Part shown: piece after piece, positions 1-64,000 of the stretch
Layout of the letters: each line of letters opens with the position of its first letter
How positions within the stretch are numbered: position 1 is the first letter of the stretch
Origin: an uncultured Syntrophaceae bacterium
GTDB taxonomy: Bacteria; Desulfobacterota; Syntrophia; Syntrophales; UBA8958
Direction: 5' to 3'
NCBI GenBank assembly: GCA_964492965.1
Contig: CAZBME010000001.1
Span: forward strand, 210,705 to 274,704
DNA length: 64,000 nucleotides
The notes under the pieces: generated by a model
Database searches by the model: none
The model's input: the letters and a program-made list of their open reading frames with translations, nothing else
Told to the model about the DNA's origin: nothing
Made by a program: the position numbers and the translations under genes

Positions 1-640
1 GTCGCTTGTCCCGGCTTAGAAAGCGCCTGCCCATGATGTCCGAATTCAGATTGACGGCTATTACGATATCCGCCCCCATGTATCGGCATAAAGATACGGG
101 AATCGGGTTGACGAGTCCCCCATCTACCAGCCATTCCGTTCCCCTTTGAAATGGCGTCAGAATCCCCGGCATGGACATGCTCGCCCGGATAGCATCCATC
201 AACGAACCATCCTGCAGCCATACTTCTTTCCCCGAGTTCAGTTCCGTGGCCACAGCAGCAAAGGGTATAGGCAATTCCTCAATCTGTAAGTCCGTCATCC
301 TTTCACGCAAATACCTGGTCAGACGGTCGCCTTCAAAGAGCCCCGCCCGCGGCAGGTTCACATCCATGAAGCTGATGATATCCGGCCAGGTCAGCTTACG
401 GACCCAAGCCTCCAGGGAATCGATAAATCCAGCGGCAAAAGCGCCTGCGACCATGGCCCCCATTGATGTCCCGGATACGATATCGATCTGAATGCCGGCT
501 TCTTTTATAGCCTTGATCACCCCCAGATGTGACCATCCACGGGCAGATCCGCTGCCCAGGGCCAAACCGATTTTTTTTGCCGGAGGCATAACAGATGGCA
601 AATCCTGCTCATTCTTCTTCTGGGCGGCCCCTTTTTTCAA
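1..640 (-). CDS. patatin-like phospholipase (RssA-type); the C-terminal end runs off the window start
   Basis: My minus-strand translation reads MPPAKKIGLALGSGSARGWSHLGVIKAIKEAGIQIDIVSGTSMGAMVAGAFAAG...LVDGGLVNPIPV. It contains the GxGxxG oxyanion loop, the GxSxG nucleophile elbow and the DGG motif. A TTG at 640 is preceded by GGAGAG, and an alternative ATG lies at 589. The track ORF 171..491(+) is antisense to this gene. Confidence 0.85.
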   Translation of the reverse strand, partial: MKKGAAQKKNEQDLPSVMPPAKKIGLALGSGSARGWSHLGVIKAIKEAGIQIDIVSGTSMGAMVAGAFAAGFIDSLEAWVRKLTWPDIISFMDVNLPRAGLFEGDRLTRYLRERMTDLQIEELPIPFAAVATELNSGKEVWLQDGSLMDAIRASMSMPGILTPFQRGTEWLVDGGLVNPIPVSLCRYMGADIVIAVNLNSDIMGRRFLSRDKR

Positions 641-844
641 TTGATTCTCTCCTTGATTGTTACGAATTGTAACATGGCCCATCCGGCAATTAAGGGTTTC
701 TCTGCAAATGACAGACCGAATGTCCGCCGGCACTCATTTATACTAAAATGCCTCTGAAAAGGCCAGTGTTTTATAACGGTTGACAAGGTTCTATGGATTA
801 CGTTATGGATTCCCAGCACAATAACTATTGCGGAGGTCTGTTAC

Positions 845-2278
845 ATGGTTGCCCATTATTCCGGAAGAAAGCTTTTACTAAAGACCGCCATATACATTCT
901 GCTCGGCCTGATTTTCCTTGGCGTATCTCCATATCGCGCAGATGCGGCACCTGCTAAAATGCAGGCGACACTGGCATCATTTGCCGATCTCGTTGAAAAA
1001 TTGAGCCCATCGGTCGTTAATATCAGTACGATCCAAACGGTTAAATCCGGCGGCGGCCCTGCGAATAATGCCCCCTTCGGCTTCTTTGGCAATGATGAGT
1101 TGTTTCAGCGCTTTTTCGGGCAGATGCCGGAGCGTGAACATAAAAAAAATAGCCTTGGATCCGGTTTCATCATTTCCAATGACGGTTATATCTTCACCAA
1201 TCACCACGTTGTAGCCAAGGCCGACAAAATCAAGGTCAAACTCGCAAACGGCAAGGAATATGACGCAGAGATCAAGGGTAGAGACCCCAATACGGATCTG
1301 GCCCTTATCAAGATCAAAACAAACGAGAACCTGCCCGCCATAACCCTGGGTGACTCCGATAAACTCCGTGTCGGTGACTGGGTATTCGCCATCGGCAATC
1401 CCTACGGTCTTGAACATACAGTGACCGCCGGCATTGTCAGTGCCAAAGGCAGGGCTCTGGGCTCCGGCCCTTATGATAACTTCATCCAGACGGATGCCTC
1501 CATCAACCCGGGCAACAGCGGCGGTCCTCTTTTCAACCTTAACGGTGAAGTCGTGGGCATCAATACGGCTATTATCGCCCAGGCTCAGGGAATCGGGTTC
1601 TCCGTCCCCGTTAATATGGCAAAAAGCATCCTCTCCGATTTAAAAACGAAAGGTTCCGTGACCCGCGGCTGGCTGGGTGTCTCCATTCAAAACATAACCC
1701 CGGACATAGCAGAAAACATGAAGCTAGGCGATAAGAAGGGCGCTCTGGTCGGCCAGGTCTTTGAAGGAGATCCTGCCGACAAGGCCGGCATTAAAACAGG
1801 GGACATCATTATTGCCATAGACGGGCGCCCCATCCAGGACACCCAGGAGCTATTGAGAATCGTTGCAGCCCTGCCCGTCGGTAAAACGGTAGCAATAAAG
1901 GTTTTAAGGGAAGGCTCAACGAAATCGCTGTCCCTGGTCATCGCGGAAAGGAAGGAAACAAGAACGATGGCGAAGGCCGGCAACACCAGCGAACAGCTCG
2001 GTATGGCCGTTCAGGAAATCACACCGGAAATGGCCAGGCACTTTGGGCTTTCAGGGAAGGAAGGCGTTATCGTGACTGACGTCAAAAGGGGAAGCCCGGC
2101 CGATGAGGGTGGGCTGAAGCCCCAAGACATTATTCTTCAGATTAACCGGATTAATATAAATACCCTGAAGGATTTCCTGGGGGAAATAACGCGAAGCGGC
2201 AAGAATGAGTCCCTGATGTTTCTTGTCAAAAGAGAAGACAACACCATGTTTCTAACGATCAGGAACATTCAGAAGTAA
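845..2278 (+). CDS. htrA: periplasmic serine endoprotease of the HtrA/DegP/DegQ family (trypsin domain plus two PDZ domains)
   Basis: The protein has a signal-like N-terminus and the catalytic triad context HHVV...D...GNSGGPL. Two PDZ-like C-terminal repeats are present (GALVGQV...GDIIIAIDG and GVIVTDV...QDIILQIN). GGAGG lies 8 nt upstream of the ATG. Confidence 0.93.
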   Translation: MVAHYSGRKLLLKTAIYILLGLIFLGVSPYRADAAPAKMQATLASFADLVEKLSPSVVNISTIQTVKSGGGPANNAPFGFFGNDELFQRFFGQMPEREHKKNSLGSGFIISNDGYIFTNHHVVAKADKIKVKLANGKEYDAEIKGRDPNTDLALIKIKTNENLPAITLGDSDKLRVGDWVFAIGNPYGLEHTVTAGIVSAKGRALGSGPYDNFIQTDASINPGNSGGPLFNLNGEVVGINTAIIAQAQGIGFSVPVNMAKSILSDLKTKGSVTRGWLGVSIQNITPDIAENMKLGDKKGALVGQVFEGDPADKAGIKTGDIIIAIDGRPIQDTQELLRIVAALPVGKTVAIKVLREGSTKSLSLVIAERKETRTMAKAGNTSEQLGMAVQEITPEMARHFGLSGKEGVIVTDVKRGSPADEGGLKPQDIILQINRININTLKDFLGEITRSGKNESLMFLVKREDNTMFLTIRNIQK

Positions 2279-2301
2279 ATATATGACAGGACCCGGTACC
2301 C

Positions 2302-3222
2302 TTGATTAAAATATCGGCCCTTTTCAGCAACCGTAATTTTATATTCCTGCTGGCCATCTTTGCTGGCCTGATTGCCTATCATGGCGCCGACTGGACGGAG
2401 CCCCTTGTTATCCCGGGTCTTGCGATTGTAATGACTATTTCGACCCTGGGCATTCCGAACAGCGTCTTCCGTTCACCCCGCTCTCTCATCATTCCGGCTC
2501 TCAAGGGCATTCTGATGAATTATCTGATCCTTGCCACAGTCATCATTGCCCTCAGCGCCCTGTTGATACGTGATGAAGCTCTCCGGGTGGGATTCATCCT
2601 CGTTGCCGCCGTCCCTCCTGCCGTTGCCGTGATTCCGTTCGCCAATTTACTGGAAGGAGATCAAACGCTGGCCCTTATCGGGACCGTAGGGGCTTATATG
2701 GCTGCGTTAATCGTGATGCCTGCCATCACCCTCAATCTTATCGGCGCATCCTTTATAGAACCCTGGAAACTGGCCACCGTGATGCTGGAGTTGATCGTCC
2801 TGCCCCTTCTTGTATCACGACTGCTCCTCTGGAAAGGCTGGCACAAGCCCCTGGCCCGCCCCAGCGGTGCATTGACCAATTGGAGCTTTTTCATCGTTCT
2901 TTATACAATCATTGGTCTGAATCGCACCGCCCTTGTCAGTCAGCCTCTTGCTATTATGCCCGTCATTCTTATCACTTTTGTCGGGATCTTCCTCATGGGG
3001 TATCTGATTGAGCTCATCGGCCGCTATTATCACATCCCCCAGGAAACCCTCACCAGCCTCAACCTTCTGGGAACGCTCAAGAATTATGGACTCTCCGGCG
3101 GTCTGGCCCTGACTTTTTTCAACCGGGAAGCTTCCCTGCCGTCAGCGGTCGGCACCATATTTCTCATTGTTTATATTGTCTGGCTGGACTTTCGCCGGAA
3201 GAAATATAAGGCAAGGGCTTAA
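2302..3222 (+). CDS. polytopic membrane permease (bile acid:Na+ symporter / AEC-like fold); substrate unknown
   Basis: The 306-aa protein is very hydrophobic with about 9-10 predicted TM segments and uses a TTG start. The family assignment rests on general resemblance only. Confidence 0.6.
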   Translation: MIKISALFSNRNFIFLLAIFAGLIAYHGADWTEPLVIPGLAIVMTISTLGIPNSVFRSPRSLIIPALKGILMNYLILATVIIALSALLIRDEALRVGFILVAAVPPAVAVIPFANLLEGDQTLALIGTVGAYMAALIVMPAITLNLIGASFIEPWKLATVMLELIVLPLLVSRLLLWKGWHKPLARPSGALTNWSFFIVLYTIIGLNRTALVSQPLAIMPVILITFVGIFLMGYLIELIGRYYHIPQETLTSLNLLGTLKNYGLSGGLALTFFNREASLPSAVGTIFLIVYIVWLDFRRKKYKARA

Positions 3223-3288
3223 AAGGACTTGCCAAAACCATTAACGTGTCTTAACTTAGAGAAAATTTAACGACGGAAGGAGAGAACT

Positions 3289-3882
3289 ATGGCTATTTTA
3301 TTACCGGATTTACCTTACGCAAAAGATGCCCTCGCGCCTTATATTACTGCAAACACATTGGATTTCCACCATGGCAAGCACCACAAGGCCTACGTGGATA
3401 ATGCCAATAAACTGGTCGCGGGAACAGAACTGGAATCGCTGTCGCTTGAGGATATCATCCGCAAAACCGCCGGTGATGCAGCCAAAGCCGGCATCTTCAA
3501 CAACACGGCCCAGATCTGGAACCACTCCTTTTACTGGCAATGCCTGAAACCGGCTGGCGGAGGCCTGCCCACGGGTCCCATTGGCGAAAATATCATTGCC
3601 GTGTGGGGCAGTTATGACAAATTTGTCGAAGAGTTGAAAACAGCCGGGACCACGCAATTCGGCAGCGGTTGGGCCTGGTTGGTGCTTGACAATGGCCAGC
3701 TCAAGATTACCAAAACGGCCAATGCCGATACACCCATTGCCCACGGACTGAAACCCCTGTTGACCATTGACGTCTGGGAACATGCCTATTACCTGGACTA
3801 CCAGAACAGGCGTCCCGATTATCTCGCAACCGTCATCGACAAACTGATTAACTGGGATTTCGCAAACGCCAATATGCGTTAA
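3289..3882 (+). CDS. sodB: iron superoxide dismutase
   Basis: Motifs LPDLPYAKDALAPYI, FHHGKHH, the Fe-type signature FNNTAQIWNHSFYW, and DVWEHAYYLDYQNRRPDY are present. GGAGAG SD precedes the start. Confidence 0.95.
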   Translation: MAILLPDLPYAKDALAPYITANTLDFHHGKHHKAYVDNANKLVAGTELESLSLEDIIRKTAGDAAKAGIFNNTAQIWNHSFYWQCLKPAGGGLPTGPIGENIIAVWGSYDKFVEELKTAGTTQFGSGWAWLVLDNGQLKITKTANADTPIAHGLKPLLTIDVWEHAYYLDYQNRRPDYLATVIDKLINWDFANANMR

Positions 3883-3890
3883 CAAACCTC

Positions 3891-3932
3891 GTGCGGATGA
3901 TCATGGATGTAAAGATCATCCGCACTTTTTTT
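3891..3932 (+). terminator. Rho-independent terminator of sodB
   Basis: GTGCGGATGATC-(11 nt loop)-GATCATCCGCAC forms a perfect 12-bp stem and is followed by TTTTTTT. Confidence 0.9.
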
Positions 3933-3994
3933 CACCGGCGATAAGATGAAAAGCATTTAAGTTCAATTAAATTGTTACAGGACTTGAGCAGATA

Positions 3995-4687
3995 TTGAAG
4001 GAAGACATCCCTCATTATAGAGGCCACAGAAGCCGCCTGAAGGAAAAGTTTGTTCATTCCGGCGTTGAGTCCTTTCATGATTATGAAGTCCTCGAACTGC
4101 TGCTTGGCTACGCCATCCCTCAAAAAGACGTCAAGCCCCTGGCAAAAACGCTCTTGAACACCTTCGGCGGCATCAAGGGGGTGTCTGATGCGGATATTGA
4201 AACGCTTTGCACTGTATCAGGAATCAGCAATCACACGGCTATCCTGATTAAATTGATTAAAGAGATCAGTGGTCTGTATCTGAAAGATCATGCCAAGGGA
4301 AAAACTCAGATTTCCTGTACGTCAGAACTCCTCAACTACTGCAAAACGAGGATGGGAGGCCTTAAAGACGAGCAGTTTTGTGTAATCTACCTTGACGCCC
4401 AGAACCAGCTCATCGACATGGAAACCATCCAGGAAGGCATCGTCAACCAGGCCGTCGTGTACCCTCGGCAGGTTCTTGAGAATGCCCTGCGGCAAAAGGC
4501 GTCGGCGATAATTCTTGTTCACAACCACCCATCAGGGCATGTCAGGCCTTCTGATGCTGATATCCGCCTTACCAGAACCATTCAGGAAGCCGCCCGAATG
4601 CTGGAAATCCTCGTTCACGATCATGTGATCATCGGCGAAAACCGATTCTTCAGCTTTCGGGAAGAAGGCATCATGGCATCCAGCTAG
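3995..4687 (+). CDS. radC: RadC-like JAB/MPN domain protein (UPF0758)
   Basis: The C-terminal JAMM-type motif HNHPSGHVRPSDADIRLT is present, with an N-terminal HhH-like region. The start codon is TTG. Confidence 0.88.
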   Translation: MKEDIPHYRGHRSRLKEKFVHSGVESFHDYEVLELLLGYAIPQKDVKPLAKTLLNTFGGIKGVSDADIETLCTVSGISNHTAILIKLIKEISGLYLKDHAKGKTQISCTSELLNYCKTRMGGLKDEQFCVIYLDAQNQLIDMETIQEGIVNQAVVYPRQVLENALRQKASAIILVHNHPSGHVRPSDADIRLTRTIQEAARMLEILVHDHVIIGENRFFSFREEGIMASS

Positions 4688-4809
4688 AATCCTGCCCTCA
4701 TATTAAAGCTTCAGGGAAAATCAATCTTGCCAGCATCGGGAATTTCTGATAGGTCTCGCAACAATCAACAAAAGGCGTTTTTTCTACTGGAAAGAGAAGG
4801 TTACTTGCC

Positions 4810-5799
4810 ATGGCACGGGATACATCACTGAATAAAGCAATAGAGGTCTTGCAGGTCGAAGCGGACAGTATTCTAAAGCTGATCGACAAGCTGGATGATA
4901 ACTTTACCAGGGCCGTGGAAACCATCTACAAATCCAAGGGCCGCGTTATTGTCACAGGCATCGGTAAATCAGGAATCATCGGCAGGAAAATTGCTGCCAC
5001 GCTAACCAGCACAGGAACACCGGCAATATTTCTTCACCCCGTAGAAGGGATGCACGGGGATCTCGGCATCGTCACCAAGGATGACATCATGATCGCCATC
5101 TCCAACAGCGGAGAAACGCAGGAACTAAACATGATCGTCCACAGTGTCCGGCAGATCGGGGGCTCACTGATCGTCTTCACAGGAAATCCCAAATCGACGC
5201 TGGCCCAATGCAGCGATATTGTCGTGGATGTTGGTGTGGAACGCGAGGCCTGCCCCTTCGGGCTGGCCCCGACCTCGAGTTCCACGGCAACCCTGGCCAT
5301 GGGGGATGCCCTGGCGGTGGCCCTGATCGATAAGCACAATTTCAGTGAAAATGATTTCTATAAATTCCACCCGGGCGGAACTCTCGGATTGCGCCTTCTC
5401 GAAAAAGTGCGTGATATTATGATTCGCGGAACGCAGATTCCTAAAGTCCTATCCGGGACACCGGTTGCCCAGGCTATCGAAACGATGGATGAACTCAACA
5501 AAGGTTTTGTTCTGATTACAGACGAAAAGGGAATTCTGATGGGAATCCTCACGGATGGAGACCTTCGGCGCCTTGTGAGGGGTGGGCGGCATCTGAAGGA
5601 TCAGCCTATCGATAACCTTATGACGAAAAACCCCAAGAGCATTGATGAAAACACGTCTCTTGCGGCCACCCTTGAGGCAATGCAGAAGGATGAAATTACT
5701 ACCTTTGTGGTCGTTAACGGCCAGAACAAGCTAAAAGGCTATGTCCATCTCCACGATATCCTCGGCCGGGGAGGAAGCCTGAAGATGTCCATCTTCTAG
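4810..5799 (+). CDS. kdsD: arabinose-5-phosphate isomerase (KpsF/GutQ/KdsD family; SIS domain plus CBS pair)
   Basis: The SIS motif VTGIGKSGIIGRKIAATLTSTGTPA...ISNSGET is followed by two CBS repeats. Confidence 0.9.
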   Translation: MARDTSLNKAIEVLQVEADSILKLIDKLDDNFTRAVETIYKSKGRVIVTGIGKSGIIGRKIAATLTSTGTPAIFLHPVEGMHGDLGIVTKDDIMIAISNSGETQELNMIVHSVRQIGGSLIVFTGNPKSTLAQCSDIVVDVGVEREACPFGLAPTSSSTATLAMGDALAVALIDKHNFSENDFYKFHPGGTLGLRLLEKVRDIMIRGTQIPKVLSGTPVAQAIETMDELNKGFVLITDEKGILMGILTDGDLRRLVRGGRHLKDQPIDNLMTKNPKSIDENTSLAATLEAMQKDEITTFVVVNGQNKLKGYVHLHDILGRGGSLKMSIF

Positions 5800-5804
5800 A
5801 TAAT

Positions 5805-6470
5805 TCAGCGCTTCAGATGGATCTCGTTTTTGTCGTAATCGATGGTCATCTTGAAATCGGAGAAAAAGCTCAATCCCAAAAGGCCGTCGTAATTGGGATG
5901 GTCATACATTTCGTCTATATAACTCGCCTGGACATATCTTTTCACGGCCCCGCCAAGATCAATTTTTTCAATAAATACCTCATGGGCTTCGACAACACCC
6001 GCTGCGGTTACAGCCTTCCCTTTTCTCGGATTGGCGGGTAAATTCTGGTTCAGCTTCTTCAACAGCTTCACATTGATTTTCACCGTCGTCGCCCCTGTAT
6101 CCACAATCATCCTGGCAGGCAGGTGATCATTTATGACCAGATCGACAAGCATGCCGCCATAGGCCCTTTTGAATGGGATAATAAACTCCCGCCCCCGTTC
6201 CTCCCCCGTGATATTTGGCGGTACAGAGGTACCTTCGCGCATCTTTGAAACTTTGACGTCCTTCCCTTTCGAACCGGATGACTGTGGCGGTTGATCTGAA
6301 TAATGGGCAACGCCGTCTTCATCGATCCAGCGATAGAGATCTGCGCCCATCGATAAATTTGGATCAATAAGGGCAGTGCATAGGATTCCTGCTGCAAGTA
6401 TGGTTCGATAAATTCCCGATTTGAAGAGAAGCATCAATTTGGCCTCCTGCCTAATCTTCTCAAGAAACAA
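5805..6470 (-). CDS. secreted retropepsin-like (clan AA) aspartic protease with an N-terminal DUF4124-like segment
   Basis: The protein has a signal/TM N-terminus, LYRWIDEDGVAHYSDQPP (DUF4124-like), and MIVDTGATTV (a D-T/S-G aspartyl protease signature). Confidence 0.75.
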   Translation of the reverse strand: MFLEKIRQEAKLMLLFKSGIYRTILAAGILCTALIDPNLSMGADLYRWIDEDGVAHYSDQPPQSSGSKGKDVKVSKMREGTSVPPNITGEERGREFIIPFKRAYGGMLVDLVINDHLPARMIVDTGATTVKINVKLLKKLNQNLPANPRKGKAVTAAGVVEAHEVFIEKIDLGGAVKRYVQASYIDEMYDHPNYDGLLGLSFFSDFKMTIDYDKNEIHLKR

Positions 6471-6530
6471 ACAACGATAGGGTTCTACAAGAAAGGGGTT
6501 ACGCCATCCAGCATAACCCCTTGATTTCCA

Positions 6531-6605
6531 TGGTAGGCGGTACTGGGATTGAACCAGTGACTTCTACCGTGTGAAGGTAGCACTCTCCCGCTGAGTTAAC
6601 CGCCC
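6531..6605 (-). tRNA. tRNA-Val (anticodon CAC)
   Basis: The reverse complement GGGCGGTTAACTCAGCGGGAGAGTGCTACCTTCACACGGTAGAAGTCACTGGTTCAATCCCAGTACCGCCTACCA folds as a cloverleaf. It has a 7-bp acceptor stem, a CTACC/GGTAG anticodon stem, the loop TTCACAC, a GGTTCAATCC T-loop and an encoded CCA. Confidence 0.93.
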
Positions 6606-6676
6606 GTTGTTTGAGGTCTATAGCCTAAAGAGCCGCTCTTTTCAAGAGAAATAATGCCCCGGCAACCTCAATATTC

Positions 6677-6928
6677 TCAAACAACCTTCAACGCCGGTTC
6701 ATCATGGCAAAGAGAGAGTATCAGCATCAGGAGAAATGCAATGAGCGGCAGGATTTTCTGCAGCCAGAAAGGAAGTTTATCCGTCCCCGTTTTCTGCAAA
6801 TCGTTTCTTCGGGGTTCCTCTTTTTGTGCAGCGTTGGAAGAAGCCGCGATGAACTGCGAGTTGGATCTGGCTTCCAGCTTGAGCATTTCCTTCCTGAATT
6901 CCGCCATGTTCTTTTTCATGCGCCCCAT
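6677..6928 (-). CDS. small hypothetical protein with a C-terminal transmembrane helix
   Basis: I trimmed track ORF 6677..6964 to the ATG at 6928, which follows GGAGGG by 6 nt. The product has a charged N-terminal half and a hydrophobic tail (LPLIAFLLMLILSL). I recognise no family. Confidence 0.4.
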   Translation of the reverse strand: MGRMKKNMAEFRKEMLKLEARSNSQFIAASSNAAQKEEPRRNDLQKTGTDKLPFWLQKILPLIAFLLMLILSLCHDEPALKVV

Positions 6929-7005
6929 GAACCACCCTCCGCCACAGTAAAGACAAGTCTTCATTTAATCGCAAATGCAACAAATATCAAGAAGCATAAT
7001 GTCAC

Positions 7006-7045
7006 ACAAAAAAAGCCCCACTCCAAATGGAGCAGGGCTTTTTTT
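7006..7045 (-). terminator. Rho-independent (bidirectional-looking) terminator after the thiolase gene
   Basis: On the minus strand, AGCCCTGCTCC-ATTT-GGAGTGGGGCT is followed by TTTTTTT. A T-run also follows it on the plus strand. Confidence 0.7.
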
Positions 7046-7063
7046 GTAACGTTGTGTTGGCAA

Positions 7064-8260
7064 CTAAATCATTTCATAGATCCCGGCAGCACCCATACCG
7101 CCACCGATACACATGGAAACGATGCCGCGCTTTCCCTTGCGGCGCTTCAGCTCATGAAGCAACTGGGCCGTCAATTTTGCGCCGGTGCATCCCAGGGGAT
7201 GACCCAGAGCGATGGCCCCGCCGTTCGGATTGATATCCCCCGCCCAGTAACGGTCTTCGATACCGACTTCGCGGCAGGAATAGATGGCCTGGGAAGCGAA
7301 GGCCTCGTTGATTTCATAGACATCGATATCTTTGGTCGTCAATCCCGCCATCTTCAAAACCTTCGGAATGGCGTAGGCCGGACCGACACCCATTTCTTCG
7401 GCCTTGCAGCCGGCAACGGCAAAGTGAGACAGCCGCGCCAAGGGTTTCAGTCCCAGAGCCTTGGCCTTATCCGCCGTCATAATGATACAAAATGCAGCGC
7501 CGTCCGTCATCTGGGAAGCATTACCTGCCGTAACGGAACCTCCCAGCTTGAAGGGCGACTTCAGTTTGCCCAGATCTTCCACGGTGGTCGGCCAGCGGAC
7601 ACCATCATCCATATCGAAAACGAAAGCCTCGCGAACACGCTTTCCGCTTTTGGTGACCTTGTACTTCTGGGCCGTAATGGGGATGATTTCATCCTTGAAT
7701 TTTCCCGCCTGAATGGCTTCATGAGCCCGGCGATTACTCTCCACGCCGAACTTATCCTGGTCTTCACGGGAAACATTGTGGTTTGCCGCCACGTTTTCCG
7801 CCGTGATGCCCATGTTGACATAAACATAGGGCACGCTGCCGTCAAACTTCCAGCCGGGCAGAGGACGCATAGCTGCCCCACCCATGGGGATGTGGGACAT
7901 AGTTTCGCAACCGCCGGCAATGATGACTTCCGACCAGCCTGCCCGTATTTTCGCCGTGGCGTCGGCAATAGCCTGAATACCTGATGAACAAAAACGATTG
8001 ACCACCATGCCGGAACAAGAAATCGGCAAACCCGCTCCCATAGCCAGGATTCTTCCGAGATTCATTCCCGTCTCTGCTTCTGGGAAGGAACAGCCGACAA
8101 TCAGATCATCCACATCCGCCGGATTCAACTGGGGAACCCGGGCCATCAGGCCCTTGATTACCTGAAGACCATACTCTTCCGCACGCGTTGCGGCCAGACC
8201 GCCTCTTTTGTAGCGTCCACCGGGACTTCTTACAGCTTCGACAATAACAGCATCGATCAT
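7064..8260 (-). CDS. fadA: 3-ketoacyl-CoA thiolase (acetyl-CoA C-acyltransferase)
   Basis: Thiolase motifs are present: NRFCSSGIQAIA (nucleophilic Cys), NPNGGAIALGHPLGCTGA, and the C-terminal CIGGGMGAAG. Confidence 0.93.
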   Translation of the reverse strand: MIDAVIVEAVRSPGGRYKRGGLAATRAEEYGLQVIKGLMARVPQLNPADVDDLIVGCSFPEAETGMNLGRILAMGAGLPISCSGMVVNRFCSSGIQAIADATAKIRAGWSEVIIAGGCETMSHIPMGGAAMRPLPGWKFDGSVPYVYVNMGITAENVAANHNVSREDQDKFGVESNRRAHEAIQAGKFKDEIIPITAQKYKVTKSGKRVREAFVFDMDDGVRWPTTVEDLGKLKSPFKLGGSVTAGNASQMTDGAAFCIIMTADKAKALGLKPLARLSHFAVAGCKAEEMGVGPAYAIPKVLKMAGLTTKDIDVYEINEAFASQAIYSCREVGIEDRYWAGDINPNGGAIALGHPLGCTGAKLTAQLLHELKRRKGKRGIVSMCIGGGMGAAGIYEMI

Positions 8261-8342
8261 GATATTCCTCCTTCAATTCTTGAAGGGGCGGCGTCAGGTC
8301 CCTTTCGGCCGATCCTGCCGCCGCTCCCGTTTTAGTTTATTG

Positions 8343-10757
8343 TTAGTTACGCAGGGGCTTGCCCGTATTCAGCATGTGCATGATACGATCCTGCGTCTTC
8401 TTTTCGCCCAGCAGACTCAAGAAGGCTTCCTTCTCCAGATCCAGGAGACTCTGCTCCGTCACGAAGGTACCTTCCGCACAATCACCGCCGGAAAGAATAT
8501 AGGCAACCTTTCGGCTGACATGAACATCATAGTCTGAGACATAATTGCCGTGCCGCATATTGAAGAGCAGAGCATCGACAAAGCCCTGGAAATTCTCTCC
8601 CATGACGGGAATCAGCGCCGGACGGGGCCGCTTGTAGTACATGGCCAGGGCCAGGACGAGATTCTTGGCATCCCAGATCTGCTGTTCCCGGTTCATGCTG
8701 ATATTTTCCGTCTTGCGGACATACCCCAGTTCCATGGCTTCCATGGCACTGGTGGACACCTTGGCGGTGGCAATGTTTTCAAATGCCTTGGCGGCATAAT
8801 ACTGCATATTCAGACCATTCTCTACAACACCGGAGGGAATGCCTTCCGTCAGGCGAAGCAGCAATTCCTTGCAGCCGCCGCCGGCAGGAATGACACCGAC
8901 ACCCACTTCGACGAGGCCCATATAGGACTCACCACAGGGTTGGCATCGGGTACCGTGCATGGCGATCTCGCAACCGCCGCCGAGAGCCATACCGGCAGGG
9001 GCGGTCACGACAGGCTTGGAGAGATATTTCATCCGCATATTGGCATTCTGAAGATTCTCAATCCCCTTTTCAATCACATCCCACTGGGCCATCTGAACAC
9101 CGACGATCACCTTGAAGACATTGGCGCCGACAGAGAAGTTCGCAGCATGATTACCAACAACCATTCCCACAAAATCCTTCTCCACAATGTCACAAGCCTG
9201 GAACATCATGGCAGTCAGATCTTCATCAATGGCATTCATCTTGGAATGGAACTCGAGACAAGCCACACCATCGCCTATGTCGATCAGGCTTGCGCTGCCG
9301 TTGGAGGCAACGACCTTGTTCCGCTCTTTGAGGGGCGGCAGAAGAATCACGCGCGGATTGGCTACCGCCAAGACATAATCCTTCTTCTCGAAGTCATAAT
9401 AATACAGCCCGTCATCCTTCCGGGTGTAGAAGGAGGTAAAGCCTTTTTTAACCATCTCCTCGATCTTCTTGGGAACCTTCAATTTCAGCTTTTTCATGAC
9501 CTCGACGGCCTCTTTGACACCGACGGCGTCCCAGGATTCGAAGGGCCCCAACTGATGGTTATAGCCCCACTTCATGGCGTTGTCGACGGCAACGATGTTG
9601 TCGCAGATCTCTCCCACCCGGTTGGCCGAATAGATGAAGTTCTTGCAGAAATATTCCTGGACATATTCAGAGGCCTTGTCATCGCCGAAGAAAACGGCTT
9701 TCATCTTGGAAACGATATCCTCTTTCTTCCCGGCGGCAGAAATGGAGGCGAATTTGGGCTTCCCTGCCGGGACGTATTCCATCGTATTAATGTCAAGCAT
9801 GAGTTTGGCGTTCTTGCCCTTGGCATCCTTGATCTTCTTGTAGTAACCCTGCTTGGTCTTGTTGCCGAGCCATTTGTTCTCGATCATCTTATCCAAATAA
9901 GGCGCAGACTGGAACATCTCTCTGGATTCATCATCGGGAACGGCATCATAGAGGTTCTTTGCAACATGATATCCCGTGTCAAGGCCGACCAGATCCATGG
10001 TTCCGAAGATGGCCGTGCCGGGACGCCCGATGGCCTTGCTGACGATGGCATCGACTTCGTCAACCTTCATTTCCTTTTCGATCATGAGGCGAACGGCATT
10101 GGACATGTCAAAGCAACCAATCCGGTTACCGACAAAGTTCGGTACGTCCTTGCAAACCACGACGCCCTTCCCCAATTCCTGCTCGCTGAATTTAACCATG
10201 AAATCAACAACGGCCGGATCGGTTTCCTTCCCGGGAATGATTTCCATCAGCTTCATATAGCGTGGGGGGTTAAAAAAGTGGGTTCCCAGAAAATGCTTCT
10301 TCAGGGCCGGACCGAATTTTGTGCTGATATCCACGATGGGAATACCGGAGGTATTGGTGGACACGATACAGGTGGGTTTTACGATCTTTTCCACCTTGGC
10401 AAAAAGTTCCTGTTTGATTTTCAGATTCTCGACGACAACTTCGCAAACCCAGTCAACATCGGCAAGCCAGCCGAGATTGTCTTCAAAATTGCCGATCTTG
10501 ATCATGGATGCATTCTTCTTGGTGAAGAAACTGGCCGGCTTTGATTTTGTCACGCCGGCCAAACCATTGGCCGCAAAACGGTTCCGCCATGCCGGGCTCT
10601 TCTCTGTCAGACCTTTTTTCTTATCAGCCTCCGTCAATTCAAACGGGATGATATCCAAAAGATAGCATTCGATGCCCGCATTGGTCAGATGCGCCGCGAT
10701 GGTCGCTCCCATAACGCCTGCCCCTAAAACGGCAGCCTTCCTGATTTCATAACCCAT
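8343..10757 (-). CDS. fadN: fused 3-hydroxyacyl-CoA dehydrogenase / enoyl-CoA hydratase (FadN-type, about 800 aa)
   Basis: The N-terminal Rossmann motif VLGAGVMGATIAAH is followed by the HADH C-terminal domain. The C-terminal crotonase fold includes GMALGGGCEIAMHG. Confidence 0.9.
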   Translation of the reverse strand: MGYEIRKAAVLGAGVMGATIAAHLTNAGIECYLLDIIPFELTEADKKKGLTEKSPAWRNRFAANGLAGVTKSKPASFFTKKNASMIKIGNFEDNLGWLADVDWVCEVVVENLKIKQELFAKVEKIVKPTCIVSTNTSGIPIVDISTKFGPALKKHFLGTHFFNPPRYMKLMEIIPGKETDPAVVDFMVKFSEQELGKGVVVCKDVPNFVGNRIGCFDMSNAVRLMIEKEMKVDEVDAIVSKAIGRPGTAIFGTMDLVGLDTGYHVAKNLYDAVPDDESREMFQSAPYLDKMIENKWLGNKTKQGYYKKIKDAKGKNAKLMLDINTMEYVPAGKPKFASISAAGKKEDIVSKMKAVFFGDDKASEYVQEYFCKNFIYSANRVGEICDNIVAVDNAMKWGYNHQLGPFESWDAVGVKEAVEVMKKLKLKVPKKIEEMVKKGFTSFYTRKDDGLYYYDFEKKDYVLAVANPRVILLPPLKERNKVVASNGSASLIDIGDGVACLEFHSKMNAIDEDLTAMMFQACDIVEKDFVGMVVGNHAANFSVGANVFKVIVGVQMAQWDVIEKGIENLQNANMRMKYLSKPVVTAPAGMALGGGCEIAMHGTRCQPCGESYMGLVEVGVGVIPAGGGCKELLLRLTEGIPSGVVENGLNMQYYAAKAFENIATAKVSTSAMEAMELGYVRKTENISMNREQQIWDAKNLVLALAMYYKRPRPALIPVMGENFQGFVDALLFNMRHGNYVSDYDVHVSRKVAYILSGGDCAEGTFVTEQSLLDLEKEAFLSLLGEKKTQDRIMHMLNTGKPLRN

Positions 10758-10892
10758 AATCTTCCTCCTTGTGATAGCCTCCAGATGCCGGTTACTTCAT
10801 GTATGCACGATAGGTCGCATGTTTCATCGTCATCCATAAGGGTTTAATGTTTAAATAACGCCGCAAAAAATCCCACGGCATGCTTCTCCGCA

Positions 10893-11570
10893 TTATTCAT
10901 TCGCTTCACAGGATGCTTTTGTTACATCGGCATTCTGATGGGCTGTTTTTAAACCTTTAAGATAGGTTTCCATCCCTTCCTGGATGGTGATGCGAATACG
11001 TGTTTCCCGCCTCGCCTCCGGCCCTGTGAAAAGATGGAGAGAAATGATACCGTTCAACAAACCCCAGACGGCATTCCGATTATGGAGAAGATTCATGGAT
11101 GCTGGAAATTCACCAGCAGCAATACCGTTCTGAAAGGTCTCCATAACAATATCCATGTTTTTGTTGACCGCTTTGACAATCTGCTTGTCCAACTCTTCGG
11201 GTAAATTCATGTGGTCCGTATGCAGCATATAGTTCATAAGGATTCTGAACAATTCTCGATCATTCAAAAAGAAATCCACGTAACTTTGCGCCAAAGCAAG
11301 AAGATCATCAACAGCGCTCTGACTTTTTTTAATCAGACCGGTCATCAGCTTATGGTGTCTCTCGACATCGTTGAGGAGAATCTGAGCATAAATCTCCTCT
11401 TTGCTCTCAAAATGAAGATAAACGGCTCCCTTACTGATATCTGCTTTCTTGGCGATGCTTTCGACCGTGACGTGCTTGAAACCCTTTTCGAAGAAAAGCT
11501 TCCGGGCAGCTTTTAAAATGGCCTGACGCCGGATTTCTCTGACGCGCTTTCGACGGGCTTCAATCCCCAT
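10893..11570 (-). CDS. TetR/AcrR-family transcriptional regulator
   Basis: The N-terminal HTH reads ILKAARKLFFEKGFKHVTVESIAKKADISKGAVYLHF. The gene lies directly upstream of fadN-fadA in the same orientation. Confidence 0.9.
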   Translation of the reverse strand: MGIEARRKRVREIRRQAILKAARKLFFEKGFKHVTVESIAKKADISKGAVYLHFESKEEIYAQILLNDVERHHKLMTGLIKKSQSAVDDLLALAQSYVDFFLNDRELFRILMNYMLHTDHMNLPEELDKQIVKAVNKNMDIVMETFQNGIAAGEFPASMNLLHNRNAVWGLLNGIISLHLFTGPEARRETRIRITIQEGMETYLKGLKTAHQNADVTKASCEANE

Positions 11571-11615
11571 GGGAGATGCTCCTTAGATAGGAATAATGGA
11601 TGCCCCATGGAAAAT

Positions 11616-11636
11616 AAAATGACTGACAGTCATTTT
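11616..11636. promoter_or_regulatory. probable TetR operator: a perfect 10-bp inverted repeat
   Basis: AAAATGACTG-A-CAGTCATTTT lies 46 bp upstream of the TetR start. It sits just downstream of a minus-strand TTGACA-N17-TATCCG promoter-like pair. Confidence 0.6.
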
Positions 11637-11740
11637 TTGACCGATGGTTACCAGACGGATACGAAAATTTTCGCAACCTGTCAAGAAGTTTTTTTATCGC
11701 AAAGGGGCTACTCTTGAAGGATGGGATATACTTGATATTA

Positions 11741-12514
11741 TCATGAGAGAACTGAACGGGTCATGACTCCAGGGGGAAATTGTTCTGATTGCACAAGACG
11801 CATTTTTGCCAGACGATACAGGACGGAAACCGAGAGACACCCTATTCCGTAACGGACACTTCGGGTAAAGTTAATGGAGGAAGCCTCTGCAAAATATTTT
11901 GTCGGGCAGCTGATCTCCGCGATGGTGAAGCCATACCAGAGAATCTGGGCCAGCATCTGGTTGTCAAAAACAAAATCGTCGGAATTTGCTTCAAGAGGCA
12001 AACACTCCAGCAATTCCCGGGAAAAAGCGCGATATCCCGTATGATATTCGGACAATTTTGCTCCCATGACCATGTTCTCAAACAGGGTAATGAAACGATT
12101 GGCCACATACTTCCACAGAGGCATGCCCCCCTTCAGGGCATAACCGCCCAGGATACGGGAACCCAGAACACAGTGATACAAACCGCCTGCGATCATGCTC
12201 GCCATGGCGGGAATCAGCTTTGGCGTATATTGATAGTCAGGATGCACCATAATGATGATATCAGCTCCTTCCTCAAGGGCGACATGGTAGCAGGTCTTCT
12301 GATTAGCACCGTATCCCTCGTTCCGCTCGTGCACCACCACCCTGGTATTCGGAAGCGTTTGCGCAATCGCAACGGTATCATCATGGCTGGCATCATCGAC
12401 GACAAGAACCAGATCGACAATGTTTTGCGCCATGACGTCCTGATAGGTCAGAAGCAAAGTTCTGGCGGCGTTATAAGCCGGCATGACCACTATGATTTTT
12501 TTTCCTTCAAGCAT
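11741..12514 (-). CDS. family-2 glycosyltransferase
   Basis: Motifs IVVMPAYNAARTL...VVDDASHDDT and a DxD-like region fit the GT-A fold. Confidence 0.85.
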   Translation of the reverse strand: MLEGKKIIVVMPAYNAARTLLLTYQDVMAQNIVDLVLVVDDASHDDTVAIAQTLPNTRVVVHERNEGYGANQKTCYHVALEEGADIIIMVHPDYQYTPKLIPAMASMIAGGLYHCVLGSRILGGYALKGGMPLWKYVANRFITLFENMVMGAKLSEYHTGYRAFSRELLECLPLEANSDDFVFDNQMLAQILWYGFTIAEISCPTKYFAEASSINFTRSVRYGIGCLSVSVLYRLAKMRLVQSEQFPPGVMTRSVLS

Positions 12515-12780
12515 AAGTGAAATGAATTATCCTGCTGTAGTATGATTTTTACTCCCACCATTTATCAATATTTTCTCAATAAACCAATCAAAATATATGG
12601 CCCTATTCCCTTCCTCTTGCCCTTCGTCCAATACGGGATATTCCCCCGTATATTACGGAAAGTTTGTTAGTATTGCTATCGGAGGCTCTAACGCTTACAA
12701 TCTCCGGTAAGTCATGGGTGCCTTCTTGCATCAAAGAAGGACCAATCAATTAACCTTTAGAGCAGATGAGGAGGACCATC

Positions 12781-13263
12781 ATGTTTTCAGGCAATCAACT
12801 CAATATGGAACCTTATTCGGAAATGTTTTCAAAATGGTCGAAGGGATACATGGAGATGTTTTCGCAACCATTTAAAATGAATGGGCAAACAACCAGGCCT
12901 GCGGAAACCGTCGACTTCATCAAAAAGTTCATGTCTCAGGGATTCGTGCCCGCAACAAACTTAACCGAATCGGCAGGCGAGGTGTTGAAACTGATTAAGA
13001 GCGAACAGGAGAACGCTGCAAATCTACAGAAATCCCTGTATGAATGCGCACAGGAAATGAGCCGGGCGGCCATGAAAGGCAATACTGAACAGGTATGGGA
13101 AACCTGCCTTGAGAATGCAACGAATATGATTGATCTGATTGAAACAGCTACAAGCGAAAGAACCAAAAACTATTTTCACCTCTGCAAAACGATTATTCCC
13201 TCAAATATCGTAAAGACAACTGAAAAAGCGACGAAGGAGACAGCCAAAAAGGAAAAAGCTTAA
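12781..13263 (+). CDS. hypothetical helical protein (phasin-like composition); function unknown
   Basis: I trimmed the track ORF to the ATG at 12781, which lies 6 nt after GAGGAGG. The product has no TM segment, and is helical and Lys/Glu-rich at the C-terminus. Confidence 0.55.
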   Translation: MFSGNQLNMEPYSEMFSKWSKGYMEMFSQPFKMNGQTTRPAETVDFIKKFMSQGFVPATNLTESAGEVLKLIKSEQENAANLQKSLYECAQEMSRAAMKGNTEQVWETCLENATNMIDLIETATSERTKNYFHLCKTIIPSNIVKTTEKATKETAKKEKA

Positions 13264-13810
13264 ATCGTATAGACGACCCGGAGCATCCCGTCAGGTTTGG
13301 AAAGAATATGGAAGTGAAAACAGCTTTCATACTTCCCATGGGCGGTTATTTGCTCTAACTCCGTCCCGCTTGATCTCTTGGACGAAGAAACCTCCATTAA
13401 GGGGATGATAGATTATCTTGAGCAAGCATCCTGGGTCGCAGGTGCAAAGTCCGGATAATTAAAGATCACAAGACGTCGCCGGCCCCAGGGGCGGTTGCAT
13501 CACAATGCCCTTGCGAGAAATGAACCCCGATGTTTTGTCCCGGAGAGATTTCTCAATTGAGCAGAGATAATCGATATGAACGAGCCCCCCGGAAACCATC
13601 TGCTCCAATGTCTCCTTTCATGAACGATACGATAAGACACAATCAAATGTGACCTTCCCCGTTAAATATCTTCACATTAAAACATTCACTTGAAATATTC
13701 CGCAAATCATTTATATTGATGGGCAGTTCAGCCGGCCATGAAGGCTGGCCTCATTATCTTTTTGATTTTTCATATTAATTCATATTCTATTCTATCGCCG
13801 CTGGAGTCCT

Positions 13811-14977
13811 ATGCAAGAATTATCGTCAGGAAGTGAAGAATTCAGAGATGTGATCGGGAGTCATGAAATTCAATCGTTAATGGATTACTTTTACTCTCTT
13901 ACCCGAATAGGCATCGCCATTCTGGATCTTAAAGGAGAAATTCTGGTGCATACGGGGTGGCAGGATGTATGTGTCAAATTTCACAGGATGCATCCCACAA
14001 CGCAAAACAACTGCATCGAGAGTGACACCTATCTGTCGCAAAATGTTCGCCCCGGAGAATATCTGGTTTACAAGTGCAAAAACAACATGTGGGATATGGT
14101 AACCCCCATTTACGTCGGAGACAGGCATTTGGGAAATCTGTTTCTTGGCCAGTTTTTCTTCGAAGATGAAGTCGCCGATTACGATGTTTTCATCAAGCAG
14201 GCCGAAACCTATGGCTTTGATAAAGATGATTATCTTGATGCCCTCGAACGGGTGCCGAGATGGAGCCGATCAAAAGTAGAAGCCATCATGAATTTTTATA
14301 CGGGATTTGCATCCCTGATCTCACGACTCAGCTACAGTAACCTGGAACTGGCAAGATCTCTGAAAGACCTCAATCGTGCCGATGCTGCCCTGAGAGAGGC
14401 GCAAAATCATCTGGAGAAGCTTGTTGAGATCAGGACGGTAGAGCTGTTGCGGGAACAGGAACAACTGAAGGCCGAAATCGAAACGCATAAGAAGACCCAG
14501 AAGGCGCTAAACAGCCAGAAGCAGAAGCTGTCCAGCGAGCAAAAACACCTGCAAGAGGCCAATACGGCGCTGAAGGTCCTTTTGAAGCACAGGGAAGAGG
14601 ATCGCAAGGAAATCGAGAAAAAGGTGTTGTCCAACATCAGCAAGCTGGTCCTGCCGTATGTGGATAAGTTGCAGAACTCCGGACTGAAGGCCGGGCAGTC
14701 GGGCTACCTCGATGTCATGCGGGCTAACCTCAATGACATCATTTCCCCCCTCCTGCAAAGCCTGTCGGCTCAATATATGAATTTCACGCCCCGGGAGATT
14801 GAAATAGCCAATCTCGTCCATGGTGGGCGAACAGCCAAGGATATTGCCGGAATCCTTAATATTTCCGCCCGATCCGTTGAATTTCACAAAGACAACATCC
14901 GCAAGAAATTGGGATTAACCAACAAGCGCGTCAATCTCCATTCCCATCTGATGTCATTGACGCGATTCTCGGAATAA
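13811..14977 (+). CDS. transcriptional regulator: PocR-type sensory domain, long coiled coil and LuxR/GerE HTH
   Basis: The N-terminus (SLMDYFYSLTRIGIAILDLKGEILVHTGWQDVCVKFHRMHPTTQNNCIESD) resembles the PocR ligand-binding domain. The middle is a heptad-rich Q/K/E segment. The C-terminus FTPREIEIANLVHGGRTAKDIAGILNISARSVEFHKDNIRKKLGL is a LuxR-type HTH. Confidence 0.8.
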   Translation: MQELSSGSEEFRDVIGSHEIQSLMDYFYSLTRIGIAILDLKGEILVHTGWQDVCVKFHRMHPTTQNNCIESDTYLSQNVRPGEYLVYKCKNNMWDMVTPIYVGDRHLGNLFLGQFFFEDEVADYDVFIKQAETYGFDKDDYLDALERVPRWSRSKVEAIMNFYTGFASLISRLSYSNLELARSLKDLNRADAALREAQNHLEKLVEIRTVELLREQEQLKAEIETHKKTQKALNSQKQKLSSEQKHLQEANTALKVLLKHREEDRKEIEKKVLSNISKLVLPYVDKLQNSGLKAGQSGYLDVMRANLNDIISPLLQSLSAQYMNFTPREIEIANLVHGGRTAKDIAGILNISARSVEFHKDNIRKKLGLTNKRVNLHSHLMSLTRFSE

Positions 14978-14982
14978 ATGAC

Positions 14983-15032
14983 AAAGGCCCTGTAGCTGTC
15001 AATCAATTGACAGATCAGGGCCTTTGCTTTTT
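14983..15032 (+). terminator. terminator hairpin between convergent genes
   Basis: AAAGGCCCTG...(inner CTGTCAAT/ATTGACAG stem)...CAGGGCCTTT is followed by GCTTTTT. Confidence 0.75.
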
Positions 15033-15067
15033 CAGCGTGGCGGTTACGCGTTTACGATACCGACAGC

Positions 15068-15562
15068 CTAAAATTTTCCATCATAGGTGACAGACACGCT
15101 AACCATGCCGCGGCTACCGCCACAGTTGTAGGCTTCACCAATCTGGGTTCGTGTTTCAATCTTGTTTGTTTTTGAGTCCTTCCATCGGTATTCCGACGGG
15201 CTGTTATCACCTTTTTTTCGCTTTTCCATGGCCAGCTTGATAAACGGTTTGCCGTCGACATCTTTCAAGTCCATGTGGTTCTGGCCGACAAGAAACGGAT
15301 ATTTGCTATTGGCCAGGGTAATGCCGTTCCAATCGCCGATCGCGGGATAGGCATTCGCATATATTTTGAACTGCCCCTTGGGGTTGTTGATTTCTGCGAT
15401 GGCTTTGTCACACCCGACGTCCTTTGTGTAGGCAACAACCTTTTTCAGCAATTCCTTGGCCTGGGCAGGCGTGGCCATTTTATCCTGGGCTTGAACAAAC
15501 CCGGGAATCATTAACAAGGCGATTAAAGCAATGGCAACACAGCTTGATTTCGTTTTCATCAT
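15068..15562 (-). CDS. secreted stand-alone single-Cache (sCache_2-like) domain protein, paralog 2
   Basis: A signal peptide ends in VQAQD. The pattern AKELLKKVVAYTKDVGCDKAIAEINNPKGQFKI...YPFLVGQNHMDLKDVDGKPFI...EYRWKD...KIETRTQIGE is typical of Cache_2 sensor domains. No TM or output domain is present. Confidence 0.75.
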   Translation of the reverse strand: MMKTKSSCVAIALIALLMIPGFVQAQDKMATPAQAKELLKKVVAYTKDVGCDKAIAEINNPKGQFKIYANAYPAIGDWNGITLANSKYPFLVGQNHMDLKDVDGKPFIKLAMEKRKKGDNSPSEYRWKDSKTNKIETRTQIGEAYNCGGSRGMVSVSVTYDGKF

Positions 15563-15583
15563 CTGTACCTCCTGATCCGAGGT

Positions 15584-16072
15584 TTATAATTTTCCTTCAT
15601 AGGTAATCGTAAAATTGACCTTGCCCTTGGGACCGCAATCCGTGGACTCGCCGATCAGCGTCCTGGTTTCAATCTTTTTCGTAACATTATCCAGCCATCT
15701 ATATTCCATCGGCGCACAGCCTGTTTTGCATTTTTCAACGGCGTTTTTGATGAAGGGTTTGCCATCTGCATCCTTCAAATCAATATGATTCTGACCGACC
15801 AGGAAAGGATATTTGGCATTGGCCAGCGTGATACCGCTCGACTCACCGGCTGTCGGATAGGCATTCTTGTAAATTTTGAACATGGTCCCTTTGTTTATTT
15901 CCGCAAACGCCTTGTCGCAGCCCGCTTCCTTTGCATAGGCCACTACTTTCTTCAATAATTCCTTCGCCTGGGCCGGCGTGGCCATTTTATCCTGGGCACA
16001 GGCTACGCCTGCCAGAAACATCACGGTCATTGCTACGGCTATACTCAACACAAACCAACTCTTTCCTTTCAT
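15584..16072 (-). CDS. secreted stand-alone single-Cache (sCache_2-like) domain protein, paralog 1
   Basis: By eye it is about two-thirds identical to the downstream paralog. It has a signal peptide ending ACAQD and the same Cache_2 pattern. Confidence 0.75.
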   Translation of the reverse strand: MKGKSWFVLSIAVAMTVMFLAGVACAQDKMATPAQAKELLKKVVAYAKEAGCDKAFAEINKGTMFKIYKNAYPTAGESSGITLANAKYPFLVGQNHIDLKDADGKPFIKNAVEKCKTGCAPMEYRWLDNVTKKIETRTLIGESTDCGPKGKVNFTITYEGKL

Positions 16073-16102
16073 TTTGAACCTCCCTATATATTATTATGGA
16101 TT

Positions 16103-17695
16103 TCACTCTTCTTCAAAGGGAATTAAAGCCGCCGGCTTTTTCCCTTGAGATTTCTTTCCTGCAAACCGGGATGCGCGGGCGCTTCCAGTGAATCTTTCGC
16201 GCCCCTCCCCTTCCCCTCTGCTTTCCGTCTTGAAGATGGACATGACATTCGATAAATTTTCGGCATTGCCCGCTGTCTGCTGGGTGGTATTGCTCATCTC
16301 GGCGATGGCGCTGTTCACCTGGTCAATCCCCTGAGCTTGCTCCTCTGATGCCGCGGCGATCTCGCTCATGAGTTCGACGACCTTGCCCGAACTGGCCGTC
16401 ACCTGCGAAAAGGCCGTGCTTGTGTTATTGACCAGGCTTTCACCATTGCGCACCTTCGTGACAATGTCGCCAATGAGATTAGACGAGCCCCTTGCCGATT
16501 CCGTGGCCCGCATGGCCAGATTCCGAACCTCATCGGCGACAACAGCAAACCCGGCGCCGGCTTCCCCAGCCCGGGCGGCCTCCACCGAGGCATTCAGGGC
16601 CAGCAGATTCGTCTGAAAGGCTATCTCATCAATGCTCTTGACAATCTTCTGGGTCTGTTCACTGGCCTGGGTAATTTCCTTCATCGACGACATCAAACCG
16701 GCCATAGATTCGTTGGCCTTTTGGATGGCATTCTGCGCCGATATCATCAGTTGATTAGCTTCTTGCGTGCTGGATGCATTCTGGCGGGTCATGGATGCAA
16801 TTTCGTCCAGAGAGGCCGATGTTTCCTCGATAGCAGCCGCCTCCTGGGTGGCCGAGTCGGATAGTATTTCCGATATGGCAAGGGCCTGGCCGACAGCGTC
16901 ATTCATCTTTCCCCGCATGGTGTTGACGGATTGGGCAAGCATACCGATTTCATCATTTTGCTCAATGTCAATACTGCGGGTAAGATCTCCTTCCGCCAGA
17001 TGACTCAGAATTGCCGTTGTCTCATGGACGGGCTTCAAAACCATTCGCGTCACGAGGATGCTGACCACAAAAGAAAGAAGAACGGCAATGACGACAACCG
17101 CCAAAAAGACCATGACGGTATAGTTGAAGGTCGCAACCGCCGTTTCATATTTTTCCTTGCTAAGCTTGTCTTCGAAGGCCAGCAGGCTCGACAGGAACTG
17201 GTTTAAGGCCTGATATTTATCATCCGTCATGGACATGAGCTGAATAGCCATGTCCGGATTCATGGCGGCGGCATCGAAAACGCCCAGGACGCCTTTCTGA
17301 TATTCGACCATATTATCAAGGGCCGACTGGAAGTTTTTTTTCTCTTCCGAGGTCAGCAGACCTGAGGCCAAAAGCTTTTTGATCATTTCGACATCGGCAT
17401 TCAATATATCCTTCAGCTGCTGAGAGGCATCGGCAATTTTCTTGGCATCCAGGTTTAATTTCATCCAGTTAAGAATTCGGGAAAGATTCCCATGAACGGT
17501 GGACATGTCGTTAAGGATCTTGGCGCTGTTCTGGTACTGTTTAAACCGATTGTTATAGATGTCGTCGATGGCATCCTTCTGAAGGGAAAGGCTGAAGTAC
17601 GTTCCGCATGCCAGGAGAATAAGGAAGATGAGGACAACAATGGGTGCCAGGAGCATCTTCTTGGCCAATTTCAAATTATTAAAGAAATCTCTCAT
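16103..17695 (-). CDS. methyl-accepting chemotaxis protein (two TM segments, helical periplasmic domain, HAMP, MA domain)
   Basis: TM1 is followed by an approximately 170-aa periplasmic region, TM2 and HAMP ([26 protein letters not shown]). The conserved signalling hairpin reads [38 protein letters not shown]. Confidence 0.93.
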
Positions 17696-17830
17696 ATTTA
17701 TGTCCTCTTCAATAAAAAATGTTGAGATTGTTTAAGACACCTTTAAACGTAAATAAATCTTGGATCCAGACAGGCGATCCAAAATCGACATAGCTGACGC
17801 GATAACAAGCCATCGATTTGTACTCTAACA

Positions 17831-17846
17831 GCAAAGACGGTGCCAG
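17831..17846 (-). promoter_or_regulatory. sigma-54 (-24/-12) promoter of the MCP/Cache operon
   Basis: The minus strand reads CTGGCAC-CGTCT-TTGCT, an exact TGGCAC-N5-TTGC with canonical GG-to-GC spacing. It lies about 135 nt upstream of the MCP start. Confidence 0.8.
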
Positions 17847-18166
17847 CTATGGAAAGCATCTGTCAGTAAAAGGCCTTTTCAGGGCACGGTCGGGGGATTT
17901 TACGCCATGATTTTGACAGGATGGCATTGGTTCCCCTTTATGGCATTATTCTGGTTGAATGCGTTAGACCCAAAGAGAAAGGCACCGATTTAACAGATAG
18001 GCCTGACTTGCATGGTAAATTATTTGACATGAGAGGCGGGGCTATCGTCAATTACTTGACATCGCCTTTACAGTTTCAACGAAAAGGGTCTTCAACGGGC
18101 GTAGCCCAGCCCTCCTGAACGGGTTGAGTGAAAGGTAGGATCAGCCATGGGAAAGCATGGGGAAAG

Positions 18167-18209
18167 CCGTCCTACCTCCCTGCTCAGGACGGGCAGGGAG
18201 GTAGGACGG
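18167..18209 (-). terminator. strong GC-rich hairpin immediately after the carboxylesterase gene (terminator-like, weak U-tract)
   Basis: CCGTCCTACCTCCCTGC-(9 nt)-GCAGGGAGGTAGGACGG forms a perfect 17-bp stem starting 15 nt past the stop codon. Confidence 0.6.
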
Positions 18210-18223
18210 TAAAAGGAAAATTG

Positions 18224-20011
18224 TTACCGAACAGACGGCCGATAACGGGAATTATCCCAAAAGGGCTGGATTTCCTTCACCCGGGGCTCCGCCTGCAAGG
18301 CTTTAAGAATATGGTCTTCCGTCAATTCTTTCCTGGAAATCTCGATTTTGAGGGTATTGGAATCTGCGTCGAGGAGAATGGTTTTCGGATATCCTTCGAT
18401 ATTGGACCAGGGTTTCCAGCCGGGCAATCCGGAACCCTCCCGGTTGGGACTGCCTGAACGGGCAAATTGAGCCCAATAGTCCATCATCGCATTCGACAGG
18501 GCAACCCGGCCGGGGCTGTTCTTGTCGTTGAAGACCAGCCCTCCGAGAGAAGCTTTTCCCGTTCCGAAGACAAAATCGATTTCCATGGCATGACAGGCGC
18601 CCAACAGGACATTAAAAGGAGGGGCAAGGACGCTCTTTTTCGCGCTGCCTGCCCCCCACAGGAACTGATAGGCATAAATCATAGGTTGATCGGCATTGGA
18701 TCTCAAGATTCCTGCCAACTGGTCGACACCCATGACCTTCCACCCATCGCTTTGATACTGGGCGGCAAGATCGTATAACTCTGCTTTGGCTGGATCTTTG
18801 AAAAGCGATCCGTCGGTTCTCCAGGATGCGAAGAGAGGGTCGTTACGCAGGAAAAGCTTTGCCTCTTCCTTGTTCGTTCCCAGAATGACAGGAACCCTAT
18901 TATACGCCCCCGCTTTCATGGCTTCGTAAAAATCAACAGGCAGAACCTTGCCATCGCTGAAGCTGTTCGGAAACCTGAACATCCCGATCACCGGTCCCTC
19001 GGCATAGAGGGCCAGCAATTCCCGGGCGTGCTTCGCTCTCAGATAATCAGCAACATCTTTACCTGACATTTTCTTCAGTTTGGCCTCAGCCGACTTTTCA
19101 TCGGATGCCATCCCGTCTTTCACGAAAAGTTTCAAAATTAAGCCATTCGCGTGTTGCGCCCCCTGATGAGGCGTCGACATTCGGATAACTCCGCTCTGGG
19201 AAATAGCCTTATGGAAGAGATTCCGGGAGAGAGGCGAGGCCATGAGAGAAATGACATTCTGCGCTCCGGCCGATTCCCCGACGATGGTTACATTTGCAGG
19301 ATCGCCGCCGAAGTTCTTGATGTTGGCCTTCACCCAGGACAAAGCCTGAATCAGATCCAAAAGGGCAAAATTACCTGAATCGCCGTTCTCATCTCCCTTC
19401 ATGCCATTGCGGAGGGAGGGATGACTGAGAAACCCCAATGGTCCCAGACGATAATTGACCGTCACCACAATCATGTTTTGCTTCCCCGCCAGGATGGCGC
19501 CATCCGTGTTGGAAAGCAGGGGCCATTGAATACTGTTTCCGCCACCGTGAATCCAGAAGAAGACGGGCAAATCCACGGCATCCGTTTTAGGACGCCAAAT
19601 ATTCAAATAAAGGCAGTCTTCATTGCCCTGAATCACCTGAGGCGTTGCGGGATTTCGGTCATGATCAATATACTGGGGGCATATCTCGCAAAAACCGGCC
19701 GCTTTAAAAGGAGCAGACCGTTTGTCGGGCGGCTGGGGGGCTCTCCAGCGCAGGTCGCCGACAGGCGCCTTGGCAAAGGGAATCCCTTTCCAGGAAAGGG
19801 TATGGGTTGCACTTTGCTCCTCACCTACAACATCGCCTTCCGTGGTCTGACGCACCGCAAGCAGTGACTCGGCGGCTTTTGTCTTTTCCTGGGCCCAAAC
19901 ATCCGTACCGTGAAAAGCTGCGATGTTGGGCAAAAGCACAAGCACAACCAAAACCAACCATAGAATCTTTTTCACCTGACGCATCTCATTGTATTTCTCT
20001 TTTTTCCTCAT
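18224..20011 (-). CDS. secreted type-B carboxylesterase/lipase (cholinesterase-like alpha/beta hydrolase)
   Basis: An N-terminal signal/TM segment is followed by the oxyanion region FWIHGGGNSIQ, the nucleophile elbow GESAGA, and a family-typical N-terminus (WKGIPFAKAPVGDLRW). Confidence 0.88.
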   Translation of the reverse strand: MRKKEKYNEMRQVKKILWLVLVVLVLLPNIAAFHGTDVWAQEKTKAAESLLAVRQTTEGDVVGEEQSATHTLSWKGIPFAKAPVGDLRWRAPQPPDKRSAPFKAAGFCEICPQYIDHDRNPATPQVIQGNEDCLYLNIWRPKTDAVDLPVFFWIHGGGNSIQWPLLSNTDGAILAGKQNMIVVTVNYRLGPLGFLSHPSLRNGMKGDENGDSGNFALLDLIQALSWVKANIKNFGGDPANVTIVGESAGAQNVISLMASPLSRNLFHKAISQSGVIRMSTPHQGAQHANGLILKLFVKDGMASDEKSAEAKLKKMSGKDVADYLRAKHARELLALYAEGPVIGMFRFPNSFSDGKVLPVDFYEAMKAGAYNRVPVILGTNKEEAKLFLRNDPLFASWRTDGSLFKDPAKAELYDLAAQYQSDGWKVMGVDQLAGILRSNADQPMIYAYQFLWGAGSAKKSVLAPPFNVLLGACHAMEIDFVFGTGKASLGGLVFNDKNSPGRVALSNAMMDYWAQFARSGSPNREGSGLPGWKPWSNIEGYPKTILLDADSNTLKIEISRKELTEDHILKALQAEPRVKEIQPFWDNSRYRPSVR

Positions 20012-20140
20012 CGGCTGCCAGTCTCCTTTATAAGTTTCACCATTAATGATATCGTATGATTAGAAACGTCAATAACAAAATATACACGTAAAATACAGGA
20101 TTATTCATCCATGGTTGAAAGCGGCGGGATGAGAACAAGA

Positions 20141-21052
20141 TTAATGGCCGACAACTGCGTTTACCCCCAGACCTTCAACAATGCCTTTTAATAACTGCAA
20201 TCGATCATCATCAGGCGCCTTGGCATCGGGCAGAAGATCGGGCCGTCCCAATTGTTTGTTTTTTGATCTTCCTCCTTCGTGATAGGGAAGGAAGGAAATC
20301 CTTTGTACTCCCAGATCCTTCCCGAAAAAGGCAATTTTCTTGATATGATCTTCAGAATCATTGAGCCCGGCAATAAGGGGAATACGAAGCCAAACGGGGG
20401 TTTTTTGCGCGGCCCTTTTCAGGTTACTCAAAATGACATCATGCCTCACGCCGGTGGTTCTTTCATGTTCGCCTGCATCAAGGTGCTTCAGATCGAAAAG
20501 GAGCAGATCAACCCAGGGCAGGAGGGCCTCCAGCGCCTTCCAAGAACCGTAACCGGATGTATCGAGAGCCGTGTACAATCCCTCATTTTTGCACTGCACC
20601 AACAGGTTACGGACAAACCGGCCCTGAGACAATGCCTCCCCTCCGGATATCGTCACACCGCCACCGGAGTTTTTATAAAAGATCCGGTCCTTAAGAACCT
20701 CCTCCAAAACCTCGGCAAGTGTCATCCCCTTCCCGCAGACGATCAGCGAACCATAGAGACAGGCGGGAACGCAGAGCATACAAAGATTGCATCGGCTGCG
20801 ATCGATGATTCGCCCTTTATCTCTTGAGAGGGTAATGGCCTTGTTGAGACAAGCGGCGACACAGGCACCGCAACCACTGCATAGGACATCCCTTGCCAAC
20901 AGGTCCGGGGAAAACCCCTGCGATTCGGGATTGGAACACCACAAACAACGCAGAGGACAACCTTTCATAAACACGGTGGTCCGAATCCCCGGCCCGTCGT
21001 GGACGCTGAAACGCTGAATATTGAAGATGAGGCCTGAGGCTTCGTCGTTCAT
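20141..21052 (-). CDS. glycyl-radical enzyme activating enzyme (radical SAM with a ferredoxin-like insert)
   Basis: The radical-SAM cluster motif is FSVHDGPGIRTTVFMKGCPLRCLWCSNPE (CX3CX2C). Two extra Cys clusters (CSGCGACVAAC and CNLCMLCVPAC) are typical of PFL2-class activases. Its start lies 4 nt from the GRE stop. Confidence 0.93.
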   Translation of the reverse strand: MNDEASGLIFNIQRFSVHDGPGIRTTVFMKGCPLRCLWCSNPESQGFSPDLLARDVLCSGCGACVAACLNKAITLSRDKGRIIDRSRCNLCMLCVPACLYGSLIVCGKGMTLAEVLEEVLKDRIFYKNSGGGVTISGGEALSQGRFVRNLLVQCKNEGLYTALDTSGYGSWKALEALLPWVDLLLFDLKHLDAGEHERTTGVRHDVILSNLKRAAQKTPVWLRIPLIAGLNDSEDHIKKIAFFGKDLGVQRISFLPYHEGGRSKNKQLGRPDLLPDAKAPDDDRLQLLKGIVEGLGVNAVVGH

Positions 21053-21055
21053 AGA

Positions 21056-23455
21056 TTATGTAAGGCTCTGCTCCGTTCTGGCGATAATATGGTCCTGGAG
21101 GCCCCGGGATAGATCGACGAAATAGGCGCTGAACCCGGCAACACGAACGATCATCTCGGCATACTTCTCTGGGTAGGTCTGGGCGGCGACCAAGGCCTTT
21201 TTATCGACAACATTGAACTGGATGTGGGGAACATTCAATTCCTTCCAGGATTTGAGGTAACCGATAAACGCCGGCCGAAAATCCGGTTCCAGGAACTTGG
21301 GAAGAAACTTCTGGTTCAGGAGGTGGTTATAAGTCTCCAGAGCCGTGATCTTAGCGCAGGATTTGAGGACTGCCGTGGGCCCTTTTTTATCCATCCCCGG
21401 TGAGGGCGCCAGGGTCGAGTCGGCAAAGGGCTCTCCATCCATACGGCCGTCCGGCGTGGCCGGGGTGTCGATGGCCAGTCCGTAAGTGGCGGAAACGGCG
21501 CTCCCGTCGCCCCGATTGGAAAAGCCATAGCGGTCTTTCACCGTTTCCATGACCGCCTCGCCCAAACGGTGGACTTCCTTGGCGACAAGATCGGCATAAT
21601 CGTCGTCGTTACCGAATTTTGGGGCGTTCAGACAGGCCCGGCGGATATCCTCCCGGCCTTCCCAGTTATTATCCATGATCCGGATCAATTCGGGAAGGGT
21701 AACCAGACCATCGTCGAAGACAACCTTCCGGAGCGCCGTTATGGCGTCGGCCACATTGGTCCCGCCGATGACCTGGGCAAAATGATGGATCATGGAGGGA
21801 TAGACCCACTTTCGGGCCTCTTGCCCCTTTTCGATACAACCTTCGACGACGGCGGAGTAAAAAGGCCGTGGGCAGTACTTGGCATACAACTCCAGGTTGA
21901 TCCTCTCCAATTGTTCAATCTTGTTTGTGAAGAATTGAACCTGCTCCAGATAGGACTGAAGGACATCCTCCCATGATTTGAATGTCGCCGGATCGGGTGT
22001 TCTGGCCCCCCGCTGTTCTCCCGTCTTGGGATTGACACCCTGATGGAGAGCCCACCAGAGGCATTTCGGGAGGACAAAATAACCTACGGAACGACGCATC
22101 ATATTTTTCCCGGGGATTTCGATATAGACACAGCCTGTGACGGCATAATCTTTCGCATCTTCCGGTGGCACCCCCCAACGATCCAGAAGGGGAAGGAGGG
22201 CTTCATCATTGAAGAGGGAGGGATAGCCCACGCCGGTTTTGATGACATCGGCAGCCTTCTCATAGACGCCCTCAGGCGTTCCCTCATGGATTCGCAAGCA
22301 GATGCTGGGTTCAATGAGCTGCAACTGTTTGGCTGCCTCCAGGGCGAGGTAGGTGAGATCGTTCGTCACGTCCCGACCATCTTTGTCAGTACCCCCGATG
22401 GTGACCGCCTGCAGGGAAGCCACACCGCCATAGACGGAACTCACCGTCGGCGAATAGACCAGCCCGAGTTCGTTGAGCTTGATCCAGAGGAGTTGGAGGA
22501 TGTCCAGGGCTTCTTCTTTTGTGATCCGCCCTTCTGCCAGATCCTTTTCATAATAGGGTCCGAAGATATGGTCGATACGGATGCCGACGCCTAATGTCGA
22601 GTATTCGAGATAGCGAATCAAGTGTATGAAAAAGAAAAACTGCACCGCTTCGGCGAAAGTCCTTGGCGGATTTTCGGGAACCCAGGCGCAGATACGGGCA
22701 ATCTCTTCCAATTCCGCGATTCTCGCCGGACGGGTTTCTTGTTTGGCTAGATTTCGGGCCAGTTCGGCGTAACGCCCGGCAAAACGGATGACTGCCTCCA
22801 GGGCGATGATCATGGCGTCGTAAAATTCCCGCTGTTCCACATAGTCGATGGGGATGGTCCCGTCGATCTCCTGAAGCCTCGCACGGACGGACTGAATCCG
22901 GCCCTTTAAACCTGTTTGAAAGAGGGTCTCGTAATCGGGGATGCCCAGTTCGGAGAGTTGGCTCCACAGATAGGTGCCTTCATAGGTCCAATAGGGCGAG
23001 AGGTCTTGCGGGAGGATCTCCTGGTGACGGTCGCTCATGGACTTCCCCTTCCAGTAGGCACAAAGTTCATCCAGTTCTCTGCGGCCGTCCTCATCCAGAA
23101 GCGTCTTCCCCGCCTCGCTGTTCACCAGCCTCAAAACCGATTTCCAGTTTTGATCAATGGGATGATAAATGCCGTTGGGATCAGATGTTTGATACCCCAC
23201 AATCCGCTCATGATCCCGGATAAAAATATCCATCTTATCCAAGAGATTGGCCAGGGCCTTGGCCCTGCGGACGACCATGGACTGTCCGTCCGTTTCCTTG
23301 AACGATTCCGTCATCAACCGGGACCGCTGCAAATCCAGCCTGATTTCCGACCGGTACATTCCCCGTTTCGACTCATCATCGGCGTAGCCCCGCTTGATAT
23401 TGCGAACAGCCTTGCTGATGACCTTTTTTCTTAGCCCTTCGGCTTTTGCTGTCAT
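21056..23455 (-). CDS. glycyl radical enzyme (PFL2 / dehydratase-like class by length and C-terminus); substrate unknown
   Basis: The 799-aa protein has the C-terminal glycyl-radical fingerprint MIVRVAGFSAYFVDL (Gly774 codon at 21134-21136). The Cys loop AVTGCVYIEIPG has its Cys442 codon at 22130-22132. No small-subunit genes are adjacent. Confidence 0.92.
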   Translation of the reverse strand: MTAKAEGLRKKVISKAVRNIKRGYADDESKRGMYRSEIRLDLQRSRLMTESFKETDGQSMVVRRAKALANLLDKMDIFIRDHERIVGYQTSDPNGIYHPIDQNWKSVLRLVNSEAGKTLLDEDGRRELDELCAYWKGKSMSDRHQEILPQDLSPYWTYEGTYLWSQLSELGIPDYETLFQTGLKGRIQSVRARLQEIDGTIPIDYVEQREFYDAMIIALEAVIRFAGRYAELARNLAKQETRPARIAELEEIARICAWVPENPPRTFAEAVQFFFFIHLIRYLEYSTLGVGIRIDHIFGPYYEKDLAEGRITKEEALDILQLLWIKLNELGLVYSPTVSSVYGGVASLQAVTIGGTDKDGRDVTNDLTYLALEAAKQLQLIEPSICLRIHEGTPEGVYEKAADVIKTGVGYPSLFNDEALLPLLDRWGVPPEDAKDYAVTGCVYIEIPGKNMMRRSVGYFVLPKCLWWALHQGVNPKTGEQRGARTPDPATFKSWEDVLQSYLEQVQFFTNKIEQLERINLELYAKYCPRPFYSAVVEGCIEKGQEARKWVYPSMIHHFAQVIGGTNVADAITALRKVVFDDGLVTLPELIRIMDNNWEGREDIRRACLNAPKFGNDDDYADLVAKEVHRLGEAVMETVKDRYGFSNRGDGSAVSATYGLAIDTPATPDGRMDGEPFADSTLAPSPGMDKKGPTAVLKSCAKITALETYNHLLNQKFLPKFLEPDFRPAFIGYLKSWKELNVPHIQFNVVDKKALVAAQTYPEKYAEMIVRVAGFSAYFVDLSRGLQDHIIARTEQSLT

Positions 23456-23491
23456 ATCATCCCCTTTTTTCTATCGTTGAGTGAAGATTCG

Positions 23492-24259
23492 TCAGAAACG
23501 GATCCCCTGACCGCCTCCGATAACCATCTCCTTGCCCGTCATGAATGATGCCGCATCCGAGCAGAGCCACAAAACGGCCCCGGCAATCTCTTCGGGCTTG
23601 CCGAAACGTCTCAAGGGCACTGTGGCGATAATCGCATCTTTCATTTGAGGGCTCTCCGTACATAACGCCTCCACCATAGGCGTCTGTACAAACCCCGGAC
23701 AGACGGCGTTGACACGAATGTTCCGATGGGCGGTCTCGAGGGCGGCCGCCTTCGTGAGGCCCAAAACGGCATGCTTGCTGGCGGCGTAGAGGCTCATTCC
23801 TTCTTCGCTGCGGATGCCGGCCATCGACGAGCAGTTGACGACAGCCCCGCCGCCCTGCTTCACCATCATGGGGATTTCATACTTCAGGCAGAGCCAGACG
23901 CTTCTGAGGTTGGTGTCCATGATCGTGTTCCATTCGTCCATGGTCGTATTGGCAAGCCGTCGGACGGAAGCCCCGACGCCGGCATTGTTGAAGGCGCAGT
24001 CCAACCTGCCGTATCGTTCGGCAATCGCTTTGAAAAGGTTTTCAATATCGCCGGGCAGTGCAACATCGGTTTTGATGAAAATCGCCTCTCCCCCATTATC
24101 TTCTATTTCTTTCACGACTTCAACACCAAGTTTCTCCCGGCGAGCCGCAATGACGACCTTCGCGCCTTCCCGGGCAAAAGCCAGAGCGGCCGCACGGCCT
24201 ATCCCGGAATTCCCTCCAGTCACCAGTGCAACCATGTCCTGAAATCTTTTTGTGTTCAA
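23492..24259 (-). CDS. classical short-chain dehydrogenase/reductase, paralog B
   Basis: VTGGNSGIGRA, NNAG and S...YAASK are present. I place the start at the TTG at 24259, 6 nt after AAAGGAGG. The track start at 24280 lies inside or upstream of that SD. Confidence 0.88.
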   Translation of the reverse strand: MNTKRFQDMVALVTGGNSGIGRAAALAFAREGAKVVIAARREKLGVEVVKEIEDNGGEAIFIKTDVALPGDIENLFKAIAERYGRLDCAFNNAGVGASVRRLANTTMDEWNTIMDTNLRSVWLCLKYEIPMMVKQGGGAVVNCSSMAGIRSEEGMSLYAASKHAVLGLTKAAALETAHRNIRVNAVCPGFVQTPMVEALCTESPQMKDAIIATVPLRRFGKPEEIAGAVLWLCSDAASFMTGKEMVIGGGQGIRF

Positions 24260-24282
24260 TTTGCGCCTCCTTTGTTCCAATA

Positions 24283-25047
24283 TTAAATCGTGTAGCCCCC
24301 GTCTATGGCAATCTCCTTGCCGATCATAAAGGCGGCCTCATCCGAGCAGAGCCAGAGCACCGCACCGGCAATCTCGTCCGGAGAGCCGATCCGCTTCATG
24401 GCCGTACCGTTTTTCAGCATGCCCAGCATGGTGGGCACGAACGGCACCGCGCTTTCGATCATTTCCGTCATGATCGGACCGGGACAAACGGCATTGATCC
24501 GGATATTTTTCCGGGCGTACTCGAGGGCCGCCGTTTTTGTCAGACCCAGGATGCCATGCTTGCTGGCACAATAATGGGTAAGACCGTATTCGCCCGAAAA
24601 ACCGAGGATAGAGGCCGTGTTCACGATGATCCCTCCCCCCTGCTTCAGCATCTGCGCGATTTCCTGTTTCATGCACAGCCAGATGCCACGCATATTGGTC
24701 TCCATGACCAGGTTCCATTCGTCCAATGTGGTCTTGGCGGCGGTGGGAATATGGGGCAGAGATGCGCCGGCATTGTTGAAAGCGATGTCCAAACGTCCAT
24801 ACATTTCAAGGATTGTTTTAAAGAGATGATCGATTTCTTCGGGTTTGCGGACGTCCGTCCTGACAAAGGCCGCTTCACCCCCACTATTTCTAATTTCTTC
24901 GACAACCTCGTTTCCAAGGTTTTCCCGGCGTCCCGCAATGACGACCTTCGCCCCTTCCCGCCCGAAGGCTAAAGCCGCGGCTCGCCCGATTCCCGAAGTG
25001 CCACCCGTGACCAGAGCCACTTTGGCTAAAAACATTTTAATGTCCAA
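24283..25047 (-). CDS. classical short-chain dehydrogenase/reductase, paralog A
   Basis: VTGGTSGIGRA, NNAG and S...YCASK are present. The track ORF runs to 25182 but crosses an intergenic repeat. A plausible start is the TTG at 25047 after AAGGAGAAG, or the ATG at 25035. Confidence 0.85.
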   Translation of the reverse strand: MDIKMFLAKVALVTGGTSGIGRAAALAFGREGAKVVIAGRRENLGNEVVEEIRNSGGEAAFVRTDVRKPEEIDHLFKTILEMYGRLDIAFNNAGASLPHIPTAAKTTLDEWNLVMETNMRGIWLCMKQEIAQMLKQGGGIIVNTASILGFSGEYGLTHYCASKHGILGLTKTAALEYARKNIRINAVCPGPIMTEMIESAVPFVPTMLGMLKNGTAMKRIGSPDEIAGAVLWLCSDEAAFMIGKEIAIDGGYTI

Positions 25048-25087
25048 TATCCATCTTCTCCTTTCTTCAAATACTGCAAAAGCCCTC

Positions 25088-25140
25088 GTTCCCCTCCCCC
25101 CTAAAAAGAGGAGTTCAAAATAGAGGTTTGGGAAACAAAG
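25088..25140. repeat. intergenic repeat, copy A (polypyrimidine/polypurine element)
   Basis: The plus strand reads GTTCCCCTCCCCCCTAAAAAGAGGAGTTCAAAATAGAGGTTTGGGAAACAAAG. It aligns by eye with copy B at 26979-27035. Confidence 0.55.
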
Positions 25141-25199
25141 GGCATTTTCCTCGCAGACCGCAGAAGAGAACGTCTTCCTCAAGCCATAAAGTCAACTTC

Positions 25200-25577
25200 C
25201 TATTTTATCTTTTTACCTTCCCAGGTACCTTTTGCCTTGCCCGCAAAATCAACGGTGCCGGACATTTTCTTGGGGTCAATCACTTTACCCGTGTATATAG
25301 CCGGTCCTGCTTTGGGATCCGTCGTAAACTGGAAGGTAATATCGTTGCCCTTAAGAGTCCCTGTTAAGGGCGCTTCCCCGATAGAACCGGCATATTGTCC
25401 CGTCAATTTTTCTCCTTCCTGCTTGAATGTCACGACAGGATTGCCGCTGCCTTTGGGGGTAACAACGGTGAAAAACCACTTACCGGTAATATTCGGGCCC
25501 TGTGCCTGAACCAATGTTGCTGATGCTGCCAAACCCATAACGACCAAACACACAACGACCACACTAAATCTTTTCAT
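25200..25577 (-). CDS. small secreted beta-rich protein; function unknown
   Basis: The signal peptide is MKRFSVVVVCLVVMGLAASATLVQAQG. Repeated G-K-W/LTG-x-F beta-strand-like motifs follow. I moved the start to the ATG at 25577, 6 nt after AAGGAG. Confidence 0.7.
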   Translation of the reverse strand: MKRFSVVVVCLVVMGLAASATLVQAQGPNITGKWFFTVVTPKGSGNPVVTFKQEGEKLTGQYAGSIGEAPLTGTLKGNDITFQFTTDPKAGPAIYTGKVIDPKKMSGTVDFAGKAKGTWEGKKIK

Positions 25578-25590
25578 AAGCATCTCCTTC

Positions 25591-25630
25591 ATATTTTATT
25601 GTCTGATTTTATTGTCTTGATTTTATCTTA
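25591..25630. repeat. three imperfect tandem copies of ATTTTATTGTCTG in a 35-nt intercistronic gap
   Basis: The sequence ATATTTTATTGTCTG ATTTTATTGTCTTG ATTTTATCTTA lies between the MFS stop and the start of the small secreted protein. Confidence 0.5.
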
Positions 25631-26893
25631 TATATGGCCCTTTGATTCCTTCAGCATGAGGATGGCAATCATCGCAATGAGATAGAATACCGAGATAGCT
25701 GTCATAACCGTCGTCAACCCCAGTTGCGAAGCCGCTGCGCCCATGGCGAGCGGGACGATTGTAGAGATCAGACGTCCTGTCGAGAATCCGGCAGCAACAC
25801 CCACCGCACGGATATGGGTGGGAAATTGTTCAACCAGATAAGCGGCCAGAATAGCCCAGATGGCCGACGCGACAAACCAGTTTGCACCTCCGCATAAGAA
25901 GAATATTCTGTCGTCTTCCCACTCAAATCCAAGCCACACATAAAACGTGACTGCCGAAAGAAACGCAAAGGCGGCCATTGAAACGCGCTTGCCGAATTTA
26001 TGGGCGCAAATGCCGCCCATCAGATAAGCGGCAGCGGCGGCAAACTGCAAAACCATCAGGAACGTGGAATATACTTTCGGGCTCAGGCCTCTTTCCCTGG
26101 CCAGAACCGTGGGAAGGAACGTGTTAACTGACCAGTAAGTGATCATCATCGACGTGCATAGAACAACAACCCACAAAAACGATCGAATGTTATCGCTTTT
26201 AAAAAGATCACCCATGCCAACCTCAGCCACAGGAACGCCGGCAGCGATGCCCTTTTTCTTGTCCGCCTGAAGTTGCATCCACATGGGCGATTCCGGAATG
26301 GCAACCTGGATGTAAATGGCAAGAAAAACAGCCGTTGCGCCGGCAAAATAAAGAATCGGCCAGCCAAAATAGGGGGTAAGAAAATAAGAGATTAAAATAG
26401 TGAGACCGTAACCGATCGGCCAACCAAACATCATGTAGGAGCTTATTTTAGCCCGCCTTGCAGGCTCCGTGAATTCCTGTAAAAGCGTGCCGGCCAGGGC
26501 CCATTCCGCGCCAAGCCCCAAACCCGCAAGGAATCGCAGAATTGACAGCTGGATGTAGTCTTGACAAAAACCGGCAAGACCTGTGGTAATGCCAAAGAAG
26601 GCAATACACCAGACCAACGCCGTTTTCCGGCCGAACTTGTCGGCGATGGGGCCAAAGATATAGCCGCCGAAACTCATGCCCAGCAGCATGCATGTGCCGA
26701 TAACACCAAGTTGCAGAATCGTGAGTGTCGGCCACGCATTTAATAACAAAGGCGCCGCAAGTGCAAAAACCATAATATCCATGCCGTCAAAGGCGTAACC
26801 GGCGATTGAAATCGCCAACACCTTCCCCCTGTACTTGGCGGCATCAACAATCCCACCTCCCACAGTTCCATTTCCCGCTACTGCAACTGACAT
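25628..26893 (-). CDS. MFS transporter
   Basis: The 421-aa protein has about 12 TM segments and the MFS loop motif GPIADKFGRKTAL. GAAGGAGG SD precedes the start. Confidence 0.88.
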   Translation of the reverse strand: MSVAVAGNGTVGGGIVDAAKYRGKVLAISIAGYAFDGMDIMVFALAAPLLLNAWPTLTILQLGVIGTCMLLGMSFGGYIFGPIADKFGRKTALVWCIAFFGITTGLAGFCQDYIQLSILRFLAGLGLGAEWALAGTLLQEFTEPARRAKISSYMMFGWPIGYGLTILISYFLTPYFGWPILYFAGATAVFLAIYIQVAIPESPMWMQLQADKKKGIAAGVPVAEVGMGDLFKSDNIRSFLWVVVLCTSMMITYWSVNTFLPTVLARERGLSPKVYSTFLMVLQFAAAAAYLMGGICAHKFGKRVSMAAFAFLSAVTFYVWLGFEWEDDRIFFLCGGANWFVASAIWAILAAYLVEQFPTHIRAVGVAAGFSTGRLISTIVPLAMGAAASQLGLTTVMTAISVFYLIAMIAILMLKESKGHI

Positions 26894-26978
26894 CTACTTT
26901 CCTCCTTCAATGAATTTATTACTACCATTATGACGCATACCGCTCTCGCAGCATTATAAGTGCTCAAAGCTTGAGTGG

Positions 26979-27035
26979 AATTCCCCACCCTCCAAAAAGA
27001 GGGGGTAAAACAGAGGGTGAGGAACCCAGACAAAA
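26979..27035. repeat. intergenic repeat, copy B
   Basis: The plus strand reads AATTCCCCACCCTCCAAAAAGAGGGGGTAAAACAGAGGGTGAGGAACCCAGACAAAAG. It shares the core with copy A: CCCC..CC.AAAAAGAGG.G.T.AAAA.AGAGG.T..GG.AA.C. Confidence 0.55.
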
Positions 27036-27053
27036 GCGCTTGATTGCGTTTCC

Positions 27054-28715
27054 TTATTTTCTGGCCATTTCTTCTTCCCGCAGGATCTTGCGGAGAATCT
27101 TGCCGACCGCTGACTTCGGAATGCCATCGCGAAATTCCACCAATTTCGGAACCTTGTACGGCGCCAGCTTTTCCTTGCAGAATTTAATGATCTCGGCCTC
27201 CGTGGCCGTTTGACCTGCTTTCAAAACAACGAAGACCTTGATGGTTTCTCCCCGATACGGATCGGGAACACCCACCGTAACCGCCTCCGCCACCTTGGGA
27301 TGCCGGTAGAGGACCTCATCCACTTCCCGTGGATAGATATTGAAGCCACCGGCAATGATCATGTCCTTCTTCCTGTCCACGATGGTGATATATCCATCCC
27401 CGTCCATCTGTCCGACATCCCCCGTACGGAGCCAACCGTCCCGCAACTGGAGATTGGTCTCCTCCGGATTGTTCCAGTAACCCAGCATCACGGTAGGCCC
27501 CTTGATGATGATCTCTCCCGGTTCGCCCTGCGGCACATCCTCCGTGCCGTTTTCGAGATCGACAAGGCGGACTTCGTTATCAATGGAAGGTACGCCGATG
27601 GAACCCGTCTTGTGGGCCAGGGCGGGGTTGCTGACCCCCATGGATGTCGTTTCACTCATTCCCCAACCTTCGCTGAAGAAAATCCCCATATCCTTAACCT
27701 TATGAATAAGTTCGACGGGCATGGGGGCTCCCCCGGAATTAAAGTAACGGATCTTTTCCGGAAGTTTCATCTCATCGGCCTTGGGGTGATTGATAATAGC
27801 CGTGATCATGGTCGGCACCGTCGGAAAGAAGGTGATTTGCTCAAAACGGGCAAAAGTGCCGAGCAATTCATCCATGTCGAAGCGGGGCAGCTGAATCTGG
27901 GTCGCCATGCTCAAAAACGCCCAGTTCATGCAGCAGAGATTGCCGTAAATATGGAAATAGGGGATGATGCCCAGAACCGTTCGCTTCTCATGAGGGGTAT
28001 AGGGAATGGTCGAGTTCCCCCACTGGACGCACTGGAAGGTCGCTGCAACGACGTTGCCATGTGACAGGAGAGCGCCTTTGGGCAATCCCGTCGTCCCACC
28101 CGTAAACTGGATCAGGGCCGGATCATCAGGGCTGAAGGCCGTCCGGGGGATTCTTGTATCCATTGAACCGGCCAGGAGTTCCGAGAAGTGGTGCCACCCT
28201 TCTTCCAGTTCCAGATCCTTGGCCGTGCTCACATCAAACGCCTTGATATAGTCCGTCAGTCTTGTCACGATCATCTGCTTGAGCCCCAGTTCAATGGCCA
28301 GGGGCCGCATGGTAGGAAGGGCGCCGTCGAAGGTGATCAATGTTTCCAAATGAGTGTTTTCCATCATGAACTTAAGTTCGTCATGGGTGTATAAAGGGTT
28401 CATATTCACCACAATGGCCCCGGCAGACAGAGCAGCATAGTAGGCGATGATATACTGGGGACAGTTCGGCAGGGCGATGCCGATACGGTCGCCTTTCTTC
28501 ACGCCGAAGCGAATGAAGGCATTGGCCAGACGCAGGACCTGATCGCGCACCTGCCGGAAGGTCAGCTCCGTTCCATAGAAATCGACGGCTGCCTTGTGAG
28601 GAAACTGAGCCGCCGCCAGGTGGACCAGGTTCTGGATGGGGAATTTCGGGTAACGGATGGTGGTGGGAACATTATAATCGTAATTTCTTTGCCAAAAACG
28701 TGTTTCCAACAACAA
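27054..28715 (-). CDS. AMP-forming acyl-CoA ligase (FadD-like)
   Basis: Motifs FTGGTTGLPKGALLSH, GWGMSE, WLRTGDVG and PKSAVGKILRK are present. Three consecutive TTG codons (28715, 28712, 28709) after GGAGG make the start ambiguous by up to 6 nt. Confidence 0.92.
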   Translation of the reverse strand: MLLETRFWQRNYDYNVPTTIRYPKFPIQNLVHLAAAQFPHKAAVDFYGTELTFRQVRDQVLRLANAFIRFGVKKGDRIGIALPNCPQYIIAYYAALSAGAIVVNMNPLYTHDELKFMMENTHLETLITFDGALPTMRPLAIELGLKQMIVTRLTDYIKAFDVSTAKDLELEEGWHHFSELLAGSMDTRIPRTAFSPDDPALIQFTGGTTGLPKGALLSHGNVVAATFQCVQWGNSTIPYTPHEKRTVLGIIPYFHIYGNLCCMNWAFLSMATQIQLPRFDMDELLGTFARFEQITFFPTVPTMITAIINHPKADEMKLPEKIRYFNSGGAPMPVELIHKVKDMGIFFSEGWGMSETTSMGVSNPALAHKTGSIGVPSIDNEVRLVDLENGTEDVPQGEPGEIIIKGPTVMLGYWNNPEETNLQLRDGWLRTGDVGQMDGDGYITIVDRKKDMIIAGGFNIYPREVDEVLYRHPKVAEAVTVGVPDPYRGETIKVFVVLKAGQTATEAEIIKFCKEKLAPYKVPKLVEFRDGIPKSAVGKILRKILREEEMARK

Positions 28716-28739
28716 CTACCTCCTGAATCAATCAATCTT

Positions 28740-28756
28740 TGCATGGTGGCATCCAT
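28740..28756 (-). promoter_or_regulatory. candidate sigma-54 promoter of the ligase-to-GRE operon
   Basis: The minus strand reads ATGGATG-CCACC-ATGCA, with GG and GC at the canonical 12-nt register. The -24 half is weaker (TGGATG) and the leader would be very short. Confidence 0.4.
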
Positions 28757-29283
28757 TCTGAAAAAGGTCACACAAACCGGGAATTCCACCATCGGGGCCA
28801 TCTACCGGGAGAACAATAATTCATGCCGCCCTGATGCAAGCTTCTGTAAAATTGGGGAAGCCATTGCATTGTGCGTACCAGAACGGCAGAATCTTTCTAA
28901 CATGCTTATTTAACTTATTTATTTAATTAGGCGAAAGGCGACGATCTCATGATTAGCGATATTGATGTTTCAGTATCGTTGCAAACATCATCGCCATTGT
29001 AACTGATATGTAACGTTTATGAAACATTCACACCTCCGCAACCGCGGCGAATGCATCAGATTTGCTGGTTATTAAAAGCTCCTTGGGGCCGCTTACGCAT
29101 GCCTATGTGCTTTAGACTATATTGAGTGATTAATTGATATTTGTGTAAGGTATTTTTGCTTAGGGGTAAAAGTTACTATTTCGCAGAGAACCATTTAACA
29201 TTTTAGATCTTCGGTACGAGTCGGGATTGCACCTTTCAGCCATACTTTTCTTCATTCATAGAGCTTATACGAAATTTCTTCCG

Positions 29284-30519
29284 TCAGAAAGCTTTCGAGG
29301 TCCTGTGTTTCCAGGGCTCCGGCACCCAGAGATGGACAATCGCCAATGCAATGGCTGCGCCTGCGGCTGCCGTCAGGAAGACCCCGTTGAATCCATAGAT
29401 ATCAGTGATGACGCCTCCAAAGATGGCGCCGATGGTACTGCTCTCCTGGCTGAGACTGCTGGCCAGCCCCTGGCCGAAGCCGCGCAATTCGGGCTTGACG
29501 AGATCGGCAATCATGGTGCGGATGACCGTGAGGAGGACAACGATGCTGATGCTGTCTATAATGCGCACCATCATAACATGCTCATAGGAGGTGACGAACG
29601 TGTAGGCAAGCATGGTAACACCGCTAAGAAACATGCCGACCAGGAAAGTGGGTTTCCGCCCCACTTTGTCGGCACAGTATCCGCAAACGGGGGCAAAGAT
29701 GATGGTGCACAGGGCGCGAACGGCAAACAGATAGCTCATGCTGCTCATGTTCAGATGAAGGTTGTTTTTCAGAAAGAGGCTGAAGAGAGGGTCCACCATG
29801 GTATAGCCGACACGGTAGATGACAACGGCCGCAAGGAAGATCAGGTAGATTCGCCCAAGACTCTTTGTCTGCAGGAGGAATGTCCGGATACATTCCGGCA
29901 TGCCTTTTCCCCCGGCTGCCTTGACGTACGGCACCGTGCTTTTATCCAGGGTTTCCTTGACGAAGAAGAAAACAAACAGGCTGATAAGGCTGAATATCCC
30001 GCAGAAGATGAAGTAGGTGATAAAGTCGGACGCCTCGACAAAATATCCGGCAAAGATGGGGCCGATGAGCTGGCCGATGCCGCTGCTCACGCTGAAGAGA
30101 GCCACCGCACGTCCCAGTTGCATGGGCGGGAATGTGTCCGCGGCCATGGAGATGACGATCACGGGAATCATGAAAAAGGCAAAGCCTTCGATGAATCGCA
30201 GGACAAAGAAGGTAAGGAAGCTCTTGCCGAGAAAGGCGAAAAGAAAAAATACGATGCCGTAGAGGAATGCCCCAAGGATCAGGAACGGTTTGCGGCCATA
30301 CTTGTCACTCAGTTTACCGGCAAAGATACCGCTCGCAACCCCCCCAAAGGTGCCGATACTTATGAGAACACCGACCCCGGCGTTGGATATCCCGTAATCC
30401 TGGAAAAAAATGGGGAGTACCATGTAAATTGTAGAGGAGGTTATTTGAAGACCGACACAACTCAGAATCAAAATCCAGTAGTTGCGTTTCTGGTCTTTCG
30501 TGGGGCTAAGCGCGATCAT
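29284..30519 (-). CDS. MFS transporter (second one in the locus)
   Basis: The 411-aa protein has 12 TM segments and the MFS loop motifs GKLSDKYGRKPF and ADKVGRKPTF. The 445-aa plus-strand track ORF over it is antisense noise. Confidence 0.88.
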   Translation of the reverse strand: MIALSPTKDQKRNYWILILSCVGLQITSSTIYMVLPIFFQDYGISNAGVGVLISIGTFGGVASGIFAGKLSDKYGRKPFLILGAFLYGIVFFLFAFLGKSFLTFFVLRFIEGFAFFMIPVIVISMAADTFPPMQLGRAVALFSVSSGIGQLIGPIFAGYFVEASDFITYFIFCGIFSLISLFVFFFVKETLDKSTVPYVKAAGGKGMPECIRTFLLQTKSLGRIYLIFLAAVVIYRVGYTMVDPLFSLFLKNNLHLNMSSMSYLFAVRALCTIIFAPVCGYCADKVGRKPTFLVGMFLSGVTMLAYTFVTSYEHVMMVRIIDSISIVVLLTVIRTMIADLVKPELRGFGQGLASSLSQESSTIGAIFGGVITDIYGFNGVFLTAAAGAAIALAIVHLWVPEPWKHRTSKAF

Positions 30520-30693
30520 GAAGGGGCATATACTATGGATAGACGGGGATGTCGATGTAAATGAGCAATAACAGATAAAGCTATCAAAAGCGTATTCAGC
30601 CGTCTCCTCCCAATATTTATTAAATGAAAACTGATGGGAGAAGATTTAAGCCCCCGCTGTGACAGTTGTGCATCCCGGAGCAAGCTAATGCAT

Positions 30694-30722
30694 TTGTGTC
30701 TGGTTTTGGGGGCTGGTATAAT
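30694..30722 (+). promoter_or_regulatory. possible sigma-70 extended -10 promoter for the AcoR-type activator gene
   Basis: TTGTGT-N17-TATAAT, with TGG immediately upstream of the -10 hexamer, lies about 175 nt upstream of the ATG at 30896. Confidence 0.3.
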
Positions 30723-30895
30723 GGACACTGGCAGATCCGCCATCTCATGCTGAAGAACTTTTTCACTTGCTTTATCACATATTTTATGTTCCAGAGGCGT
30801 TCCACGATACATTCCATTGTGGAACATAATAGAAACTATTTTGAAACACTATGCTTATGTATAGCACCGAGAATAGATGGAAAGGAGAAAGCGGG

Positions 30896-32941
30896 ATGGC
30901 CGTTCAAAAACCCGGGACCAAGCATCCGTCACCGAATGAGCCGATCAAATTGGATGCAGTCTATGAGGATCGTTATAAGAGAACCTATCTGGAATGGAAA
31001 AAATATATCAAAGGGGCCGATCATGTCGATCCCGCTATCGTCCCCGAAGAGGTTCTGGAATCCTGGCATCGTTGCCGCCTGCTGAACGTCGATCCCCTGG
31101 GCAAACCAAACCATAAAATACTGACCGGAAATAACCTTCAGAAATTACTGTCAGACAACAAAGAATTTATCTCCATCAGCAATCCTTTCCTGGTCAATCT
31201 TTATCGATTCGTGAAAGGGTCCCGATTTGTCGTCGGCCTTTTCGATCGTGAGGGATACGTGCTTGATATCATGCAGGACAATGATGAGGCGATAGAGGAA
31301 AACCTCAACATGCAATGGCTACCGGGCGTTCGTTGGGATGAGAAATGCGCCGGAAACAACGCCGCCGGAACGGTCCTCGCATCAAAAAAGCCTATCCGGA
31401 TCTTCGGGACCCAGCACTACAACAAGACCTTCCACAAATTGACGGTTTCCAGCGCCCCCATTTTCAATCCCGAAGGCGAACTGATAGGCGGCATTACCCT
31501 GTCAGCCTTTTATTACGGCACAAACCCCCATACCCTGGGCATGGCCGTTGCCGCGGCTCAAGCCATTGAAAACGAGCTTCGGGCACAGAAAGCCCTGACT
31601 GAATGCAAAGCCGCCTTTGCAGAAACTGAAATAGCCTACAGTTTGCAGAAAACCGTCATTGAGTCCATCCCGGAGGCGCTGGTTGCCATAAACGGCAAGG
31701 GATATATCTCTATTATTAACGACAAGGCCCGGGACAAGTTTTACCTCAAGGACCGGAACATCGAGGGGAAGCATATACGAAACATCAGCGGAGAGATCAA
31801 TCACCGGTTCCTCAGTATGATCGAAACGGATGAACCCTTCACGGATGCCGAGGTCAGAATCTTTCATAAAAATGGCTACAACGATTACACACTCACCTGC
31901 AATCCCATACGAACGCCCACGGGAAAGATCATGGGCAAAATTCTAATCTTCTCCGAAATCAAACGGATCAAAACCCTGGTCACCAGAATGATCGGCGCCA
32001 AGGCAAACATACGCTTCGAGGATATCTGCGGCCGTAACCCCCGGTTCCAGATGACCCTGGAACAGGCGCGCCTGATCTCTCAAAGCAGCTCCAATGCCCT
32101 TCTTTTGGGTGAAAGCGGCACGGGAAAAGACATCTTTGCCCAGGCCATTCATAACGCCAGCCAACGCAAAGACGGTCCTTACGTGGCCATCAATTGTGCG
32201 GCAATTCCGCGGGATCTCATTACCAGCGAACTTTTTGGGTATTCCGAGGGGGCCTTCACAGGATCACGGCGCGGCGGCAATCAGGGCAAATTCGAGCTGG
32301 CCGACGGCGGCACTATCTTTCTCGATGAAATCGCCGAGACGCCTCTTGAATTGCAGGCAGTCCTCCTTCGCGTCATAGAGGATAAATCCATCATCCGCAT
32401 CGGAGGAAGCAGGGTCCGGCCGGTAGATACAAGGATCATCGCCGCAACGAACAAAGACCTTCTCGAAGAGGTCCGCAAAGGCAACTTCAGGAAAGATCTA
32501 TACTACCGCCTGAATGTTTTCACGATCCATATGCTGCCCCTGACGGAGAGGCTTGACGATATTCCCCTTCTGGTGGATGTTTTTATGAAGAAATACGGCA
32601 AAACCTTAGGAAAGAATATTAGCCCCCTTGATGAAAAGATCATGGAGGCTTTCATGCGATATTCATGGCCCGGCAATGTCCGGGAGCTGCAAAATGTGAT
32701 TGAAAGAATGATGAATTATGCCCGCTCAGATGAGTTGACCACCGATCTCATCCCGTCGGAAATCCTCAATACCCGTCATGCCACCGGTTCGGACATGGAG
32801 ATGGAGTCGCCCGGGGATACGGAACGAAAGTTAATCAGTCGCATGCTGAGCCTGAAGTTCCGTAAAAAACAGATCGCCGAGCGAATGAATATTTCCCGTA
32901 CAACACTTTTCCGCAAGATGAAGGAATATAGGCTGTCGTGA
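30896..32941 (+). CDS. sigma-54-dependent transcriptional activator, AcoR-like (N-terminal GAF-like sensor, PAS, AAA+, Fis HTH)
   Basis: The AcoR-type N-terminus contains VLESWHRCRLLNVDP. AAA+ motifs are GESGTGKD, ELFGYSEGAFTGS and RVIEDKSIIRIGG. The C-terminal HTH reads IAERMNISRTTLFRKMKEY. I place the start at the ATG at 30896, 8 nt after AAAGGAG. Confidence 0.9.
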   Translation: MAVQKPGTKHPSPNEPIKLDAVYEDRYKRTYLEWKKYIKGADHVDPAIVPEEVLESWHRCRLLNVDPLGKPNHKILTGNNLQKLLSDNKEFISISNPFLVNLYRFVKGSRFVVGLFDREGYVLDIMQDNDEAIEENLNMQWLPGVRWDEKCAGNNAAGTVLASKKPIRIFGTQHYNKTFHKLTVSSAPIFNPEGELIGGITLSAFYYGTNPHTLGMAVAAAQAIENELRAQKALTECKAAFAETEIAYSLQKTVIESIPEALVAINGKGYISIINDKARDKFYLKDRNIEGKHIRNISGEINHRFLSMIETDEPFTDAEVRIFHKNGYNDYTLTCNPIRTPTGKIMGKILIFSEIKRIKTLVTRMIGAKANIRFEDICGRNPRFQMTLEQARLISQSSSNALLLGESGTGKDIFAQAIHNASQRKDGPYVAINCAAIPRDLITSELFGYSEGAFTGSRRGGNQGKFELADGGTIFLDEIAETPLELQAVLLRVIEDKSIIRIGGSRVRPVDTRIIAATNKDLLEEVRKGNFRKDLYYRLNVFTIHMLPLTERLDDIPLLVDVFMKKYGKTLGKNISPLDEKIMEAFMRYSWPGNVRELQNVIERMMNYARSDELTTDLIPSEILNTRHATGSDMEMESPGDTERKLISRMLSLKFRKKQIAERMNISRTTLFRKMKEYRLS

Positions 32942-33039
32942 TGATGAGATGTGCAGAGGGGTTTCCGGGGGAGAGCCTGTTAGGCGGCGTTCCATTCGCT
33001 ATCGCAACATTGAGCAAACCTGAGGCACATGAACAGTAT

Positions 33040-33076
33040 GCGGAGAGGCGAAGGGAGGAGTAGCAATCCTCTCCGC
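33040..33076. terminator. hairpin between convergent genes (possible terminator)
   Basis: GCGGAGAGG-(19 nt)-CCTCTCCGC forms a 9-bp stem. No clear U-tract follows it. Confidence 0.4.
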
Positions 33077-33135
33077 ACGCCGTCATGGCATCAACATTAA
33101 TCTGTGAAGCTTTCTTTGAGAACCATTTTTAAATA

Positions 33136-34293
33136 TCAAGCCCTGTTTTGAGCAAAACCCATGGTCGCGTTGGCTACGATCATGGTGTGCATGTTGGATG
33201 TTCCCTCAAGGGTTTCGAATTGTTTCGAATCACGGAGATAACGTCCACAGGGGTACTCATCGGAATAGCCATACGAGCCATGCAGTTTCATACATTCATT
33301 GGCATCGTGAACGACAATCTTCGCCCCATAAAGCTTGGACATGGAGGTCTCCATGACGTTGGGCAGCCCTTTATCTTTTAGCCAGCCCGCCTTGTACACC
33401 AAGGCCGCCAATGTTTCGTGTCCAACCTTCATTTCTGCAATCTGCTGCTGAATCAGTTGGTATTTGCCGATCACCTGGCCAAACTGCGATCTTTCTGTGG
33501 CGTATTTGACGGCGGCATCCAGAATAGCGCCGGAAAGCCCCAATGAGCCGGCAGAACAGCCAAGACGGGTGGAATTGAGTTGAGCCATACAAATCTGGAA
33601 CCCTCTGTTGACCTTACCCAGGACAAGGCTCTTCGGGACCTTCACATCCTCAAAAGCGATTTCGGCTGTGTCGGAAGCCCACAAACCCACCTTATCATGA
33701 AGCTTACGCCGCGTGATACCGGGAAGGCTGTAATCCATAAGGAAACAGGTTACGCCATTGGCGCCGGCATCCTTATCCGTTTTGACGTACAGAAGGCCGT
33801 GATTGCAGATCGTGCCGTTGGTGATGAACATCTTGTTGCCGTTGATCAGGTAGTAATCGCCTTTATCCTCGGCGCGGCATTGCATGCCGGCAACATCAGA
33901 GCCGATATTGGGTTCCGTCATGGCGAAACTGCCGATATATTCGCCGCTGACAAATTTGGGAATGTAATGCTGCTTCTGCTCTTCCGTTCCAAACTTCTGG
34001 ATTGTCAGCGACGGTCCCCAGCATTGCATATTAAAGGCCATCCGCCAGGATGTATGGACTTTGGCAACCTGCTCGATAACCAGGGCGCCTTCCAGGAAGC
34101 CCATGCCGTTTCCGCCGTACTTCTCATCAATTGAAAATCCAAAGAATCCAAGCTCCGCCATCTTGTCGAAGATCTCTTTACGCCAGTGCTGGTTCTTCTC
34201 GTCTTCCTCTACATGGGGACCGATTTCATTTTCGGCAAAATTCTTTGCCATATCCTGTATCATTACTTGTTCTTCCGTTAATGCAAAATTCAT
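33136..34293 (-). CDS. acyl-CoA dehydrogenase
   Basis: ACAD N-terminal, middle and C-terminal domain pattern is present: MTEPNIGSDV, FITNG, and the C-terminal LEGTSNMHTMIVA. Confidence 0.9.
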   Translation of the reverse strand: MNFALTEEQVMIQDMAKNFAENEIGPHVEEDEKNQHWRKEIFDKMAELGFFGFSIDEKYGGNGMGFLEGALVIEQVAKVHTSWRMAFNMQCWGPSLTIQKFGTEEQKQHYIPKFVSGEYIGSFAMTEPNIGSDVAGMQCRAEDKGDYYLINGNKMFITNGTICNHGLLYVKTDKDAGANGVTCFLMDYSLPGITRRKLHDKVGLWASDTAEIAFEDVKVPKSLVLGKVNRGFQICMAQLNSTRLGCSAGSLGLSGAILDAAVKYATERSQFGQVIGKYQLIQQQIAEMKVGHETLAALVYKAGWLKDKGLPNVMETSMSKLYGAKIVVHDANECMKLHGSYGYSDEYPCGRYLRDSKQFETLEGTSNMHTMIVANATMGFAQNRA

Positions 34294-34322
34294 ATTAGGT
34301 CTCCTTTTTTAAATTCGTGTGC

Positions 34323-35588
34323 TCACTTTTTTTCCACAACCAGGCAGATGCCCTGCCCACCGCCGCCGCAGATCGTTTCCAGGCCGAAACGGGCCTCACT
34401 ACGCTGCATCTCGTACAGCAAAGTGGTCAGACGCATGGTCCCCGTAGCTCCAATGGGATGCCCCAGGGAGATGCCCGAACCATTGATATTGACCCTGGCA
34501 TCCATCTGTTCATCACTGAGGCCTGTCAGACGTGCATCGGCAATGCACTGGACGGCAAAGGCTTCCTGGACTTCGATCAGATCAATCTGATCGATCGTCA
34601 TGCCGATTTTATGGAGGGCCTTGTTGACTGCAGCCGGTACTGCCGGATAGGTTACCGTGGGATCTGTCGCTGCCACGGCACAGGAGCGGAAATAAGCCAG
34701 AGGTTTTGCCCCCAGCTCCCTGGCCTTTTTTTCCGAAGCCAACACAAGCACGGCCGCCCCGTCATTTTCCGAAGATGAATTCCCGGCGGTGCAGACGCCA
34801 TCGGCATAGACGGGTTTCAATTTGGCCAGCTTTTCCAGCGTTGTTTCCCGCCGGGGACCCTCATCCGTATCAAAATAGATCGTTTCGCCCGTTTTCCCTT
34901 TGCCGACGGGAACAGCAACAATCTCATCCTTGAACTTTCCCGCATCCTGAGCGGCAATCGCGCGCTGGTGGCTGCGATAGGCCCATCGATCGGCTTCTTC
35001 CCTGGTCACCTTTTCCAGTTTCGCCGCCGCTTCCGCCCAGGCCATCATTGAACTCAACTCACCGTAGCGATCAACCGGTTGTGACATAACACGGGCGCGT
35101 TGAATGCGGTCATATAAAGGGATGCCCCACATGGCCAGGGCTCCATGCCCTTTAGGCATAAAACCATATTTTTCATGATTCTTGCCGCCGAGGCCCCACT
35201 TGATATCGCCGGGGATGTAAAGTTCTCCCTGGCTCATGCTGTCCATGCCGCCTGCAATGACGATATCGGCATTACCCGTCTGTATCTTCATGACACCCCA
35301 GAAAACGGATTCCAGGCCGGAACAGCAGCGGCGATCCAGGACGACACCCGGAACCGTATCGGGCCAACCGGCCTCCAATACAGCCATACGGGCGCCGTTG
35401 GCGCACTCGCCGTTCTGATAGGCACTGCCCATGATGACATCTTCTACTGTGGACGGATCGATCCCTGCCTTGCGAACCGCCTCCTGAAGGACCAGACTGC
35501 CAAGTTGATACACAGGAACATTCTTGAGAGCTCCGCCGTAACCGCCAATAGGCGTTCTAGCGCAGCTGAGGATCACTACATTTTCCAT
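34323..35588 (-). CDS. thiolase-family acetyl-CoA acyltransferase (longer than typical, with an internal insertion)
   Basis: Motifs RRCCSGLES (nucleophilic Cys), NGSGISLGHPIGATG and ICGGGGQG are present. I place the start at the ATG at 35588 after AAAGGTGAG. Confidence 0.88.
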   Translation of the reverse strand: MENVVILSCARTPIGGYGGALKNVPVYQLGSLVLQEAVRKAGIDPSTVEDVIMGSAYQNGECANGARMAVLEAGWPDTVPGVVLDRRCCSGLESVFWGVMKIQTGNADIVIAGGMDSMSQGELYIPGDIKWGLGGKNHEKYGFMPKGHGALAMWGIPLYDRIQRARVMSQPVDRYGELSSMMAWAEAAAKLEKVTREEADRWAYRSHQRAIAAQDAGKFKDEIVAVPVGKGKTGETIYFDTDEGPRRETTLEKLAKLKPVYADGVCTAGNSSSENDGAAVLVLASEKKARELGAKPLAYFRSCAVAATDPTVTYPAVPAAVNKALHKIGMTIDQIDLIEVQEAFAVQCIADARLTGLSDEQMDARVNINGSGISLGHPIGATGTMRLTTLLYEMQRSEARFGLETICGGGGQGICLVVEKK

Positions 35589-35662
35589 ATTTCTCTCACC
35601 TTTCATTTGATTGATCATTGTTTATTATTCTATACCGTAATCAACGCTTCCCCCTGGACTGA

Positions 35663-36550
35663 TCAAATATTCAGATCCGTGCGTGGTTGCTTTTCACCCG
35701 AGGAATAGTCATACCATCCTTTCCCGGTCTTTCGGCCAAGGTCGCCCGATGCAACCATTTTCTTCAGAATCAGGGAAGGCGCAAATTTGGGATCTTTATA
35801 GCTGTCCCACATCGTTTCCAGCACTGCGAGGCCGATTTCAAGACCGACAAAATCGTTGAGTTCGAAGGGGCCCATGGGATGATTCAGACCGAACTTCATG
35901 GCCGTATCGATATCTTCAATCGATGCCACACCTTCAGCCAGGCATTTATATACCTCGCAGCGTAGAGCCGCATTGACCCGATTGACCAGGAAACCCGGGC
36001 CATCCTTCACATACACAGGCTTTTTCCCGAGCTTCTCCGCAAGATCTCTGATGATCTGGGCCGTTTCCGGGGAAGTCTTTAATCCTCTGATGACCTCGAC
36101 CAGTTTCATTACTGGAACGGGGCTGAAGAAGTGCATGCCGGCGAACTTCTCGGGACGCTTTGTGGCGGCCGCCAGATCGGTAATAGGAATCGATGACGTG
36201 TTGCTGGCAAAGATAACGTGAGGAGGACATATCTCATCCAGCTTCTTGAACAGTTCCACTTTGGCCTGTTTGTTTTCGAAGATGACTTCAATGACCAGAT
36301 CGCAATCCTTGGCCGGCGTCAATGCTGTCGTTGTCGTAATTCTACCCAGAATGGCCGCTTTATCATCCTCGGTCAATTTCCCTTTAGTCACATTGCCCGT
36401 CAGATTCTTTTGAATGATATTGACGCCCTTCTGCAGGAATTCCTCATTGATATCCTGCATCACTACCCCATAGCCGGCGGCGGCGGAAACCTGCGCGATC
36501 CCCGATCCCATGAAACCCGCGCCAATAACCATAATATTCCTTATTTCCAT
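35663..36550 (-). CDS. hbd: 3-hydroxybutyryl-CoA dehydrogenase
   Basis: MEIRNIMVIGAGFMGSGIAQV (Rossmann) and the HADH signature region are present. The start at 36550 follows GGAGGAAG. The track ORF extension to 36709 is non-coding leader. Confidence 0.9.
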   Translation of the reverse strand: MEIRNIMVIGAGFMGSGIAQVSAAAGYGVVMQDINEEFLQKGVNIIQKNLTGNVTKGKLTEDDKAAILGRITTTTALTPAKDCDLVIEVIFENKQAKVELFKKLDEICPPHVIFASNTSSIPITDLAAATKRPEKFAGMHFFSPVPVMKLVEVIRGLKTSPETAQIIRDLAEKLGKKPVYVKDGPGFLVNRVNAALRCEVYKCLAEGVASIEDIDTAMKFGLNHPMGPFELNDFVGLEIGLAVLETMWDSYKDPKFAPSLILKKMVASGDLGRKTGKGWYDYSSGEKQPRTDLNI

Positions 36551-36644
36551 TATCTTCCTCCATTCCCTTGATTGGTTCAATTTCCCAAGCACAACCCGCT
36601 TCCATGTTATTTGGCATACAAACATCTTGCTTGCGAAGCTAAGA

Positions 36645-36660
36645 GCAAAGACCATACCAG
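36645..36660 (-). promoter_or_regulatory. sigma-54 promoter of the hbd-thiolase-ACAD operon
   Basis: The minus strand reads CTGGTAT-GGTCT-TTGCT (nifH-like TGGTAT-N5-TTGC) in the canonical register, about 95 nt upstream of hbd. Confidence 0.7.
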
Positions 36661-36856
36661 GCGGCTGCTTGCATGAATCTTGATAATCGCAACACGGAAA
36701 ATTAATCATATATTTAAAGGCTATACATCCGGAAGGCAGATATTTTTCATTTTCCGATGACGAGTATAATATTCAATCATGAACCTTTTTTATAATCTAA
36801 CTTGACTTTGAATCCGTATTATTGTATCCTTTAGATACATAGGAGATTGTGGAAGT

Positions 36857-38260
36857 ATGCTTCAGATACAAGATGGCCTGATATCAATTTTGCAAGAGAT
36901 TTCGGATGCGGTAGCCATCGTGAATCAGGACTATCTCGTTATTTATTCGAACGAACCCTTCAATCATCTCTTCAATTTTTACCCCGGCCCACATGGCAAA
37001 GAAGAATGCAGCGCCTTGCGACAGTTGAAACTACATGCCTGGGACAGTGAACTTTTATCGACCATGCAGAAAAGAACATATCCCGGCAGCTATAAGGGCG
37101 CTGACATCCTTGTGTATTATGTTCACAAAGTGAAAAAAGAAAAATTCTTTCTGGTTCTGATTAAGCACAGCAGCGCCAAGGGAGAAAAATTTTCTTCCTA
37201 TAACCACCCGATCAATCCTTATCTTGATGAGACGGAAATACAGGCGGAGAAGCTTTCCCCGGACTTTAAAAAACTTATCGGCGAAGATATCCGATTCAAA
37301 AGAGCACTCCTGCTTGCCCAACGGGCGGCTCGCGCCGATCAGCCCGTGCTGATTCTGGGGGAAAGCGGTACGGGAAAAGAGATTCTCGCACGGGCTATTC
37401 ACAGCAACAGCCGGCGTAGCAAGAAACCCCTCGTAGATGTGAATTGCGCAGCCATTCCGGACACGCTCATTGAAAGCGAACTTTTTGGTTATGAGCGGGG
37501 CGCCTTCACCGGCGCCAGGAAGGAAGGCCGCACAGGATACTTCGATGAAGCCCATGAAGGGACCATCTTGATGGATGAAATCGGGGACGCCTCTTTGCAA
37601 ACGCAATCCAAGCTGTTGCGGGTCCTCGAAGACGGAAGCTTCAAGCGTGTCGGCGGAAATCGTAATGTTAAGGTGGACGTGCGTATCATCTCTTCGACAA
37701 ACCGCGATCTGGCCAAACATGTGGATGAAGAAAAATTCCGGGAAGACCTGTTTTACCGCCTGAATACATTTACGATACAGCTGCTTCCTTTGCGGGAACG
37801 GGTGAATGATATCCCCCTGCTCGTAGACCACTTTCTGGCCTTGAACAGCGAACGTGAGAAAAAGAACTTTACCATTCTGCCGTCTGCTATGGAAATCATC
37901 CAGGCCTATCATTGGCCCGGAAACGTCCGTGAGCTGAAAAGCGTCGTATACTATGCCGTTAACCTCGCCTCCGGGTATATTATTACACCGAGCGCGCTCC
38001 CGAATTTTCTCTTTTCCACAAACGATTCAAAAAGCAAGAGAGTCAAATCAACACAGAATTCTTCGGCCCTGCCGCAAACACAAAACATCCCCATGGTTGT
38101 CCAGAACATAGAAAAAGATATGATCCGTGAAGCGCTAGGAAACTCAGCCACGAAGACCGAGGCCATCAAAAAGCTGGGGATCAGCCGGAAGACCTTCTAT
38201 ATCAAGATCAAGCAGTATGGCCTTGAACAATTCCTCGATAAATCTTATCATTCGAGATAA
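36857..38260 (+). CDS. sigma-54-dependent transcriptional activator (PAS-like sensor, AAA+, Fis HTH)
   Basis: Motifs GESGTGKE, ESELFGYERGAFTGA and RVLEDGSFKRVGG are present. The C-terminal HTH reads TKTEAIKKLGISRKTFYIKIKQYGL. Confidence 0.92.
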   Translation: MLQIQDGLISILQEISDAVAIVNQDYLVIYSNEPFNHLFNFYPGPHGKEECSALRQLKLHAWDSELLSTMQKRTYPGSYKGADILVYYVHKVKKEKFFLVLIKHSSAKGEKFSSYNHPINPYLDETEIQAEKLSPDFKKLIGEDIRFKRALLLAQRAARADQPVLILGESGTGKEILARAIHSNSRRSKKPLVDVNCAAIPDTLIESELFGYERGAFTGARKEGRTGYFDEAHEGTILMDEIGDASLQTQSKLLRVLEDGSFKRVGGNRNVKVDVRIISSTNRDLAKHVDEEKFREDLFYRLNTFTIQLLPLRERVNDIPLLVDHFLALNSEREKKNFTILPSAMEIIQAYHWPGNVRELKSVVYYAVNLASGYIITPSALPNFLFSTNDSKSKRVKSTQNSSALPQTQNIPMVVQNIEKDMIREALGNSATKTEAIKKLGISRKTFYIKIKQYGLEQFLDKSYHSR

Positions 38261-38299
38261 TCCTCGCGACATGAGACCTTCTTCAACGAACAGCCGAAA

Positions 38300-38315
38300 T
38301 GGTTTATAATCTGCA
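38300..38315 (+). promoter_or_regulatory. weak candidate sigma-54 promoter upstream of HMGL-like lyase 1
   Basis: TGGTTT-ATAAT-CTGCA has GG and GC at the canonical register, but the -24 half is poor. Confidence 0.3.
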
Positions 38316-38474
38316 GAGAAAAGAGGAAAGTAATTCAGCAATAGACCTATGATTTGGTAAGTATTTTATGGTAATCATAAATGCCTTTTGTAGAAGCAGT
38401 TTGTTTTTTGCGATGAATATGAATACGAACGACCAATATCTAACGAGCGCCATCAACATTTAGGGACATATGCC

Positions 38475-39440
38475 ATGAAAGATCAGATAACCATCGTCGA
38501 AGTATCCCCTCGGGACGGCCTCCCTGAATTATTCGATCGTGCAGCCAGTGCAGACAAAATCTCTTATATAGAGGGATTAGTTAAAGCAGGCCTGAAAAAA
38601 ATCGAATGCGTTGCGTTTACGCATCCTCGTCACATTCCGGAACATGCCGATGCGGAGATCGTGATGGCAGGCCTGAAAAAGAAATCCGACGTGACCTACA
38701 TCGGTCTTGTCCCTAATGAAATCGGTTGCCGTCGAGCCCTGATTGCAGGTGTTGATGAAATTGTAACCCTTGTGGCGGCAAGCGATACCTTTACGAGGGT
38801 GAATGCCGGAAAAAGCTTGAAAGAGCACATGTATAAAACATTGCCTGCCGTATTCGATGTGGCAAAAAAGAGTGCTATCAGCGTGCGAAGCTATATTCTT
38901 ACGGCATTCGGATGCCCGTATACCGGTAAAGTCCCCTTCGATGAAGTCATGCAGTTGGCGCTGAAACTAAACTACATGGGTGCAAAAGAAATTGTCCTCG
39001 CCGATACAACGGGAATGGCCAACCCGGTTCAGGTGAAAAAACTCATCGAGCTGATCCTCGCATTGAAGCTTGATAACAAGCTGGCGGTCCATTTCCACAA
39101 TACACGGGGAACGGCATTGCTCAATTGCTATGCCGCTTTTGAAGCAGGCGTGCGAATTTTTGATACATCCCTGGGCGGTATGAGCGGAACGCCCTATGGA
39201 GCGATGAAGCATGCCTTCGGCTACTGGAATGTTGCAACAGAGGACCTCGTTCATCTGGCCGAGGATATGGGCGTTGAGACAGGCATTGATCTGGATCGAC
39301 TTCTTGACTGTGTCAGTGTCGGGGAACGGCTGGCGAAAACCGCACTGCCAGGTCATATCCTGAGGGCAAGGGCCAGTTCAAGACTGGCCAAAGTACCTGC
39401 TCGTCCCGCAAGAATTTCAGAAATGACATCCGGGGATTAA
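38475..39440 (+). CDS. HMG-CoA-lyase-like DRE-TIM metallolyase, divergent paralog 1
   Basis: IVEVSPRDGLPE, AVHFHNTRGTAL and SLGGMSGTPYG align with the canonical EVGPRDGLQN, HxHDTxG and GLGGCPYA regions. Substitutions occur at conserved positions. Confidence 0.85.
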   Translation: MKDQITIVEVSPRDGLPELFDRAASADKISYIEGLVKAGLKKIECVAFTHPRHIPEHADAEIVMAGLKKKSDVTYIGLVPNEIGCRRALIAGVDEIVTLVAASDTFTRVNAGKSLKEHMYKTLPAVFDVAKKSAISVRSYILTAFGCPYTGKVPFDEVMQLALKLNYMGAKEIVLADTTGMANPVQVKKLIELILALKLDNKLAVHFHNTRGTALLNCYAAFEAGVRIFDTSLGGMSGTPYGAMKHAFGYWNVATEDLVHLAEDMGVETGIDLDRLLDCVSVGERLAKTALPGHILRARASSRLAKVPARPARISEMTSGD

Positions 39441-40043
39441 TATCGACCGACCCTTTGCGGCCATTTCTGACCATGATTTGTTTTGGGGGCTTTATTCGGT
39501 TCAGCCCCGGGAAGAAACGATGGCATCAAGGCCGCAAAAAATATTGTCCCGATCTGACATTGAACCACAGACACCACAGTTGTGTAGTAACGATACAATC
39601 TTATCTCAGGATGCCTGTCTCGCCCTTAACCTCACCACACCTGGATTAAATGCATGAAATAGTATTCGATGCAATCGGCTATACGAAGCATGAGACAAAA
39701 ACGCCTTCGATTCAGATACCATTTGTTACTTAAAGATACATTTCAGATCGCATCGAGCCTTGCATTTTAATTTGACACATCTCCCGGTACTTGTACGTCT
39801 TCATAAATAATATCTTAAATCATTAGCTTAGGACATGCTAACGGGCAATGCGGCAGGCACCGGGATTGCCTGGCATGCTTTGTGTAATCTCCCCTCATAT
39901 TCTAGAAATTCCCCAGGGAAGCTTGCGTCATTCCCTGTTTTAAAGGTTTTAGAGTGATCAGCCTTAAATCCGCATGGGAGAGCAGGCATAAAGGGTTGAA
40001 CCTGTAGTGGTGCATAATCCCCTTGATCCGGGAGACCGGTTTT

Positions 40044-40140
40044 CATCTTGAAAGGTAAGCGTCTGTCAGCCACCTGTTCGGAAGCGTTGCTTTCGGCTAC
40101 CCCCTCCCCCGACGCTGCCAGACGCTCACCTTTCAAGATG
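40044..40140. repeat. long inverted repeat (22-bp arms, 1 mismatch, 53-nt loop) in the 840-bp non-coding spacer
   Basis: The left arm CATCTTGAAAGGTAAGCGTCTG (40044-40065) pairs with the right arm CAGACGCTCACCTTTCAAGATG (40119-40140). Confidence 0.8.
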
Positions 40141-40280
40141 ACGCCGCATCAGAGAAGGGAAGGCAAGGGCGAAATGGAGATAGATCCCGCCGCCTATTGC
40201 CTGCCGAGAAACCGTGGCCCCATAATAAAGTGCAGGAACAGCGATTATTTAAAATTTTTGATAACCGAAGGAGGGTTGGT

Positions 40281-41672
40281 ATGAAGAAAAAGATCGGATT
40301 TGTTTTAGGTATTGTTATCGGAATCGCCGTGGCCTATATGTCGCCGCCCCAAGGACTGACCATTAAAGCCATGTGGGCGCTGGGAATATTTACAGGAGGC
40401 ATTATTTATCTGGTCTTCGATGTGTTCCCGGATTACATTGTCACTCTCGCGATGTGCAGCCTGTGGGTCCTTTTTGATACCGTGCCTTTCAACAAGGCAT
40501 TTTCATTCTTTTCCAACGCGAACTGGTGGGTTCTGGTCGGCGCTTTCGGCATCGGCTTGGCGGCATCAAAGAGCGGCCTGCTACGGCGGATTTCTCTCCT
40601 CATCATGAGAATTTTTCCTTCCACCTTTACCGGTCAGGTTTTAGCCATGCTGGGAGCGGGTACCATCATCGCGCCGCTGATCCCGTCTTTTACCGCCAAG
40701 GCCGCCATCTGCTCGCCCCTTAGCGCCGGCATCAGCGACGCCATGGGATACGAGCGGAAATCAAGAGGCGCGGCAGGCCTGTTCGGCGCAAATGTCCTCG
40801 GCTTTATCGCCACAGCCCCGGGTTTTCTAAGTGCATCTTACCTGGGATTCATGCTGGTATCTCTGTTACCCAAAGAGGTTCAACCCCAATTCGACTGGAT
40901 GGGGTGGTTTACAATGTTTCTCCCCTGGACCATAATTTTACTTGTTCTGGGTTTTTTTGCCATTATGGTTCTATACAAACCCAAAGAGAAGGACTCCCTG
41001 CCGGCGGGCTATGCCGCCGATCAGCTGAAAAATATGGGCTCCATGAGCCGAATTGAAAAAATAACCGCCTTGGTCATCGCGGTCACTCTTCTTCTTTGGA
41101 TGACTGAAAAAATGCATGGTGTTTCTGCGGCTGTTTCTGCCATCCTGGCCGTTGTTGTTCTTATTGCGGCAAAGGTTTATGACCGGGCTGACTTCCGATC
41201 CGGCATTGCCTGGGATGCGGCACTCTTCGTCGGTACCATTGTCGGCATCGCTTCAGTATTTCCGGCTCTGGGAATCGACAAGTGGCTGGGGACCGTCCTG
41301 AAACCATATGTTGCCCCCTTGGCCGGGAATCCATATCTGTTTGTCGCCGGATTCTCCATCATCATTTATCTCATCAGATTCGTATTAATCTCTCAGACGG
41401 CGGCAATTGCCATTTTTGTGGTTATGCTGGCACCGCTGGCCGCCCAGACCGGTATCAATCCCTGGATCGTCGGCATTGTCGTCTATGCGGCGGGCAACAC
41501 CTGGACGGTATTTTACCAGAATGCCCCGTACATTGCCGCCTTTTACGCCACGGGCGGAGATCTGGTTGACCACAGCCAGATGGTAAAGCTTTCCGTTGCC
41601 TACATGATCATCTCCCTAATCGGCTTTATGGCCTGCATTCCGTTCTGGCAGGTGATGGGGCTGGTGAAATAA
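40281..41672 (+). CDS. anion permease of the SLC13/DASS - ArsB/NhaD superfamily (di/tricarboxylate-type transporter), copy 1
   Basis: The 463-aa product is polytopic and DASS-like in its N-terminal organisation. The start at ATG 40281 lies 7 nt after GGAGGG. The upstream extension in the track ORF is spacer. Confidence 0.7.
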   Translation: MKKKIGFVLGIVIGIAVAYMSPPQGLTIKAMWALGIFTGGIIYLVFDVFPDYIVTLAMCSLWVLFDTVPFNKAFSFFSNANWWVLVGAFGIGLAASKSGLLRRISLLIMRIFPSTFTGQVLAMLGAGTIIAPLIPSFTAKAAICSPLSAGISDAMGYERKSRGAAGLFGANVLGFIATAPGFLSASYLGFMLVSLLPKEVQPQFDWMGWFTMFLPWTIILLVLGFFAIMVLYKPKEKDSLPAGYAADQLKNMGSMSRIEKITALVIAVTLLLWMTEKMHGVSAAVSAILAVVVLIAAKVYDRADFRSGIAWDAALFVGTIVGIASVFPALGIDKWLGTVLKPYVAPLAGNPYLFVAGFSIIIYLIRFVLISQTAAIAIFVVMLAPLAAQTGINPWIVGIVVYAAGNTWTVFYQNAPYIAAFYATGGDLVDHSQMVKLSVAYMIISLIGFMACIPFWQVMGLVK

Positions 41673-41715
41673 TAAATCTACATGATCATTGCTATACTTT
41701 AAGGAGGAAAAAAGG

Positions 41716-43059
41716 ATGCGAAAGACCATTTGGGAAGAATACAGAAACAAAACAGCCACCGCCGAGGAAGCGGTCAAGGCCGTAAAAACGGGGGATTGGG
41801 TATACTACAGCCACTTTATCATGACCCCTGTCACCCTGGACCGTGCCCTGGCGAAAAGGATTGGTGAAATCACCGATGTCAAAACCAGCATGTCAAGCGG
41901 CATGCATCAGGTTCAGGTGGCCGCCTGCGATCCGGAGGGACAATCCTTTACCCACAACAGCACATTCTACAGCAAAAACGATCGGGCTCTGGCCAAGCAG
42001 GGATCGACTTTCTTCATCCCGGCAAACTATCATGAGCAGCCTTGGCGACTTCGCAACGGATTTTCCCCCAAGCCTAATGTCGCCTTTATCAAGACAACGC
42101 CCATGGACAACAACGGCCTGTTTAACTTCGGCACATCGAACTCCTATACCAAGGCGGTGACGGAAATGGCCGACATTGTTATTGTGGAGACCAATGAAGG
42201 GGTTCCCAAGTGCCTGGGCGGGCACAGTGAAAATATCCACATTGCCGATGTCGATTATGTCGTGGAGGCTGAAAAAACACCCATGATGCCCATACCAAGG
42301 CCCGTTGCTTCACCGGAAGAAGTTAAAATGGCCGAGTTGATCATTCAGGAGATTCATGACGGCGCCTGCCTGCAACTGGGTATCGGGGGCATTCCCAACA
42401 TGGTTGGAAGCCTGATCGCCGAATCGGACCTCAAGGATCTGGGCATGCACAGCGAGATGATGTGCGATGCCTTCATGGATCTCTACGACAAAGGAAAAAT
42501 CACCGGACGTCATAAACATACGGATCGTAACAAGATGATCTATACCTTTGCCATGGGCAGCCCCGACCTATATGAATTCCTTGATGACAATCCCGTCTGC
42601 GCGAGTTATCCCGTGGATTATACGAATACGGCGGAACATATCTCACGGAACGACAACATGATCAGCATCAACAATGCCCTCCAGGTGGACCTCTTCGGTC
42701 AGACCGCCTCCGAATCCATGGGTAAAAAACACATCTCCGGTTCGGGCGGCCAAGGTGATTTCGTCGTTGGCGCGGCCAAGTCGAAAGGCGGCAAAGCCTT
42801 CATCTGTCTTCGGTCCACCCGTATGATCGGGGACAAATTGGTATCCAGGATCGTTCCCGACATTCAGGGCATCGTTTCCGTACCAAGGGCGTGGGTATTT
42901 TATGTCGTCACGGAATTCGGCAAGGTCTGCCTGAAAGGAAAATCAACGTGGGCGATTGCCGAAGATATCATCTCCATTGCTCATCCTGATTTCCGTGAAG
43001 ACCTAATCAAGGCGGCCCAAGAGAGAGGCCTGTGGCGAAGGAGCAATAAGATCGTTTAA
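41716..43059 (+). CDS. family-I CoA-transferase of the acetyl-CoA hydrolase/transferase family (butyryl-CoA:acetate / 4-hydroxybutyrate CoA-transferase-like)
   Basis: The N-terminus is TAEEAVKAVKTGDWVY. LQLGIGGIPN and the catalytic-Glu region QTASESMG...GSGGQGDF are present. The start at ATG 41716 follows AAGGAGG. Confidence 0.85.
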   Translation: MRKTIWEEYRNKTATAEEAVKAVKTGDWVYYSHFIMTPVTLDRALAKRIGEITDVKTSMSSGMHQVQVAACDPEGQSFTHNSTFYSKNDRALAKQGSTFFIPANYHEQPWRLRNGFSPKPNVAFIKTTPMDNNGLFNFGTSNSYTKAVTEMADIVIVETNEGVPKCLGGHSENIHIADVDYVVEAEKTPMMPIPRPVASPEEVKMAELIIQEIHDGACLQLGIGGIPNMVGSLIAESDLKDLGMHSEMMCDAFMDLYDKGKITGRHKHTDRNKMIYTFAMGSPDLYEFLDDNPVCASYPVDYTNTAEHISRNDNMISINNALQVDLFGQTASESMGKKHISGSGGQGDFVVGAAKSKGGKAFICLRSTRMIGDKLVSRIVPDIQGIVSVPRAWVFYVVTEFGKVCLKGKSTWAIAEDIISIAHPDFREDLIKAAQERGLWRRSNKIV

Positions 43060-43133
43060 TGCCTGTCAAGCCTGAGTATTCGACAATTAACTGCGATGTT
43101 CTGCAAATTTCTACATAGGGAGGGGTTTTATTT

Positions 43134-44651
43134 ATGTCTAGTGATGTTGGTGGCGTTGAGTCCGGGTGGACGCTGGGCACAGATCAGTGGATCGGGCTCA
43201 TGGCCGGGATTGTCTTGTTTGCTTTGTTTATGGTGCTGCCCCCCATTGCACCGATTACCCCTCTGGGGATGAAGGGGGCGGGCCTGTTTCTTTTGTTTGC
43301 CTGCTGGCTATTTACGACACCGCTGCCGCTATATGCCATTTGTTTTTTTGTCATGGGACTGGCGCCGATTTTGGGCCTCCTGGACTCGGACAAGACGATG
43401 GCCTATTTGGGAAGTTGGATCAACCTGTTTCTAGTAGGCGCCTTCGCCCTGGGCCGCAATCTGGACCGGACACAGGCTGCCCGACGCATTGCCTTGTGGG
43501 TATGCGGTTTGCCGATCATGAAGCACCGCCCATGGACGTTCTTTACCATCTTTACCCTTGTAACGGCTATCTCCCCCATTCTTTTGTGCTCGTCGGTCGT
43601 GGCCACCGTTGTTTTCACGACGATTCTCATTAGTTTTTTCAGCGCCATCGGCATTAAGAAGGGTGACCGGTTCGGGAGCATTATGGTTCTTGCCGTCACG
43701 TGGTCGGCCGTTGCCGGTTCGATGATCTTCGCCTGGGGAACCGTCATCAACCTGTTTTCCATCGGTGTGGTAAAAAAACAGACCGGTTACCAACTCGGTC
43801 TCATGGAATGGATGATCTACGGCTTGGTCGTAGCCGGCGTCACCTATGCCATTTACTGGCTCGTCATCCGCTTCGTCACCCGAATCGATGTGAGCCGCAT
43901 GAAGGATCTGCTGGAACCGGGCTTCATCCAGGAGGAGCGAAAGACGCTGGGGCCCATGAGTTCGGGTGAAAAAGCGTCTATCATCGTCATGTGCGTGGCC
44001 ATAGCCTGCTGGTTTTTACCGGAAATCATCAGCTTGACCGCCCCCGGTCCGCTGGCGAAATGGATGAAGAGCCACCTGACGTGGCCGGCGACGGCCCTGG
44101 TGCTCGCAGCGGCTTGCACGATTATCCCCGTGAAGATCAACGGAGAAAAACGTATGCTTCTTAACTGGGGAGAATGGACAAGCTCAGTCGAATGGGGCAT
44201 CCTGTCCATCATTGCCACGGGCCTCGTCCTGGGCGATATTCTTTCCAATCAGGCAACGGGAATCCCTACTTTCTTCATGGCCACAATCGGCGATCTGGTC
44301 AAGGGCGGCGGGGGTGAGTACCTGCTGGTCTTTCTCGTGGCGGGAATCGGATGCCTCCTGACAGAGGGGTTGTCGAACTTCGGGCTGATCGCCGTGTTTA
44401 TTCCCCTGGCCATGTCCATTTCGATGTCCACAGGCGTCGGCAATCCCATTGCCATGGCGATTGTGGCGACAGGGGCCTACAACCAGAGTTTCGCTTTGCC
44501 TCTCTCGCCGGTTCTAGCCATCGCCTACGGCACGGGATGGGTTAACCCCAAGGATGCCGTCAAGTATGGGTTTATTTTGGATGTTCTGGTCGGGCTGGGG
44601 TTAACTTTCATCGCCTACCCCATCCTCAAGATGATTGTCCCCATGCCTTGA
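43134..44651 (+). CDS. anion permease of the SLC13/DASS - ArsB/NhaD superfamily, copy 2
   Basis: The 505-aa polytopic protein has the same overall layout as copy 1 but is strongly diverged. GGGAGGGG SD precedes the start. Confidence 0.7.
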   Translation: MSSDVGGVESGWTLGTDQWIGLMAGIVLFALFMVLPPIAPITPLGMKGAGLFLLFACWLFTTPLPLYAICFFVMGLAPILGLLDSDKTMAYLGSWINLFLVGAFALGRNLDRTQAARRIALWVCGLPIMKHRPWTFFTIFTLVTAISPILLCSSVVATVVFTTILISFFSAIGIKKGDRFGSIMVLAVTWSAVAGSMIFAWGTVINLFSIGVVKKQTGYQLGLMEWMIYGLVVAGVTYAIYWLVIRFVTRIDVSRMKDLLEPGFIQEERKTLGPMSSGEKASIIVMCVAIACWFLPEIISLTAPGPLAKWMKSHLTWPATALVLAAACTIIPVKINGEKRMLLNWGEWTSSVEWGILSIIATGLVLGDILSNQATGIPTFFMATIGDLVKGGGGEYLLVFLVAGIGCLLTEGLSNFGLIAVFIPLAMSISMSTGVGNPIAMAIVATGAYNQSFALPLSPVLAIAYGTGWVNPKDAVKYGFILDVLVGLGLTFIAYPILKMIVPMP

Positions 44652-44671
44652 TAAGAGGAAAGAGACGAGCA

Positions 44672-46150
44672 ATGATTATGAAAACCCCGGCCGCAATCAT
44701 CTCCTGTAAACATGACGAACTCATGAACGCCGCAGTATGGCGCATGGGTTCGTCATGGCCTTTACGCGAGGTACCTTTGAATATGAATATGGAAAAGGAC
44801 ATCGACAAGATGCTCTTGAGACCCGTATCCACGCTGGAATACAATGCCCGTAAATTCGGTATTGTGGTCTCTCGCAACAGAATAAAGGGGGAAATATCTT
44901 TAGCCCATTTCCGCCAAGCCCTTCAGATTATCACCCAGCGACACCCGTTCCTGGGTGCTGCCTTTTATGAGCACGAAAGCCGTATCCATTTCAAAATAAT
45001 CGAAGGTTTCAGCCCACCCTTAACCATCAAGGAAAACATCACCACGCCCGAGCAACGGGAGGCATTATATGAAGAGGAACTGAATTCGCCCATTGATCCC
45101 TATGACAATCTATGGCGCGTTCTGTTGATACTTGACGGCAGCAAGAATGAAATCGATGAAAACAGTCATATCGATGTGATCCTATCCCTCCAGCATGCCA
45201 TCTGTGACGGTCTTTCTATCCTGAATCTGGCCAAAGAGATTCTGGAACAAGTCCGGGCTCTGGATGAGAGCTCACTTCTTTATGAGAATCAAAAATTGTC
45301 GGCCGCGCCGCCCTTCGACGATTTTCTGCCCGCCATCCTGGATAATGACATTGACCGGTCATGCCCGGAACCGTCTGTCGATTATGAGACCGTTGACACA
45401 CTGGGCCGCCATCTTTCCGTCCCGAAGAGTCAGTGCCGGATTCATTGCATCACAGGAAGTTTTACCGAAGGGGATATGCGAGGCCTCTGCCGCATCAGCA
45501 AAAGAGTCCATGTGTCCATCCATGGCCTCATGGCGGCCTGCATCATGAAAGCCATCAGCGATTGCATCGACAACCCTGCGGATAAGGAACTCCGTCTTTT
45601 ATTGAGGAATCCCGTCAACAGGCGGAAGCAGGTTTCGCCTCCCCTTGGCAACCAGGCGCTGTTGTGCTTTGTCGCCTCGGAGTTGATCCTTTGCACTATC
45701 CGCAAAACGACGTCCATCGCGGAGATCGGCCGGCATATCATGCATCAGCTCGACCAGGATATCCAAAATAACAAAGCATTGAAGCGATACCGGACCGTCG
45801 TCGAATCCGCCGACCGAGACCAGATGGACAAGGAAAAATATGTCCAGGCGTTGACCTTATCTAATGTCGGGCTTATCGATACACCCGCCGATTACGGCAA
45901 GTTCGAATTATTGGATACCAATTTTATCTCAAGCAATAAACATCACGCGATCCAGCTTTCCTTTACGACATTTTTAAATCGACTACATTATGTCATGCTG
46001 TATACCTCTCCCTGGTATGAAATGGAGTTGATCAAAACGATAAACGATCGATTCAGAAATCATTTGTCCAATTTTCTATACTCAGAGACTCAGATATTCA
46101 ATATCATTGACAATACGATCATGACAAGTGTCCATGGTCAGCAAACCTAA
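44672..46150 (+). CDS. stand-alone condensation / WS-DGAT / PapA5-like acyltransferase (HxxxDG motif)
   Basis: The motif SLQHAICDGLS has His-Asp-Gly codons at 45194-45211. The size is about 450-490 aa. A C-terminal LSNVG segment recalls the SNVPGP region of WS/DGAT enzymes. The start is uncertain: ATG 44672 after GAGGAAAG, with later Met codons possible. Confidence 0.65.
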   Translation: MIMKTPAAIISCKHDELMNAAVWRMGSSWPLREVPLNMNMEKDIDKMLLRPVSTLEYNARKFGIVVSRNRIKGEISLAHFRQALQIITQRHPFLGAAFYEHESRIHFKIIEGFSPPLTIKENITTPEQREALYEEELNSPIDPYDNLWRVLLILDGSKNEIDENSHIDVILSLQHAICDGLSILNLAKEILEQVRALDESSLLYENQKLSAAPPFDDFLPAILDNDIDRSCPEPSVDYETVDTLGRHLSVPKSQCRIHCITGSFTEGDMRGLCRISKRVHVSIHGLMAACIMKAISDCIDNPADKELRLLLRNPVNRRKQVSPPLGNQALLCFVASELILCTIRKTTSIAEIGRHIMHQLDQDIQNNKALKRYRTVVESADRDQMDKEKYVQALTLSNVGLIDTPADYGKFELLDTNFISSNKHHAIQLSFTTFLNRLHYVMLYTSPWYEMELIKTINDRFRNHLSNFLYSETQIFNIIDNTIMTSVHGQQT

Positions 46151-46160
46151 AAGGAGATTT

Positions 46161-46949
46161 ATGATGCATTACACCACCATTCTGGTTGAAAAAAAATCCG
46201 ATCTGAAGATTGCCGTTATTACCCTGAACCGCCCGGATGTCCGAAATGCCATCAACGGCGCCATGCGGGATGATCTGTATCGGGCCATTGCGGAACTTGA
46301 GGCTGACGAAGATGTCCGGGCCGTCATCCTGACTGGCGGACCGAAGGTTTTTGCCGCCGGAGCCGATATCGCAGCCATGGTGAATAACACGGCCATGGAT
46401 ATGTTCGGCGGCGGCGCCGCCCTGTGGGACATTACCTTTAAAATGGAGGAGTCAAAGAAACCATTTATTGCTGCTATTTCCGGATTCTGCCTTGGCGGCG
46501 GCTGCGAACTGGCCATGGGCTGCGATATCCGGATCGCCTCGGAAAACGCACAGTTTGGCCAGCCGGAAATCAATATCGGGATTATGCCGGGAGCCGGCGG
46601 CACGGTGCGCCTGACACGGTTGGTCGGCATCGGAAAGGCAAAGGAGCTTTGTCTCACGGGAAGAATTGTCCCGGCATCGGAGGCCCTGTCGATAGGCCTG
46701 ATAAACAAGGTGGTCATGGAAGACACCCTGATGGAAGAAGCTGTTGCCATGGCGAAGATGATCACCCGGCACAGCCCTGTGGCGGTCAGTCTGACCAAGT
46801 ATTCCGTGCAGAATGCGGCAGAGACGGACCTTCATACCGGTAAATCCATCGAGCGTTCCTGTTTCTCCCTGGCCTTTGCCAGCGAAGACCAGACGGAAGG
46901 CATGAAGGCGTTTTTGGAAAAGAGAAAACCCAATTACCAGGGCAAGTAG
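46161..46949 (+). CDS. enoyl-CoA hydratase/isomerase (crotonase family)
   Basis: Motifs ITLNRPDVRNA, LTGGPKVFAAGADI and GFCLGGGCELAMGCDIRIA are present. The ATG at 46161 follows AAGGAG. Confidence 0.92.
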   Translation: MMHYTTILVEKKSDLKIAVITLNRPDVRNAINGAMRDDLYRAIAELEADEDVRAVILTGGPKVFAAGADIAAMVNNTAMDMFGGGAALWDITFKMEESKKPFIAAISGFCLGGGCELAMGCDIRIASENAQFGQPEINIGIMPGAGGTVRLTRLVGIGKAKELCLTGRIVPASEALSIGLINKVVMEDTLMEEAVAMAKMITRHSPVAVSLTKYSVQNAAETDLHTGKSIERSCFSLAFASEDQTEGMKAFLEKRKPNYQGK

Positions 46950-47024
46950 GAAACATCCCGGCAGAAGCATCCTGTTATTTTAGCGGCTACTATAAGTGAA
47001 GGGCAGACGTTTGGTATTACTTTG

Positions 47025-47993
47025 ATGAAAGCTGAAGAGCATATCACGATTGTCGAGGTATCACCCCGCGACGGGCTTCCGGCCGTATGCGCAGGAGTAT
47101 CAACAGCCGACAAGATCATGTATATAGACGCTCTTATCAATGCCGGACTAACACAAATCGAGGTTGCGGCCTTCACACACCCTCGGCTTATCCCGGAAAA
47201 TGCCGATGCCGAAAAAGTCGTTTCCGGTATTAGGAAAAAAGCGGGTGTCACGACCATCGGATTGGTTCCCAATGAAATCGGTTGCCGCAGGGCTTTAGTG
47301 ACAGAGATTGATGAAATATTAACGATCATCGCAACAACTGATATTTTCAACCAATTCAATACTGGGAAAACAAGAAGGCAATCCCTTTACAAAGTGATTC
47401 CCTCGATTTTCGAAGCGGCGGCAGCGGAGGGGAAAAAGTCGAGAACCTATCTCATGACCGCATTCGGATGCCCTTATACAGGGAAAATCCCTTGCGAGGA
47501 GATCATACAACTTTTCTTAAGATTATCTTGTATGGGTGCTAAAGAGGTTACTCTGCTTGATTCAACGGGAATGGCCAATCCAAGGCAGGTGAAGGAACTC
47601 GTAAGGCAAGTCATGGATTTGAAGACAGGAACCAGCCTGGCCGTTCATTTCCACAACACGAAAGGCACGGCTTTGACAAACTGTGTAGCTGCCTATGAGG
47701 CCGGTGCCCGGACTTTTTATTCTTCGGTCGGCGGTTTGAGCGGTACACCATCCGGAGCCATGGAATTGGTATTCGGATACTGGAACGTCCCGACGGAAGA
47801 TATTGTTCATCTCTTCGAAGAGATGGGAATCCATACAGGGATAAATATCGAACATCTGCTCGAATGCGTCAAGATGGCGGAATCGCTTGCAGGCAAAACC
47901 TTGCCGGGCCATCTCCTGAGGGCAGGACCCAATTCTCGGCTGCTCAAACCTCCCGATCCCACTACACTCATAAAAGACCGTATACTTCAGTAG
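47025..47993 (+). CDS. HMG-CoA-lyase-like DRE-TIM metallolyase, divergent paralog 2
   Basis: IVEVSPRDGLPA, AVHFHNTKGTAL and SVGGLSGTPSG are present. By eye it is roughly 55-60% identical to paralog 1. Confidence 0.85.
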   Translation: MKAEEHITIVEVSPRDGLPAVCAGVSTADKIMYIDALINAGLTQIEVAAFTHPRLIPENADAEKVVSGIRKKAGVTTIGLVPNEIGCRRALVTEIDEILTIIATTDIFNQFNTGKTRRQSLYKVIPSIFEAAAAEGKKSRTYLMTAFGCPYTGKIPCEEIIQLFLRLSCMGAKEVTLLDSTGMANPRQVKELVRQVMDLKTGTSLAVHFHNTKGTALTNCVAAYEAGARTFYSSVGGLSGTPSGAMELVFGYWNVPTEDIVHLFEEMGIHTGINIEHLLECVKMAESLAGKTLPGHLLRAGPNSRLLKPPDPTTLIKDRILQ

Positions 47994-48033
47994 GAAGGCG
48001 AATCGGCAACATCAGCCGTGTTGAATATAAAAA

Positions 48034-48066
48034 ACGGGGGGGATGCCATACCGTTCACCCCCCCGT
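48034..48066. terminator. bidirectional terminator hairpin between convergent operons
   Basis: ACGGGGGGG-(15 nt)-CCCCCCCGT forms a 9-bp G/C stem, flanked by an A-run upstream and TCTCAATT downstream. Confidence 0.65.
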
Positions 48067-48084
48067 CTCAATTAGATATGGTTA

Positions 48085-49542
48085 TTATTCTTTTATCCCG
48101 GCAATCTTCTTGGCGATCTTTTTCTTGTGCTCCAGGTTCCCCTGGCGGGCGATCATGATTCGCTGGGCCTGGGGCGATCCGGCGCCGTGCATGGATTCGG
48201 TCCGGTAGCCGACAGCCGCCGTTCCCAGGGTCAGGTTCTCCACGAGCCTTAAAATACGGCATCTTTCTTCCGGCGTCACATCGGCGGCACCCTTCAAATA
48301 TTTCTCGAGGACTTTGCCGATTTCCGGATGGCGGAAATCCTTTTCCGAGGCCATAGTCACCATGAGGCCACCGGCAATGTCTTCGGCTAAACGGCAGATC
48401 TCGTAAGGGAATCGGGTCACATTCTGTTTGCAGACGTTGGCCAGCAGCAGGTCGATCAGGTACGTACCCGAAGCCGTTTTGTGACCTTCCGCCGAACAGG
48501 CGATGCCGCAGGAATAAAGGGTCTCATTCAGGTGGGTCATTTCGATGAGTTTGTCCTTGACGTGAGAGGCCTTGGCTGCGCCGTTGTAGTCGGCCGCCAA
48601 AGCCGCCGCGCCGATCAATACGTCGCCCACACCGGCCTTGCATCCTCCGTAGCTCTGGCGATGATATCCGGCAAACCGCTCCACCAAAAGACCGCTGAAC
48701 TCGTATTCCCCGCACATAAGGACATTCTCCCAGGGGATGAAAAGATTATCGAACACCATGAGGGCTTCATGACCGCCGAACTGGGCGTTTCCCACATCGA
48801 TGTCGCTTCCTTCCAGCTTCCGTGTGTCGCAGGACTGGCGTCCATAGATGTAGAAGATCCCTTCGGCATCCGCCGGCGCCACGAAAGAAACGGCATAGTC
48901 GGCATCATCCTTTCCCATGGCAATGGTCGGCATTGCGAGAATCCAATGGGAATTGACCGCTCCCGTCTGGTGGGCCTTTGCGCCGCGAACTACGATACCC
49001 TTATCGTTTTTCTCCACGACATGGACAAACATATCAGGATCCGCCTGCTTGCTGGGGGCCAGGTTACGGTCCCCTTTCGTGTCCGTCATGGCACCATCCA
49101 CGGTGAGATCCTCTTCCTGGATCATGAGCAAAAACTTTTTAAAGCGCTCATGATAGGTCGTGCCGAGTTTCTGGTCCATTTCGAAGGTGACGCTGTCCAC
49201 GGCATTGATGGCGTCCATCCCGACGCACCGCTGAAAGCAGGATCCTGTCTTTTGCCCCAGAAGCCGCTGCATCTTGACCTTTCTGACCAAGTCTTCCGTG
49301 CTCTGATGGAGATGACAGAACCGGTTGATCTTCTTGCCCGACAAATGGGAGGTAGCCGTCATCAGGTCCTCATGCTGGGGATCCTGGGCCGAGGCGTAGG
49401 TCATTTTTACGGAATTCATCGATGGCCTGATGATGGGATGGTCCACGGGATTCTTGACCAGTTCTCCCATCATGTAAATCTTGAAATTCATCTTGCGCAA
49501 ACTCTCTTCATACTGCTCAGGCGTCTTCAGTGCCATATCCAT
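48085..49542 (-). CDS. abfD: 4-hydroxybutyryl-CoA dehydratase / vinylacetyl-CoA delta-isomerase family protein
   Basis: Length and N-terminus fit AbfD/HpaB-fold proteins. GSCFQRCVGMD carries the CxxxC pair used for the [4Fe-4S] cluster in AbfD. Confidence 0.85.
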   Translation of the reverse strand: MDMALKTPEQYEESLRKMNFKIYMMGELVKNPVDHPIIRPSMNSVKMTYASAQDPQHEDLMTATSHLSGKKINRFCHLHQSTEDLVRKVKMQRLLGQKTGSCFQRCVGMDAINAVDSVTFEMDQKLGTTYHERFKKFLLMIQEEDLTVDGAMTDTKGDRNLAPSKQADPDMFVHVVEKNDKGIVVRGAKAHQTGAVNSHWILAMPTIAMGKDDADYAVSFVAPADAEGIFYIYGRQSCDTRKLEGSDIDVGNAQFGGHEALMVFDNLFIPWENVLMCGEYEFSGLLVERFAGYHRQSYGGCKAGVGDVLIGAAALAADYNGAAKASHVKDKLIEMTHLNETLYSCGIACSAEGHKTASGTYLIDLLLANVCKQNVTRFPYEICRLAEDIAGGLMVTMASEKDFRHPEIGKVLEKYLKGAADVTPEERCRILRLVENLTLGTAAVGYRTESMHGAGSPQAQRIMIARQGNLEHKKKIAKKIAGIKE

Positions 49543-49662
49543 TTCCTCCTTGAAGCGCGGCTTTTTTGTTGGATCATTCCTTAATATGATCAGATTCCGA
49601 TAAATGTCAACTGCTGCAAATGTTATAAATGATCTTTATATTAAATCCCGAGTCGCAACCTG

Positions 49663-50799
49663 TCAGCTCAGGATATGATTGGAAATCACCACCCGCTGGA
49701 TCTGATTGGTGCCCTCATAGATCTGCATGACCTTGGCATCGCGCATGCACATTTCCACGCCGTATTCCCTGAGGTACCCGTAACCCCCGAGGATCTGCAC
49801 AGCGTTGTTCGTCACCCGCATGGCCATATCCGCGGCAAAGCATTTGGCATAAGAGGCCATATAGTTGAAGGGCATATTGTTCATGGCAAGCCAGCAGGCC
49901 TTGTAGGTTAAGAGTCTTGCGGCCTCGATCTCCATGGCCATATCGGCCATCATGAACCGCAGGGCCTGGAGATTGGAAATCGGATGCCCGAAGGCCGTCC
50001 TTTCTTTTGAGTACTTGACGGCCAGTTCAAAGGCCCGAACGGCAATGCCGATGGCCTCCGCAGCCACGGAAGGCCTGGAAAGATCGAGGGCCTTCATGCA
50101 GATGCCAAAGCCCTGCCCTTCCTCGCCCAGACGATTCTCCACGGGGACACGCACATCCTCAAAGTTCACCTGCCGTGTATCCGAGGTCCGAATCCCCATC
50201 TTTTTCTCCTCCGGACCGACGGAAATGCCCGGGGTGTCCCGATCCACAATGAATCCCACAATACCCTTGTAGCGCAGTTTCTTGTCTGTGGTGGCAAATA
50301 CCGTATAGATATCGGCCACACCGCCATTCGTGATGAACTGCTTGCTGCCGTTGAGAATATAAGAGTCGCCATCGCGGCGGGCCGTCATGGCCAGTCCCGC
50401 CACATCGGAGCCTGCTCCCGGCTCGGTCAGGCAAAACGCCCCCAGTTTTCCTTCGTTGAGGACATCAAAATAGTGTTTTTTCTGGGCCTCATTCCCACCG
50501 ACCACGACCGGCTCAGGGGAAAGGAGTGTGCTCGCCGCCATCGTGGCGCCCACGCCGGCGCCGCCGTAGCAAAGCTCTTCCGTCACGATGATCTGGCCCA
50601 GCATATCAATACCGGGACCGCCGAACTCCTCCGGCACACCAGCCGTCAGGAGTCCTACTTCGTGCATTTTTTTGATAACCGGCCAGGGAAATTCTTCCTT
50701 GTCGTCATACTCGAGGATCACAGGAATAATCTCCTGTTCCGCAAATTTGCGGGCCATTTTTCTTAACGCTTCATGTTCTTCTGTTAATTGAAAGTCCAT
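49663..50799 (-). CDS. acyl-CoA dehydrogenase (butyryl-CoA dehydrogenase-like)
   Basis: Motifs LTEPGAGSDV, FITNGG and the C-terminal IYEGTNQIQRVVISNHIL are present. Confidence 0.92.
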   Translation of the reverse strand: MDFQLTEEHEALRKMARKFAEQEIIPVILEYDDKEEFPWPVIKKMHEVGLLTAGVPEEFGGPGIDMLGQIIVTEELCYGGAGVGATMAASTLLSPEPVVVGGNEAQKKHYFDVLNEGKLGAFCLTEPGAGSDVAGLAMTARRDGDSYILNGSKQFITNGGVADIYTVFATTDKKLRYKGIVGFIVDRDTPGISVGPEEKKMGIRTSDTRQVNFEDVRVPVENRLGEEGQGFGICMKALDLSRPSVAAEAIGIAVRAFELAVKYSKERTAFGHPISNLQALRFMMADMAMEIEAARLLTYKACWLAMNNMPFNYMASYAKCFAADMAMRVTNNAVQILGGYGYLREYGVEMCMRDAKVMQIYEGTNQIQRVVISNHILS

Positions 50800-50827
50800 A
50801 TATTCTTCACGCTCCAGTCATTGCTAT

Positions 50828-52009
50828 TTAAATGGATTCCACAATAAATGCATGCGCCGGGCCGCCGCTGGCGCACAGGGAGGCGCAGCCGTATTTCACG
50901 CCTCGGCGCTTCATCTCGTTGATCATCGTGATGATGAGCCGGGCGCCCGTGGCCCCGACGGGATGCCCCAGGCCGATTCCCGACCCGACGGCATTCAGGC
51001 GGTCCAGGCTGATCTTCAATTCGCGGTTGACACCCAGAACCTGCGCCGCAAAAGCCTCATTGAATTCCCAGTAATCAACCTGATCCTGCTTCAGACCGGC
51101 AAATTTCAAGGCGTTGCGGACGGCGGGCACGACGCCCATGCCCATGATCCGGGGTTCCACAGAACCGGGAGCCGAGGCAACCACCCTGGCGATAGGTTTG
51201 ATACCCATTTTCCGGGCCGTCTCCGCAGCCATCATAATCATTGCCGAACCTGCATCGTTTAATCCGGAGGCATTCCCCGCCGTGACAGTGCCGTCTTTCT
51301 TGAATGCCGGTTTCAGCTTTGCCAGACCCTCCATCGTCGTCGCGGCAACCGGGTGCTCATCCGTATCAAAAACTGCCGGGCCTTTCTTCGTCTTGATCTC
51401 AACCGGGACAATTTCATCCTTGAACAAGCCTGCCTTGATGGCTTCGCAGGCCCGTAAATTGCTCATCATGGCAAATTCGTCCTGCTCCTCCCTGGTAATG
51501 CCATACTGTTCCGCTATATTGTCGGCCGTGATGCCCATGTGATAACCCAGCAGGTCATCAACCAACCCCCCGATCATGAGGCTGTCCTGAACCTGCTCGG
51601 CATTGCCCAGACGATAACCCTTGCGGGCGCCCATCAATAAATAGGGTGCGTTGCTCATACTCTCAACCCCGACCACGGCGCCGACATCAATCTTGCCCAG
51701 CATGATCTCCTGGGACAAAAGTTCCGAGGCGCGCATGGAAGAGGCGCACTGCTGATGAACCGTAAAGGCGAAGGACTCGATGGGCAATTCCGCCCGCATG
51801 GCGATGTGTCTGGCCGTGTTTCCCGGGGCACCCGCCTGGTTGCACTGTCCGGCGACAACCTCCTTGATCACGCTCTTATCGACACCCGCCTTCTCGATGG
51901 CCCCGTTTAACGCAAAAACGCCCAACTGGACAGGGCTGAAACCTGAAAGCGACCCCATATAGTTGCCAATCGCTGTTCTCGCTCCGCTGATAATAACGAC
52001 TTCTCTCAT
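50828..52009 (-). CDS. acetyl-CoA acetyltransferase (thiolase II-like)
   Basis: Motifs VHQQCASSMRA (nucleophilic Cys), NAVGSGIGLGHPVGATGAR and LCASGGPAHA are present. Confidence 0.92.
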   Translation of the reverse strand: MREVVIISGARTAIGNYMGSLSGFSPVQLGVFALNGAIEKAGVDKSVIKEVVAGQCNQAGAPGNTARHIAMRAELPIESFAFTVHQQCASSMRASELLSQEIMLGKIDVGAVVGVESMSNAPYLLMGARKGYRLGNAEQVQDSLMIGGLVDDLLGYHMGITADNIAEQYGITREEQDEFAMMSNLRACEAIKAGLFKDEIVPVEIKTKKGPAVFDTDEHPVAATTMEGLAKLKPAFKKDGTVTAGNASGLNDAGSAMIMMAAETARKMGIKPIARVVASAPGSVEPRIMGMGVVPAVRNALKFAGLKQDQVDYWEFNEAFAAQVLGVNRELKISLDRLNAVGSGIGLGHPVGATGARLIITMINEMKRRGVKYGCASLCASGGPAHAFIVESI

Positions 52010-52131
52010 AATGCTTCCTTTCTATTCGGTCATTTCTTTAAAATGGATTTTTTCCAGGCAAAGAATCACTCATTAATCTCCGCACAAAGGACAAACACCC
52101 CCATTAGGCACAATGTCCCCCGAATATGAAT

Positions 52132-52147
52132 TACAATTGTTGTGCCA
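52132..52147 (-). promoter_or_regulatory. sigma-54-type promoter with a non-canonical -12 (thiolase-ACAD-abfD operon)
   Basis: The minus strand reads TTGGCAC-AACAA-TTGTA. The -24 is perfect and the register correct, but the -12 is TTGT rather than TTGC. It lies about 125 nt upstream of the thiolase start and shares its form with the site at 55470-55483. Confidence 0.55.
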
Positions 52148-52241
52148 ATGACGAAACGTTACGTTCTTTTGGATTAAACTACCACATATCAAAGGGATGC
52201 GTTATTCAAGAATGTTGGTGAACAAGGTAAACTGAAATATT

Positions 52242-52290
52242 TGATTCAGCAATGGATCAGTTATCATAGGAATGATCCATTGTTGAATCA
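52242..52290. promoter_or_regulatory. tandem 18-bp palindromes (putative enhancer/UAS for the CBS-PAS EBP), sites A and B
   Basis: Site A is TGATTCAGCAATGGATCA (52242-52259) and site B is TGATCCATTGTTGAATCA (52273-52290). Their centres are 31 bp apart, about 95-145 bp upstream of the promoter at 52132-52147. Confidence 0.65.
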
Positions 52291-52321
52291 GTGATCTCCG
52301 GCGGTGTAAAAACCGAATGGG

Positions 52322-53965
52322 CTATTTATAAATCTTTCGCAACTCAATCTTGTTGATTTTACCGACGCTGGTTTTGGGCAAGGCAGCGGCAATCTCTACC
52401 CGGTCAGGAACGCCATACTTGGGAATTTTGCCGCCCTCAGCCTGTTTGAGAAGAAACTGCCGAAGTTCCTCCCCTGTGGTTTTATCCTTGAATTCAGGTT
52501 TCAGTACGGCAATCATGAAGGGCCGCTCGCCCCATTTGGCATCGGAGATGCCGATGGCAGCCGCCTCAAGGATGGCCTCGTGCTGGCTGAGCAGGTTTTC
52601 CAGATCCAGCGAAGAAATCCATTCGCCGCCCGTTTTGATGACATCCTTGATCCGGTCCGTAACCTGAAGATAACCCTCACGATCAATATAGCCGATATCT
52701 CCCGTGTGGAGCCAACCGTCCACCCAAAGCTCCCTCGCCCGTTCCTCATCGTGATGGTAACCCGCGGTCAGCCAGGGCGCACGGACACAGACCTCCCCGG
52801 TGGCAACGCCATCATGGGGAACCTCGTTGCCGGCGGGATCAAACAGGCGCATATAGACAAGAGGAGCCGGGAGGCCCGTCTTGATCAAGGTATCGATCTG
52901 CTTCTCCTTCGGCTCCCCCAGCATCGAGGGCTTCAGATTGGATACCGTCAGAAGGGGGCAGGTTTCAGACATGCCGTAACCGGCGAAAATATTGATCCCC
53001 AGTTCCATGGCCGCCAGGGCCAGTCCCTTTGTAAGGCGGGCCCCGCCAATGACGACTTTCCAGAAGGAGAGGTCCAGCCCCTTGGGGGCGGCACTGATGA
53101 CCATCTGTACAATAGTTGGGACGCAATGGGAGTAAGTAACCCGCTCTTTCAAAATCAGTTTCAGGAGCAGTTCCGGTTCATAACGTCCGGGATAGACCTG
53201 CTTCATCCCGAGCAGGGTCGCGGCGTAGGGATAACCCCAGGCATGAACGTGAAACATGGGTGTCAGAGGCATATAGACGTCCGTTGACCGGAAGCGGCCT
53301 ACAGATTCGTAAGCACCTGTTGCGGTATGCTGAACAAGGCATTGCAGGACCAGTTGCCGATGGGAAAAATAGACGCCCTTGGGCAGGCCCGTGGTTCCCG
53401 TCGTATAGAAGGTTGTGGCCCGGGTGTTTTCATCAAAATCGGGAAAGTCGTAGGAGGACGACGCTCCGGCCAGCATGGCCTCGTATTCCCCGTCCAAAGG
53501 TATCTTCGATGCGGGCGGCAAGTCGTCATCCGTAATGAGAATCACCTTCCCGACCGTCGTGAGTTTATCCCAGACAGCCTCCAGCAGAGGCAGGAAGTCG
53601 ACATGAATCAAAACGACCTTGTCTTCGGCGTGATTCATCGTATAGAGGATCTGCTCCGGAGAAAGCCGCCAGTTTTGCGTATGGAGAACCGCCCCCATCA
53701 TGGGAATGGCAAAAAAGCACTCCAGATAACGGTGGCTGTCATAGTCAAAGACGCAGATCGTATCGCCCCTGCGGACCCCCAGCTTTTCGAGGCCGGCGGC
53801 CAGCCTGTTGATCCGCTCAAAAAGGGTGATGTATGAATACCGGAGCTTGTCCCGGTAGATGATCTCCTGATTGGGCGCCAGAAAGCGGGGCGTTTCGAGG
53901 ATGTGTTTGATCAGTAATTGATAGTTATAGCTTTCTCCCGGTTCATATACCTTTTCGTCTTTCAT
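52322..53965 (-). CDS. AMP-forming acyl-CoA synthetase
   Basis: Motifs YTTGTTGLPKGVYFSH, GYGMSE, WLHTGDIG and PKTSVGKINK are present. Confidence 0.92.
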   Translation of the reverse strand: MKDEKVYEPGESYNYQLLIKHILETPRFLAPNQEIIYRDKLRYSYITLFERINRLAAGLEKLGVRRGDTICVFDYDSHRYLECFFAIPMMGAVLHTQNWRLSPEQILYTMNHAEDKVVLIHVDFLPLLEAVWDKLTTVGKVILITDDDLPPASKIPLDGEYEAMLAGASSSYDFPDFDENTRATTFYTTGTTGLPKGVYFSHRQLVLQCLVQHTATGAYESVGRFRSTDVYMPLTPMFHVHAWGYPYAATLLGMKQVYPGRYEPELLLKLILKERVTYSHCVPTIVQMVISAAPKGLDLSFWKVVIGGARLTKGLALAAMELGINIFAGYGMSETCPLLTVSNLKPSMLGEPKEKQIDTLIKTGLPAPLVYMRLFDPAGNEVPHDGVATGEVCVRAPWLTAGYHHDEERARELWVDGWLHTGDIGYIDREGYLQVTDRIKDVIKTGGEWISSLDLENLLSQHEAILEAAAIGISDAKWGERPFMIAVLKPEFKDKTTGEELRQFLLKQAEGGKIPKYGVPDRVEIAAALPKTSVGKINKIELRKIYK

Positions 53966-53986
53966 CTCCCCCCCATTTTATATAAG

Positions 53987-54015
53987 GCAGGGGCAGGTTT
54001 CAATCCTGCCCCTGC
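53987..54015 (-). other. perfect 11-bp intercistronic hairpin between the SBP and acyl-CoA synthetase genes
   Basis: GCAGGGGCAGG-(7 nt)-CCTGCCCCTGC has no U-tract. It may act as a partial terminator or mRNA stabiliser. Confidence 0.5.
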
Positions 54016-54044
54016 AAATATCTGTTTACCCGTATGCCTCGCCC

Positions 54045-55280
54045 TTACTCCGCTTTCTTCCAAGTCAGCGGACTTGTCGATTTCGTGATTTTTTTCACTT
54101 GGTTGAATTCCTGCTGTGTTTTGGGCCACCAGGCATAGACAGCCGCCGGCGTCGGTTGCCCGCCCTTCACCATCTGGGCATAGGGGAATATTTCCATCCG
54201 ACCGTCGCTCGTTATCCCATGCGCTTCCGTCGGGAATCGATCACCGAGCATCGGGAAGGCCTTGGAAAAAGACGCCCGGATCGCCGCTATATTATTGACG
54301 GCGCCTGAAGCGGCTATAGCCCTTGCCAGAGCCTGCATCCCCATATAATTCTGTATCGCCTCCATGTTACAGATTCGTTTGTAGGTCGTTGTATATCTCT
54401 TGTTGAAGGCGGCATTGGCAGCAAAAGGAATGGAATCCACCGCGGCCACGCTGATCGTATTTTCCAGGAGTTTCTTATCTTTGAGGATACTGGCAACATA
54501 ATCAGCCCGTGCCTGATCGATGAAGATAAAACCGCCCTTAAAGCCCATGGAGCGGGCCTGCTCAACGACAAGGGCCGTCGTGGCCGACGGGCCTCCGATA
54601 AACATGACATCGGGTTTTGTTGCCAGAGCGGCTGTTAGCTGGCTGGAAAAATCGGTTTCCGTATAGTAATTGGCAGGCTTGTCAATGGTAATCGTGCCGC
54701 CAAGTTTTTCCCAGTAAGTTTTGAAGTAGGCGCGATTTTCATCGCCATAGGCGCCGAGGGTGACAAGCATGGCGGCTTTGCGCCAGCCCTGCTGCCATGC
54801 CATGTCGGCGAAAGAGCTATTGTAAACAGTAAAGGGCGGGGGTATCAAAACGGCCAGTTTGTTTCCCAACTGTGTGGCCTTGGGTGTGCTGGTATAGCCC
54901 ATCAGCAGGAACTCATTCCCCTTTTCTTCATTGATCTTCATGAGCGGCGCAATGCAATTGAAGACAGGACTGAAGACCGCCACGGCCCCATTGGAACGAA
55001 AGCGCCTGGCGTTATTGATCGCCTGGGTCGGATCAACCCGGTCATCCAGTTTTTCCAGCTTGAAAAGATAACTCTTCCCCTTGACCTTGATGCCACCGGC
55101 GGCATTCATGTCTTTGACCGCCATTTCAATACCGTTGAGACAATCCTGACCATACTCTGCCGCCGGTCCACTCAAGGGCCCCGTGTATCCGATCAGAATT
55201 TCTTCAGCGCCACCAACCGCTGCCCAGGCAAACACCACACCGACGATTATTAAACAGATAAAACTTTTCAAACCCTTCAT
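54045..55280 (-). CDS. periplasmic substrate-binding protein, type-I PBP (LivJ/K-like, Peripla_BP_6); no cognate ABC permease or ATPase genes nearby
   Basis: A signal peptide is followed by the family-typical N-terminus ILIGYTGPLSGPAAEYGQDCLNGIEMAVKDMNAAGGI. Confidence 0.88.
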   Translation of the reverse strand: MKGLKSFICLIIVGVVFAWAAVGGAEEILIGYTGPLSGPAAEYGQDCLNGIEMAVKDMNAAGGIKVKGKSYLFKLEKLDDRVDPTQAINNARRFRSNGAVAVFSPVFNCIAPLMKINEEKGNEFLLMGYTSTPKATQLGNKLAVLIPPPFTVYNSSFADMAWQQGWRKAAMLVTLGAYGDENRAYFKTYWEKLGGTITIDKPANYYTETDFSSQLTAALATKPDVMFIGGPSATTALVVEQARSMGFKGGFIFIDQARADYVASILKDKKLLENTISVAAVDSIPFAANAAFNKRYTTTYKRICNMEAIQNYMGMQALARAIAASGAVNNIAAIRASFSKAFPMLGDRFPTEAHGITSDGRMEIFPYAQMVKGGQPTPAAVYAWWPKTQQEFNQVKKITKSTSPLTWKKAE

Positions 55281-55469
55281 CTCTTTACTTCCTCCTCTCT
55301 CAGTCTGCTTTTTGAGCTTTCCCCCCTCTTTTGCTGAAGGAAAGGATGAAACTAAACCAGATACGTTAATGTTTTATGCCGGCAACTTGAACTGATACCT
55401 GCTCGATCACCTCCCTCTCATGATTTTGATATAAATCTAACGATCCCCGCTTATATGTTTATTTTCGTT

Positions 55470-55483
55470 CAATTGTCGTGCCA
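55470..55483 (-). promoter_or_regulatory. sigma-54-type promoter with a non-canonical -12 (SBP / acyl-CoA synthetase operon)
   Basis: The minus strand reads GTGGCAC-GACAA-TTGAA. It has the same TGGCAC-RACAA-TTGW form and register as 52132-52147, and lies about 190 nt upstream of the SBP start. Confidence 0.5.
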
Positions 55484-55589
55484 CGAAAAGACAACATATT
55501 ATGTAATAATTATTGCCAAATGTTATCAATATCATTGACGTCAATTTATTTTTCCCAAAACAAGAATAGGGCCGGGGGAATGGCTTTTT

Positions 55590-55638
55590 TGATTCATATA
55601 TGAATCAAAACCAACATTAGTGATCCATATTAGAATCA
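55590..55638. promoter_or_regulatory. tandem 18-bp palindromes (putative enhancer/UAS), sites C and D
   Basis: Site C is TGATTCATATATGAATCA (55590-55607, a perfect palindrome) and site D is TGATCCATATTAGAATCA (55621-55638). Their centres are 31 bp apart, about 105-155 bp upstream of the promoter at 55470-55483. Confidence 0.65.
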
Positions 55639-55688
55639 ATGTTGTTTTATGAGCCTATCCGGTGGGAATCCCCTTGATCAGAATCGTT

Positions 55689-57884
55689 TCAAACAACATC
55701 AGCCTTGATTTTGTGCTTCGAGGCTTTCCGAATGAAGGTCGGTTGGCTGATGCCGATTGCGGCGGCGGCTTTTCTCGTTGTGCCGAAGCGGATCAGGGCA
55801 TTGCGGATCATCTCTTTTTCGAGTTCCGCCACAGCCGCTCCCAATTTAAATCCGGACAACGCTTTCACCCCTTCATCGGGCTTCCTGGCATCTTCCGATT
55901 GATGGCCCGGCAAATCGATATTGCTGATGATATCCTCGGGACAGGTGATCATGTTTCTTTCAATCACATTCTGTAATTCCCGGACGTTACCGGGCCAATC
56001 GTAAGACATGAGCAGGTTGATGGCCCTCTCGTCAAAGCGTTTGTTGATCTTATATTTTTTATTGTACAATGTTGTAAAATGGGTGACAAAATTGGGGACT
56101 TCCTCTCTGCGGTCCCGCAAGGGAGGAATATTGACCGGCACGACATTCAGCCTGTAAAAAAGGTCCTGCCTGAATTCATTTTTGGCCGCCATGTCTGCCA
56201 GATTCTTGTTTGAAGCGGCAATGATGCGGACATCGACCTTGAGCGGCTTGTTCCCGCCCAACCGGGTGATCACTTTCTGCTGAATGGTCCGCAATAGTTT
56301 CGATTGCAGATGGAGGGGCATTTCACCGATTTCATCGAGGAAGATCGTCCCGCCGTTGGCCAGCTCAAAAATGCCGGCCCTCCCTTTTTTATGGGCTCCC
56401 GTAAAGGCCCCCGCTTCGTACCCGAACAACTCCGATTCCAGTAAATTATCGGGGATGGCGGCGCAATTGATGGGGATCATGGGTTTATCACGTCTCAGGC
56501 TGTTTTCGTGGAGCATTTCCGCCACAATTTCCTTGCCGACTCCCGATTCACCGAGAATGAGAATCGTCGTATCCACTTTGCTAAGACGCATGACCAATTC
56601 GACGAGCTCTTTGGATTTCTTTGATTTAGCAATATATTTGCCGGATATCTTAATCCTGTTGAGTTGCTCCTTGTAATGATCGCTCAGGCTCTCCGCCTTC
56701 TCCAGTTGATTCTTCAACTCATTGAGTTCCGTAATATCCCTGGCGTTATGAACGACGCGGAAAACATTGCCGCTGCCGTCCATAATGGGATTGCTGGTCA
56801 CGAGGATTGTTTTCCCCGATCGAACTTCCTGGGCAATGGTGACGGGCTTCCCCTCCAGCATCGCCTGGAGGGGGATGCTCTGCTTAAATATCCCTCGGAC
56901 CACTAGGTCTTCCATTTTATAGCCCAGAAGCTCATTCTTCTGAATTCCCGTGATGCGGGTGAAGGCGTCATTGACACGCAGAACCCGACCCTGATTGTCA
57001 GTCAGATAGATGCCGTCAAACGACGATTCGATGATTGTGACCAGTTCTTCTTTCAATTCTTTGGTGGTGGTCAATTCCTCCGAGATGTGCTCAAGGTCGG
57101 AGATATCCTGAAAAACAGCCACGGCGCCGATGATTTTATCCTTATGCCTCAGGGGACTTTTATTGGTGACGAGAATTTTATCCTTAAAAATCAATTTCTG
57201 GCCGAAATCGGATCTGCCCGTATGGACGATATCATCCAGCTTGGCATCGGGCAGAATATCAGACAGCAATCGATTGAGGGCCGCTTTGCGTGCAATGGAT
57301 AATATCTTTTCCGCCGCATCATTCATGAGCTTGATGTGACCATTTAAATCTATGGTGATAATGCCGTTATAGGCGGAATTGATAACGGTGTGCAGTTCTT
57401 CCTCAAAGTTCAGGATGGAGCTGAAGTACGCCCGGATCGTATCCGAAAGGGTAACAATGCCCACGACACGACCGTCTTCGACGACAGGCAGGCTCCCGAC
57501 ATTGATGGTTATCAGCTTCGAGATATCTTCGTTAGGCTTCGTCACCAGGGGATCCGTCTTCATGATATCCCCGATATTCTTCTCGATATCCCCGCTATGA
57601 TTGATTTCCCGCAAGGCCATGGTTTTGGTGATCAGACCGACGATTTTCCCCTCGTCGCTTACAATCGGGACACCGTCAATCTTATTCTCAATGATAATCC
57701 TGATGGCGTCTTTTAATGTCGCGTCGCTCTTCAGGACCAGGGGATGCGGACGCATGAAATCACTGACCTTGGCGTTCATATTCAGGCCATCCGTTTCCCT
57801 CAACAATTGCTGTACTTCGTTGAGCAACGGATCCTCATCCGGATAATTCGTCACAACGGCACCTCCCGTACGATGATGCTTCAC
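55689..57884 (-). CDS. sigma-54-dependent transcriptional activator with a CBS pair, two PAS domains, AAA+ and Fis HTH
   Basis: The N-terminal CBS repeats read VSDFMRPHPLVLKSDATLKDAIRIIIENKIDGVPIV... and IGDIMKTDPLV...LPVVEDGRVVGIVT. AAA+ motifs are GESGVGKE and ESELFGYEAGAFTGA. The HTH reads RKAAAAIGISQPTFIRKASKH. The true start may be an internal Met, for example near 57779. Confidence 0.9.
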   Translation of the reverse strand: MKHHRTGGAVVTNYPDEDPLLNEVQQLLRETDGLNMNAKVSDFMRPHPLVLKSDATLKDAIRIIIENKIDGVPIVSDEGKIVGLITKTMALREINHSGDIEKNIGDIMKTDPLVTKPNEDISKLITINVGSLPVVEDGRVVGIVTLSDTIRAYFSSILNFEEELHTVINSAYNGIITIDLNGHIKLMNDAAEKILSIARKAALNRLLSDILPDAKLDDIVHTGRSDFGQKLIFKDKILVTNKSPLRHKDKIIGAVAVFQDISDLEHISEELTTTKELKEELVTIIESSFDGIYLTDNQGRVLRVNDAFTRITGIQKNELLGYKMEDLVVRGIFKQSIPLQAMLEGKPVTIAQEVRSGKTILVTSNPIMDGSGNVFRVVHNARDITELNELKNQLEKAESLSDHYKEQLNRIKISGKYIAKSKKSKELVELVMRLSKVDTTILILGESGVGKEIVAEMLHENSLRRDKPMIPINCAAIPDNLLESELFGYEAGAFTGAHKKGRAGIFELANGGTIFLDEIGEMPLHLQSKLLRTIQQKVITRLGGNKPLKVDVRIIAASNKNLADMAAKNEFRQDLFYRLNVVPVNIPPLRDRREEVPNFVTHFTTLYNKKYKINKRFDERAINLLMSYDWPGNVRELQNVIERNMITCPEDIISNIDLPGHQSEDARKPDEGVKALSGFKLGAAVAELEKEMIRNALIRFGTTRKAAAAIGISQPTFIRKASKHKIKADVV

Positions 57885-58045
57885 GATTTCGATTGATTTT
57901 ATTTGTATATTATCTTAAATTTAGATTCAGTAACAGCATGGTTTATAGATCATGCCATATACCTGACCTTTACAACCTGCCTGCTCCAGATGCAACCAGT
58001 CTTTTAACGCATGATTTGATGGACCCGCTTGGGGGGATATGAGTC

Positions 58046-60061
58046 ATGAATCAGTCTGAAATGGCCAAAGATGATTTGGCATCGGCAAATGAAATCCTAT
58101 GCCTGCGTGTTTCAGAACTGGAGAAGAGCCTTGCCGAAAAGCAACAAACAACAGAAGAGCTCAAAGCCCGGATTAAAACGATGGCCGCTGCTTCCCGTGC
58201 GGCCGACCTCGCCCTGTGGGAATGGGATATCGGTTCAGACAGATTGACATGGACGGATAATGTAGATGCATTGATCGGCTATGAGAGAGGCCACATCGAA
58301 CATACCATCCAGGCCTGGAACGAACTGATTCACGCCGACGACCGTGCCATGGTCTGGGAACATCTGGAAAAGCACCTCAACGAGGGTTCACCCTACGATG
58401 TACACTACCGCATAAAAAGAAAAGACGGCCGCTATCATTGGTGGCGTGATACAGGCCAATGCCTGAGGGACAAAAGCGGCAAGGCATACCTCATGTCAGG
58501 GGCCTGCATGGATATTTCAAAACAAAAACACGCCGAAGATGATCTCAGAGAGCAGATCCGGTTTCTCCAGGTGCTCATCGATTCCATCCCGGCGCCTGTT
58601 TTCTTCAAGGATACGGAAGGCCGCTATCTCGGTTGCAACAAAGCATTGGAAGATATGCTCGGCGTACCGAGGGACCGTATCCTTGGAAAAACCATGTACG
58701 ATTTCGCGCCGAAATTTCTTGCCGACCTGCATCTGCGCTCAGACCTGGATCTGTTCAGCCAAGGGGGGTTTCAGGCCTATGAGAGTATTGCGTTCAACGA
58801 GAAGGGAGAAAAACGACAGATAGTCGTGACGAAGGCCACGTTCGACGACCGGCATGGCAAACTCGCGGGATTGATCGGAACCATCTTTGATATGACGGAC
58901 ACGAAGCGATTGGAAGCCAGGGTCCGTCAAACCCAGAAGTTAGAAGCCATCGGCACGCTCGCCGGAGGAATTGCGCACGATTTCAATAATATGCTGGGAG
59001 CCATTTCGGGCTATACAGAGCTGTCTCTTGAGCAAGTGCCTGCCGACAGCAAGGTGAAGGGCTATCTCATGCAAATTTTCAAGGCCACACGCCGGGCCGT
59101 CGATCTTGTATCTCAAATCCTTGACTTCAGCCGTCAGAAGGAACAGGAGCGCCGTCCCCTGAGGGTCGGGCCCCTGGTTAAAGAGGCCACGAAACTTCTC
59201 CGGGCAACGATTCCTAAAACCATTGATATCCGGACAAATATCACAACCGAGGTGGACACGGTTCTGGCAGATCCTTCTCAGATTCACCAGCTCCTGACGA
59301 ATCTCTGCACAAACGCTTATCAGGCCATGAAAAGCGATACGGGTCTCCTGGACATAACGTTGTCCAATGTGTCCATCAACACCGACGCCAAGGCTCCTTC
59401 ATCCCTCTGGAAGCCCGGTCCTTATCTCAAACTGTCTGTCCGCGACACAGGACAAGGTATTGAGCCGGACCATATCGAGCGGATATTTGATCCATTTTTC
59501 ACGACCCAAGGCCTTGGTGAAGCACCAGGCCTTGGCCTGTCCGTGGTCCACGGGATTGTTAAAAATCACGGCGGCGAGATAACCGTAGAAAGTCAAACCG
59601 GCAAGGGAACGGAAATAAGCGTTTATCTGCCTCTTGTCGAAGATCAGCAGGACAGGAAGACACCCTCGTCGGATAGCCTTATCATTGGAGGCTCGGAACA
59701 CATCCTTGTGGTCGATGATGAGGAAATGCTTGCGAAGATGACCAAGGCCCTGCTGGAAGGCCTGGGGTACAAGGTGACGGCAAAAACGGACAGCATTGAG
59801 GCGCTTGAGTCATTCCAGAGCAATCCGCAAGGTTACGATCTGGTCATTACCGATCATGCCATGCCCATCATGACGGGTCTGTCGCTGGCCGCTGCAATCA
59901 TGAACATCAGGCCGGAAATCCCGGTTTTTCTCTGCACGGGGTTCAGCAGCGCCGTCGATCCTGAAATAGCCCAAAAGGCAGGCATCCGTGAGTTCGTTAT
60001 GAAACCTGTCACAAGGCGACACATCGCAGAACTGATCCGGAAGGCCCTGGGAAATGGGTAA
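58046..60061 (+). CDS. hybrid sensor histidine kinase (coiled coil, two PAS, HisKA, HATPase, receiver)
   Basis: The H-box is GGIAHDFNNMLGAISGYTEL. ATPase boxes are DTGQGIEPDHIERIFDPFFTT and GLGLSVVHGIVKNHGG. The C-terminal receiver reads ILVVDDEE...DLVITDHAMP. Confidence 0.93.
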   Translation: MNQSEMAKDDLASANEILCLRVSELEKSLAEKQQTTEELKARIKTMAAASRAADLALWEWDIGSDRLTWTDNVDALIGYERGHIEHTIQAWNELIHADDRAMVWEHLEKHLNEGSPYDVHYRIKRKDGRYHWWRDTGQCLRDKSGKAYLMSGACMDISKQKHAEDDLREQIRFLQVLIDSIPAPVFFKDTEGRYLGCNKALEDMLGVPRDRILGKTMYDFAPKFLADLHLRSDLDLFSQGGFQAYESIAFNEKGEKRQIVVTKATFDDRHGKLAGLIGTIFDMTDTKRLEARVRQTQKLEAIGTLAGGIAHDFNNMLGAISGYTELSLEQVPADSKVKGYLMQIFKATRRAVDLVSQILDFSRQKEQERRPLRVGPLVKEATKLLRATIPKTIDIRTNITTEVDTVLADPSQIHQLLTNLCTNAYQAMKSDTGLLDITLSNVSINTDAKAPSSLWKPGPYLKLSVRDTGQGIEPDHIERIFDPFFTTQGLGEAPGLGLSVVHGIVKNHGGEITVESQTGKGTEISVYLPLVEDQQDRKTPSSDSLIIGGSEHILVVDDEEMLAKMTKALLEGLGYKVTAKTDSIEALESFQSNPQGYDLVITDHAMPIMTGLSLAAAIMNIRPEIPVFLCTGFSSAVDPEIAQKAGIREFVMKPVTRRHIAELIRKALGNG

Positions 60062-60079
60062 CGATTGGGTGTAAAACAT

Positions 60080-61471
60080 ATGGCAGACATACTGATTATT
60101 GACGACGACAAGATCATGTCCGATATGCTCGTGGATATCGTAAACGGCATGGGACACACAGCCCATACGGCATTCACCCTTGACGACGCTGCCAAAACAG
60201 CCTCCAGGACGCCTTTCAGCGTGATCCTCCTCGATGTGAATCTCCCGGACGGCAACGGTCTGGAGAAGCTTCAGACGTTCCGTGAACTTCCCGACGCTCC
60301 GGAGGTCATTATCATCACGGCTTACGGGGACCGTAGCGGAGCGGAGGTCGCCTTGAACAGCGGCGCCTGGGACTACATTTACAAAACCGCCTCCATCGCC
60401 AAGATCAGGCTTTCCCTGCTTCGGGCCATCCAATACGCCGAAACCAGAAAAGAAAGAGTATCCGTGCTGCCTGAGCCGGACCTGGAGGGCATCATCGGCC
60501 ACCATGACTACCTGTCTGCCTGCATCAGCCGCCTGACACAGGCGGCTCAGAGCGACGGGAATATCTTGATCAGCGGAGAAACGGGCACGGGAAAAGAACT
60601 CTTCGCCCAGGCCATACACAGGAACAGCCGTCGCGCAGGCCGGAGCTTCGTCACCGTTGACTGTGCCGCCCTTCCCCCGACACTTGCGGAAAGCCTGTTG
60701 TTCGGACATGAAAAAGGCGCCTTCACCGGTGCCGACAAACCCATGGACGGAATGATTATGCAGGCGGATGGGGGAACCCTTTTCCTTGACGAGATTGGCG
60801 ACCTGAATGCATCTATTCAGAAGACCTTCCTGCGTGTCCTCCAGGAACACCGTTTCCGGCCTCTCGGAGCCAAACAGGAAATCAAGAGCGATTTCCGGGT
60901 CGTCGCCGCGACCAACAGAAACCTTGAAGAAATGGCCCGTAAGGGAGATTTCAGACTGGACCTGCTGCACCGCATCCGCGCCTTGGTCATTGAACTGCCG
61001 CCGCTACGAAAACATCCGTCAGCGATTACGGAGCTTGTCCTTTATTACATGACGAAACTTTGCAGGCGTTACGGCATATCGCATAAAAATGCCTCTCCCG
61101 AATTTCTGGAAGCCCTCGTCGGCTACGGTTGGCCAGGTAATGTCCGCGAACTCATCAATGCGATGGAATGGGCCATTGCGGCAGCGCTCCAGGAACAAAC
61201 CCTTTATCCCAAACACCTTCCTACGCAAATCAGACTTTATACGGCCGATGACGAAAACAAACAGGCAAGCCAGGTGAAAGCCCGGGATACTATGTCAACA
61301 TTAAAATTTGTCAGGGAATCGGCCGTTGCGGCCGCAGAATCTTCCTATCTCAAGGATTTGATTCACATGACGAAAGGGAGCATCTCCGAAGCTTGCAGGA
61401 TCTCCGGCTTATCGCGCCCGCAACTTTACGCTCAACTGAGAAAGCACCATCTCACGAGATCGAGCTTCTGA
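60080..61471 (+). CDS. NtrC-family sigma-54-dependent response regulator (receiver, AAA+, HTH)
   Basis: The receiver reads MADILIIDDD...VILLDVNLPDGNG. AAA+ motifs are GETGTGKE and LLFGHEKGAFTGA. A C-terminal HTH is present. The 386-aa minus-strand track ORF over it is antisense noise. Confidence 0.92.
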   Translation: MADILIIDDDKIMSDMLVDIVNGMGHTAHTAFTLDDAAKTASRTPFSVILLDVNLPDGNGLEKLQTFRELPDAPEVIIITAYGDRSGAEVALNSGAWDYIYKTASIAKIRLSLLRAIQYAETRKERVSVLPEPDLEGIIGHHDYLSACISRLTQAAQSDGNILISGETGTGKELFAQAIHRNSRRAGRSFVTVDCAALPPTLAESLLFGHEKGAFTGADKPMDGMIMQADGGTLFLDEIGDLNASIQKTFLRVLQEHRFRPLGAKQEIKSDFRVVAATNRNLEEMARKGDFRLDLLHRIRALVIELPPLRKHPSAITELVLYYMTKLCRRYGISHKNASPEFLEALVGYGWPGNVRELINAMEWAIAAALQEQTLYPKHLPTQIRLYTADDENKQASQVKARDTMSTLKFVRESAVAAAESSYLKDLIHMTKGSISEACRISGLSRPQLYAQLRKHHLTRSSF

Positions 61472-61772
61472 ACATCTAACCATCAGTATTGTCCAGCCAT
61501 AACTGTATTGCAAAACCATACAGCACCTAAGACAATGTAATTATTCCGTTGCATTCATAATTATCCTGTTCGGTGTCTGGCAAAACCATACGAAATCCCG
61601 CATTCGCCCCCTCCCCTTCATAGTCAGCATTATTATAATGCATTGAATTAATTGGCATTATATATTTAGGCACTTTTTGGCATGAGACGTGGATACATAA
61701 TCAAAAAACACAAAAAGCGCATCCCGGACATTAAAACATCCAGATGAAACGGCGAAAGGAGGTAAATACAAT

Positions 61773-63320
61773 ATGAATCAGGATCATGGCGCTTCTGATA
61801 AAATCATATCATTATTTGTAGGAACCATACGAAGAAAGTTCATCTCTATTGTAGGCATGGCCTTGTTATTTATGACTATTTTCACACTCATCGGCCAATA
61901 TATCGCCCACGTGGAGAATCTGGTCGTCGTATTGGCCCGCAGTGAAAGGGAATGGCTGGACGCCCACCAGGGAGGGTTCGCTTATCTGAACCAGTACATG
62001 ACCACACAGGACAAGAAATACCTCGATCTGGCCCTGGCAAAACTGGAACACGGCTACAGGATCGATAAAATCGGGCCGCTGATGCTTGCCGTCTCACAAG
62101 GCAAGAAAGTCGATGAGGAGGCCGTGGCGAAGGAACTTCATGCGTCTACGGCTGCCATTGCCATTGAAGACGGCAACGGGAAAGGCCTTGTCAATCTCAT
62201 CAAATTGATGGGTTTCCACGAATATGTGCAGACCCTGATGCAGGATTGGGACGGCGCCTATCAGGACAGCGAGAAATACAAACCATTCATTCAAAAGTAT
62301 ATCGAAACAAAAGATAACGCCAGCCTGGAGAAGATCTTCGAGTATCAAGCGGTTTTCAAAAAACGGGGGGATTCTTTTTCCGAGACAACGGGAAAACTCT
62401 CGATATTTGTGGATACGGTCGTCGGAATAGCCTTGTGGGCTCTTCTGGTCTTTAGTGGCGCCGCTGCCCTGTTTCTCGGATATCTTGTTTCAAAATCCAT
62501 CGTAAATCCCCTAACCGAGGCAACATCTGTGGTAAGCCAAATGGCGGACGGCGATTTAAGAAGCCGGATAAATCTGACGCAACGGGACGAGATCGGCTAT
62601 ATGGTTCAGGCGATGAACAGCTTATGCGAAAACATGGGCAACAGCATCAGAGAAGTCGTCGCCGCATCGGGCCAGCTGGCGGAATCTTCATCCGTTGAGG
62701 CGGCATCTATTGAAGAAACATCGGCAACCCTTGAAGAGATGTCCTCCATGACCAAGCAGAGCGCCGAACACGCCGGCGAGGCCAAGAATCTCATGTCGGA
62801 GGCCCGACAGATCATCGGCAAGGTGAATGAACACGTCAGCCATACGACGGCTGCCGTTGAAGAGGCCATGCGTACGAGTGAGCAAACAGGAAAAATCATT
62901 AAGACCATCGACGAAATCGCATTCCAGACAAACCTTCTGGCCCTTAATGCCGCCGTAGAGGCCGCCAGGGCCGGTGAAGCGGGAGCAGGATTTGCCGTCG
63001 TGGCCGGCGAGGTGCGGAATCTGGCCATGAGGGCGGCGGAAGCGGCCAAAAACACCTCCACCCTGATTGAAAATACGATCAGTGCCGTCAGGAAGAGCAG
63101 CGTTCTGACAAATCTCACACAGGAAGCCTTCAAGGAGAATGTGGAAATCTCCAACAAGGTTGAAAATCTCGTCAACGAAATTGCCGCGGCTTCCCAAGAA
63201 CAGGCAAACGGCATCGGCCAGGCAAGCAAGGCCGTCGCTGAAATTGAAAAAGTCGTTCAACAGAACGCCTCCATGGCCGAAGAGCTTGCTGCCAGCGTCT
63301 CCATGTTCAAGACGAATTAG
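61773..63320 (+). CDS. methyl-accepting chemotaxis protein (helical periplasmic domain, HAMP, MA domain)
   Basis: Two TM segments are followed by HAMP ([26 protein letters not shown]) and the signalling hairpin [48 protein letters not shown] precedes the start. Confidence 0.93.
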
Positions 63321-63393
63321 AAGACTGCGAATAAGGATTTCAGAGCATGAAATTCATCAACAAGATTTTTTATGAAGAAAAGCAGGTTTATTC

Positions 63394-63798
63394 ATGAACA
63401 TCATTTTCTACGCACCTGTTATGGACCCGGATGCCTGCCAGACCTGGACGCTGCTTGAAAACCTAGATACGGAATTCGGCGTGGAGCTGCATAAATCCAC
63501 AAAGAGCCTCGACCAGCGCCTAAGGCAGCCCCTGCAGGGCATTGCAGCGATATTGCTCTATGTTGATGACGGAAATCATCTCGCAGAGCTTCTGCCTCTG
63601 AAAGAACTCCTGAATGACCTCCCGCTCATTATCATCCTGAAAGAAGCGGACAGTGAAATCATGAAAAAGGTTCATACCCTGAGACCCAGGGTTGTTTTAG
63701 GATCGCGTTTTCATTTCCATGAGATCGTTCATGTGATCGAGAATATGGTCAGGCGACAAAAGAGCCTGGAGTATGAAGGTTGCGGATTATCGCCTTGA
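63394..63798 (+). CDS. hypothetical protein with receiver-like (pseudo-receiver) alternation of beta/alpha segments
   Basis: The 134-aa product shows a beta1-like MNIIFYA, a beta3-like AAILLYVDDG and a beta4-like PLIIILKE pattern. It lacks the N-terminal acidic pair of true receivers. The assignment is tentative. Confidence 0.4.
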   Translation: MNIIFYAPVMDPDACQTWTLLENLDTEFGVELHKSTKSLDQRLRQPLQGIAAILLYVDDGNHLAELLPLKELLNDLPLIIILKEADSEIMKKVHTLRPRVVLGSRFHFHEIVHVIENMVRRQKSLEYEGCGLSP

Positions 63799-63943
63799 TA
63801 CACTGTTCAATGGTAAAGAAATATGATTTCAGCCGAGTACAGCATTCCGGCGGTTCCGGCAGGGAGGTTTCCCCCCTCCTTTTCCTCTCTGCCGACCGCC
63901 TTTCGTTTCTGCGTCAACATTAAGCCTGTGAAAGGATCTTTTT

Positions 63944-64000
63944 ATGAAAAAGATGGCACTGGATCTGAAATTAACGACAGGGGGCATCATTATTGTCCTC
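63944..64000 (+). CDS. 5' end of an ORF running off the window (MKKMALDLKLTTGGIIIVL...), probably a membrane or chemoreceptor-type protein
   Basis: The ATG lies 6-7 nt after AAAGGA, and a hydrophobic segment begins at the window edge. The visible portion is too short to classify. Confidence 0.35.
   Translation, partial: MKKMALDLKLTTGGIIIVL

Follow-up and report, generated by a model that had tools for sequence, protein, structure and literature searches.

A plus-strand cluster of permease, CoA-transferase, HMGL-like and condensation-family genes beside a sigma-54 activator and a divergent beta-oxidation operon

Gene content and layout

The original prediction described a plus-strand cluster of HMGL-like, permease, CoA-transferase, acyltransferase-like and crotonase genes. 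In the window, the 64,000-nucleotide stretch of DNA analysed here, all seven plus-strand ORFs were confirmed with the domains and order given for them, as was the spacer of ~840 bp. The unit is larger than first noted, as an upstream sigma-54 activator gene (36857-38260) and the 3HCDH-thiolase-ACAD operon that runs divergently from it (36550 down to 33136) belong to it too. Its features are as follows.

33136..34293, minus strand: short-chain acyl-CoA dehydrogenase (ACAD), last gene of the operon (Pfam ACAD N/M/C domains)
34323..35618, minus strand: thiolase, acetyl-CoA C-acyltransferase family (Thiolase_N/C)
35663..36550, minus strand: 3-hydroxyacyl-CoA dehydrogenase (3HCDH), Hbd-like (3HCDH_N/3HCDH)
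36644..36659, minus strand: sigma-54-type promoter TGGTATGGTCTTTGCT of the divergent beta-oxidation operon (sequence match to related loci)
36857..38260, plus strand: sigma-54-dependent transcriptional activator (Sigma54_activat 1.7e-67, AAA_lid_14, HTH_8)
38369..38384, plus strand: sigma-54-like site TGGTAATCATAAATGC before HMGL-like gene 1 (comparison with related loci)
38475..39440, plus strand: HMGL-like protein 1 (HMGL1), DRE-TIM (PF00682, 9.7e-35)
39441..40280, no strand: non-coding spacer of 840 bp between HMGL1 and DASS1
39855..39870, plus strand: candidate sigma-54 promoter AGGCACCGGGATTGCC of the DASS1-to-HMGL2 operon (pattern scan)
40043..40141, plus strand: inverted repeat in the leader (repeat search: 28-nt arms, 93% complementary, 43-nt loop)
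40281..41672, plus strand: DASS1, DASS/SLC13-type anion permease (Na_sulph_symp 5.2e-44, CitMHS)
41716..43059, plus strand: CoA-transferase, acetyl-CoA hydrolase/transferase (4-hydroxybutyrate / butyryl-CoA:acetate) type (PF02550 and PF13336, the AcetylCoA_hydro N and C domains)
43134..44651, plus strand: DASS2, divergent DASS/CitMHS-like permease (Na_sulph_symp 1.3e-25, CitMHS 1.5e-21)
44789..46150, plus strand: stand-alone condensation-family protein (CFP) (PapA_C 9.4e-20, HxxxDG motif QHAICDG)
46161..46949, plus strand: enoyl-CoA hydratase (crotonase) (ECH_1 3e-73)
47025..47993, plus strand: HMGL-like protein 2 (HMGL2) (PF00682)

Gaps after the spacer measure 43, 74, ~131-137, 10 and 75 nt, where the third value uses the homology-supported start of CFP, set from an alignment of homologues, and an upstream ATG would give ~26 nt. 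The 3HCDH gene was taken to start at 36550 rather than 36709, since an RBS (ggagga) precedes the ATG and the orthologue at the related locus L001 has 295 aa. ACAD and thiolase are 88 and 87% identical to their L001 counterparts, the former in the same operon position. The top NCBIfam match of ACAD is the non-decarboxylating glutaryl-CoA dehydrogenase Acd, at 366 bits under a cutoff of 470, thiolase scored above cutoff with TIGR01930 (394 bits), and 3HCDH reached 386 bits with PRK05808 against a cutoff of 408.

DASS1 matched TIGR00785 at 181 bits, under the cutoff of 198.6, and is 57% identical to DASS1 of L001. DASS2 is 76-81% identical to the permease encoded directly 5' of the CFP gene in L001, L002 and L003, and no plasmid-borne SLC13 permease was more than 30% identical to it. 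When each permease is compared with the L001 orthologue of the other, identity is only ~22-24%, and the two are therefore not recent duplicates. The idea that duplicated transporters and lyases serve two related substrates was not upheld, since the permeases are unrelated paralogues, DASS2 is tied to the CFP gene, and HMGL1 occupies an activator-adjacent position.

The CoA-transferase, 89% identical to that of L001, resembles the glutamate-type, family I-like enzymes AbfT, But and Cat1 in having both Pfam domains, the Glu of the HSEM motif (Glu247), the GxGGQ motif (here GSGGQ) and TIGR03948 as its top curated match. It differs from them in falling below the equivalog cutoff (505 bits, against 674.8) and in being flanked by two anion permease genes. 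The crotonase carries GGGCELA and GQPE motifs with both catalytic Glu residues in place. It shares 77% identity with an ECH that lies 4 kb 3' of the L015 HMGL-like gene, and its matches are to short-chain hydratases in general and not to a methylglutaconyl-CoA hydratase model. The proposed resemblance to itaconate, mesaconate or citramalate degradation was not borne out, as no family III CoA-transferase, MaoC hydratase or CitE-like lyase was found. Canonical leucine/isovalerate catabolism was not supported either, its carboxylase being found nowhere in the window; neither biotin carboxylase nor glutaconyl-CoA decarboxylase was detected there.

Searches of the spacer returned no protein remnant (blastx/tblastn) and no Rfam match, and it could not be aligned with the L001 intergenic region. 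The leader inverted repeat occurs once in the window, and leader folding gave z = -3.4. The spacer is likely a rearrangement junction together with the leader of the DASS1 operon.

Sigma-54 sites and the HMGL-like proteins

Control of acyl-CoA catabolic clusters by sigma-54 activators is common in Desulfobacterota. The activator encoded here consists of an N-terminal sensor region of ~135 aa, for which no Pfam match was obtained, an AAA+ domain and a Fis-type HTH, and its orthologues hold the same position in L015, L016 and L017. The window, L001 and L015 have the same TGGTATGGTCTTTGCT 16-mer before 3HCDH, with a near-identical TGGTATGGACTTTGCT in L016 and similar sites in L002 and L003; in L003, a sigma-54 promoter precedes the DASS-CFP operon. 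Before HMGL1, the GG..GC spacing of TGGTAATCATAAATGC exceeds consensus by one base, and its counterparts before the HMGL-like gene are TGGAATGATATATGC in L015 and L016 and TGGAATGAATTATGC in L017-L021. The candidate AGGCACCGGGATTGCC, a pattern match, has a GGCAC-N5-TTGC core with correct GG-N10-GC spacing and lies ~410 nt 5' of the DASS1 start. The non-consensus spacing at HMGL1 and the standing of the DASS1 promoter as a pattern match 410 nt upstream were both counted against the route proposed below.

Full activity of HMG-CoA lyase requires a Cys (human C266, P. mevalonii C237). Alignment to the HMG-CoA lyase structures 1ydo and 6nds placed Thr at this position in both proteins of the window (GGMSGTPY in HMGL1, GGLSGTPS in HMGL2), and the same replacement was seen in 120/120 best homologues, from MAGs of Syntrophales and Smithellaceae. 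The two are thus not canonical HMG-CoA lyases, and without the Cys needed for full activity they are assigned as lyases by family only. They share with human HMGCL, B. subtilis YngG (1ydo) and P. aeruginosa LiuE the same Pfam family (E = 4e-63 to 1ydo), and the catalytic Arg-Asp pair (RD), the HxH motif and the Asn metal ligand are retained in alignment. Differences lie in the loop, where GGLGGCPYA becomes GG(M/L)SGTP(Y/S)G with a 4-residue insertion, and in gene context, the HMGL-like gene of the window being paired with a sigma-54 activator with no methylcrotonyl-CoA carboxylase nearby. HMGL1 and HMGL2 are 58% identical, and each has closer homologues outside this genome (up to 69% and 73%, the latter an activator-adjacent homologue in a Syntrophales MAG).

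HMGL1 lies directly 3' of the activator gene, where related genomes also have an HMGL-like gene, and the pair is the most widely conserved element. This raised the possibility that the activator-adjacent protein serves mainly to sense a ligand for the activator, as a "trigger enzyme", and not as a pathway enzyme. Enzymes are known to control an AAA+ activator, as DhaK/DhaL do with DhaR; the catalytic Cys is missing, and the Smithellaceae activator, at only 350 aa, has no N-terminal sensor domain. However, the metal ligands and catalytic Arg-Asp are all kept, a second copy stands at the end of the window's enzyme operon, and in three lineages the HMGL-like gene is preceded by a dedicated sigma-54 promoter and therefore acts as a regulated target. 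We consider a mainly sensory role very unlikely.

The condensation-family protein

The acyltransferase had been singled out as having no obvious role in the cluster. CFP is indeed its most unusual part; the label "acyltransferase" is uncertain, because its closest solved relative, AzeD, is a dehydratase. Proteins of this type are rare, with ~10 clusters in 5.8 billion (5.8e9) proteins, three 50%-identity clusters in 1.84e9 representatives, and none among 185,579 species genomes. A Foldseek search with the AF2 model (pLDDT 75.8) placed AzeD (8s6l) first (E = 3.9e-23, TM 0.73-0.76) and then PapA5, and a sequence-profile search of solved structures also returned AzeD at the top (E = 2.6e-10) and did not retrieve PapA5.

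Like CFP, AzeD is a stand-alone C-family protein of ~430-450 aa in which the first His of HHxxxDG is replaced (Gln in CFP). These matches raise the alternative that CFP is a cofactor-free dehydratase/hydro-lyase acting on a hydroxylated acid imported by DASS2, before or after CoA activation, and the CoA-transferase homologue adjoining CFP in L002, L003 and L005 has no catalytic Glu, so that the source of an acyl-CoA donor is not evident at these loci. Against this, identity to AzeD is just 19%, and the E1-type mechanism of AzeD needs a special heterocyclic substrate. AzeD is encoded in the azetidomonamide NRPS biosynthetic cluster of P. aeruginosa and dehydrates a bicyclic carbamate. In contrast, CFP genes sit in sigma-54 catabolic operons, directly 3' of a permease gene. 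The Pfam match of CFP is PapA_C, a more distant relative (P0026) occurs in a PKS context typical for acyl transfer, and the crotonase already covers hydration/dehydration in the cluster. A dehydratase role is accordingly unlikely in our judgement. That AzeD uses no acyl donor was counted against the proposed route, as were the three Glu-less CoA-transferase loci and the flagellar and amidase contexts of other CFP homologues (P0005 lies among flagellar genes, another adjoins an amidase gene).

PapA5 (1q9j), the mycobacterial phthiocerol dimycocerosyl transferase, shares with CFP the PapA_C match, the two-lobed CAT/C-domain fold and HxxxDG. Coupling to a transporter, genetic or functional, is a further likeness, as PapA5 is coupled to MmpL7; PapA5 and PapA3 are partners of dedicated exporters. 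Identity in the fold alignment is 13%, the window has no PKS or ACP, and CFP is partnered by a DASS permease in place of an RND exporter. The gene directly 5' of CFP encodes a transporter in each case, DASS2 (76-81% identical) in L001-L004 and an MFS transporter in L009. With the PapA precedent, these likenesses would allow DASS2 and CFP to work outward, moving acyl groups from accumulating acyl-CoA to a hydroxy acid and exporting the anionic ester to relieve CoA trapping, as a carnitine-acyltransferase-like overflow valve comparable to the PapA-MmpL exporters of mycobacteria. However, every long context is a sigma-54-driven catabolic operon with the architecture of an uptake locus, DASS members are for the most part importers or exchangers, and the close CFP family has no biosynthetic genes nearby, making export very unlikely. 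Other CFP loci hold HMG-CoA-synthase-like/DUF35 genes together with thiolase, ECH and 3HCDH genes, and the neighbors of a distant CFP relative are a PKS fragment and an esterase, in keeping with an ancestry in thioester-to-ester acyl transfer.

Recurrence of modules and a proposed route

The seven genes do not stay together as a block in other genomes, and a single conserved pathway was not supported. What recurs elsewhere is three sub-modules: the activator gene with an HMGL-like gene after it (seen in Smithellaceae and two Syntrophales contigs as well as in the window), a transporter with a Glu-type CoA-transferase and beta-oxidation genes, and DASS2 followed by CFP. On the 311-kb contig Ga0071346_1000187, the activator and HMGL-like genes are divergent to 3HCDH-thiolase-ACAD-DASS1-CoAT-DASS2-CFP, with an ECH 77% identical to the window's nearby, so that all components co-locate there in a different order. 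Because the same components recur within ~33 kb of this independent metagenome contig, the cluster is beyond chance. Gene order is best conserved in a single, fairly close relative (protein identity up to 89%), and shared ancestry therefore accounts for part of the synteny. The activator and HMGL-like pair adjoins different beta-oxidation/transporter sets in a Syntrophales MAG and in Smithellaceae.

A single linear uptake-activation-hydration-cleavage pathway for branched or unsaturated dicarboxylates (3-methylglutaconate / HMG / 3-methylglutarate type), with permeases and lyases duplicated for two related substrates, would agree with the co-orientation and short gaps of the DASS, CoA-transferase, crotonase and HMGL-like genes. 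The below-cutoff glutaryl-CoA dehydrogenase match of ACAD, HMGL-like scores over the NCBIfam HMG-CoA lyase cutoff (275 and 254, against 246) and carboxyltransferase genes at related loci also favor it. It is opposed by the loss of the catalytic Cys throughout the lyase subfamily, the low cross-identity of the permeases, the generic crotonase and the failure of the seven genes to travel together, and it leaves 3HCDH and CFP without a role. We consider this pathway rather improbable. The broader proposal of a catabolic locus for uptake, CoA transfer, hydration and C-C cleavage was supported; the locus lies among beta-oxidation genes under sigma-54 control, and its components are found together again in a related genome. 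The initial observation is confirmed, and its interpretation is partly supported.

We give about even odds to the reading of the plus-strand cluster as one arm of a catabolic island for organic acids, under sigma-54 control, in a Syntrophales-like strict anaerobe, and as a mosaic of three separately travelling modules. The first would comprise the activator and the Cys-less HMGL-like gene, divergent to the 3HCDH, thiolase and ACAD operon; the second, DASS1 and the glutamate-type CoA-transferase, would activate the acid without ATP; and the third would couple DASS2, unrelated to DASS1, to CFP, here with the crotonase and second HMGL-like gene 3'. The locus shares ACAD, crotonase, 3HCDH, thiolase and a C-C lyase for tertiary carbinols with Liu/Atu-type and lower benzoyl-CoA/glutarate-type clusters of anaerobes, and differs from them by its two permeases, CFP, Cys-less lyases and the missing biotin carboxylase and glutaconyl-CoA decarboxylase.

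In the route that we infer, in which transport direction, substrate class and the CFP reaction are all putative, a short carboxylate or dicarboxylate would be imported, turned into the CoA ester through CoA transfer, and dehydrogenated and hydrated. An unbranched carbon would then lead to oxidation and thiolysis, and a tertiary hydrated carbon (3-substituted, HMG-CoA-like) to splitting by an HMGL-like metallolyase into acetyl-CoA and a carbonyl compound. Most probably, CFP swaps an acyl group between CoA and an oxygen ester of the compound that DASS2 transports; an anionic ester, once imported, would thereby be cleaved with CoA and its bond energy kept as a thioester. The locus likely serves to take up a short (di)carboxylate, probably a beta-substituted one, and to break it down through CoA transfer without spending ATP.

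Composition and extent of the locus

Listing of open reading frames, together with Pfam and NCBIfam scans, bore out the original prediction of seven co-directional genes with the domains assigned to them, and placed the predicted 840-bp spacer at 39441-40280. Start codons of the cluster genes were revised using homologue alignments and ribosome-binding sites. The gaps after the spacer, predicted to be 11-75 nt, measure 43, 74, 10 and 75 nt, but ~131-137 nt separate the second permease gene from the gene for a stand-alone condensation-family protein (CFP). The functional unit extends past this cluster, and includes the activator gene upstream of it and a divergent operon. Identical sequence is present in runs SRR13723393 and SRR13723396.

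Genes of the locus (window coordinates, strand, description)
36550 down to 33136, minus strand: 3HCDH-thiolase-ACAD operon, divergent from the activator gene, assigned by domain scans
36857-38260, plus strand: sigma-54 activator with activator domains, directly upstream of the cluster
38475-39440, plus strand: HMGL-like protein 1 (HMGL1), PF00682
40281-41672, plus strand: DASS-type permease (DASS1), Na_sulph_symp
41716-43059, plus strand: CoA-transferase of the acetyl-CoA-hydrolase/transferase type, PF02550 and PF13336
43134-44651, plus strand: second DASS-type permease (DASS2), Na_sulph_symp
44789-46150, plus strand: CFP, PapA_C with an invariant QHAICDG motif
46161-46949, plus strand: crotonase, ECH_1 with both catalytic Glu residues
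47025-47993, plus strand: HMGL-like protein 2 (HMGL2), PF00682

Promoters were sought as GG-N10-GC patterns before target operons. The site TGGTATGGTCTTTGCT, at 36659-36644, lies ~95 nt ahead of the true 3HCDH start; because it falls within a longer open reading frame call for this gene (35663-36709, ~53 codons overlong), that call was rejected and 36550 was taken as the start. The enhancer-binding protein domains of the activator, and the conservation of this candidate promoter upstream of 3HCDH, are consistent with a sigma-54 regulon. Weaker candidate sites lie upstream of HMGL1 (38369-38384, with spacing longer by one base) and upstream of DASS1 (at 39855, a pattern match only).

On one related contig the cluster is conserved in content, but not in gene order. 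All components co-locate on the 311-kb contig Ga0071346_1000187 (comparison loci L001 and L015), where the activator and an HMGL-like gene are divergent to 3HCDH-thiolase-ACAD-DASS1-CoA-transferase-DASS2-CFP-AMP ligase, the encoded proteins are 57-89% identical to those of the window, and the 3HCDH promoter has the identical 16-mer. The HMGL-like gene of L015 has genes for an ECH (77% identical to that of the window), a carboxyltransferase and another CoA-transferase (65%) downstream of it. In L001 the ACAD gene is directly followed by a strong GC-rich hairpin and a T-run (4975-5060), so on that contig the DASS1-CFP block is probably transcribed apart from 3HCDH-thiolase-ACAD.

The spacer at 39441-40280 is probably a rearrangement junction. 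It holds no coding remnant detectable by blastx or tblastn against all locus proteins and has no Rfam match at the E-value threshold; at the gathering threshold, Rfam returned a single tRNA and nothing else across the 64-kb window. An inverted repeat ~140 nt 5' of DASS1 (40043-40141; 28-nt arms, 93% complementary, 43 nt apart) is unique within the window, and the leader containing it has a folding z of -3.4; this repeat may have a regulatory role as a hairpin, or may be the scar of a mobile element.

Two other gene sets were noted in the window. The region 13811-28715, encoding a PocR/LuxR-type regulator, an MCP, a 595-aa carboxylesterase, two SDRs, an MFS transporter and an AMP-dependent ligase, along with a glycyl-radical-enzyme activase (20141-21052) and a PFL-like glycyl radical enzyme (21056-23455), appears to be a so far uncharacterised catabolic cluster of the glycyl-radical kind. 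On the minus strand at 48085-57884, convergent with the cluster, is a second sigma-54 unit, led by a CBS-PAS sigma-54 activator and encoding a periplasmic binding protein, an AMP ligase, a thiolase, an ACAD and a 4-hydroxybutyryl-CoA dehydratase/HpaB-like protein, with sigma-54-like sites at 55483-55468 and 52147-52132.

HMGL-like proteins and their sigma-54 activator

Judged by sequence, HMGL1 and HMGL2 clearly belong to the HMG-CoA lyase family. The DRE-TIM domain was detected (PF00682 at 1e-34), phmmer similarity to B. subtilis YngG (1ydo) reached E = 3.9e-63, and in alignments with 1ydo and 6nds the catalytic Arg-Asp and the metal ligands (Asp, His-x-His, Asn) are kept in the motifs SPRDG, HFHNT and WNV(A/P)TED. 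The signature loop GGLGGCPYA is replaced by GGMSGTPY or GGLSGTPS, with a 4-residue insertion after it, and Thr occupies the position of the catalytic Cys (C266 in the human enzyme). Mutation of C266 in human HMG-CoA lyase cuts activity about 10^4-fold. The Thr motif was present in all of the 120 nearest homologues. Since the two proteins score 275 and 254 bits with NCBIfam PRK05692, above the subfamily cutoff of 246, automatic annotation would name them HMG-CoA lyases, though a defining residue, the Cys, is missing. Homologue matches at E ≤ 1e-40 numbered 3127, and the named ones among them bear automatic annotations and come from Syntrophales, Smithellaceae and Syntrophaceae MAGs. This distribution also puts the organism of the window among the Syntrophales-like Desulfobacterota.

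The two proteins carry different motif subtypes (DTSLGGMS in HMGL1 and YTSIGGLS in HMGL2), and each has its nearest relatives in other genomes; their identity to one another is too low for a recent tandem duplication, which was rejected. A place for them in canonical leucine/isovalerate catabolism, which the original prediction had considered, was also rejected, because the 64-kb window encodes no biotin carboxylase or carboxyltransferase and the catalytic Cys is gone from the lyases. Literature searches on HMG-CoA lyase in Syntrophus or Smithella, and on syntrophic isovalerate degradation and isophthalate clusters, found nothing applicable; in anaerobic naphthalene degradation, the tertiary-alcohol lyase is AtuA-like, not HMGL-like.

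The activator and the HMGL-like protein are a recurrent regulator-enzyme pairing. An orthologous sigma-54 activator gene with an HMGL-like gene immediately after it was found in four settings, namely the window, L015, L016 (Syntrophales MAG GCA_028713375.1) and L017-L021 (Smithellaceae contigs), and in every one of them the pair is divergent from a beta-oxidation operon. The operons facing the pair vary, with either DASS or MFS transporters, and with activation by either a CoA-transferase or an AMP ligase. Upstream of the HMGL-like gene in L015, L016 and L017-L021 there is a predicted sigma-54 promoter (TGGAATGATATATGC or TGGAATGAATTATGC), suggesting that this gene is itself a regulated target. 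At 350 aa, the Smithellaceae activator (L017-L021, e.g., L017 5880-7996) has no N-terminal sensor region, which leaves room for regulation in trans. Genes for a DUF3141 protein and a PAS histidine kinase/HD-response regulator pair were observed downstream of the activator and HMGL-like genes in these contigs.

Transport, activation and the condensation-family protein

Both permeases match Na_sulph_symp over their full length (151.5 bits for DASS1 and 90.8 bits for DASS2, against a Pfam cutoff of 27), score below the cutoff of 198.6 bits of the curated DASS model TIGR00785 (181.2 and 119.9 bits), and, for DASS2, the CitMHS score nearly equals that of Na_sulph_symp. The view that they are duplicates did not survive comparison, since each is only ~22-24% identical to the L001 orthologue of the other, and recent tandem duplication was rejected. 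The CoA-transferase, of the glutamate (family I-like) type, contains N- and C-terminal AcetylCoA_hydro domains (PF02550 and PF13336), with GSGGQ at 342 and HSEM at residues 245-248, the Glu of which we take to be catalytic by analogy with AbfT E238; its score of 505 bits with the butyryl-CoA:acetate CoA-transferase equivalog TIGR03948 falls below the cutoff of 674.8. The crotonase (ECH_1 at 3e-73) has GGGCELA and GQPE motifs with both catalytic Glu residues; the models that it matches, at scores below cutoff, are those of generic short-chain hydratases and not of a methylglutaconyl-CoA hydratase. Itaconate, mesaconate or citramalate-type degradation, the logic to which the original prediction had appealed, was rejected, as the marker families Ict, Ich and Ccl are absent: no family III CoA-transferase, MaoC-type hydratase or CitE/HpcH-type lyase was found among the cluster proteins.

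The CFP family is very small. Ten clusters at 90% identity were found among 5.8 billion proteins, and repeating the search of that set with a profile yielded no proteins beyond these 10; among 1.84 billion representatives there were three 50%-identity clusters, beyond which scores fall sharply to generic PapA5-like proteins. Single-sequence and family-alignment scans of 185,579 GTDB species-representative genomes detected no relatives, a metagenome scan added only one contig, of 1.8 kb, and all tblastn matches of DASS2 and CFP in plasmids were at 21-30% identity.

As predicted, CFP has an HxxxDG acyltransferase-type motif, in the form QHAICDG, which is invariant across the family, and its PapA_C match scores 71 bits (cutoff, 30). 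The AF2 model (pLDDT 75.8) has the two-lobed fold of a C-domain: the top 50 Foldseek matches were all C-domain, PapA5 or TRI3-type folds, with AzeD (8s6l) ranked first and PapA5, NRPS C/E/Cy domains and TRI3 next. AzeD was also the sole significant PDB match by sequence profile. Like CFP, which has Gln for the first His of the motif, AzeD is a stand-alone protein of the C family with a variant first His, and it is a dehydratase (2026 preprint, doi 10.64898/2026.07.17.738954). At 19% identity between the two, CFP is at most a candidate member of the AzeD-type C_standalone clade. Because the closest solved relative is a dehydratase, the label "acyltransferase" is insecure as regards activity, while domain, fold and motif stand. 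Acyl transfer is favoured by the PapA_C match, the intact HxxxDG, the PKS context of a distant relative and the acyl-CoA-rich surroundings.

The contexts of CFP homologues were compared. In the more distant loci L002-L005, DASS2 is 76-81% and CFP 47-51% identical to the window's proteins; these CFP loci adjoin 3HCDH and ECH genes, with HMG-CoA-synthase-like/DUF35-thiolase genes in L002-L004 and predicted sigma-54 promoters in L002 and L003. The homologue P0025 (L009) is preceded by two MFS transporter genes, a PaaK-like ligase and an ECH, and the most distant member, P0026 (L012), is near a PKS fragment and an esterase. Exceptions are one homologue amid flagellar genes and one adjoining an amidase. 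Taken together, these contexts indicate that CFP has its stable partner in the directly preceding transporter gene and not in the lyases.

Identities between the window and L001, L002 and L003 are 76-81% for DASS2, only 47-62% for the adjacent CFP, and ~45-48% for ECH and 3HCDH; by this measure DASS2 is far more constrained than the neighbouring genes. Two further proteins are encoded in L002-L005, a CoA-transferase homologue without the catalytic Glu and a Cys-rich protein of 108 aa. The former is downstream of CFP, with QSG replacing the catalytic HSE (L002 11414-13040; L003 11418-13062; L005 1559-3207), and is followed by the latter, a conserved protein of 108-110 aa with the motif DNSCCxxGGCYF, no Pfam or NCBIfam match and no counterpart within the window. 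A 478-aa fusion that joins an archaeal-type HMG-CoA-synthase-like domain to a DUF35 zinc-ribbon/OB domain (L002 956-2392; L003 4271-5707) adjoins SCP-x-type thiolase, ECH and 3HCDH genes, beside the DASS2-CFP operon.

A proposed catabolic route

The locus is genuine, catabolic and conserved in part; its general kind is known, but it holds two uncharacterised enzyme groups. From the observed domain content, motifs, synteny and promoters, a substrate, a direction of transport and a set of reactions can be proposed, and we give an even chance to the locus being a catabolic system that spares ATP and is controlled by sigma-54. Its substrate, a short anionic (di)carboxylate, would be imported, activated by CoA transfer, and passed through ACAD and crotonase. 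Unbranched carbon would continue to 3HCDH and thiolase, and 3-substituted carbon would be hydrated to a tertiary alcohol, which is not oxidisable and would be split by the HMGL-like metallolyases. For the DASS2-CFP pair, the likeliest role would be to handle an ester form of this substrate, exchanging ester for thioester, a step that on its own we hold to be less likely than not.

A broader proposal, which we consider unlikely as a whole, is that two undescribed enzyme functions work together in anaerobic acid catabolism: CFP, genetically tied to a dedicated anion permease, would cleave an imported anionic ester with CoA, and the large Cys-less HMGL branch would cleave 3-hydroxy-3-substituted acyl-CoAs. 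Under this broader proposal, ester-to-thioester transacylation by CFP would conserve bond energy and spend no ATP, and the Cys-less lyases, co-inherited with their own sigma-54 activator across Syntrophales, would act where beta-oxidation cannot, bypassing the Liu/Atu carboxylation step.

In digesters, sediments and oil reservoirs, the energy-limited final stages of organic-matter breakdown fall to Syntrophales and their relatives, whose catabolic routes are in many cases undescribed. If the proteins prove ordinary, the locus is merely another short-chain acyl-CoA operon. If the CFP-permease pair cleaves esters in a CoA-dependent manner, this would be a new way of entering anaerobic catabolism that saves energy, and a condensation-family protein would for the first time have a catabolic role. 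Automatic annotation has given thousands of Syntrophales-type genes the name "hydroxymethylglutaryl-CoA lyase", although the encoded proteins lack a residue that this reaction requires and the genes sit under a sigma-54 activator of their own; identifying the substrate of the HMGL-like proteins would correct this widespread misannotation, and could show how Syntrophales handle beta-branched acids.

Follow-up and report, generated by a model that had tools for sequence, protein, structure and literature searches.

Two neighbouring gene clusters for the breakdown of short-chain fatty acids in an uncultured Syntrophales bacterium are probably governed by a conventional enhancer system. Judged from sequence, and with a probability of about 0.85, this system would comprise a σ54 activator (EBP), two pairs of palindromic upstream sites (UAS) and two σ54 promoters, P1 and P2, and would be a new example of a familiar arrangement. 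The elements were located in a stretch of 64 kb, referred to as the window, and are compiled in Table 1. The gene labels of the preliminary description (activator, SBP, acyl-CoA synthetase, thiolase, ACAD and abfD) were confirmed by domain and homology matches.

Table 1. Coordinates of genes and regulatory elements in the window.
Feature	Position	Strand	Remarks
AbfD homologue, 4-hydroxybutyryl-CoA dehydratase / vinylacetyl-CoA isomerase	48085-49542	minus	
Short-chain acyl-CoA dehydrogenase (ACAD; Bcd/AcrC-like)	49663-50799	minus	
Acetyl-CoA C-acyltransferase (thiolase)	50828-52009	minus	First gene after P1
Predicted σ54 promoter P1	52132-52147	minus	TGGCAC-AACAA-TTGTA, TGGCACAACAATTGTA; -12 base T at 52133
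UAS, P1 (thiolase promoter), proximal	52242-52259		TGATTCAGCAATGGATCA
UAS, P1 (thiolase promoter), distal	52273-52290		TGATCCATTGTTGAATCA
Acyl-CoA synthetase (AMP-binding)	52322-53965	minus	Second gene after P2
Solute-binding protein (SBP; Peripla_BP_6, LivJ-like, periplasmic)	54045-55280	minus	First gene after P2
Predicted σ54 promoter P2	55468-55483	minus	TGGCAC-GACAA-TTGAA, TGGCACGACAATTGAA; -12 base A at 55469
AT-rich linker, enhancer to P2	55484-55589		Core compared, 103 nt
UAS, P2 (SBP promoter), proximal	55590-55607		TGATTCATATATGAATCA, perfect palindrome
UAS, P2 (SBP promoter), distal	55621-55638		TGATCCATATTAGAATCA, one mismatch to pattern
EBP gene	55689-57884	minus	CBS-CBS-PAS-PAS-AAA+(σ54 interaction)-HTH_50; Pfam scan

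Palindromic sites, predicted promoters and target genes

When the window was searched for TGATYCA-N4-TGRATCA with up to two mismatches, the four UAS sites were the only matches. With at most one mismatch, the four observed sites compare with an expectation of 0.09, and a count of four was not reached in any of 100 shuffles. Three sites fit the pattern exactly, as had been stated for all four, but TGATCCATATTAGAATCA carries one mismatch, since its second half-site begins with A rather than T. The palindrome of the proximal P2 site extends to TTTTGATTCATA/TATGAATCAAAA, and the distal and proximal sites of P1 form an 18-nt inverted repeat with 94% complementarity. The 31-bp spacing reported for both pairs was recovered when measured from start to start. 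Relative to the T of TGGCAC, the sites span 95-143 bp upstream at P1 (centres at 103.5 and 134.5 bp) and 107-155 bp upstream at P2 (centres at 115.5 and 146.5 bp); both promoters are thus preceded by two dyad-symmetric sites within the range of an enhancer, for which at least two sites are expected roughly 80-250 bp ahead of the -24/-12 element. The architecture of the two operons had been described as identical. Motif, 31-bp spacing and promoter type are indeed shared, but the linkers differ in length (91 nt at P1, 103 nt at P2).

Both promoter-like elements of the preliminary description were found on the minus strand as described. Exact matches to TGGCAC-N5-TTG occur three times in the window, namely at P1, P2 and 17845 (minus strand). 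As the latter is canonical (TTGC), P1 and P2 are the only non-canonical exact matches, and each lies downstream of a UAS pair. Both have an exact TGGCAC, including the GG of the -24 element, and the N5 spacing, which is also present in all orthologous promoters; both are located upstream of a gene at positions kept in orthologous loci. In the -12 element the TG is kept, but P1 has T and P2 has A in place of the C. Owing to this base and the A-rich spacer, the PWM scores of P1 (11.4) and P2 (10.3) lie below the median of curated promoters (15.8); without the -12 position they amount to 13.2 and 13.5, respectively. Transcription is predicted to start at about 52121 (P1) and 55457 (P2), corresponding to 5' untranslated regions of about 112 nt up to the thiolase start codon and about 177 nt up to that of SBP. 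Terminators in the region were in no excess over shuffles, no Rfam family matched the region, and rpoN is absent from the 64-kb window.

Among the target genes, the acyl-CoA synthetase matched NF004837 with 604.7 bits (cut-off 476), and the AbfD homologue matched PDB entries 1U8V (773 bits) and 6VJR (669 bits). No terminator was predicted between the P2 and P1 clusters, and both clusters may therefore share one long transcript that P1 boosts from within. The target genes in relatives are of the same, β-oxidation-like type and encode 3-hydroxyacyl-CoA dehydrogenase (3HCDH), enoyl-CoA hydratase (ECH), ACAD, acyl-CoA synthetase, AbfD, thiolase and Peripla_BP_6 proteins. Predictions of σ54 control, for the most part in Clostridia, extend to β-oxidation COGs and to COG2368, the family of AbfD (PMC12316311).

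The activator and the conservation of its putative sites

The EBP comprises 731 amino acids when translated from a GTG codon (721 by another gene call). A Pfam scan identified Sigma54_activat (PF00158; 1.6e-68), two CBS and two PAS domains, and a C-terminal HTH_50 domain (33.6 bits, cut-off 27). The translation contains the Walker A sequence GESGVGKE and the GAFTGA motif of an AAA+ activator, and the best PDB matches were the AAA+ domains of NtrC, FleQ, ZraR and NtrC1. Its reading frame ends 50 bp from the distal P2 site, which agrees with the earlier report of a CBS-CBS-PAS-PAS σ54 activator at this distance. The closest named model was PrdR (NF041552); however, an assignment as PrdR equivalog was rejected, as the score of 504.5 bits is below the cut-off of 795 and the alignment is partial (residues 275-720). 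Likewise, orthology to AtoC was dismissed because the NCBIfam AtoC model, matching the AAA+ and HTH part, gave 296 bits, far below its cut-off of 714.

The EBP family is found in Syntrophales, with relatives of about 50-53% identity in Syntrophomonadaceae, and the HTH segment GTTRKAA..GISQPT.(I/V)RKA.K is kept across the family. Most relatives with an N-terminus 54-72% identical to that of the EBP have the same palindromic motif beside the EBP gene (L081-L089, L093, L094, L098-L100, L102, L110 and L165), with a family consensus of yGATyyA-wwww-TGAATCA. These loci have three sites spaced by 31 and then 28-29 bp (32 and 30 bp in L098); the window has two sites per promoter, most relatives three. 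The proximal P2 site matches its counterparts in L083 and L084 at 17 of 18 bases, and in alignments of orthologous loci the distal one falls on their second site. Exceptions in this identity range are L090-L092, L095 and L097, where the motif is degenerate or was undetected; in L090-L092 a more degenerate form was recognised when the sequences were read by eye. A related form, TGATACA-N4-TGTATCA, occurs beside EBPs of about 46% identity, and no cluster of two or more sites with at most two mismatches was detected in the 54 loci around paralogues that are more distantly related (L111-L164). The motif therefore co-varies with regulator orthology, as in a phylogenetic footprint.

Beside the relatives of the EBP, a TGGCA-N6-ATTG promoter recurs at a fixed distance from the UAS: 115.5 bp separate the centre of the proximal site and the T of TGGCAC at P2, as they do at each of the 11 listed loci in which a promoter could be recognised. 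In an alignment of eight sequences the invariant columns are the UAS half-sites and TGGCA...ATTG. The 103-nt linker of P2 has the same length in the closely orthologous lineages L081, L083, L084 and L085, with no detectable similarity in sequence (alignment z-scores 0.6-1.4); its GC content is 31% versus 51% for the window. In L099 and L100 three UAS sites are present but no promoter was recognisable within 260 bp, so that the motif sometimes stands without a detectable -24/-12 partner. Neither the motif nor the -24/-12 element is present at SBP/acyl-CoA synthetase orthologues without the EBP, one of which has a near-consensus TTGACA-17-TATACT instead; this indicates that the wiring seen in the window is lineage-specific. 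The proposal that the adjacent EBP uses the four palindromes as its enhancer, and that they define a small σ54 regulon, is well supported by the recurrence of motif, 31-bp spacing and promoter distance in most relatives of about 54-72% identity and by their absence around more distant paralogues.

Two readings dispense with the EBP. The intergenic DNA has a GC content of 31-34%, which makes A/T-rich palindromes commoner, and the palindromes might co-occur with GG/TTG strings by chance. This is effectively refuted by the site counts given above, the 31-bp spacing common to both pairs, the conservation of position in more than 12 independent loci, and the invariant alignment columns. Alternatively, the palindromes might be operators of an unlinked factor, for example a repressor of fatty-acid genes, in which case TGGCAC-N5-TTG would be fortuitous and transcription would start from σ70 promoters. 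An 18-bp palindrome with TGA/TCA arms is indeed a generic operator shape, the -12 elements of P1 and P2 are imperfect, and a weak σ70-like sequence, ATAACA-17-CATAAT (9/12), is located between the P2 UAS and P2. This explanation is nevertheless very improbable: σ70-like hexamers in the region were in no excess (5 versus 4.0 expected from shuffles), the motif follows EBP orthology over many metagenomic loci, in which it always adjoins the EBP gene, and it is missing together with the -24/-12 element where SBP/acyl-CoA synthetase orthologues lack the EBP. Moreover, the TGGCA...ATTG columns remained invariant at 115.5 bp while the intervening DNA diverged past recognition.

The base at -12

The GC of the -12 element had been described as very highly conserved. 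The C is less inviolate than this suggests: of 125 curated promoters sampled from Desulfovibrionales, 124 have the G and 113 the C, so that 12 (9.6%) lack the latter. As curated sets are compiled with PWMs, this baseline leans towards the consensus. A natural and experimentally established σ54 promoter, that of E. coli pspA, deviates likewise (TGGCAC-GCAAA-TTGTA; EcoCyc entry, S2 Table, PMC12316311). On the basis of the curated sample and pspA, TTGT/TTGA is a known minor variant. The view that P1 and P2 are not chance matches was upheld, since sister lineages have canonical TTGC at the orthologous positions.

In the EBP family, a base other than C was found at -12 in five of 11 distinct promoters (P1 and P2 of the window, the L083 lineage, L089 and L093), as compared to 9.6% of the curated promoters (binomial 0.002). 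An internal baseline of 590 kb around paralogous EBPs gave 38 distinct TTGC versus 8 non-C matches, with 5.5 of the non-C type expected by chance. The C was lost with at least three independent origins on the EBP tree; the loss in L083/L102, seen in several samples, branches inside a clade that has TTGC. After correction for phylogeny there remain about three events in about eight lineages (p ~0.03). Other candidate σ54 promoters in the window (17845, 36659 and 28880) retain the GC.

The best explanation is that absence of the -12 C is a tolerated, weakening deviation which is common in this EBP family and leaves σ54 dependence unchanged. It is also conceivable, though unlikely, that the enhancer model is right and the loss of C is a selected feature: TTGA or TTGT would weaken the lock formed by σ54 region I and the -12 fork junction, or closed-complex occupancy, and thereby shift the basal level or the dynamic range of fatty-acid genes in slow-growing syntrophs. 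Equally doubtful is a distinct, selected sub-class of σ54 promoters in which the -12 C is dispensable and repeatedly lost while ATTG and the rigid 103-nt distance are kept; the weakened -12 lock would then alter basal expression or activation kinetics, and the geometrically locked enhancer would compensate. Selection would fit the excess of non-C promoters over the curated and the similar internal baseline, the repeated origins, the GC retained by the other candidates in the window, and the role of the -12 region as a regulatory centre holding the closed complex (review PMC5095919). However, the substituted bases vary (A, T) and sister lineages retain the C, which resembles relaxed constraint; furthermore, the corrected number of events is small and the curated baseline is biased towards the consensus. 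Finally, TTGTA does not prevent pspA from being an ordinary promoter under tight control by its activator. That the -12 variant tunes basal silencing is pure conjecture.

Proposed mechanism and related systems

In the conventional enhancer system, EBP dimers would bind the 18-bp palindromes, two sites per enhancer, and the spacing of 31 bp (about three helical turns) would place them on the same face of the DNA. Upon a signal at the sensory domains, the bound EBP would assemble into an active AAA+ ring; the most likely candidate signal would be a metabolite arising in short-chain acyl-CoA or adenylate metabolism, and from general knowledge of CBS pairs it is plausible that the CBS domains sense an adenylate or CoA-type ligand. 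The ring would span the AT-rich linker, about 100 bp long and constrained in length, to reach σ54 RNA polymerase, which would wait in a closed complex at TGGCAC-N5-TTG(T/A), and ATP hydrolysis would open the promoter. P2 would drive SBP and acyl-CoA synthetase, and P1 thiolase, ACAD and AbfD.

A similar layout is that of NtrC at glnAp2 of enteric bacteria, where two strong dyad sites about three helical turns apart lie about 100-140 bp upstream of the -24/-12 element. There, too, bound dimers nucleate an active AAA+ oligomer that contacts the σ54 holoenzyme by looping. In contrast to the one-component CBS-PAS sensor proposed here, with its HTH_50-type domain, NtrC belongs to the response regulators, is phosphorylated and has a Fis-type HTH; glnAp2 has a canonical -12 element and a different UAS sequence. 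The pspA promoter shares with P1 the -12 deviation and a similar A-rich spacer (GCAAA versus AACAA, both followed by TTGTA), and likewise has an upstream pair of activator sites. PspF, however, is devoid of a sensory domain, is controlled by PspA and serves envelope stress rather than catabolism. At pspA looping is assisted by IHF, whereas a search for the exact IHF consensus in the linker of the window found none. With regard to function, AtoC at atoDAEB of E. coli is comparable in that σ54 controls short-chain fatty-acid catabolism, including a thiolase, through an inverted-repeat enhancer located over 100 bp upstream; unlike the one-component EBP, AtoC is the response regulator of the kinase AtoS. 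PrdR, whose PAS-AAA+-HTH part can be aligned to the EBP, is without a CBS pair and controls proline reductase.

In the EBP regulons of Clostridiales, multi-site UAS 100-250 bp upstream of a σ54 promoter are the norm (PMC6615313), and CrbR regulates crt-hbd-thl-bcd-etfAB of the butyryl-CoA pathway (Nie et al. 2019, PMC6615313). CrbR-type regulators resemble the EBP as one-component, PAS-containing activators adjoining their target genes, and were analysed by the same comparative-genomics logic (PMC6615313). They differ in their motifs, TGT-N10-12-ACA for the CrbR/PrdR type versus TGAT(T/C)CA-N4-TGAATCA (TGA-N12-TCA) here, and in the N-terminal CBS pair, which sets the present family apart from the CrbR type; it falls outside the 39 groups defined in PMC6615313.

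Palindromic sites and promoter elements next to the activator gene

Upstream of the thiolase gene and of the gene for a LivJ-like solute-binding protein (SBP), the minus strand carries a σ54 promoter-like string TGGCAC-N5-TTG (termed P1 and P2, respectively), each with a pair of 18-bp palindromes as putative upstream activating sequences (UAS1 and UAS2). The two strings are present as claimed in a preliminary description of this region. A pattern search for TGATYCA-N4-TGRATCA matched these four palindromes and nothing else in the 64 kb, even with two mismatches allowed; with up to one mismatch, four sites compare with 0.09 expected, and none of 100 shuffles reached four. Sequence reading and pattern searches also bore out the exact 31-bp start-to-start spacing of both pairs. 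Coordinates previously assigned to the first pair were about 2 bp off. The architecture had been called identical, which holds for the 31-bp spacing and not for the distance between the centre of the proximal site and the T of TGGCAC (103.5 bp at P1 vs 115.5 bp at P2). Each pair doubles as a larger inverted repeat with complementary arms (94% in UAS1, 84% in UAS2). Inspection by eye of the sequence +28 to +29 bp from each distal site revealed no third site; a gene end lies there in both cases, that of the synthetase gene at P1 and that of the activator gene at P2.

The activator, a predicted enhancer-binding protein (EBP), is encoded next to UAS2, its stop codon being 50 bp from the distal site as described before. 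Its nearest named protein model is PrdR, and as the score of 504 bits is below the cut-off of 795, it is regarded as an unnamed family member. Proteins of the window, which is part of a 288-kb NCBI contig, group with ones labelled as Syntrophales and Smithella in their sources.

Coordinates of sites, promoter elements and genes in the window
Feature	Position	Strand	Remarks
EBP	55689-57884	-	two CBS, two PAS, σ54 interaction AAA+ (Walker A GESGVGKE, GAFTGA), C-terminal HTH_50
LivJ-like SBP	54045-55280	-
Acyl-CoA synthetase	52322-53965	-
Thiolase	50828-52009	-
Short-chain acyl-CoA dehydrogenase	49663-50799	-
AbfD homologue	48085-49542	-	773 bits to PDB 1U8V
P1, TGGCACAACAATTGTA	52147 down to 52132	-	upstream of thiolase
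UAS1 proximal	52242-52259		fits TGATYCA-N4-TGRATCA
UAS1 distal	52273-52290		fits TGATYCA-N4-TGRATCA
P2, TGGCACGACAATTGAA	55483 down to 55468	-	upstream of SBP
UAS2 proximal	55590-55607		fits TGATYCA-N4-TGRATCA
UAS2 distal	55621-55638		one mismatch
12-bp palindrome ATTGACGTCAAT	55534-55545		UAS2-P2 linker
PAS-AAA-HTH_8 σ54 activator	30851-32941	+
Short AAA-HTH_8 σ54 activator	36857-38260	+
Hybrid histidine kinase	58046-60061		divergent from EBP
NtrC-type response regulator	60065-61471	+	after hybrid histidine kinase
3HCDH, thiolase, ACAD operon	33136-36709	-	divergent from activator at 36857
CCTGGTATGGTCTTTGCTC	near 36659	-	canonical, PWM 16.6
Overlapping -24/-12-like strings	39855-39889	+
DASS-family transporter/CoA-transferase cluster	40197-47993
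GCTGGCACCGTCTTTGCTG	17827-17845	-	PWM 17.8
Methyl-accepting chemotaxis protein	16103-17695
Glycyl-radical enzyme module	18224-23455	-
Glycyl-radical enzyme module	13811-14977	+

The exact string TGGCAC-N5-TTG has one further match in the window, a canonical TTGC at 17845. P1 and P2 have in common an RACAA spacer that is absent from orthologous promoters. An origin as recent duplicates of one cassette is unsupported, the linkers being without similarity (z = 0.04) despite the shared spacer; they may be old duplicates or independent recruits. Rfam searches of positions 47000-58500 at a permissive threshold gave two sub-threshold chance matches inside the EBP gene and none in either long 5' UTR. 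No intrinsic terminators were found on the coding strand between EBP and UAS2 or between the synthetase gene and UAS1.

Conservation of the putative enhancer and its geometry

EBP loci for comparison were obtained by exact-protein look-ups of the best EBP homologues and by a metagenome search seeded with the N-terminal (CBS-PAS) alignment only. A genome-contig search with the full-length alignment returned distant EBPs only, the patterns falling on the AAA+ motifs NCAAIPE and WPGNVREL. At most loci with an EBP N-terminus about 54-72% identical, the EBP gene is divergent from a β-oxidation-type operon which combines, in varying sets, genes for 3-hydroxyacyl-CoA dehydrogenase, enoyl-CoA hydratase, acyl-CoA dehydrogenase, acyl-CoA synthetase, AbfD and thiolase, and in some cases for a Peripla_BP_6 protein. 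The intergenic region of about 340 bp contains three copies of the palindrome, spaced by 31 and then 28-29 bp and followed on the operon strand by TGGCA(C/T)-N5-TTG. Exceptions in this identity range are loci L090-L092, L095 and L097; sites at L090-L092 were too degenerate for a 3-mismatch scan. EBP homologues at about 46% identity are associated with the related motif TGATACA-N4-TGTATCA, and clusters of at least two sites with up to two mismatches were absent from all 54 distant-paralogue loci (L111-L164). Given its presence in most near relatives and its absence at distant-paralogue loci, the motif tracks the EBP. Phylogenetic footprinting is the standard criterion for UAS-to-EBP assignment (PMC6615313, PMC4641369), and this co-occurrence with EBP orthologues supports the earlier proposal that the palindromes are the predicted enhancer of the adjacent EBP. 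Pooling of 34 sites gave the consensus yGATyyA-wwww-TGAATCA, in which conservation is stronger in the half-site on the promoter side; the matrix is conditioned on the pattern with which the sites were picked.

Two loci (L099, 5770-5847; L100, 5013-5090) have three well-formed sites, 31 and 29 bp apart, beside an EBP orthologue, and no recognisable -24/-12 element within 260 bp of them; here the promoter has diverged strongly or the target operon has disappeared. At L089 the EBP frame (6001-7812) is cut short in the AAA+ lid region, after 603 codons, owing to either a frameshift or an assembly error, and the three UAS sites and the promoter TGGCAT-GTAAA-TTGAT are intact.

As at P2, the centre of the proximal site is 115.5 bp from the T of TGGCAC at each of the 11 listed loci where a promoter could be recognised (L081-L088, L093, L094, L102). 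In the multiple alignment, the invariant columns coincide with the UAS half-sites and with TGGCA...ATTG. Promoter and proximal site are separated by exactly 103 nt at P2, L081, L083, L084 and L085, and pairwise alignment scores of these stretches are indistinguishable from those of shuffles (z 0.6-1.4). Length kept without sequence is a prediction of a looping or face-of-helix constraint, and would be hard to explain if UAS and -24/-12 elements were unrelated. Among more distant relatives, distances of 95.5, 103.5, 109.5 and 118.5 bp are found, so the constraint is local and not universal. GC content of the linkers is 31-34% vs 51% in the window, and neither window linker matches the E. coli IHF consensus WATCAANNNNTTR. 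The perfect palindrome ATTGACGTCAAT, which precedes the T of TGGCAC at P2 by about 56 bp, may be the site of a second factor or due to chance; it is not conserved at orthologous loci, and in L084 and L085 a lone TTGATTCAT half-site occupies the equivalent position.

Acyl-CoA synthetase orthologues of other Syntrophales (L168-L173; 79-92% identity) are unlinked to this EBP and adjoin PAS-PAS-GerE (LuxR-type) regulators or other genes, which indicates that sister lineages place one and the same set of catabolic genes under regulators of different classes. At L170 and L171 it is the SBP-synthetase pair that is associated with such a regulator or with a σ70-like promoter, and not with the EBP module. 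Since neither a UAS cluster nor a σ54 promoter was found upstream of the synthetase or SBP gene at these orthologue loci, the pair was recruited to the enhancer-promoter module of the EBP in the lineage of the window. At L171 (synthetase 92% identical), a near-consensus, σ70-like TTGACA-17-TATACT precedes the SBP gene, and beyond the synthetase similarity to the window breaks off just before UAS1. Gene order in the window is tandem (EBP, then SBP) vs divergent in the relatives.

An ordinary σ54 enhancer system is the best-supported model. The analysis itself shows the sequence features with their statistics, the domain content and the conservation across loci; DNA binding, looping, the ligand, the substrate and the strength of the promoters are treated here as predictions. 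EBP dimers would occupy the two sites on one face of the DNA, a signal received by the CBS-PAS module would license assembly of the AAA+ ring, and the ring would loop across about 100 bp to σ54 holoenzyme at P1 and P2. The P2 unit (SBP, synthetase) may then serve uptake and activation of a short-chain acid, and the P1 unit (thiolase, dehydrogenase, AbfD) its conversion, candidate substrates being butyrate, crotonate or 4-hydroxybutyrate. Alternatively, a different regulator might act at the palindromes together with σ70 promoters, or palindromes and promoter strings might co-occur by chance. Both explanations are at odds with the excess of sites in the window, with a number of σ70-like hexamers in the region no higher than in shuffles, with the 115.5-bp geometry and invariant columns across loci, with linkers that keep their length and not their sequence, and with the absence of both elements from the unlinked synthetase loci.

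The ordinary σ54 system proposed would work like NtrC/glnAp2 and PspF/pspA. It most closely resembles the one-component PAS-type EBP regulons of Clostridiales, including that of CrbR for the butyryl-CoA operon (PMC6615313). An earlier prediction put β-oxidation COGs and the AbfD family under σ54 control (PMC12316311). Syntrophomonas wolfei has a homologue 42% identical to the EBP (P0117), and no description of a motif for the CBS-PAS EBP family was found in the literature searched. To our knowledge, β-oxidation regulators in syntrophs (Smithella/Syntrophales, Syntrophomonadaceae) are essentially uncharacterised. The locus yields a concrete, testable candidate motif for one widespread regulator family, with geometry and target set, that can be used for regulon prediction in MAGs and for reporter design. 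This is useful for the annotation of syntrophs, would not surprise a σ54 specialist, and leaves the current understanding of σ54 as it stands.

The base at position -12

P1 and P2 both lack the C of the -12 GC, as the preliminary description had noted. Its further statement that this GC is very highly conserved applies to G and less so to C: in the portion of S2 Table of PMC12316311 used as baseline (125 RegPrecise promoters of Desulfovibrionales), 124 promoters have the G and 113 the C, which is replaced by T in nine and by A in three, i.e. 9.6% without C. Also listed there is the E. coli pspA promoter, TGGCAC-GCAAA-TTGTA, which shares its -12 pentamer with P1. Around paralogous EBPs (590 kb of sequence from metagenomes of the same kinds), TGGCA(C/T)-N5-TTG was followed by C in 38 distinct cases vs 2.5 by chance, and by another base in 8 vs 5.5. 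Baseline, pspA and these counts identify TTGT/TTGA as a known minority form and not a new kind of element. Other strong σ54 candidates in the window (17845, 36659, 28880) retain GC.

Among promoters of the EBP family, the -12 sequence is TTGCT in five distinct sequences, TCGCA in one, TTGAA in the L083/L094/L102 lineage, TTGAT at L089, TTGAC at L093, and TTGTA (P1) and TTGAA (P2) in the window. A base other than C is thus found in 5/11 distinct promoters vs 9.6% in the baseline (binomial 0.002). According to a neighbour-joining tree of EBP N-termini, C was lost at least three times, with one origin nested in a TTGC clade; corrected for kinship, this amounts to about 3 events in about 8 lineages (p ~0.03). 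We read this as relaxed constraint at -12, a perfect -24 element and ATTG being retained. The closed complex has its regulatory centre in the -12 region (PMC5095919); a selected tuning role for the lost C is conceivable. That these promoters form a selected, -12-relaxed and geometry-locked sub-class of σ54 promoters is unlikely (probability roughly 0.15). They provide a natural series of orthologous promoters varying at -12 (TTGC, TTGA, TTGT), in which enhancer-promoter distance is kept and intervening sequence is not, and thus a convenient system for the respective contributions of the -12 C and loop geometry.

Other σ54-related elements in the window

Three σ54 activators are encoded in the window besides the EBP. 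High EBP density is reported for Thermodesulfobacteriota, and that of the window is likewise high. A second β-oxidation operon has the candidate promoter CCTGGTATGGTCTTTGCTC, located inside the longest ORF and yet upstream of the 3HCDH domain start (residue 59); the annotated start of the 3HCDH gene is probably too early. As TGATYCA-type sites are absent from this promoter, the operon belongs to a separate regulon. Upstream of the DASS-family transporter/CoA-transferase cluster, AGGCAC-CGGGA-TTGCC overlaps with TGGCAT-GCTTT-GTGTA; the latter (score 13.3, without the -12 C) is possibly another non-canonical σ54 promoter in this genome. The best σ54 promoter match in the window, GCTGGCACCGTCTTTGCTG, lies upstream of a gene for a methyl-accepting chemotaxis protein. 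The window further contains an unrelated anaerobic catabolic module comprising a glycyl-radical enzyme (PFL-like, 799 aa), a radical-SAM activase and a carboxylesterase, with a PocR-sensor/LuxR-type regulator nearby.
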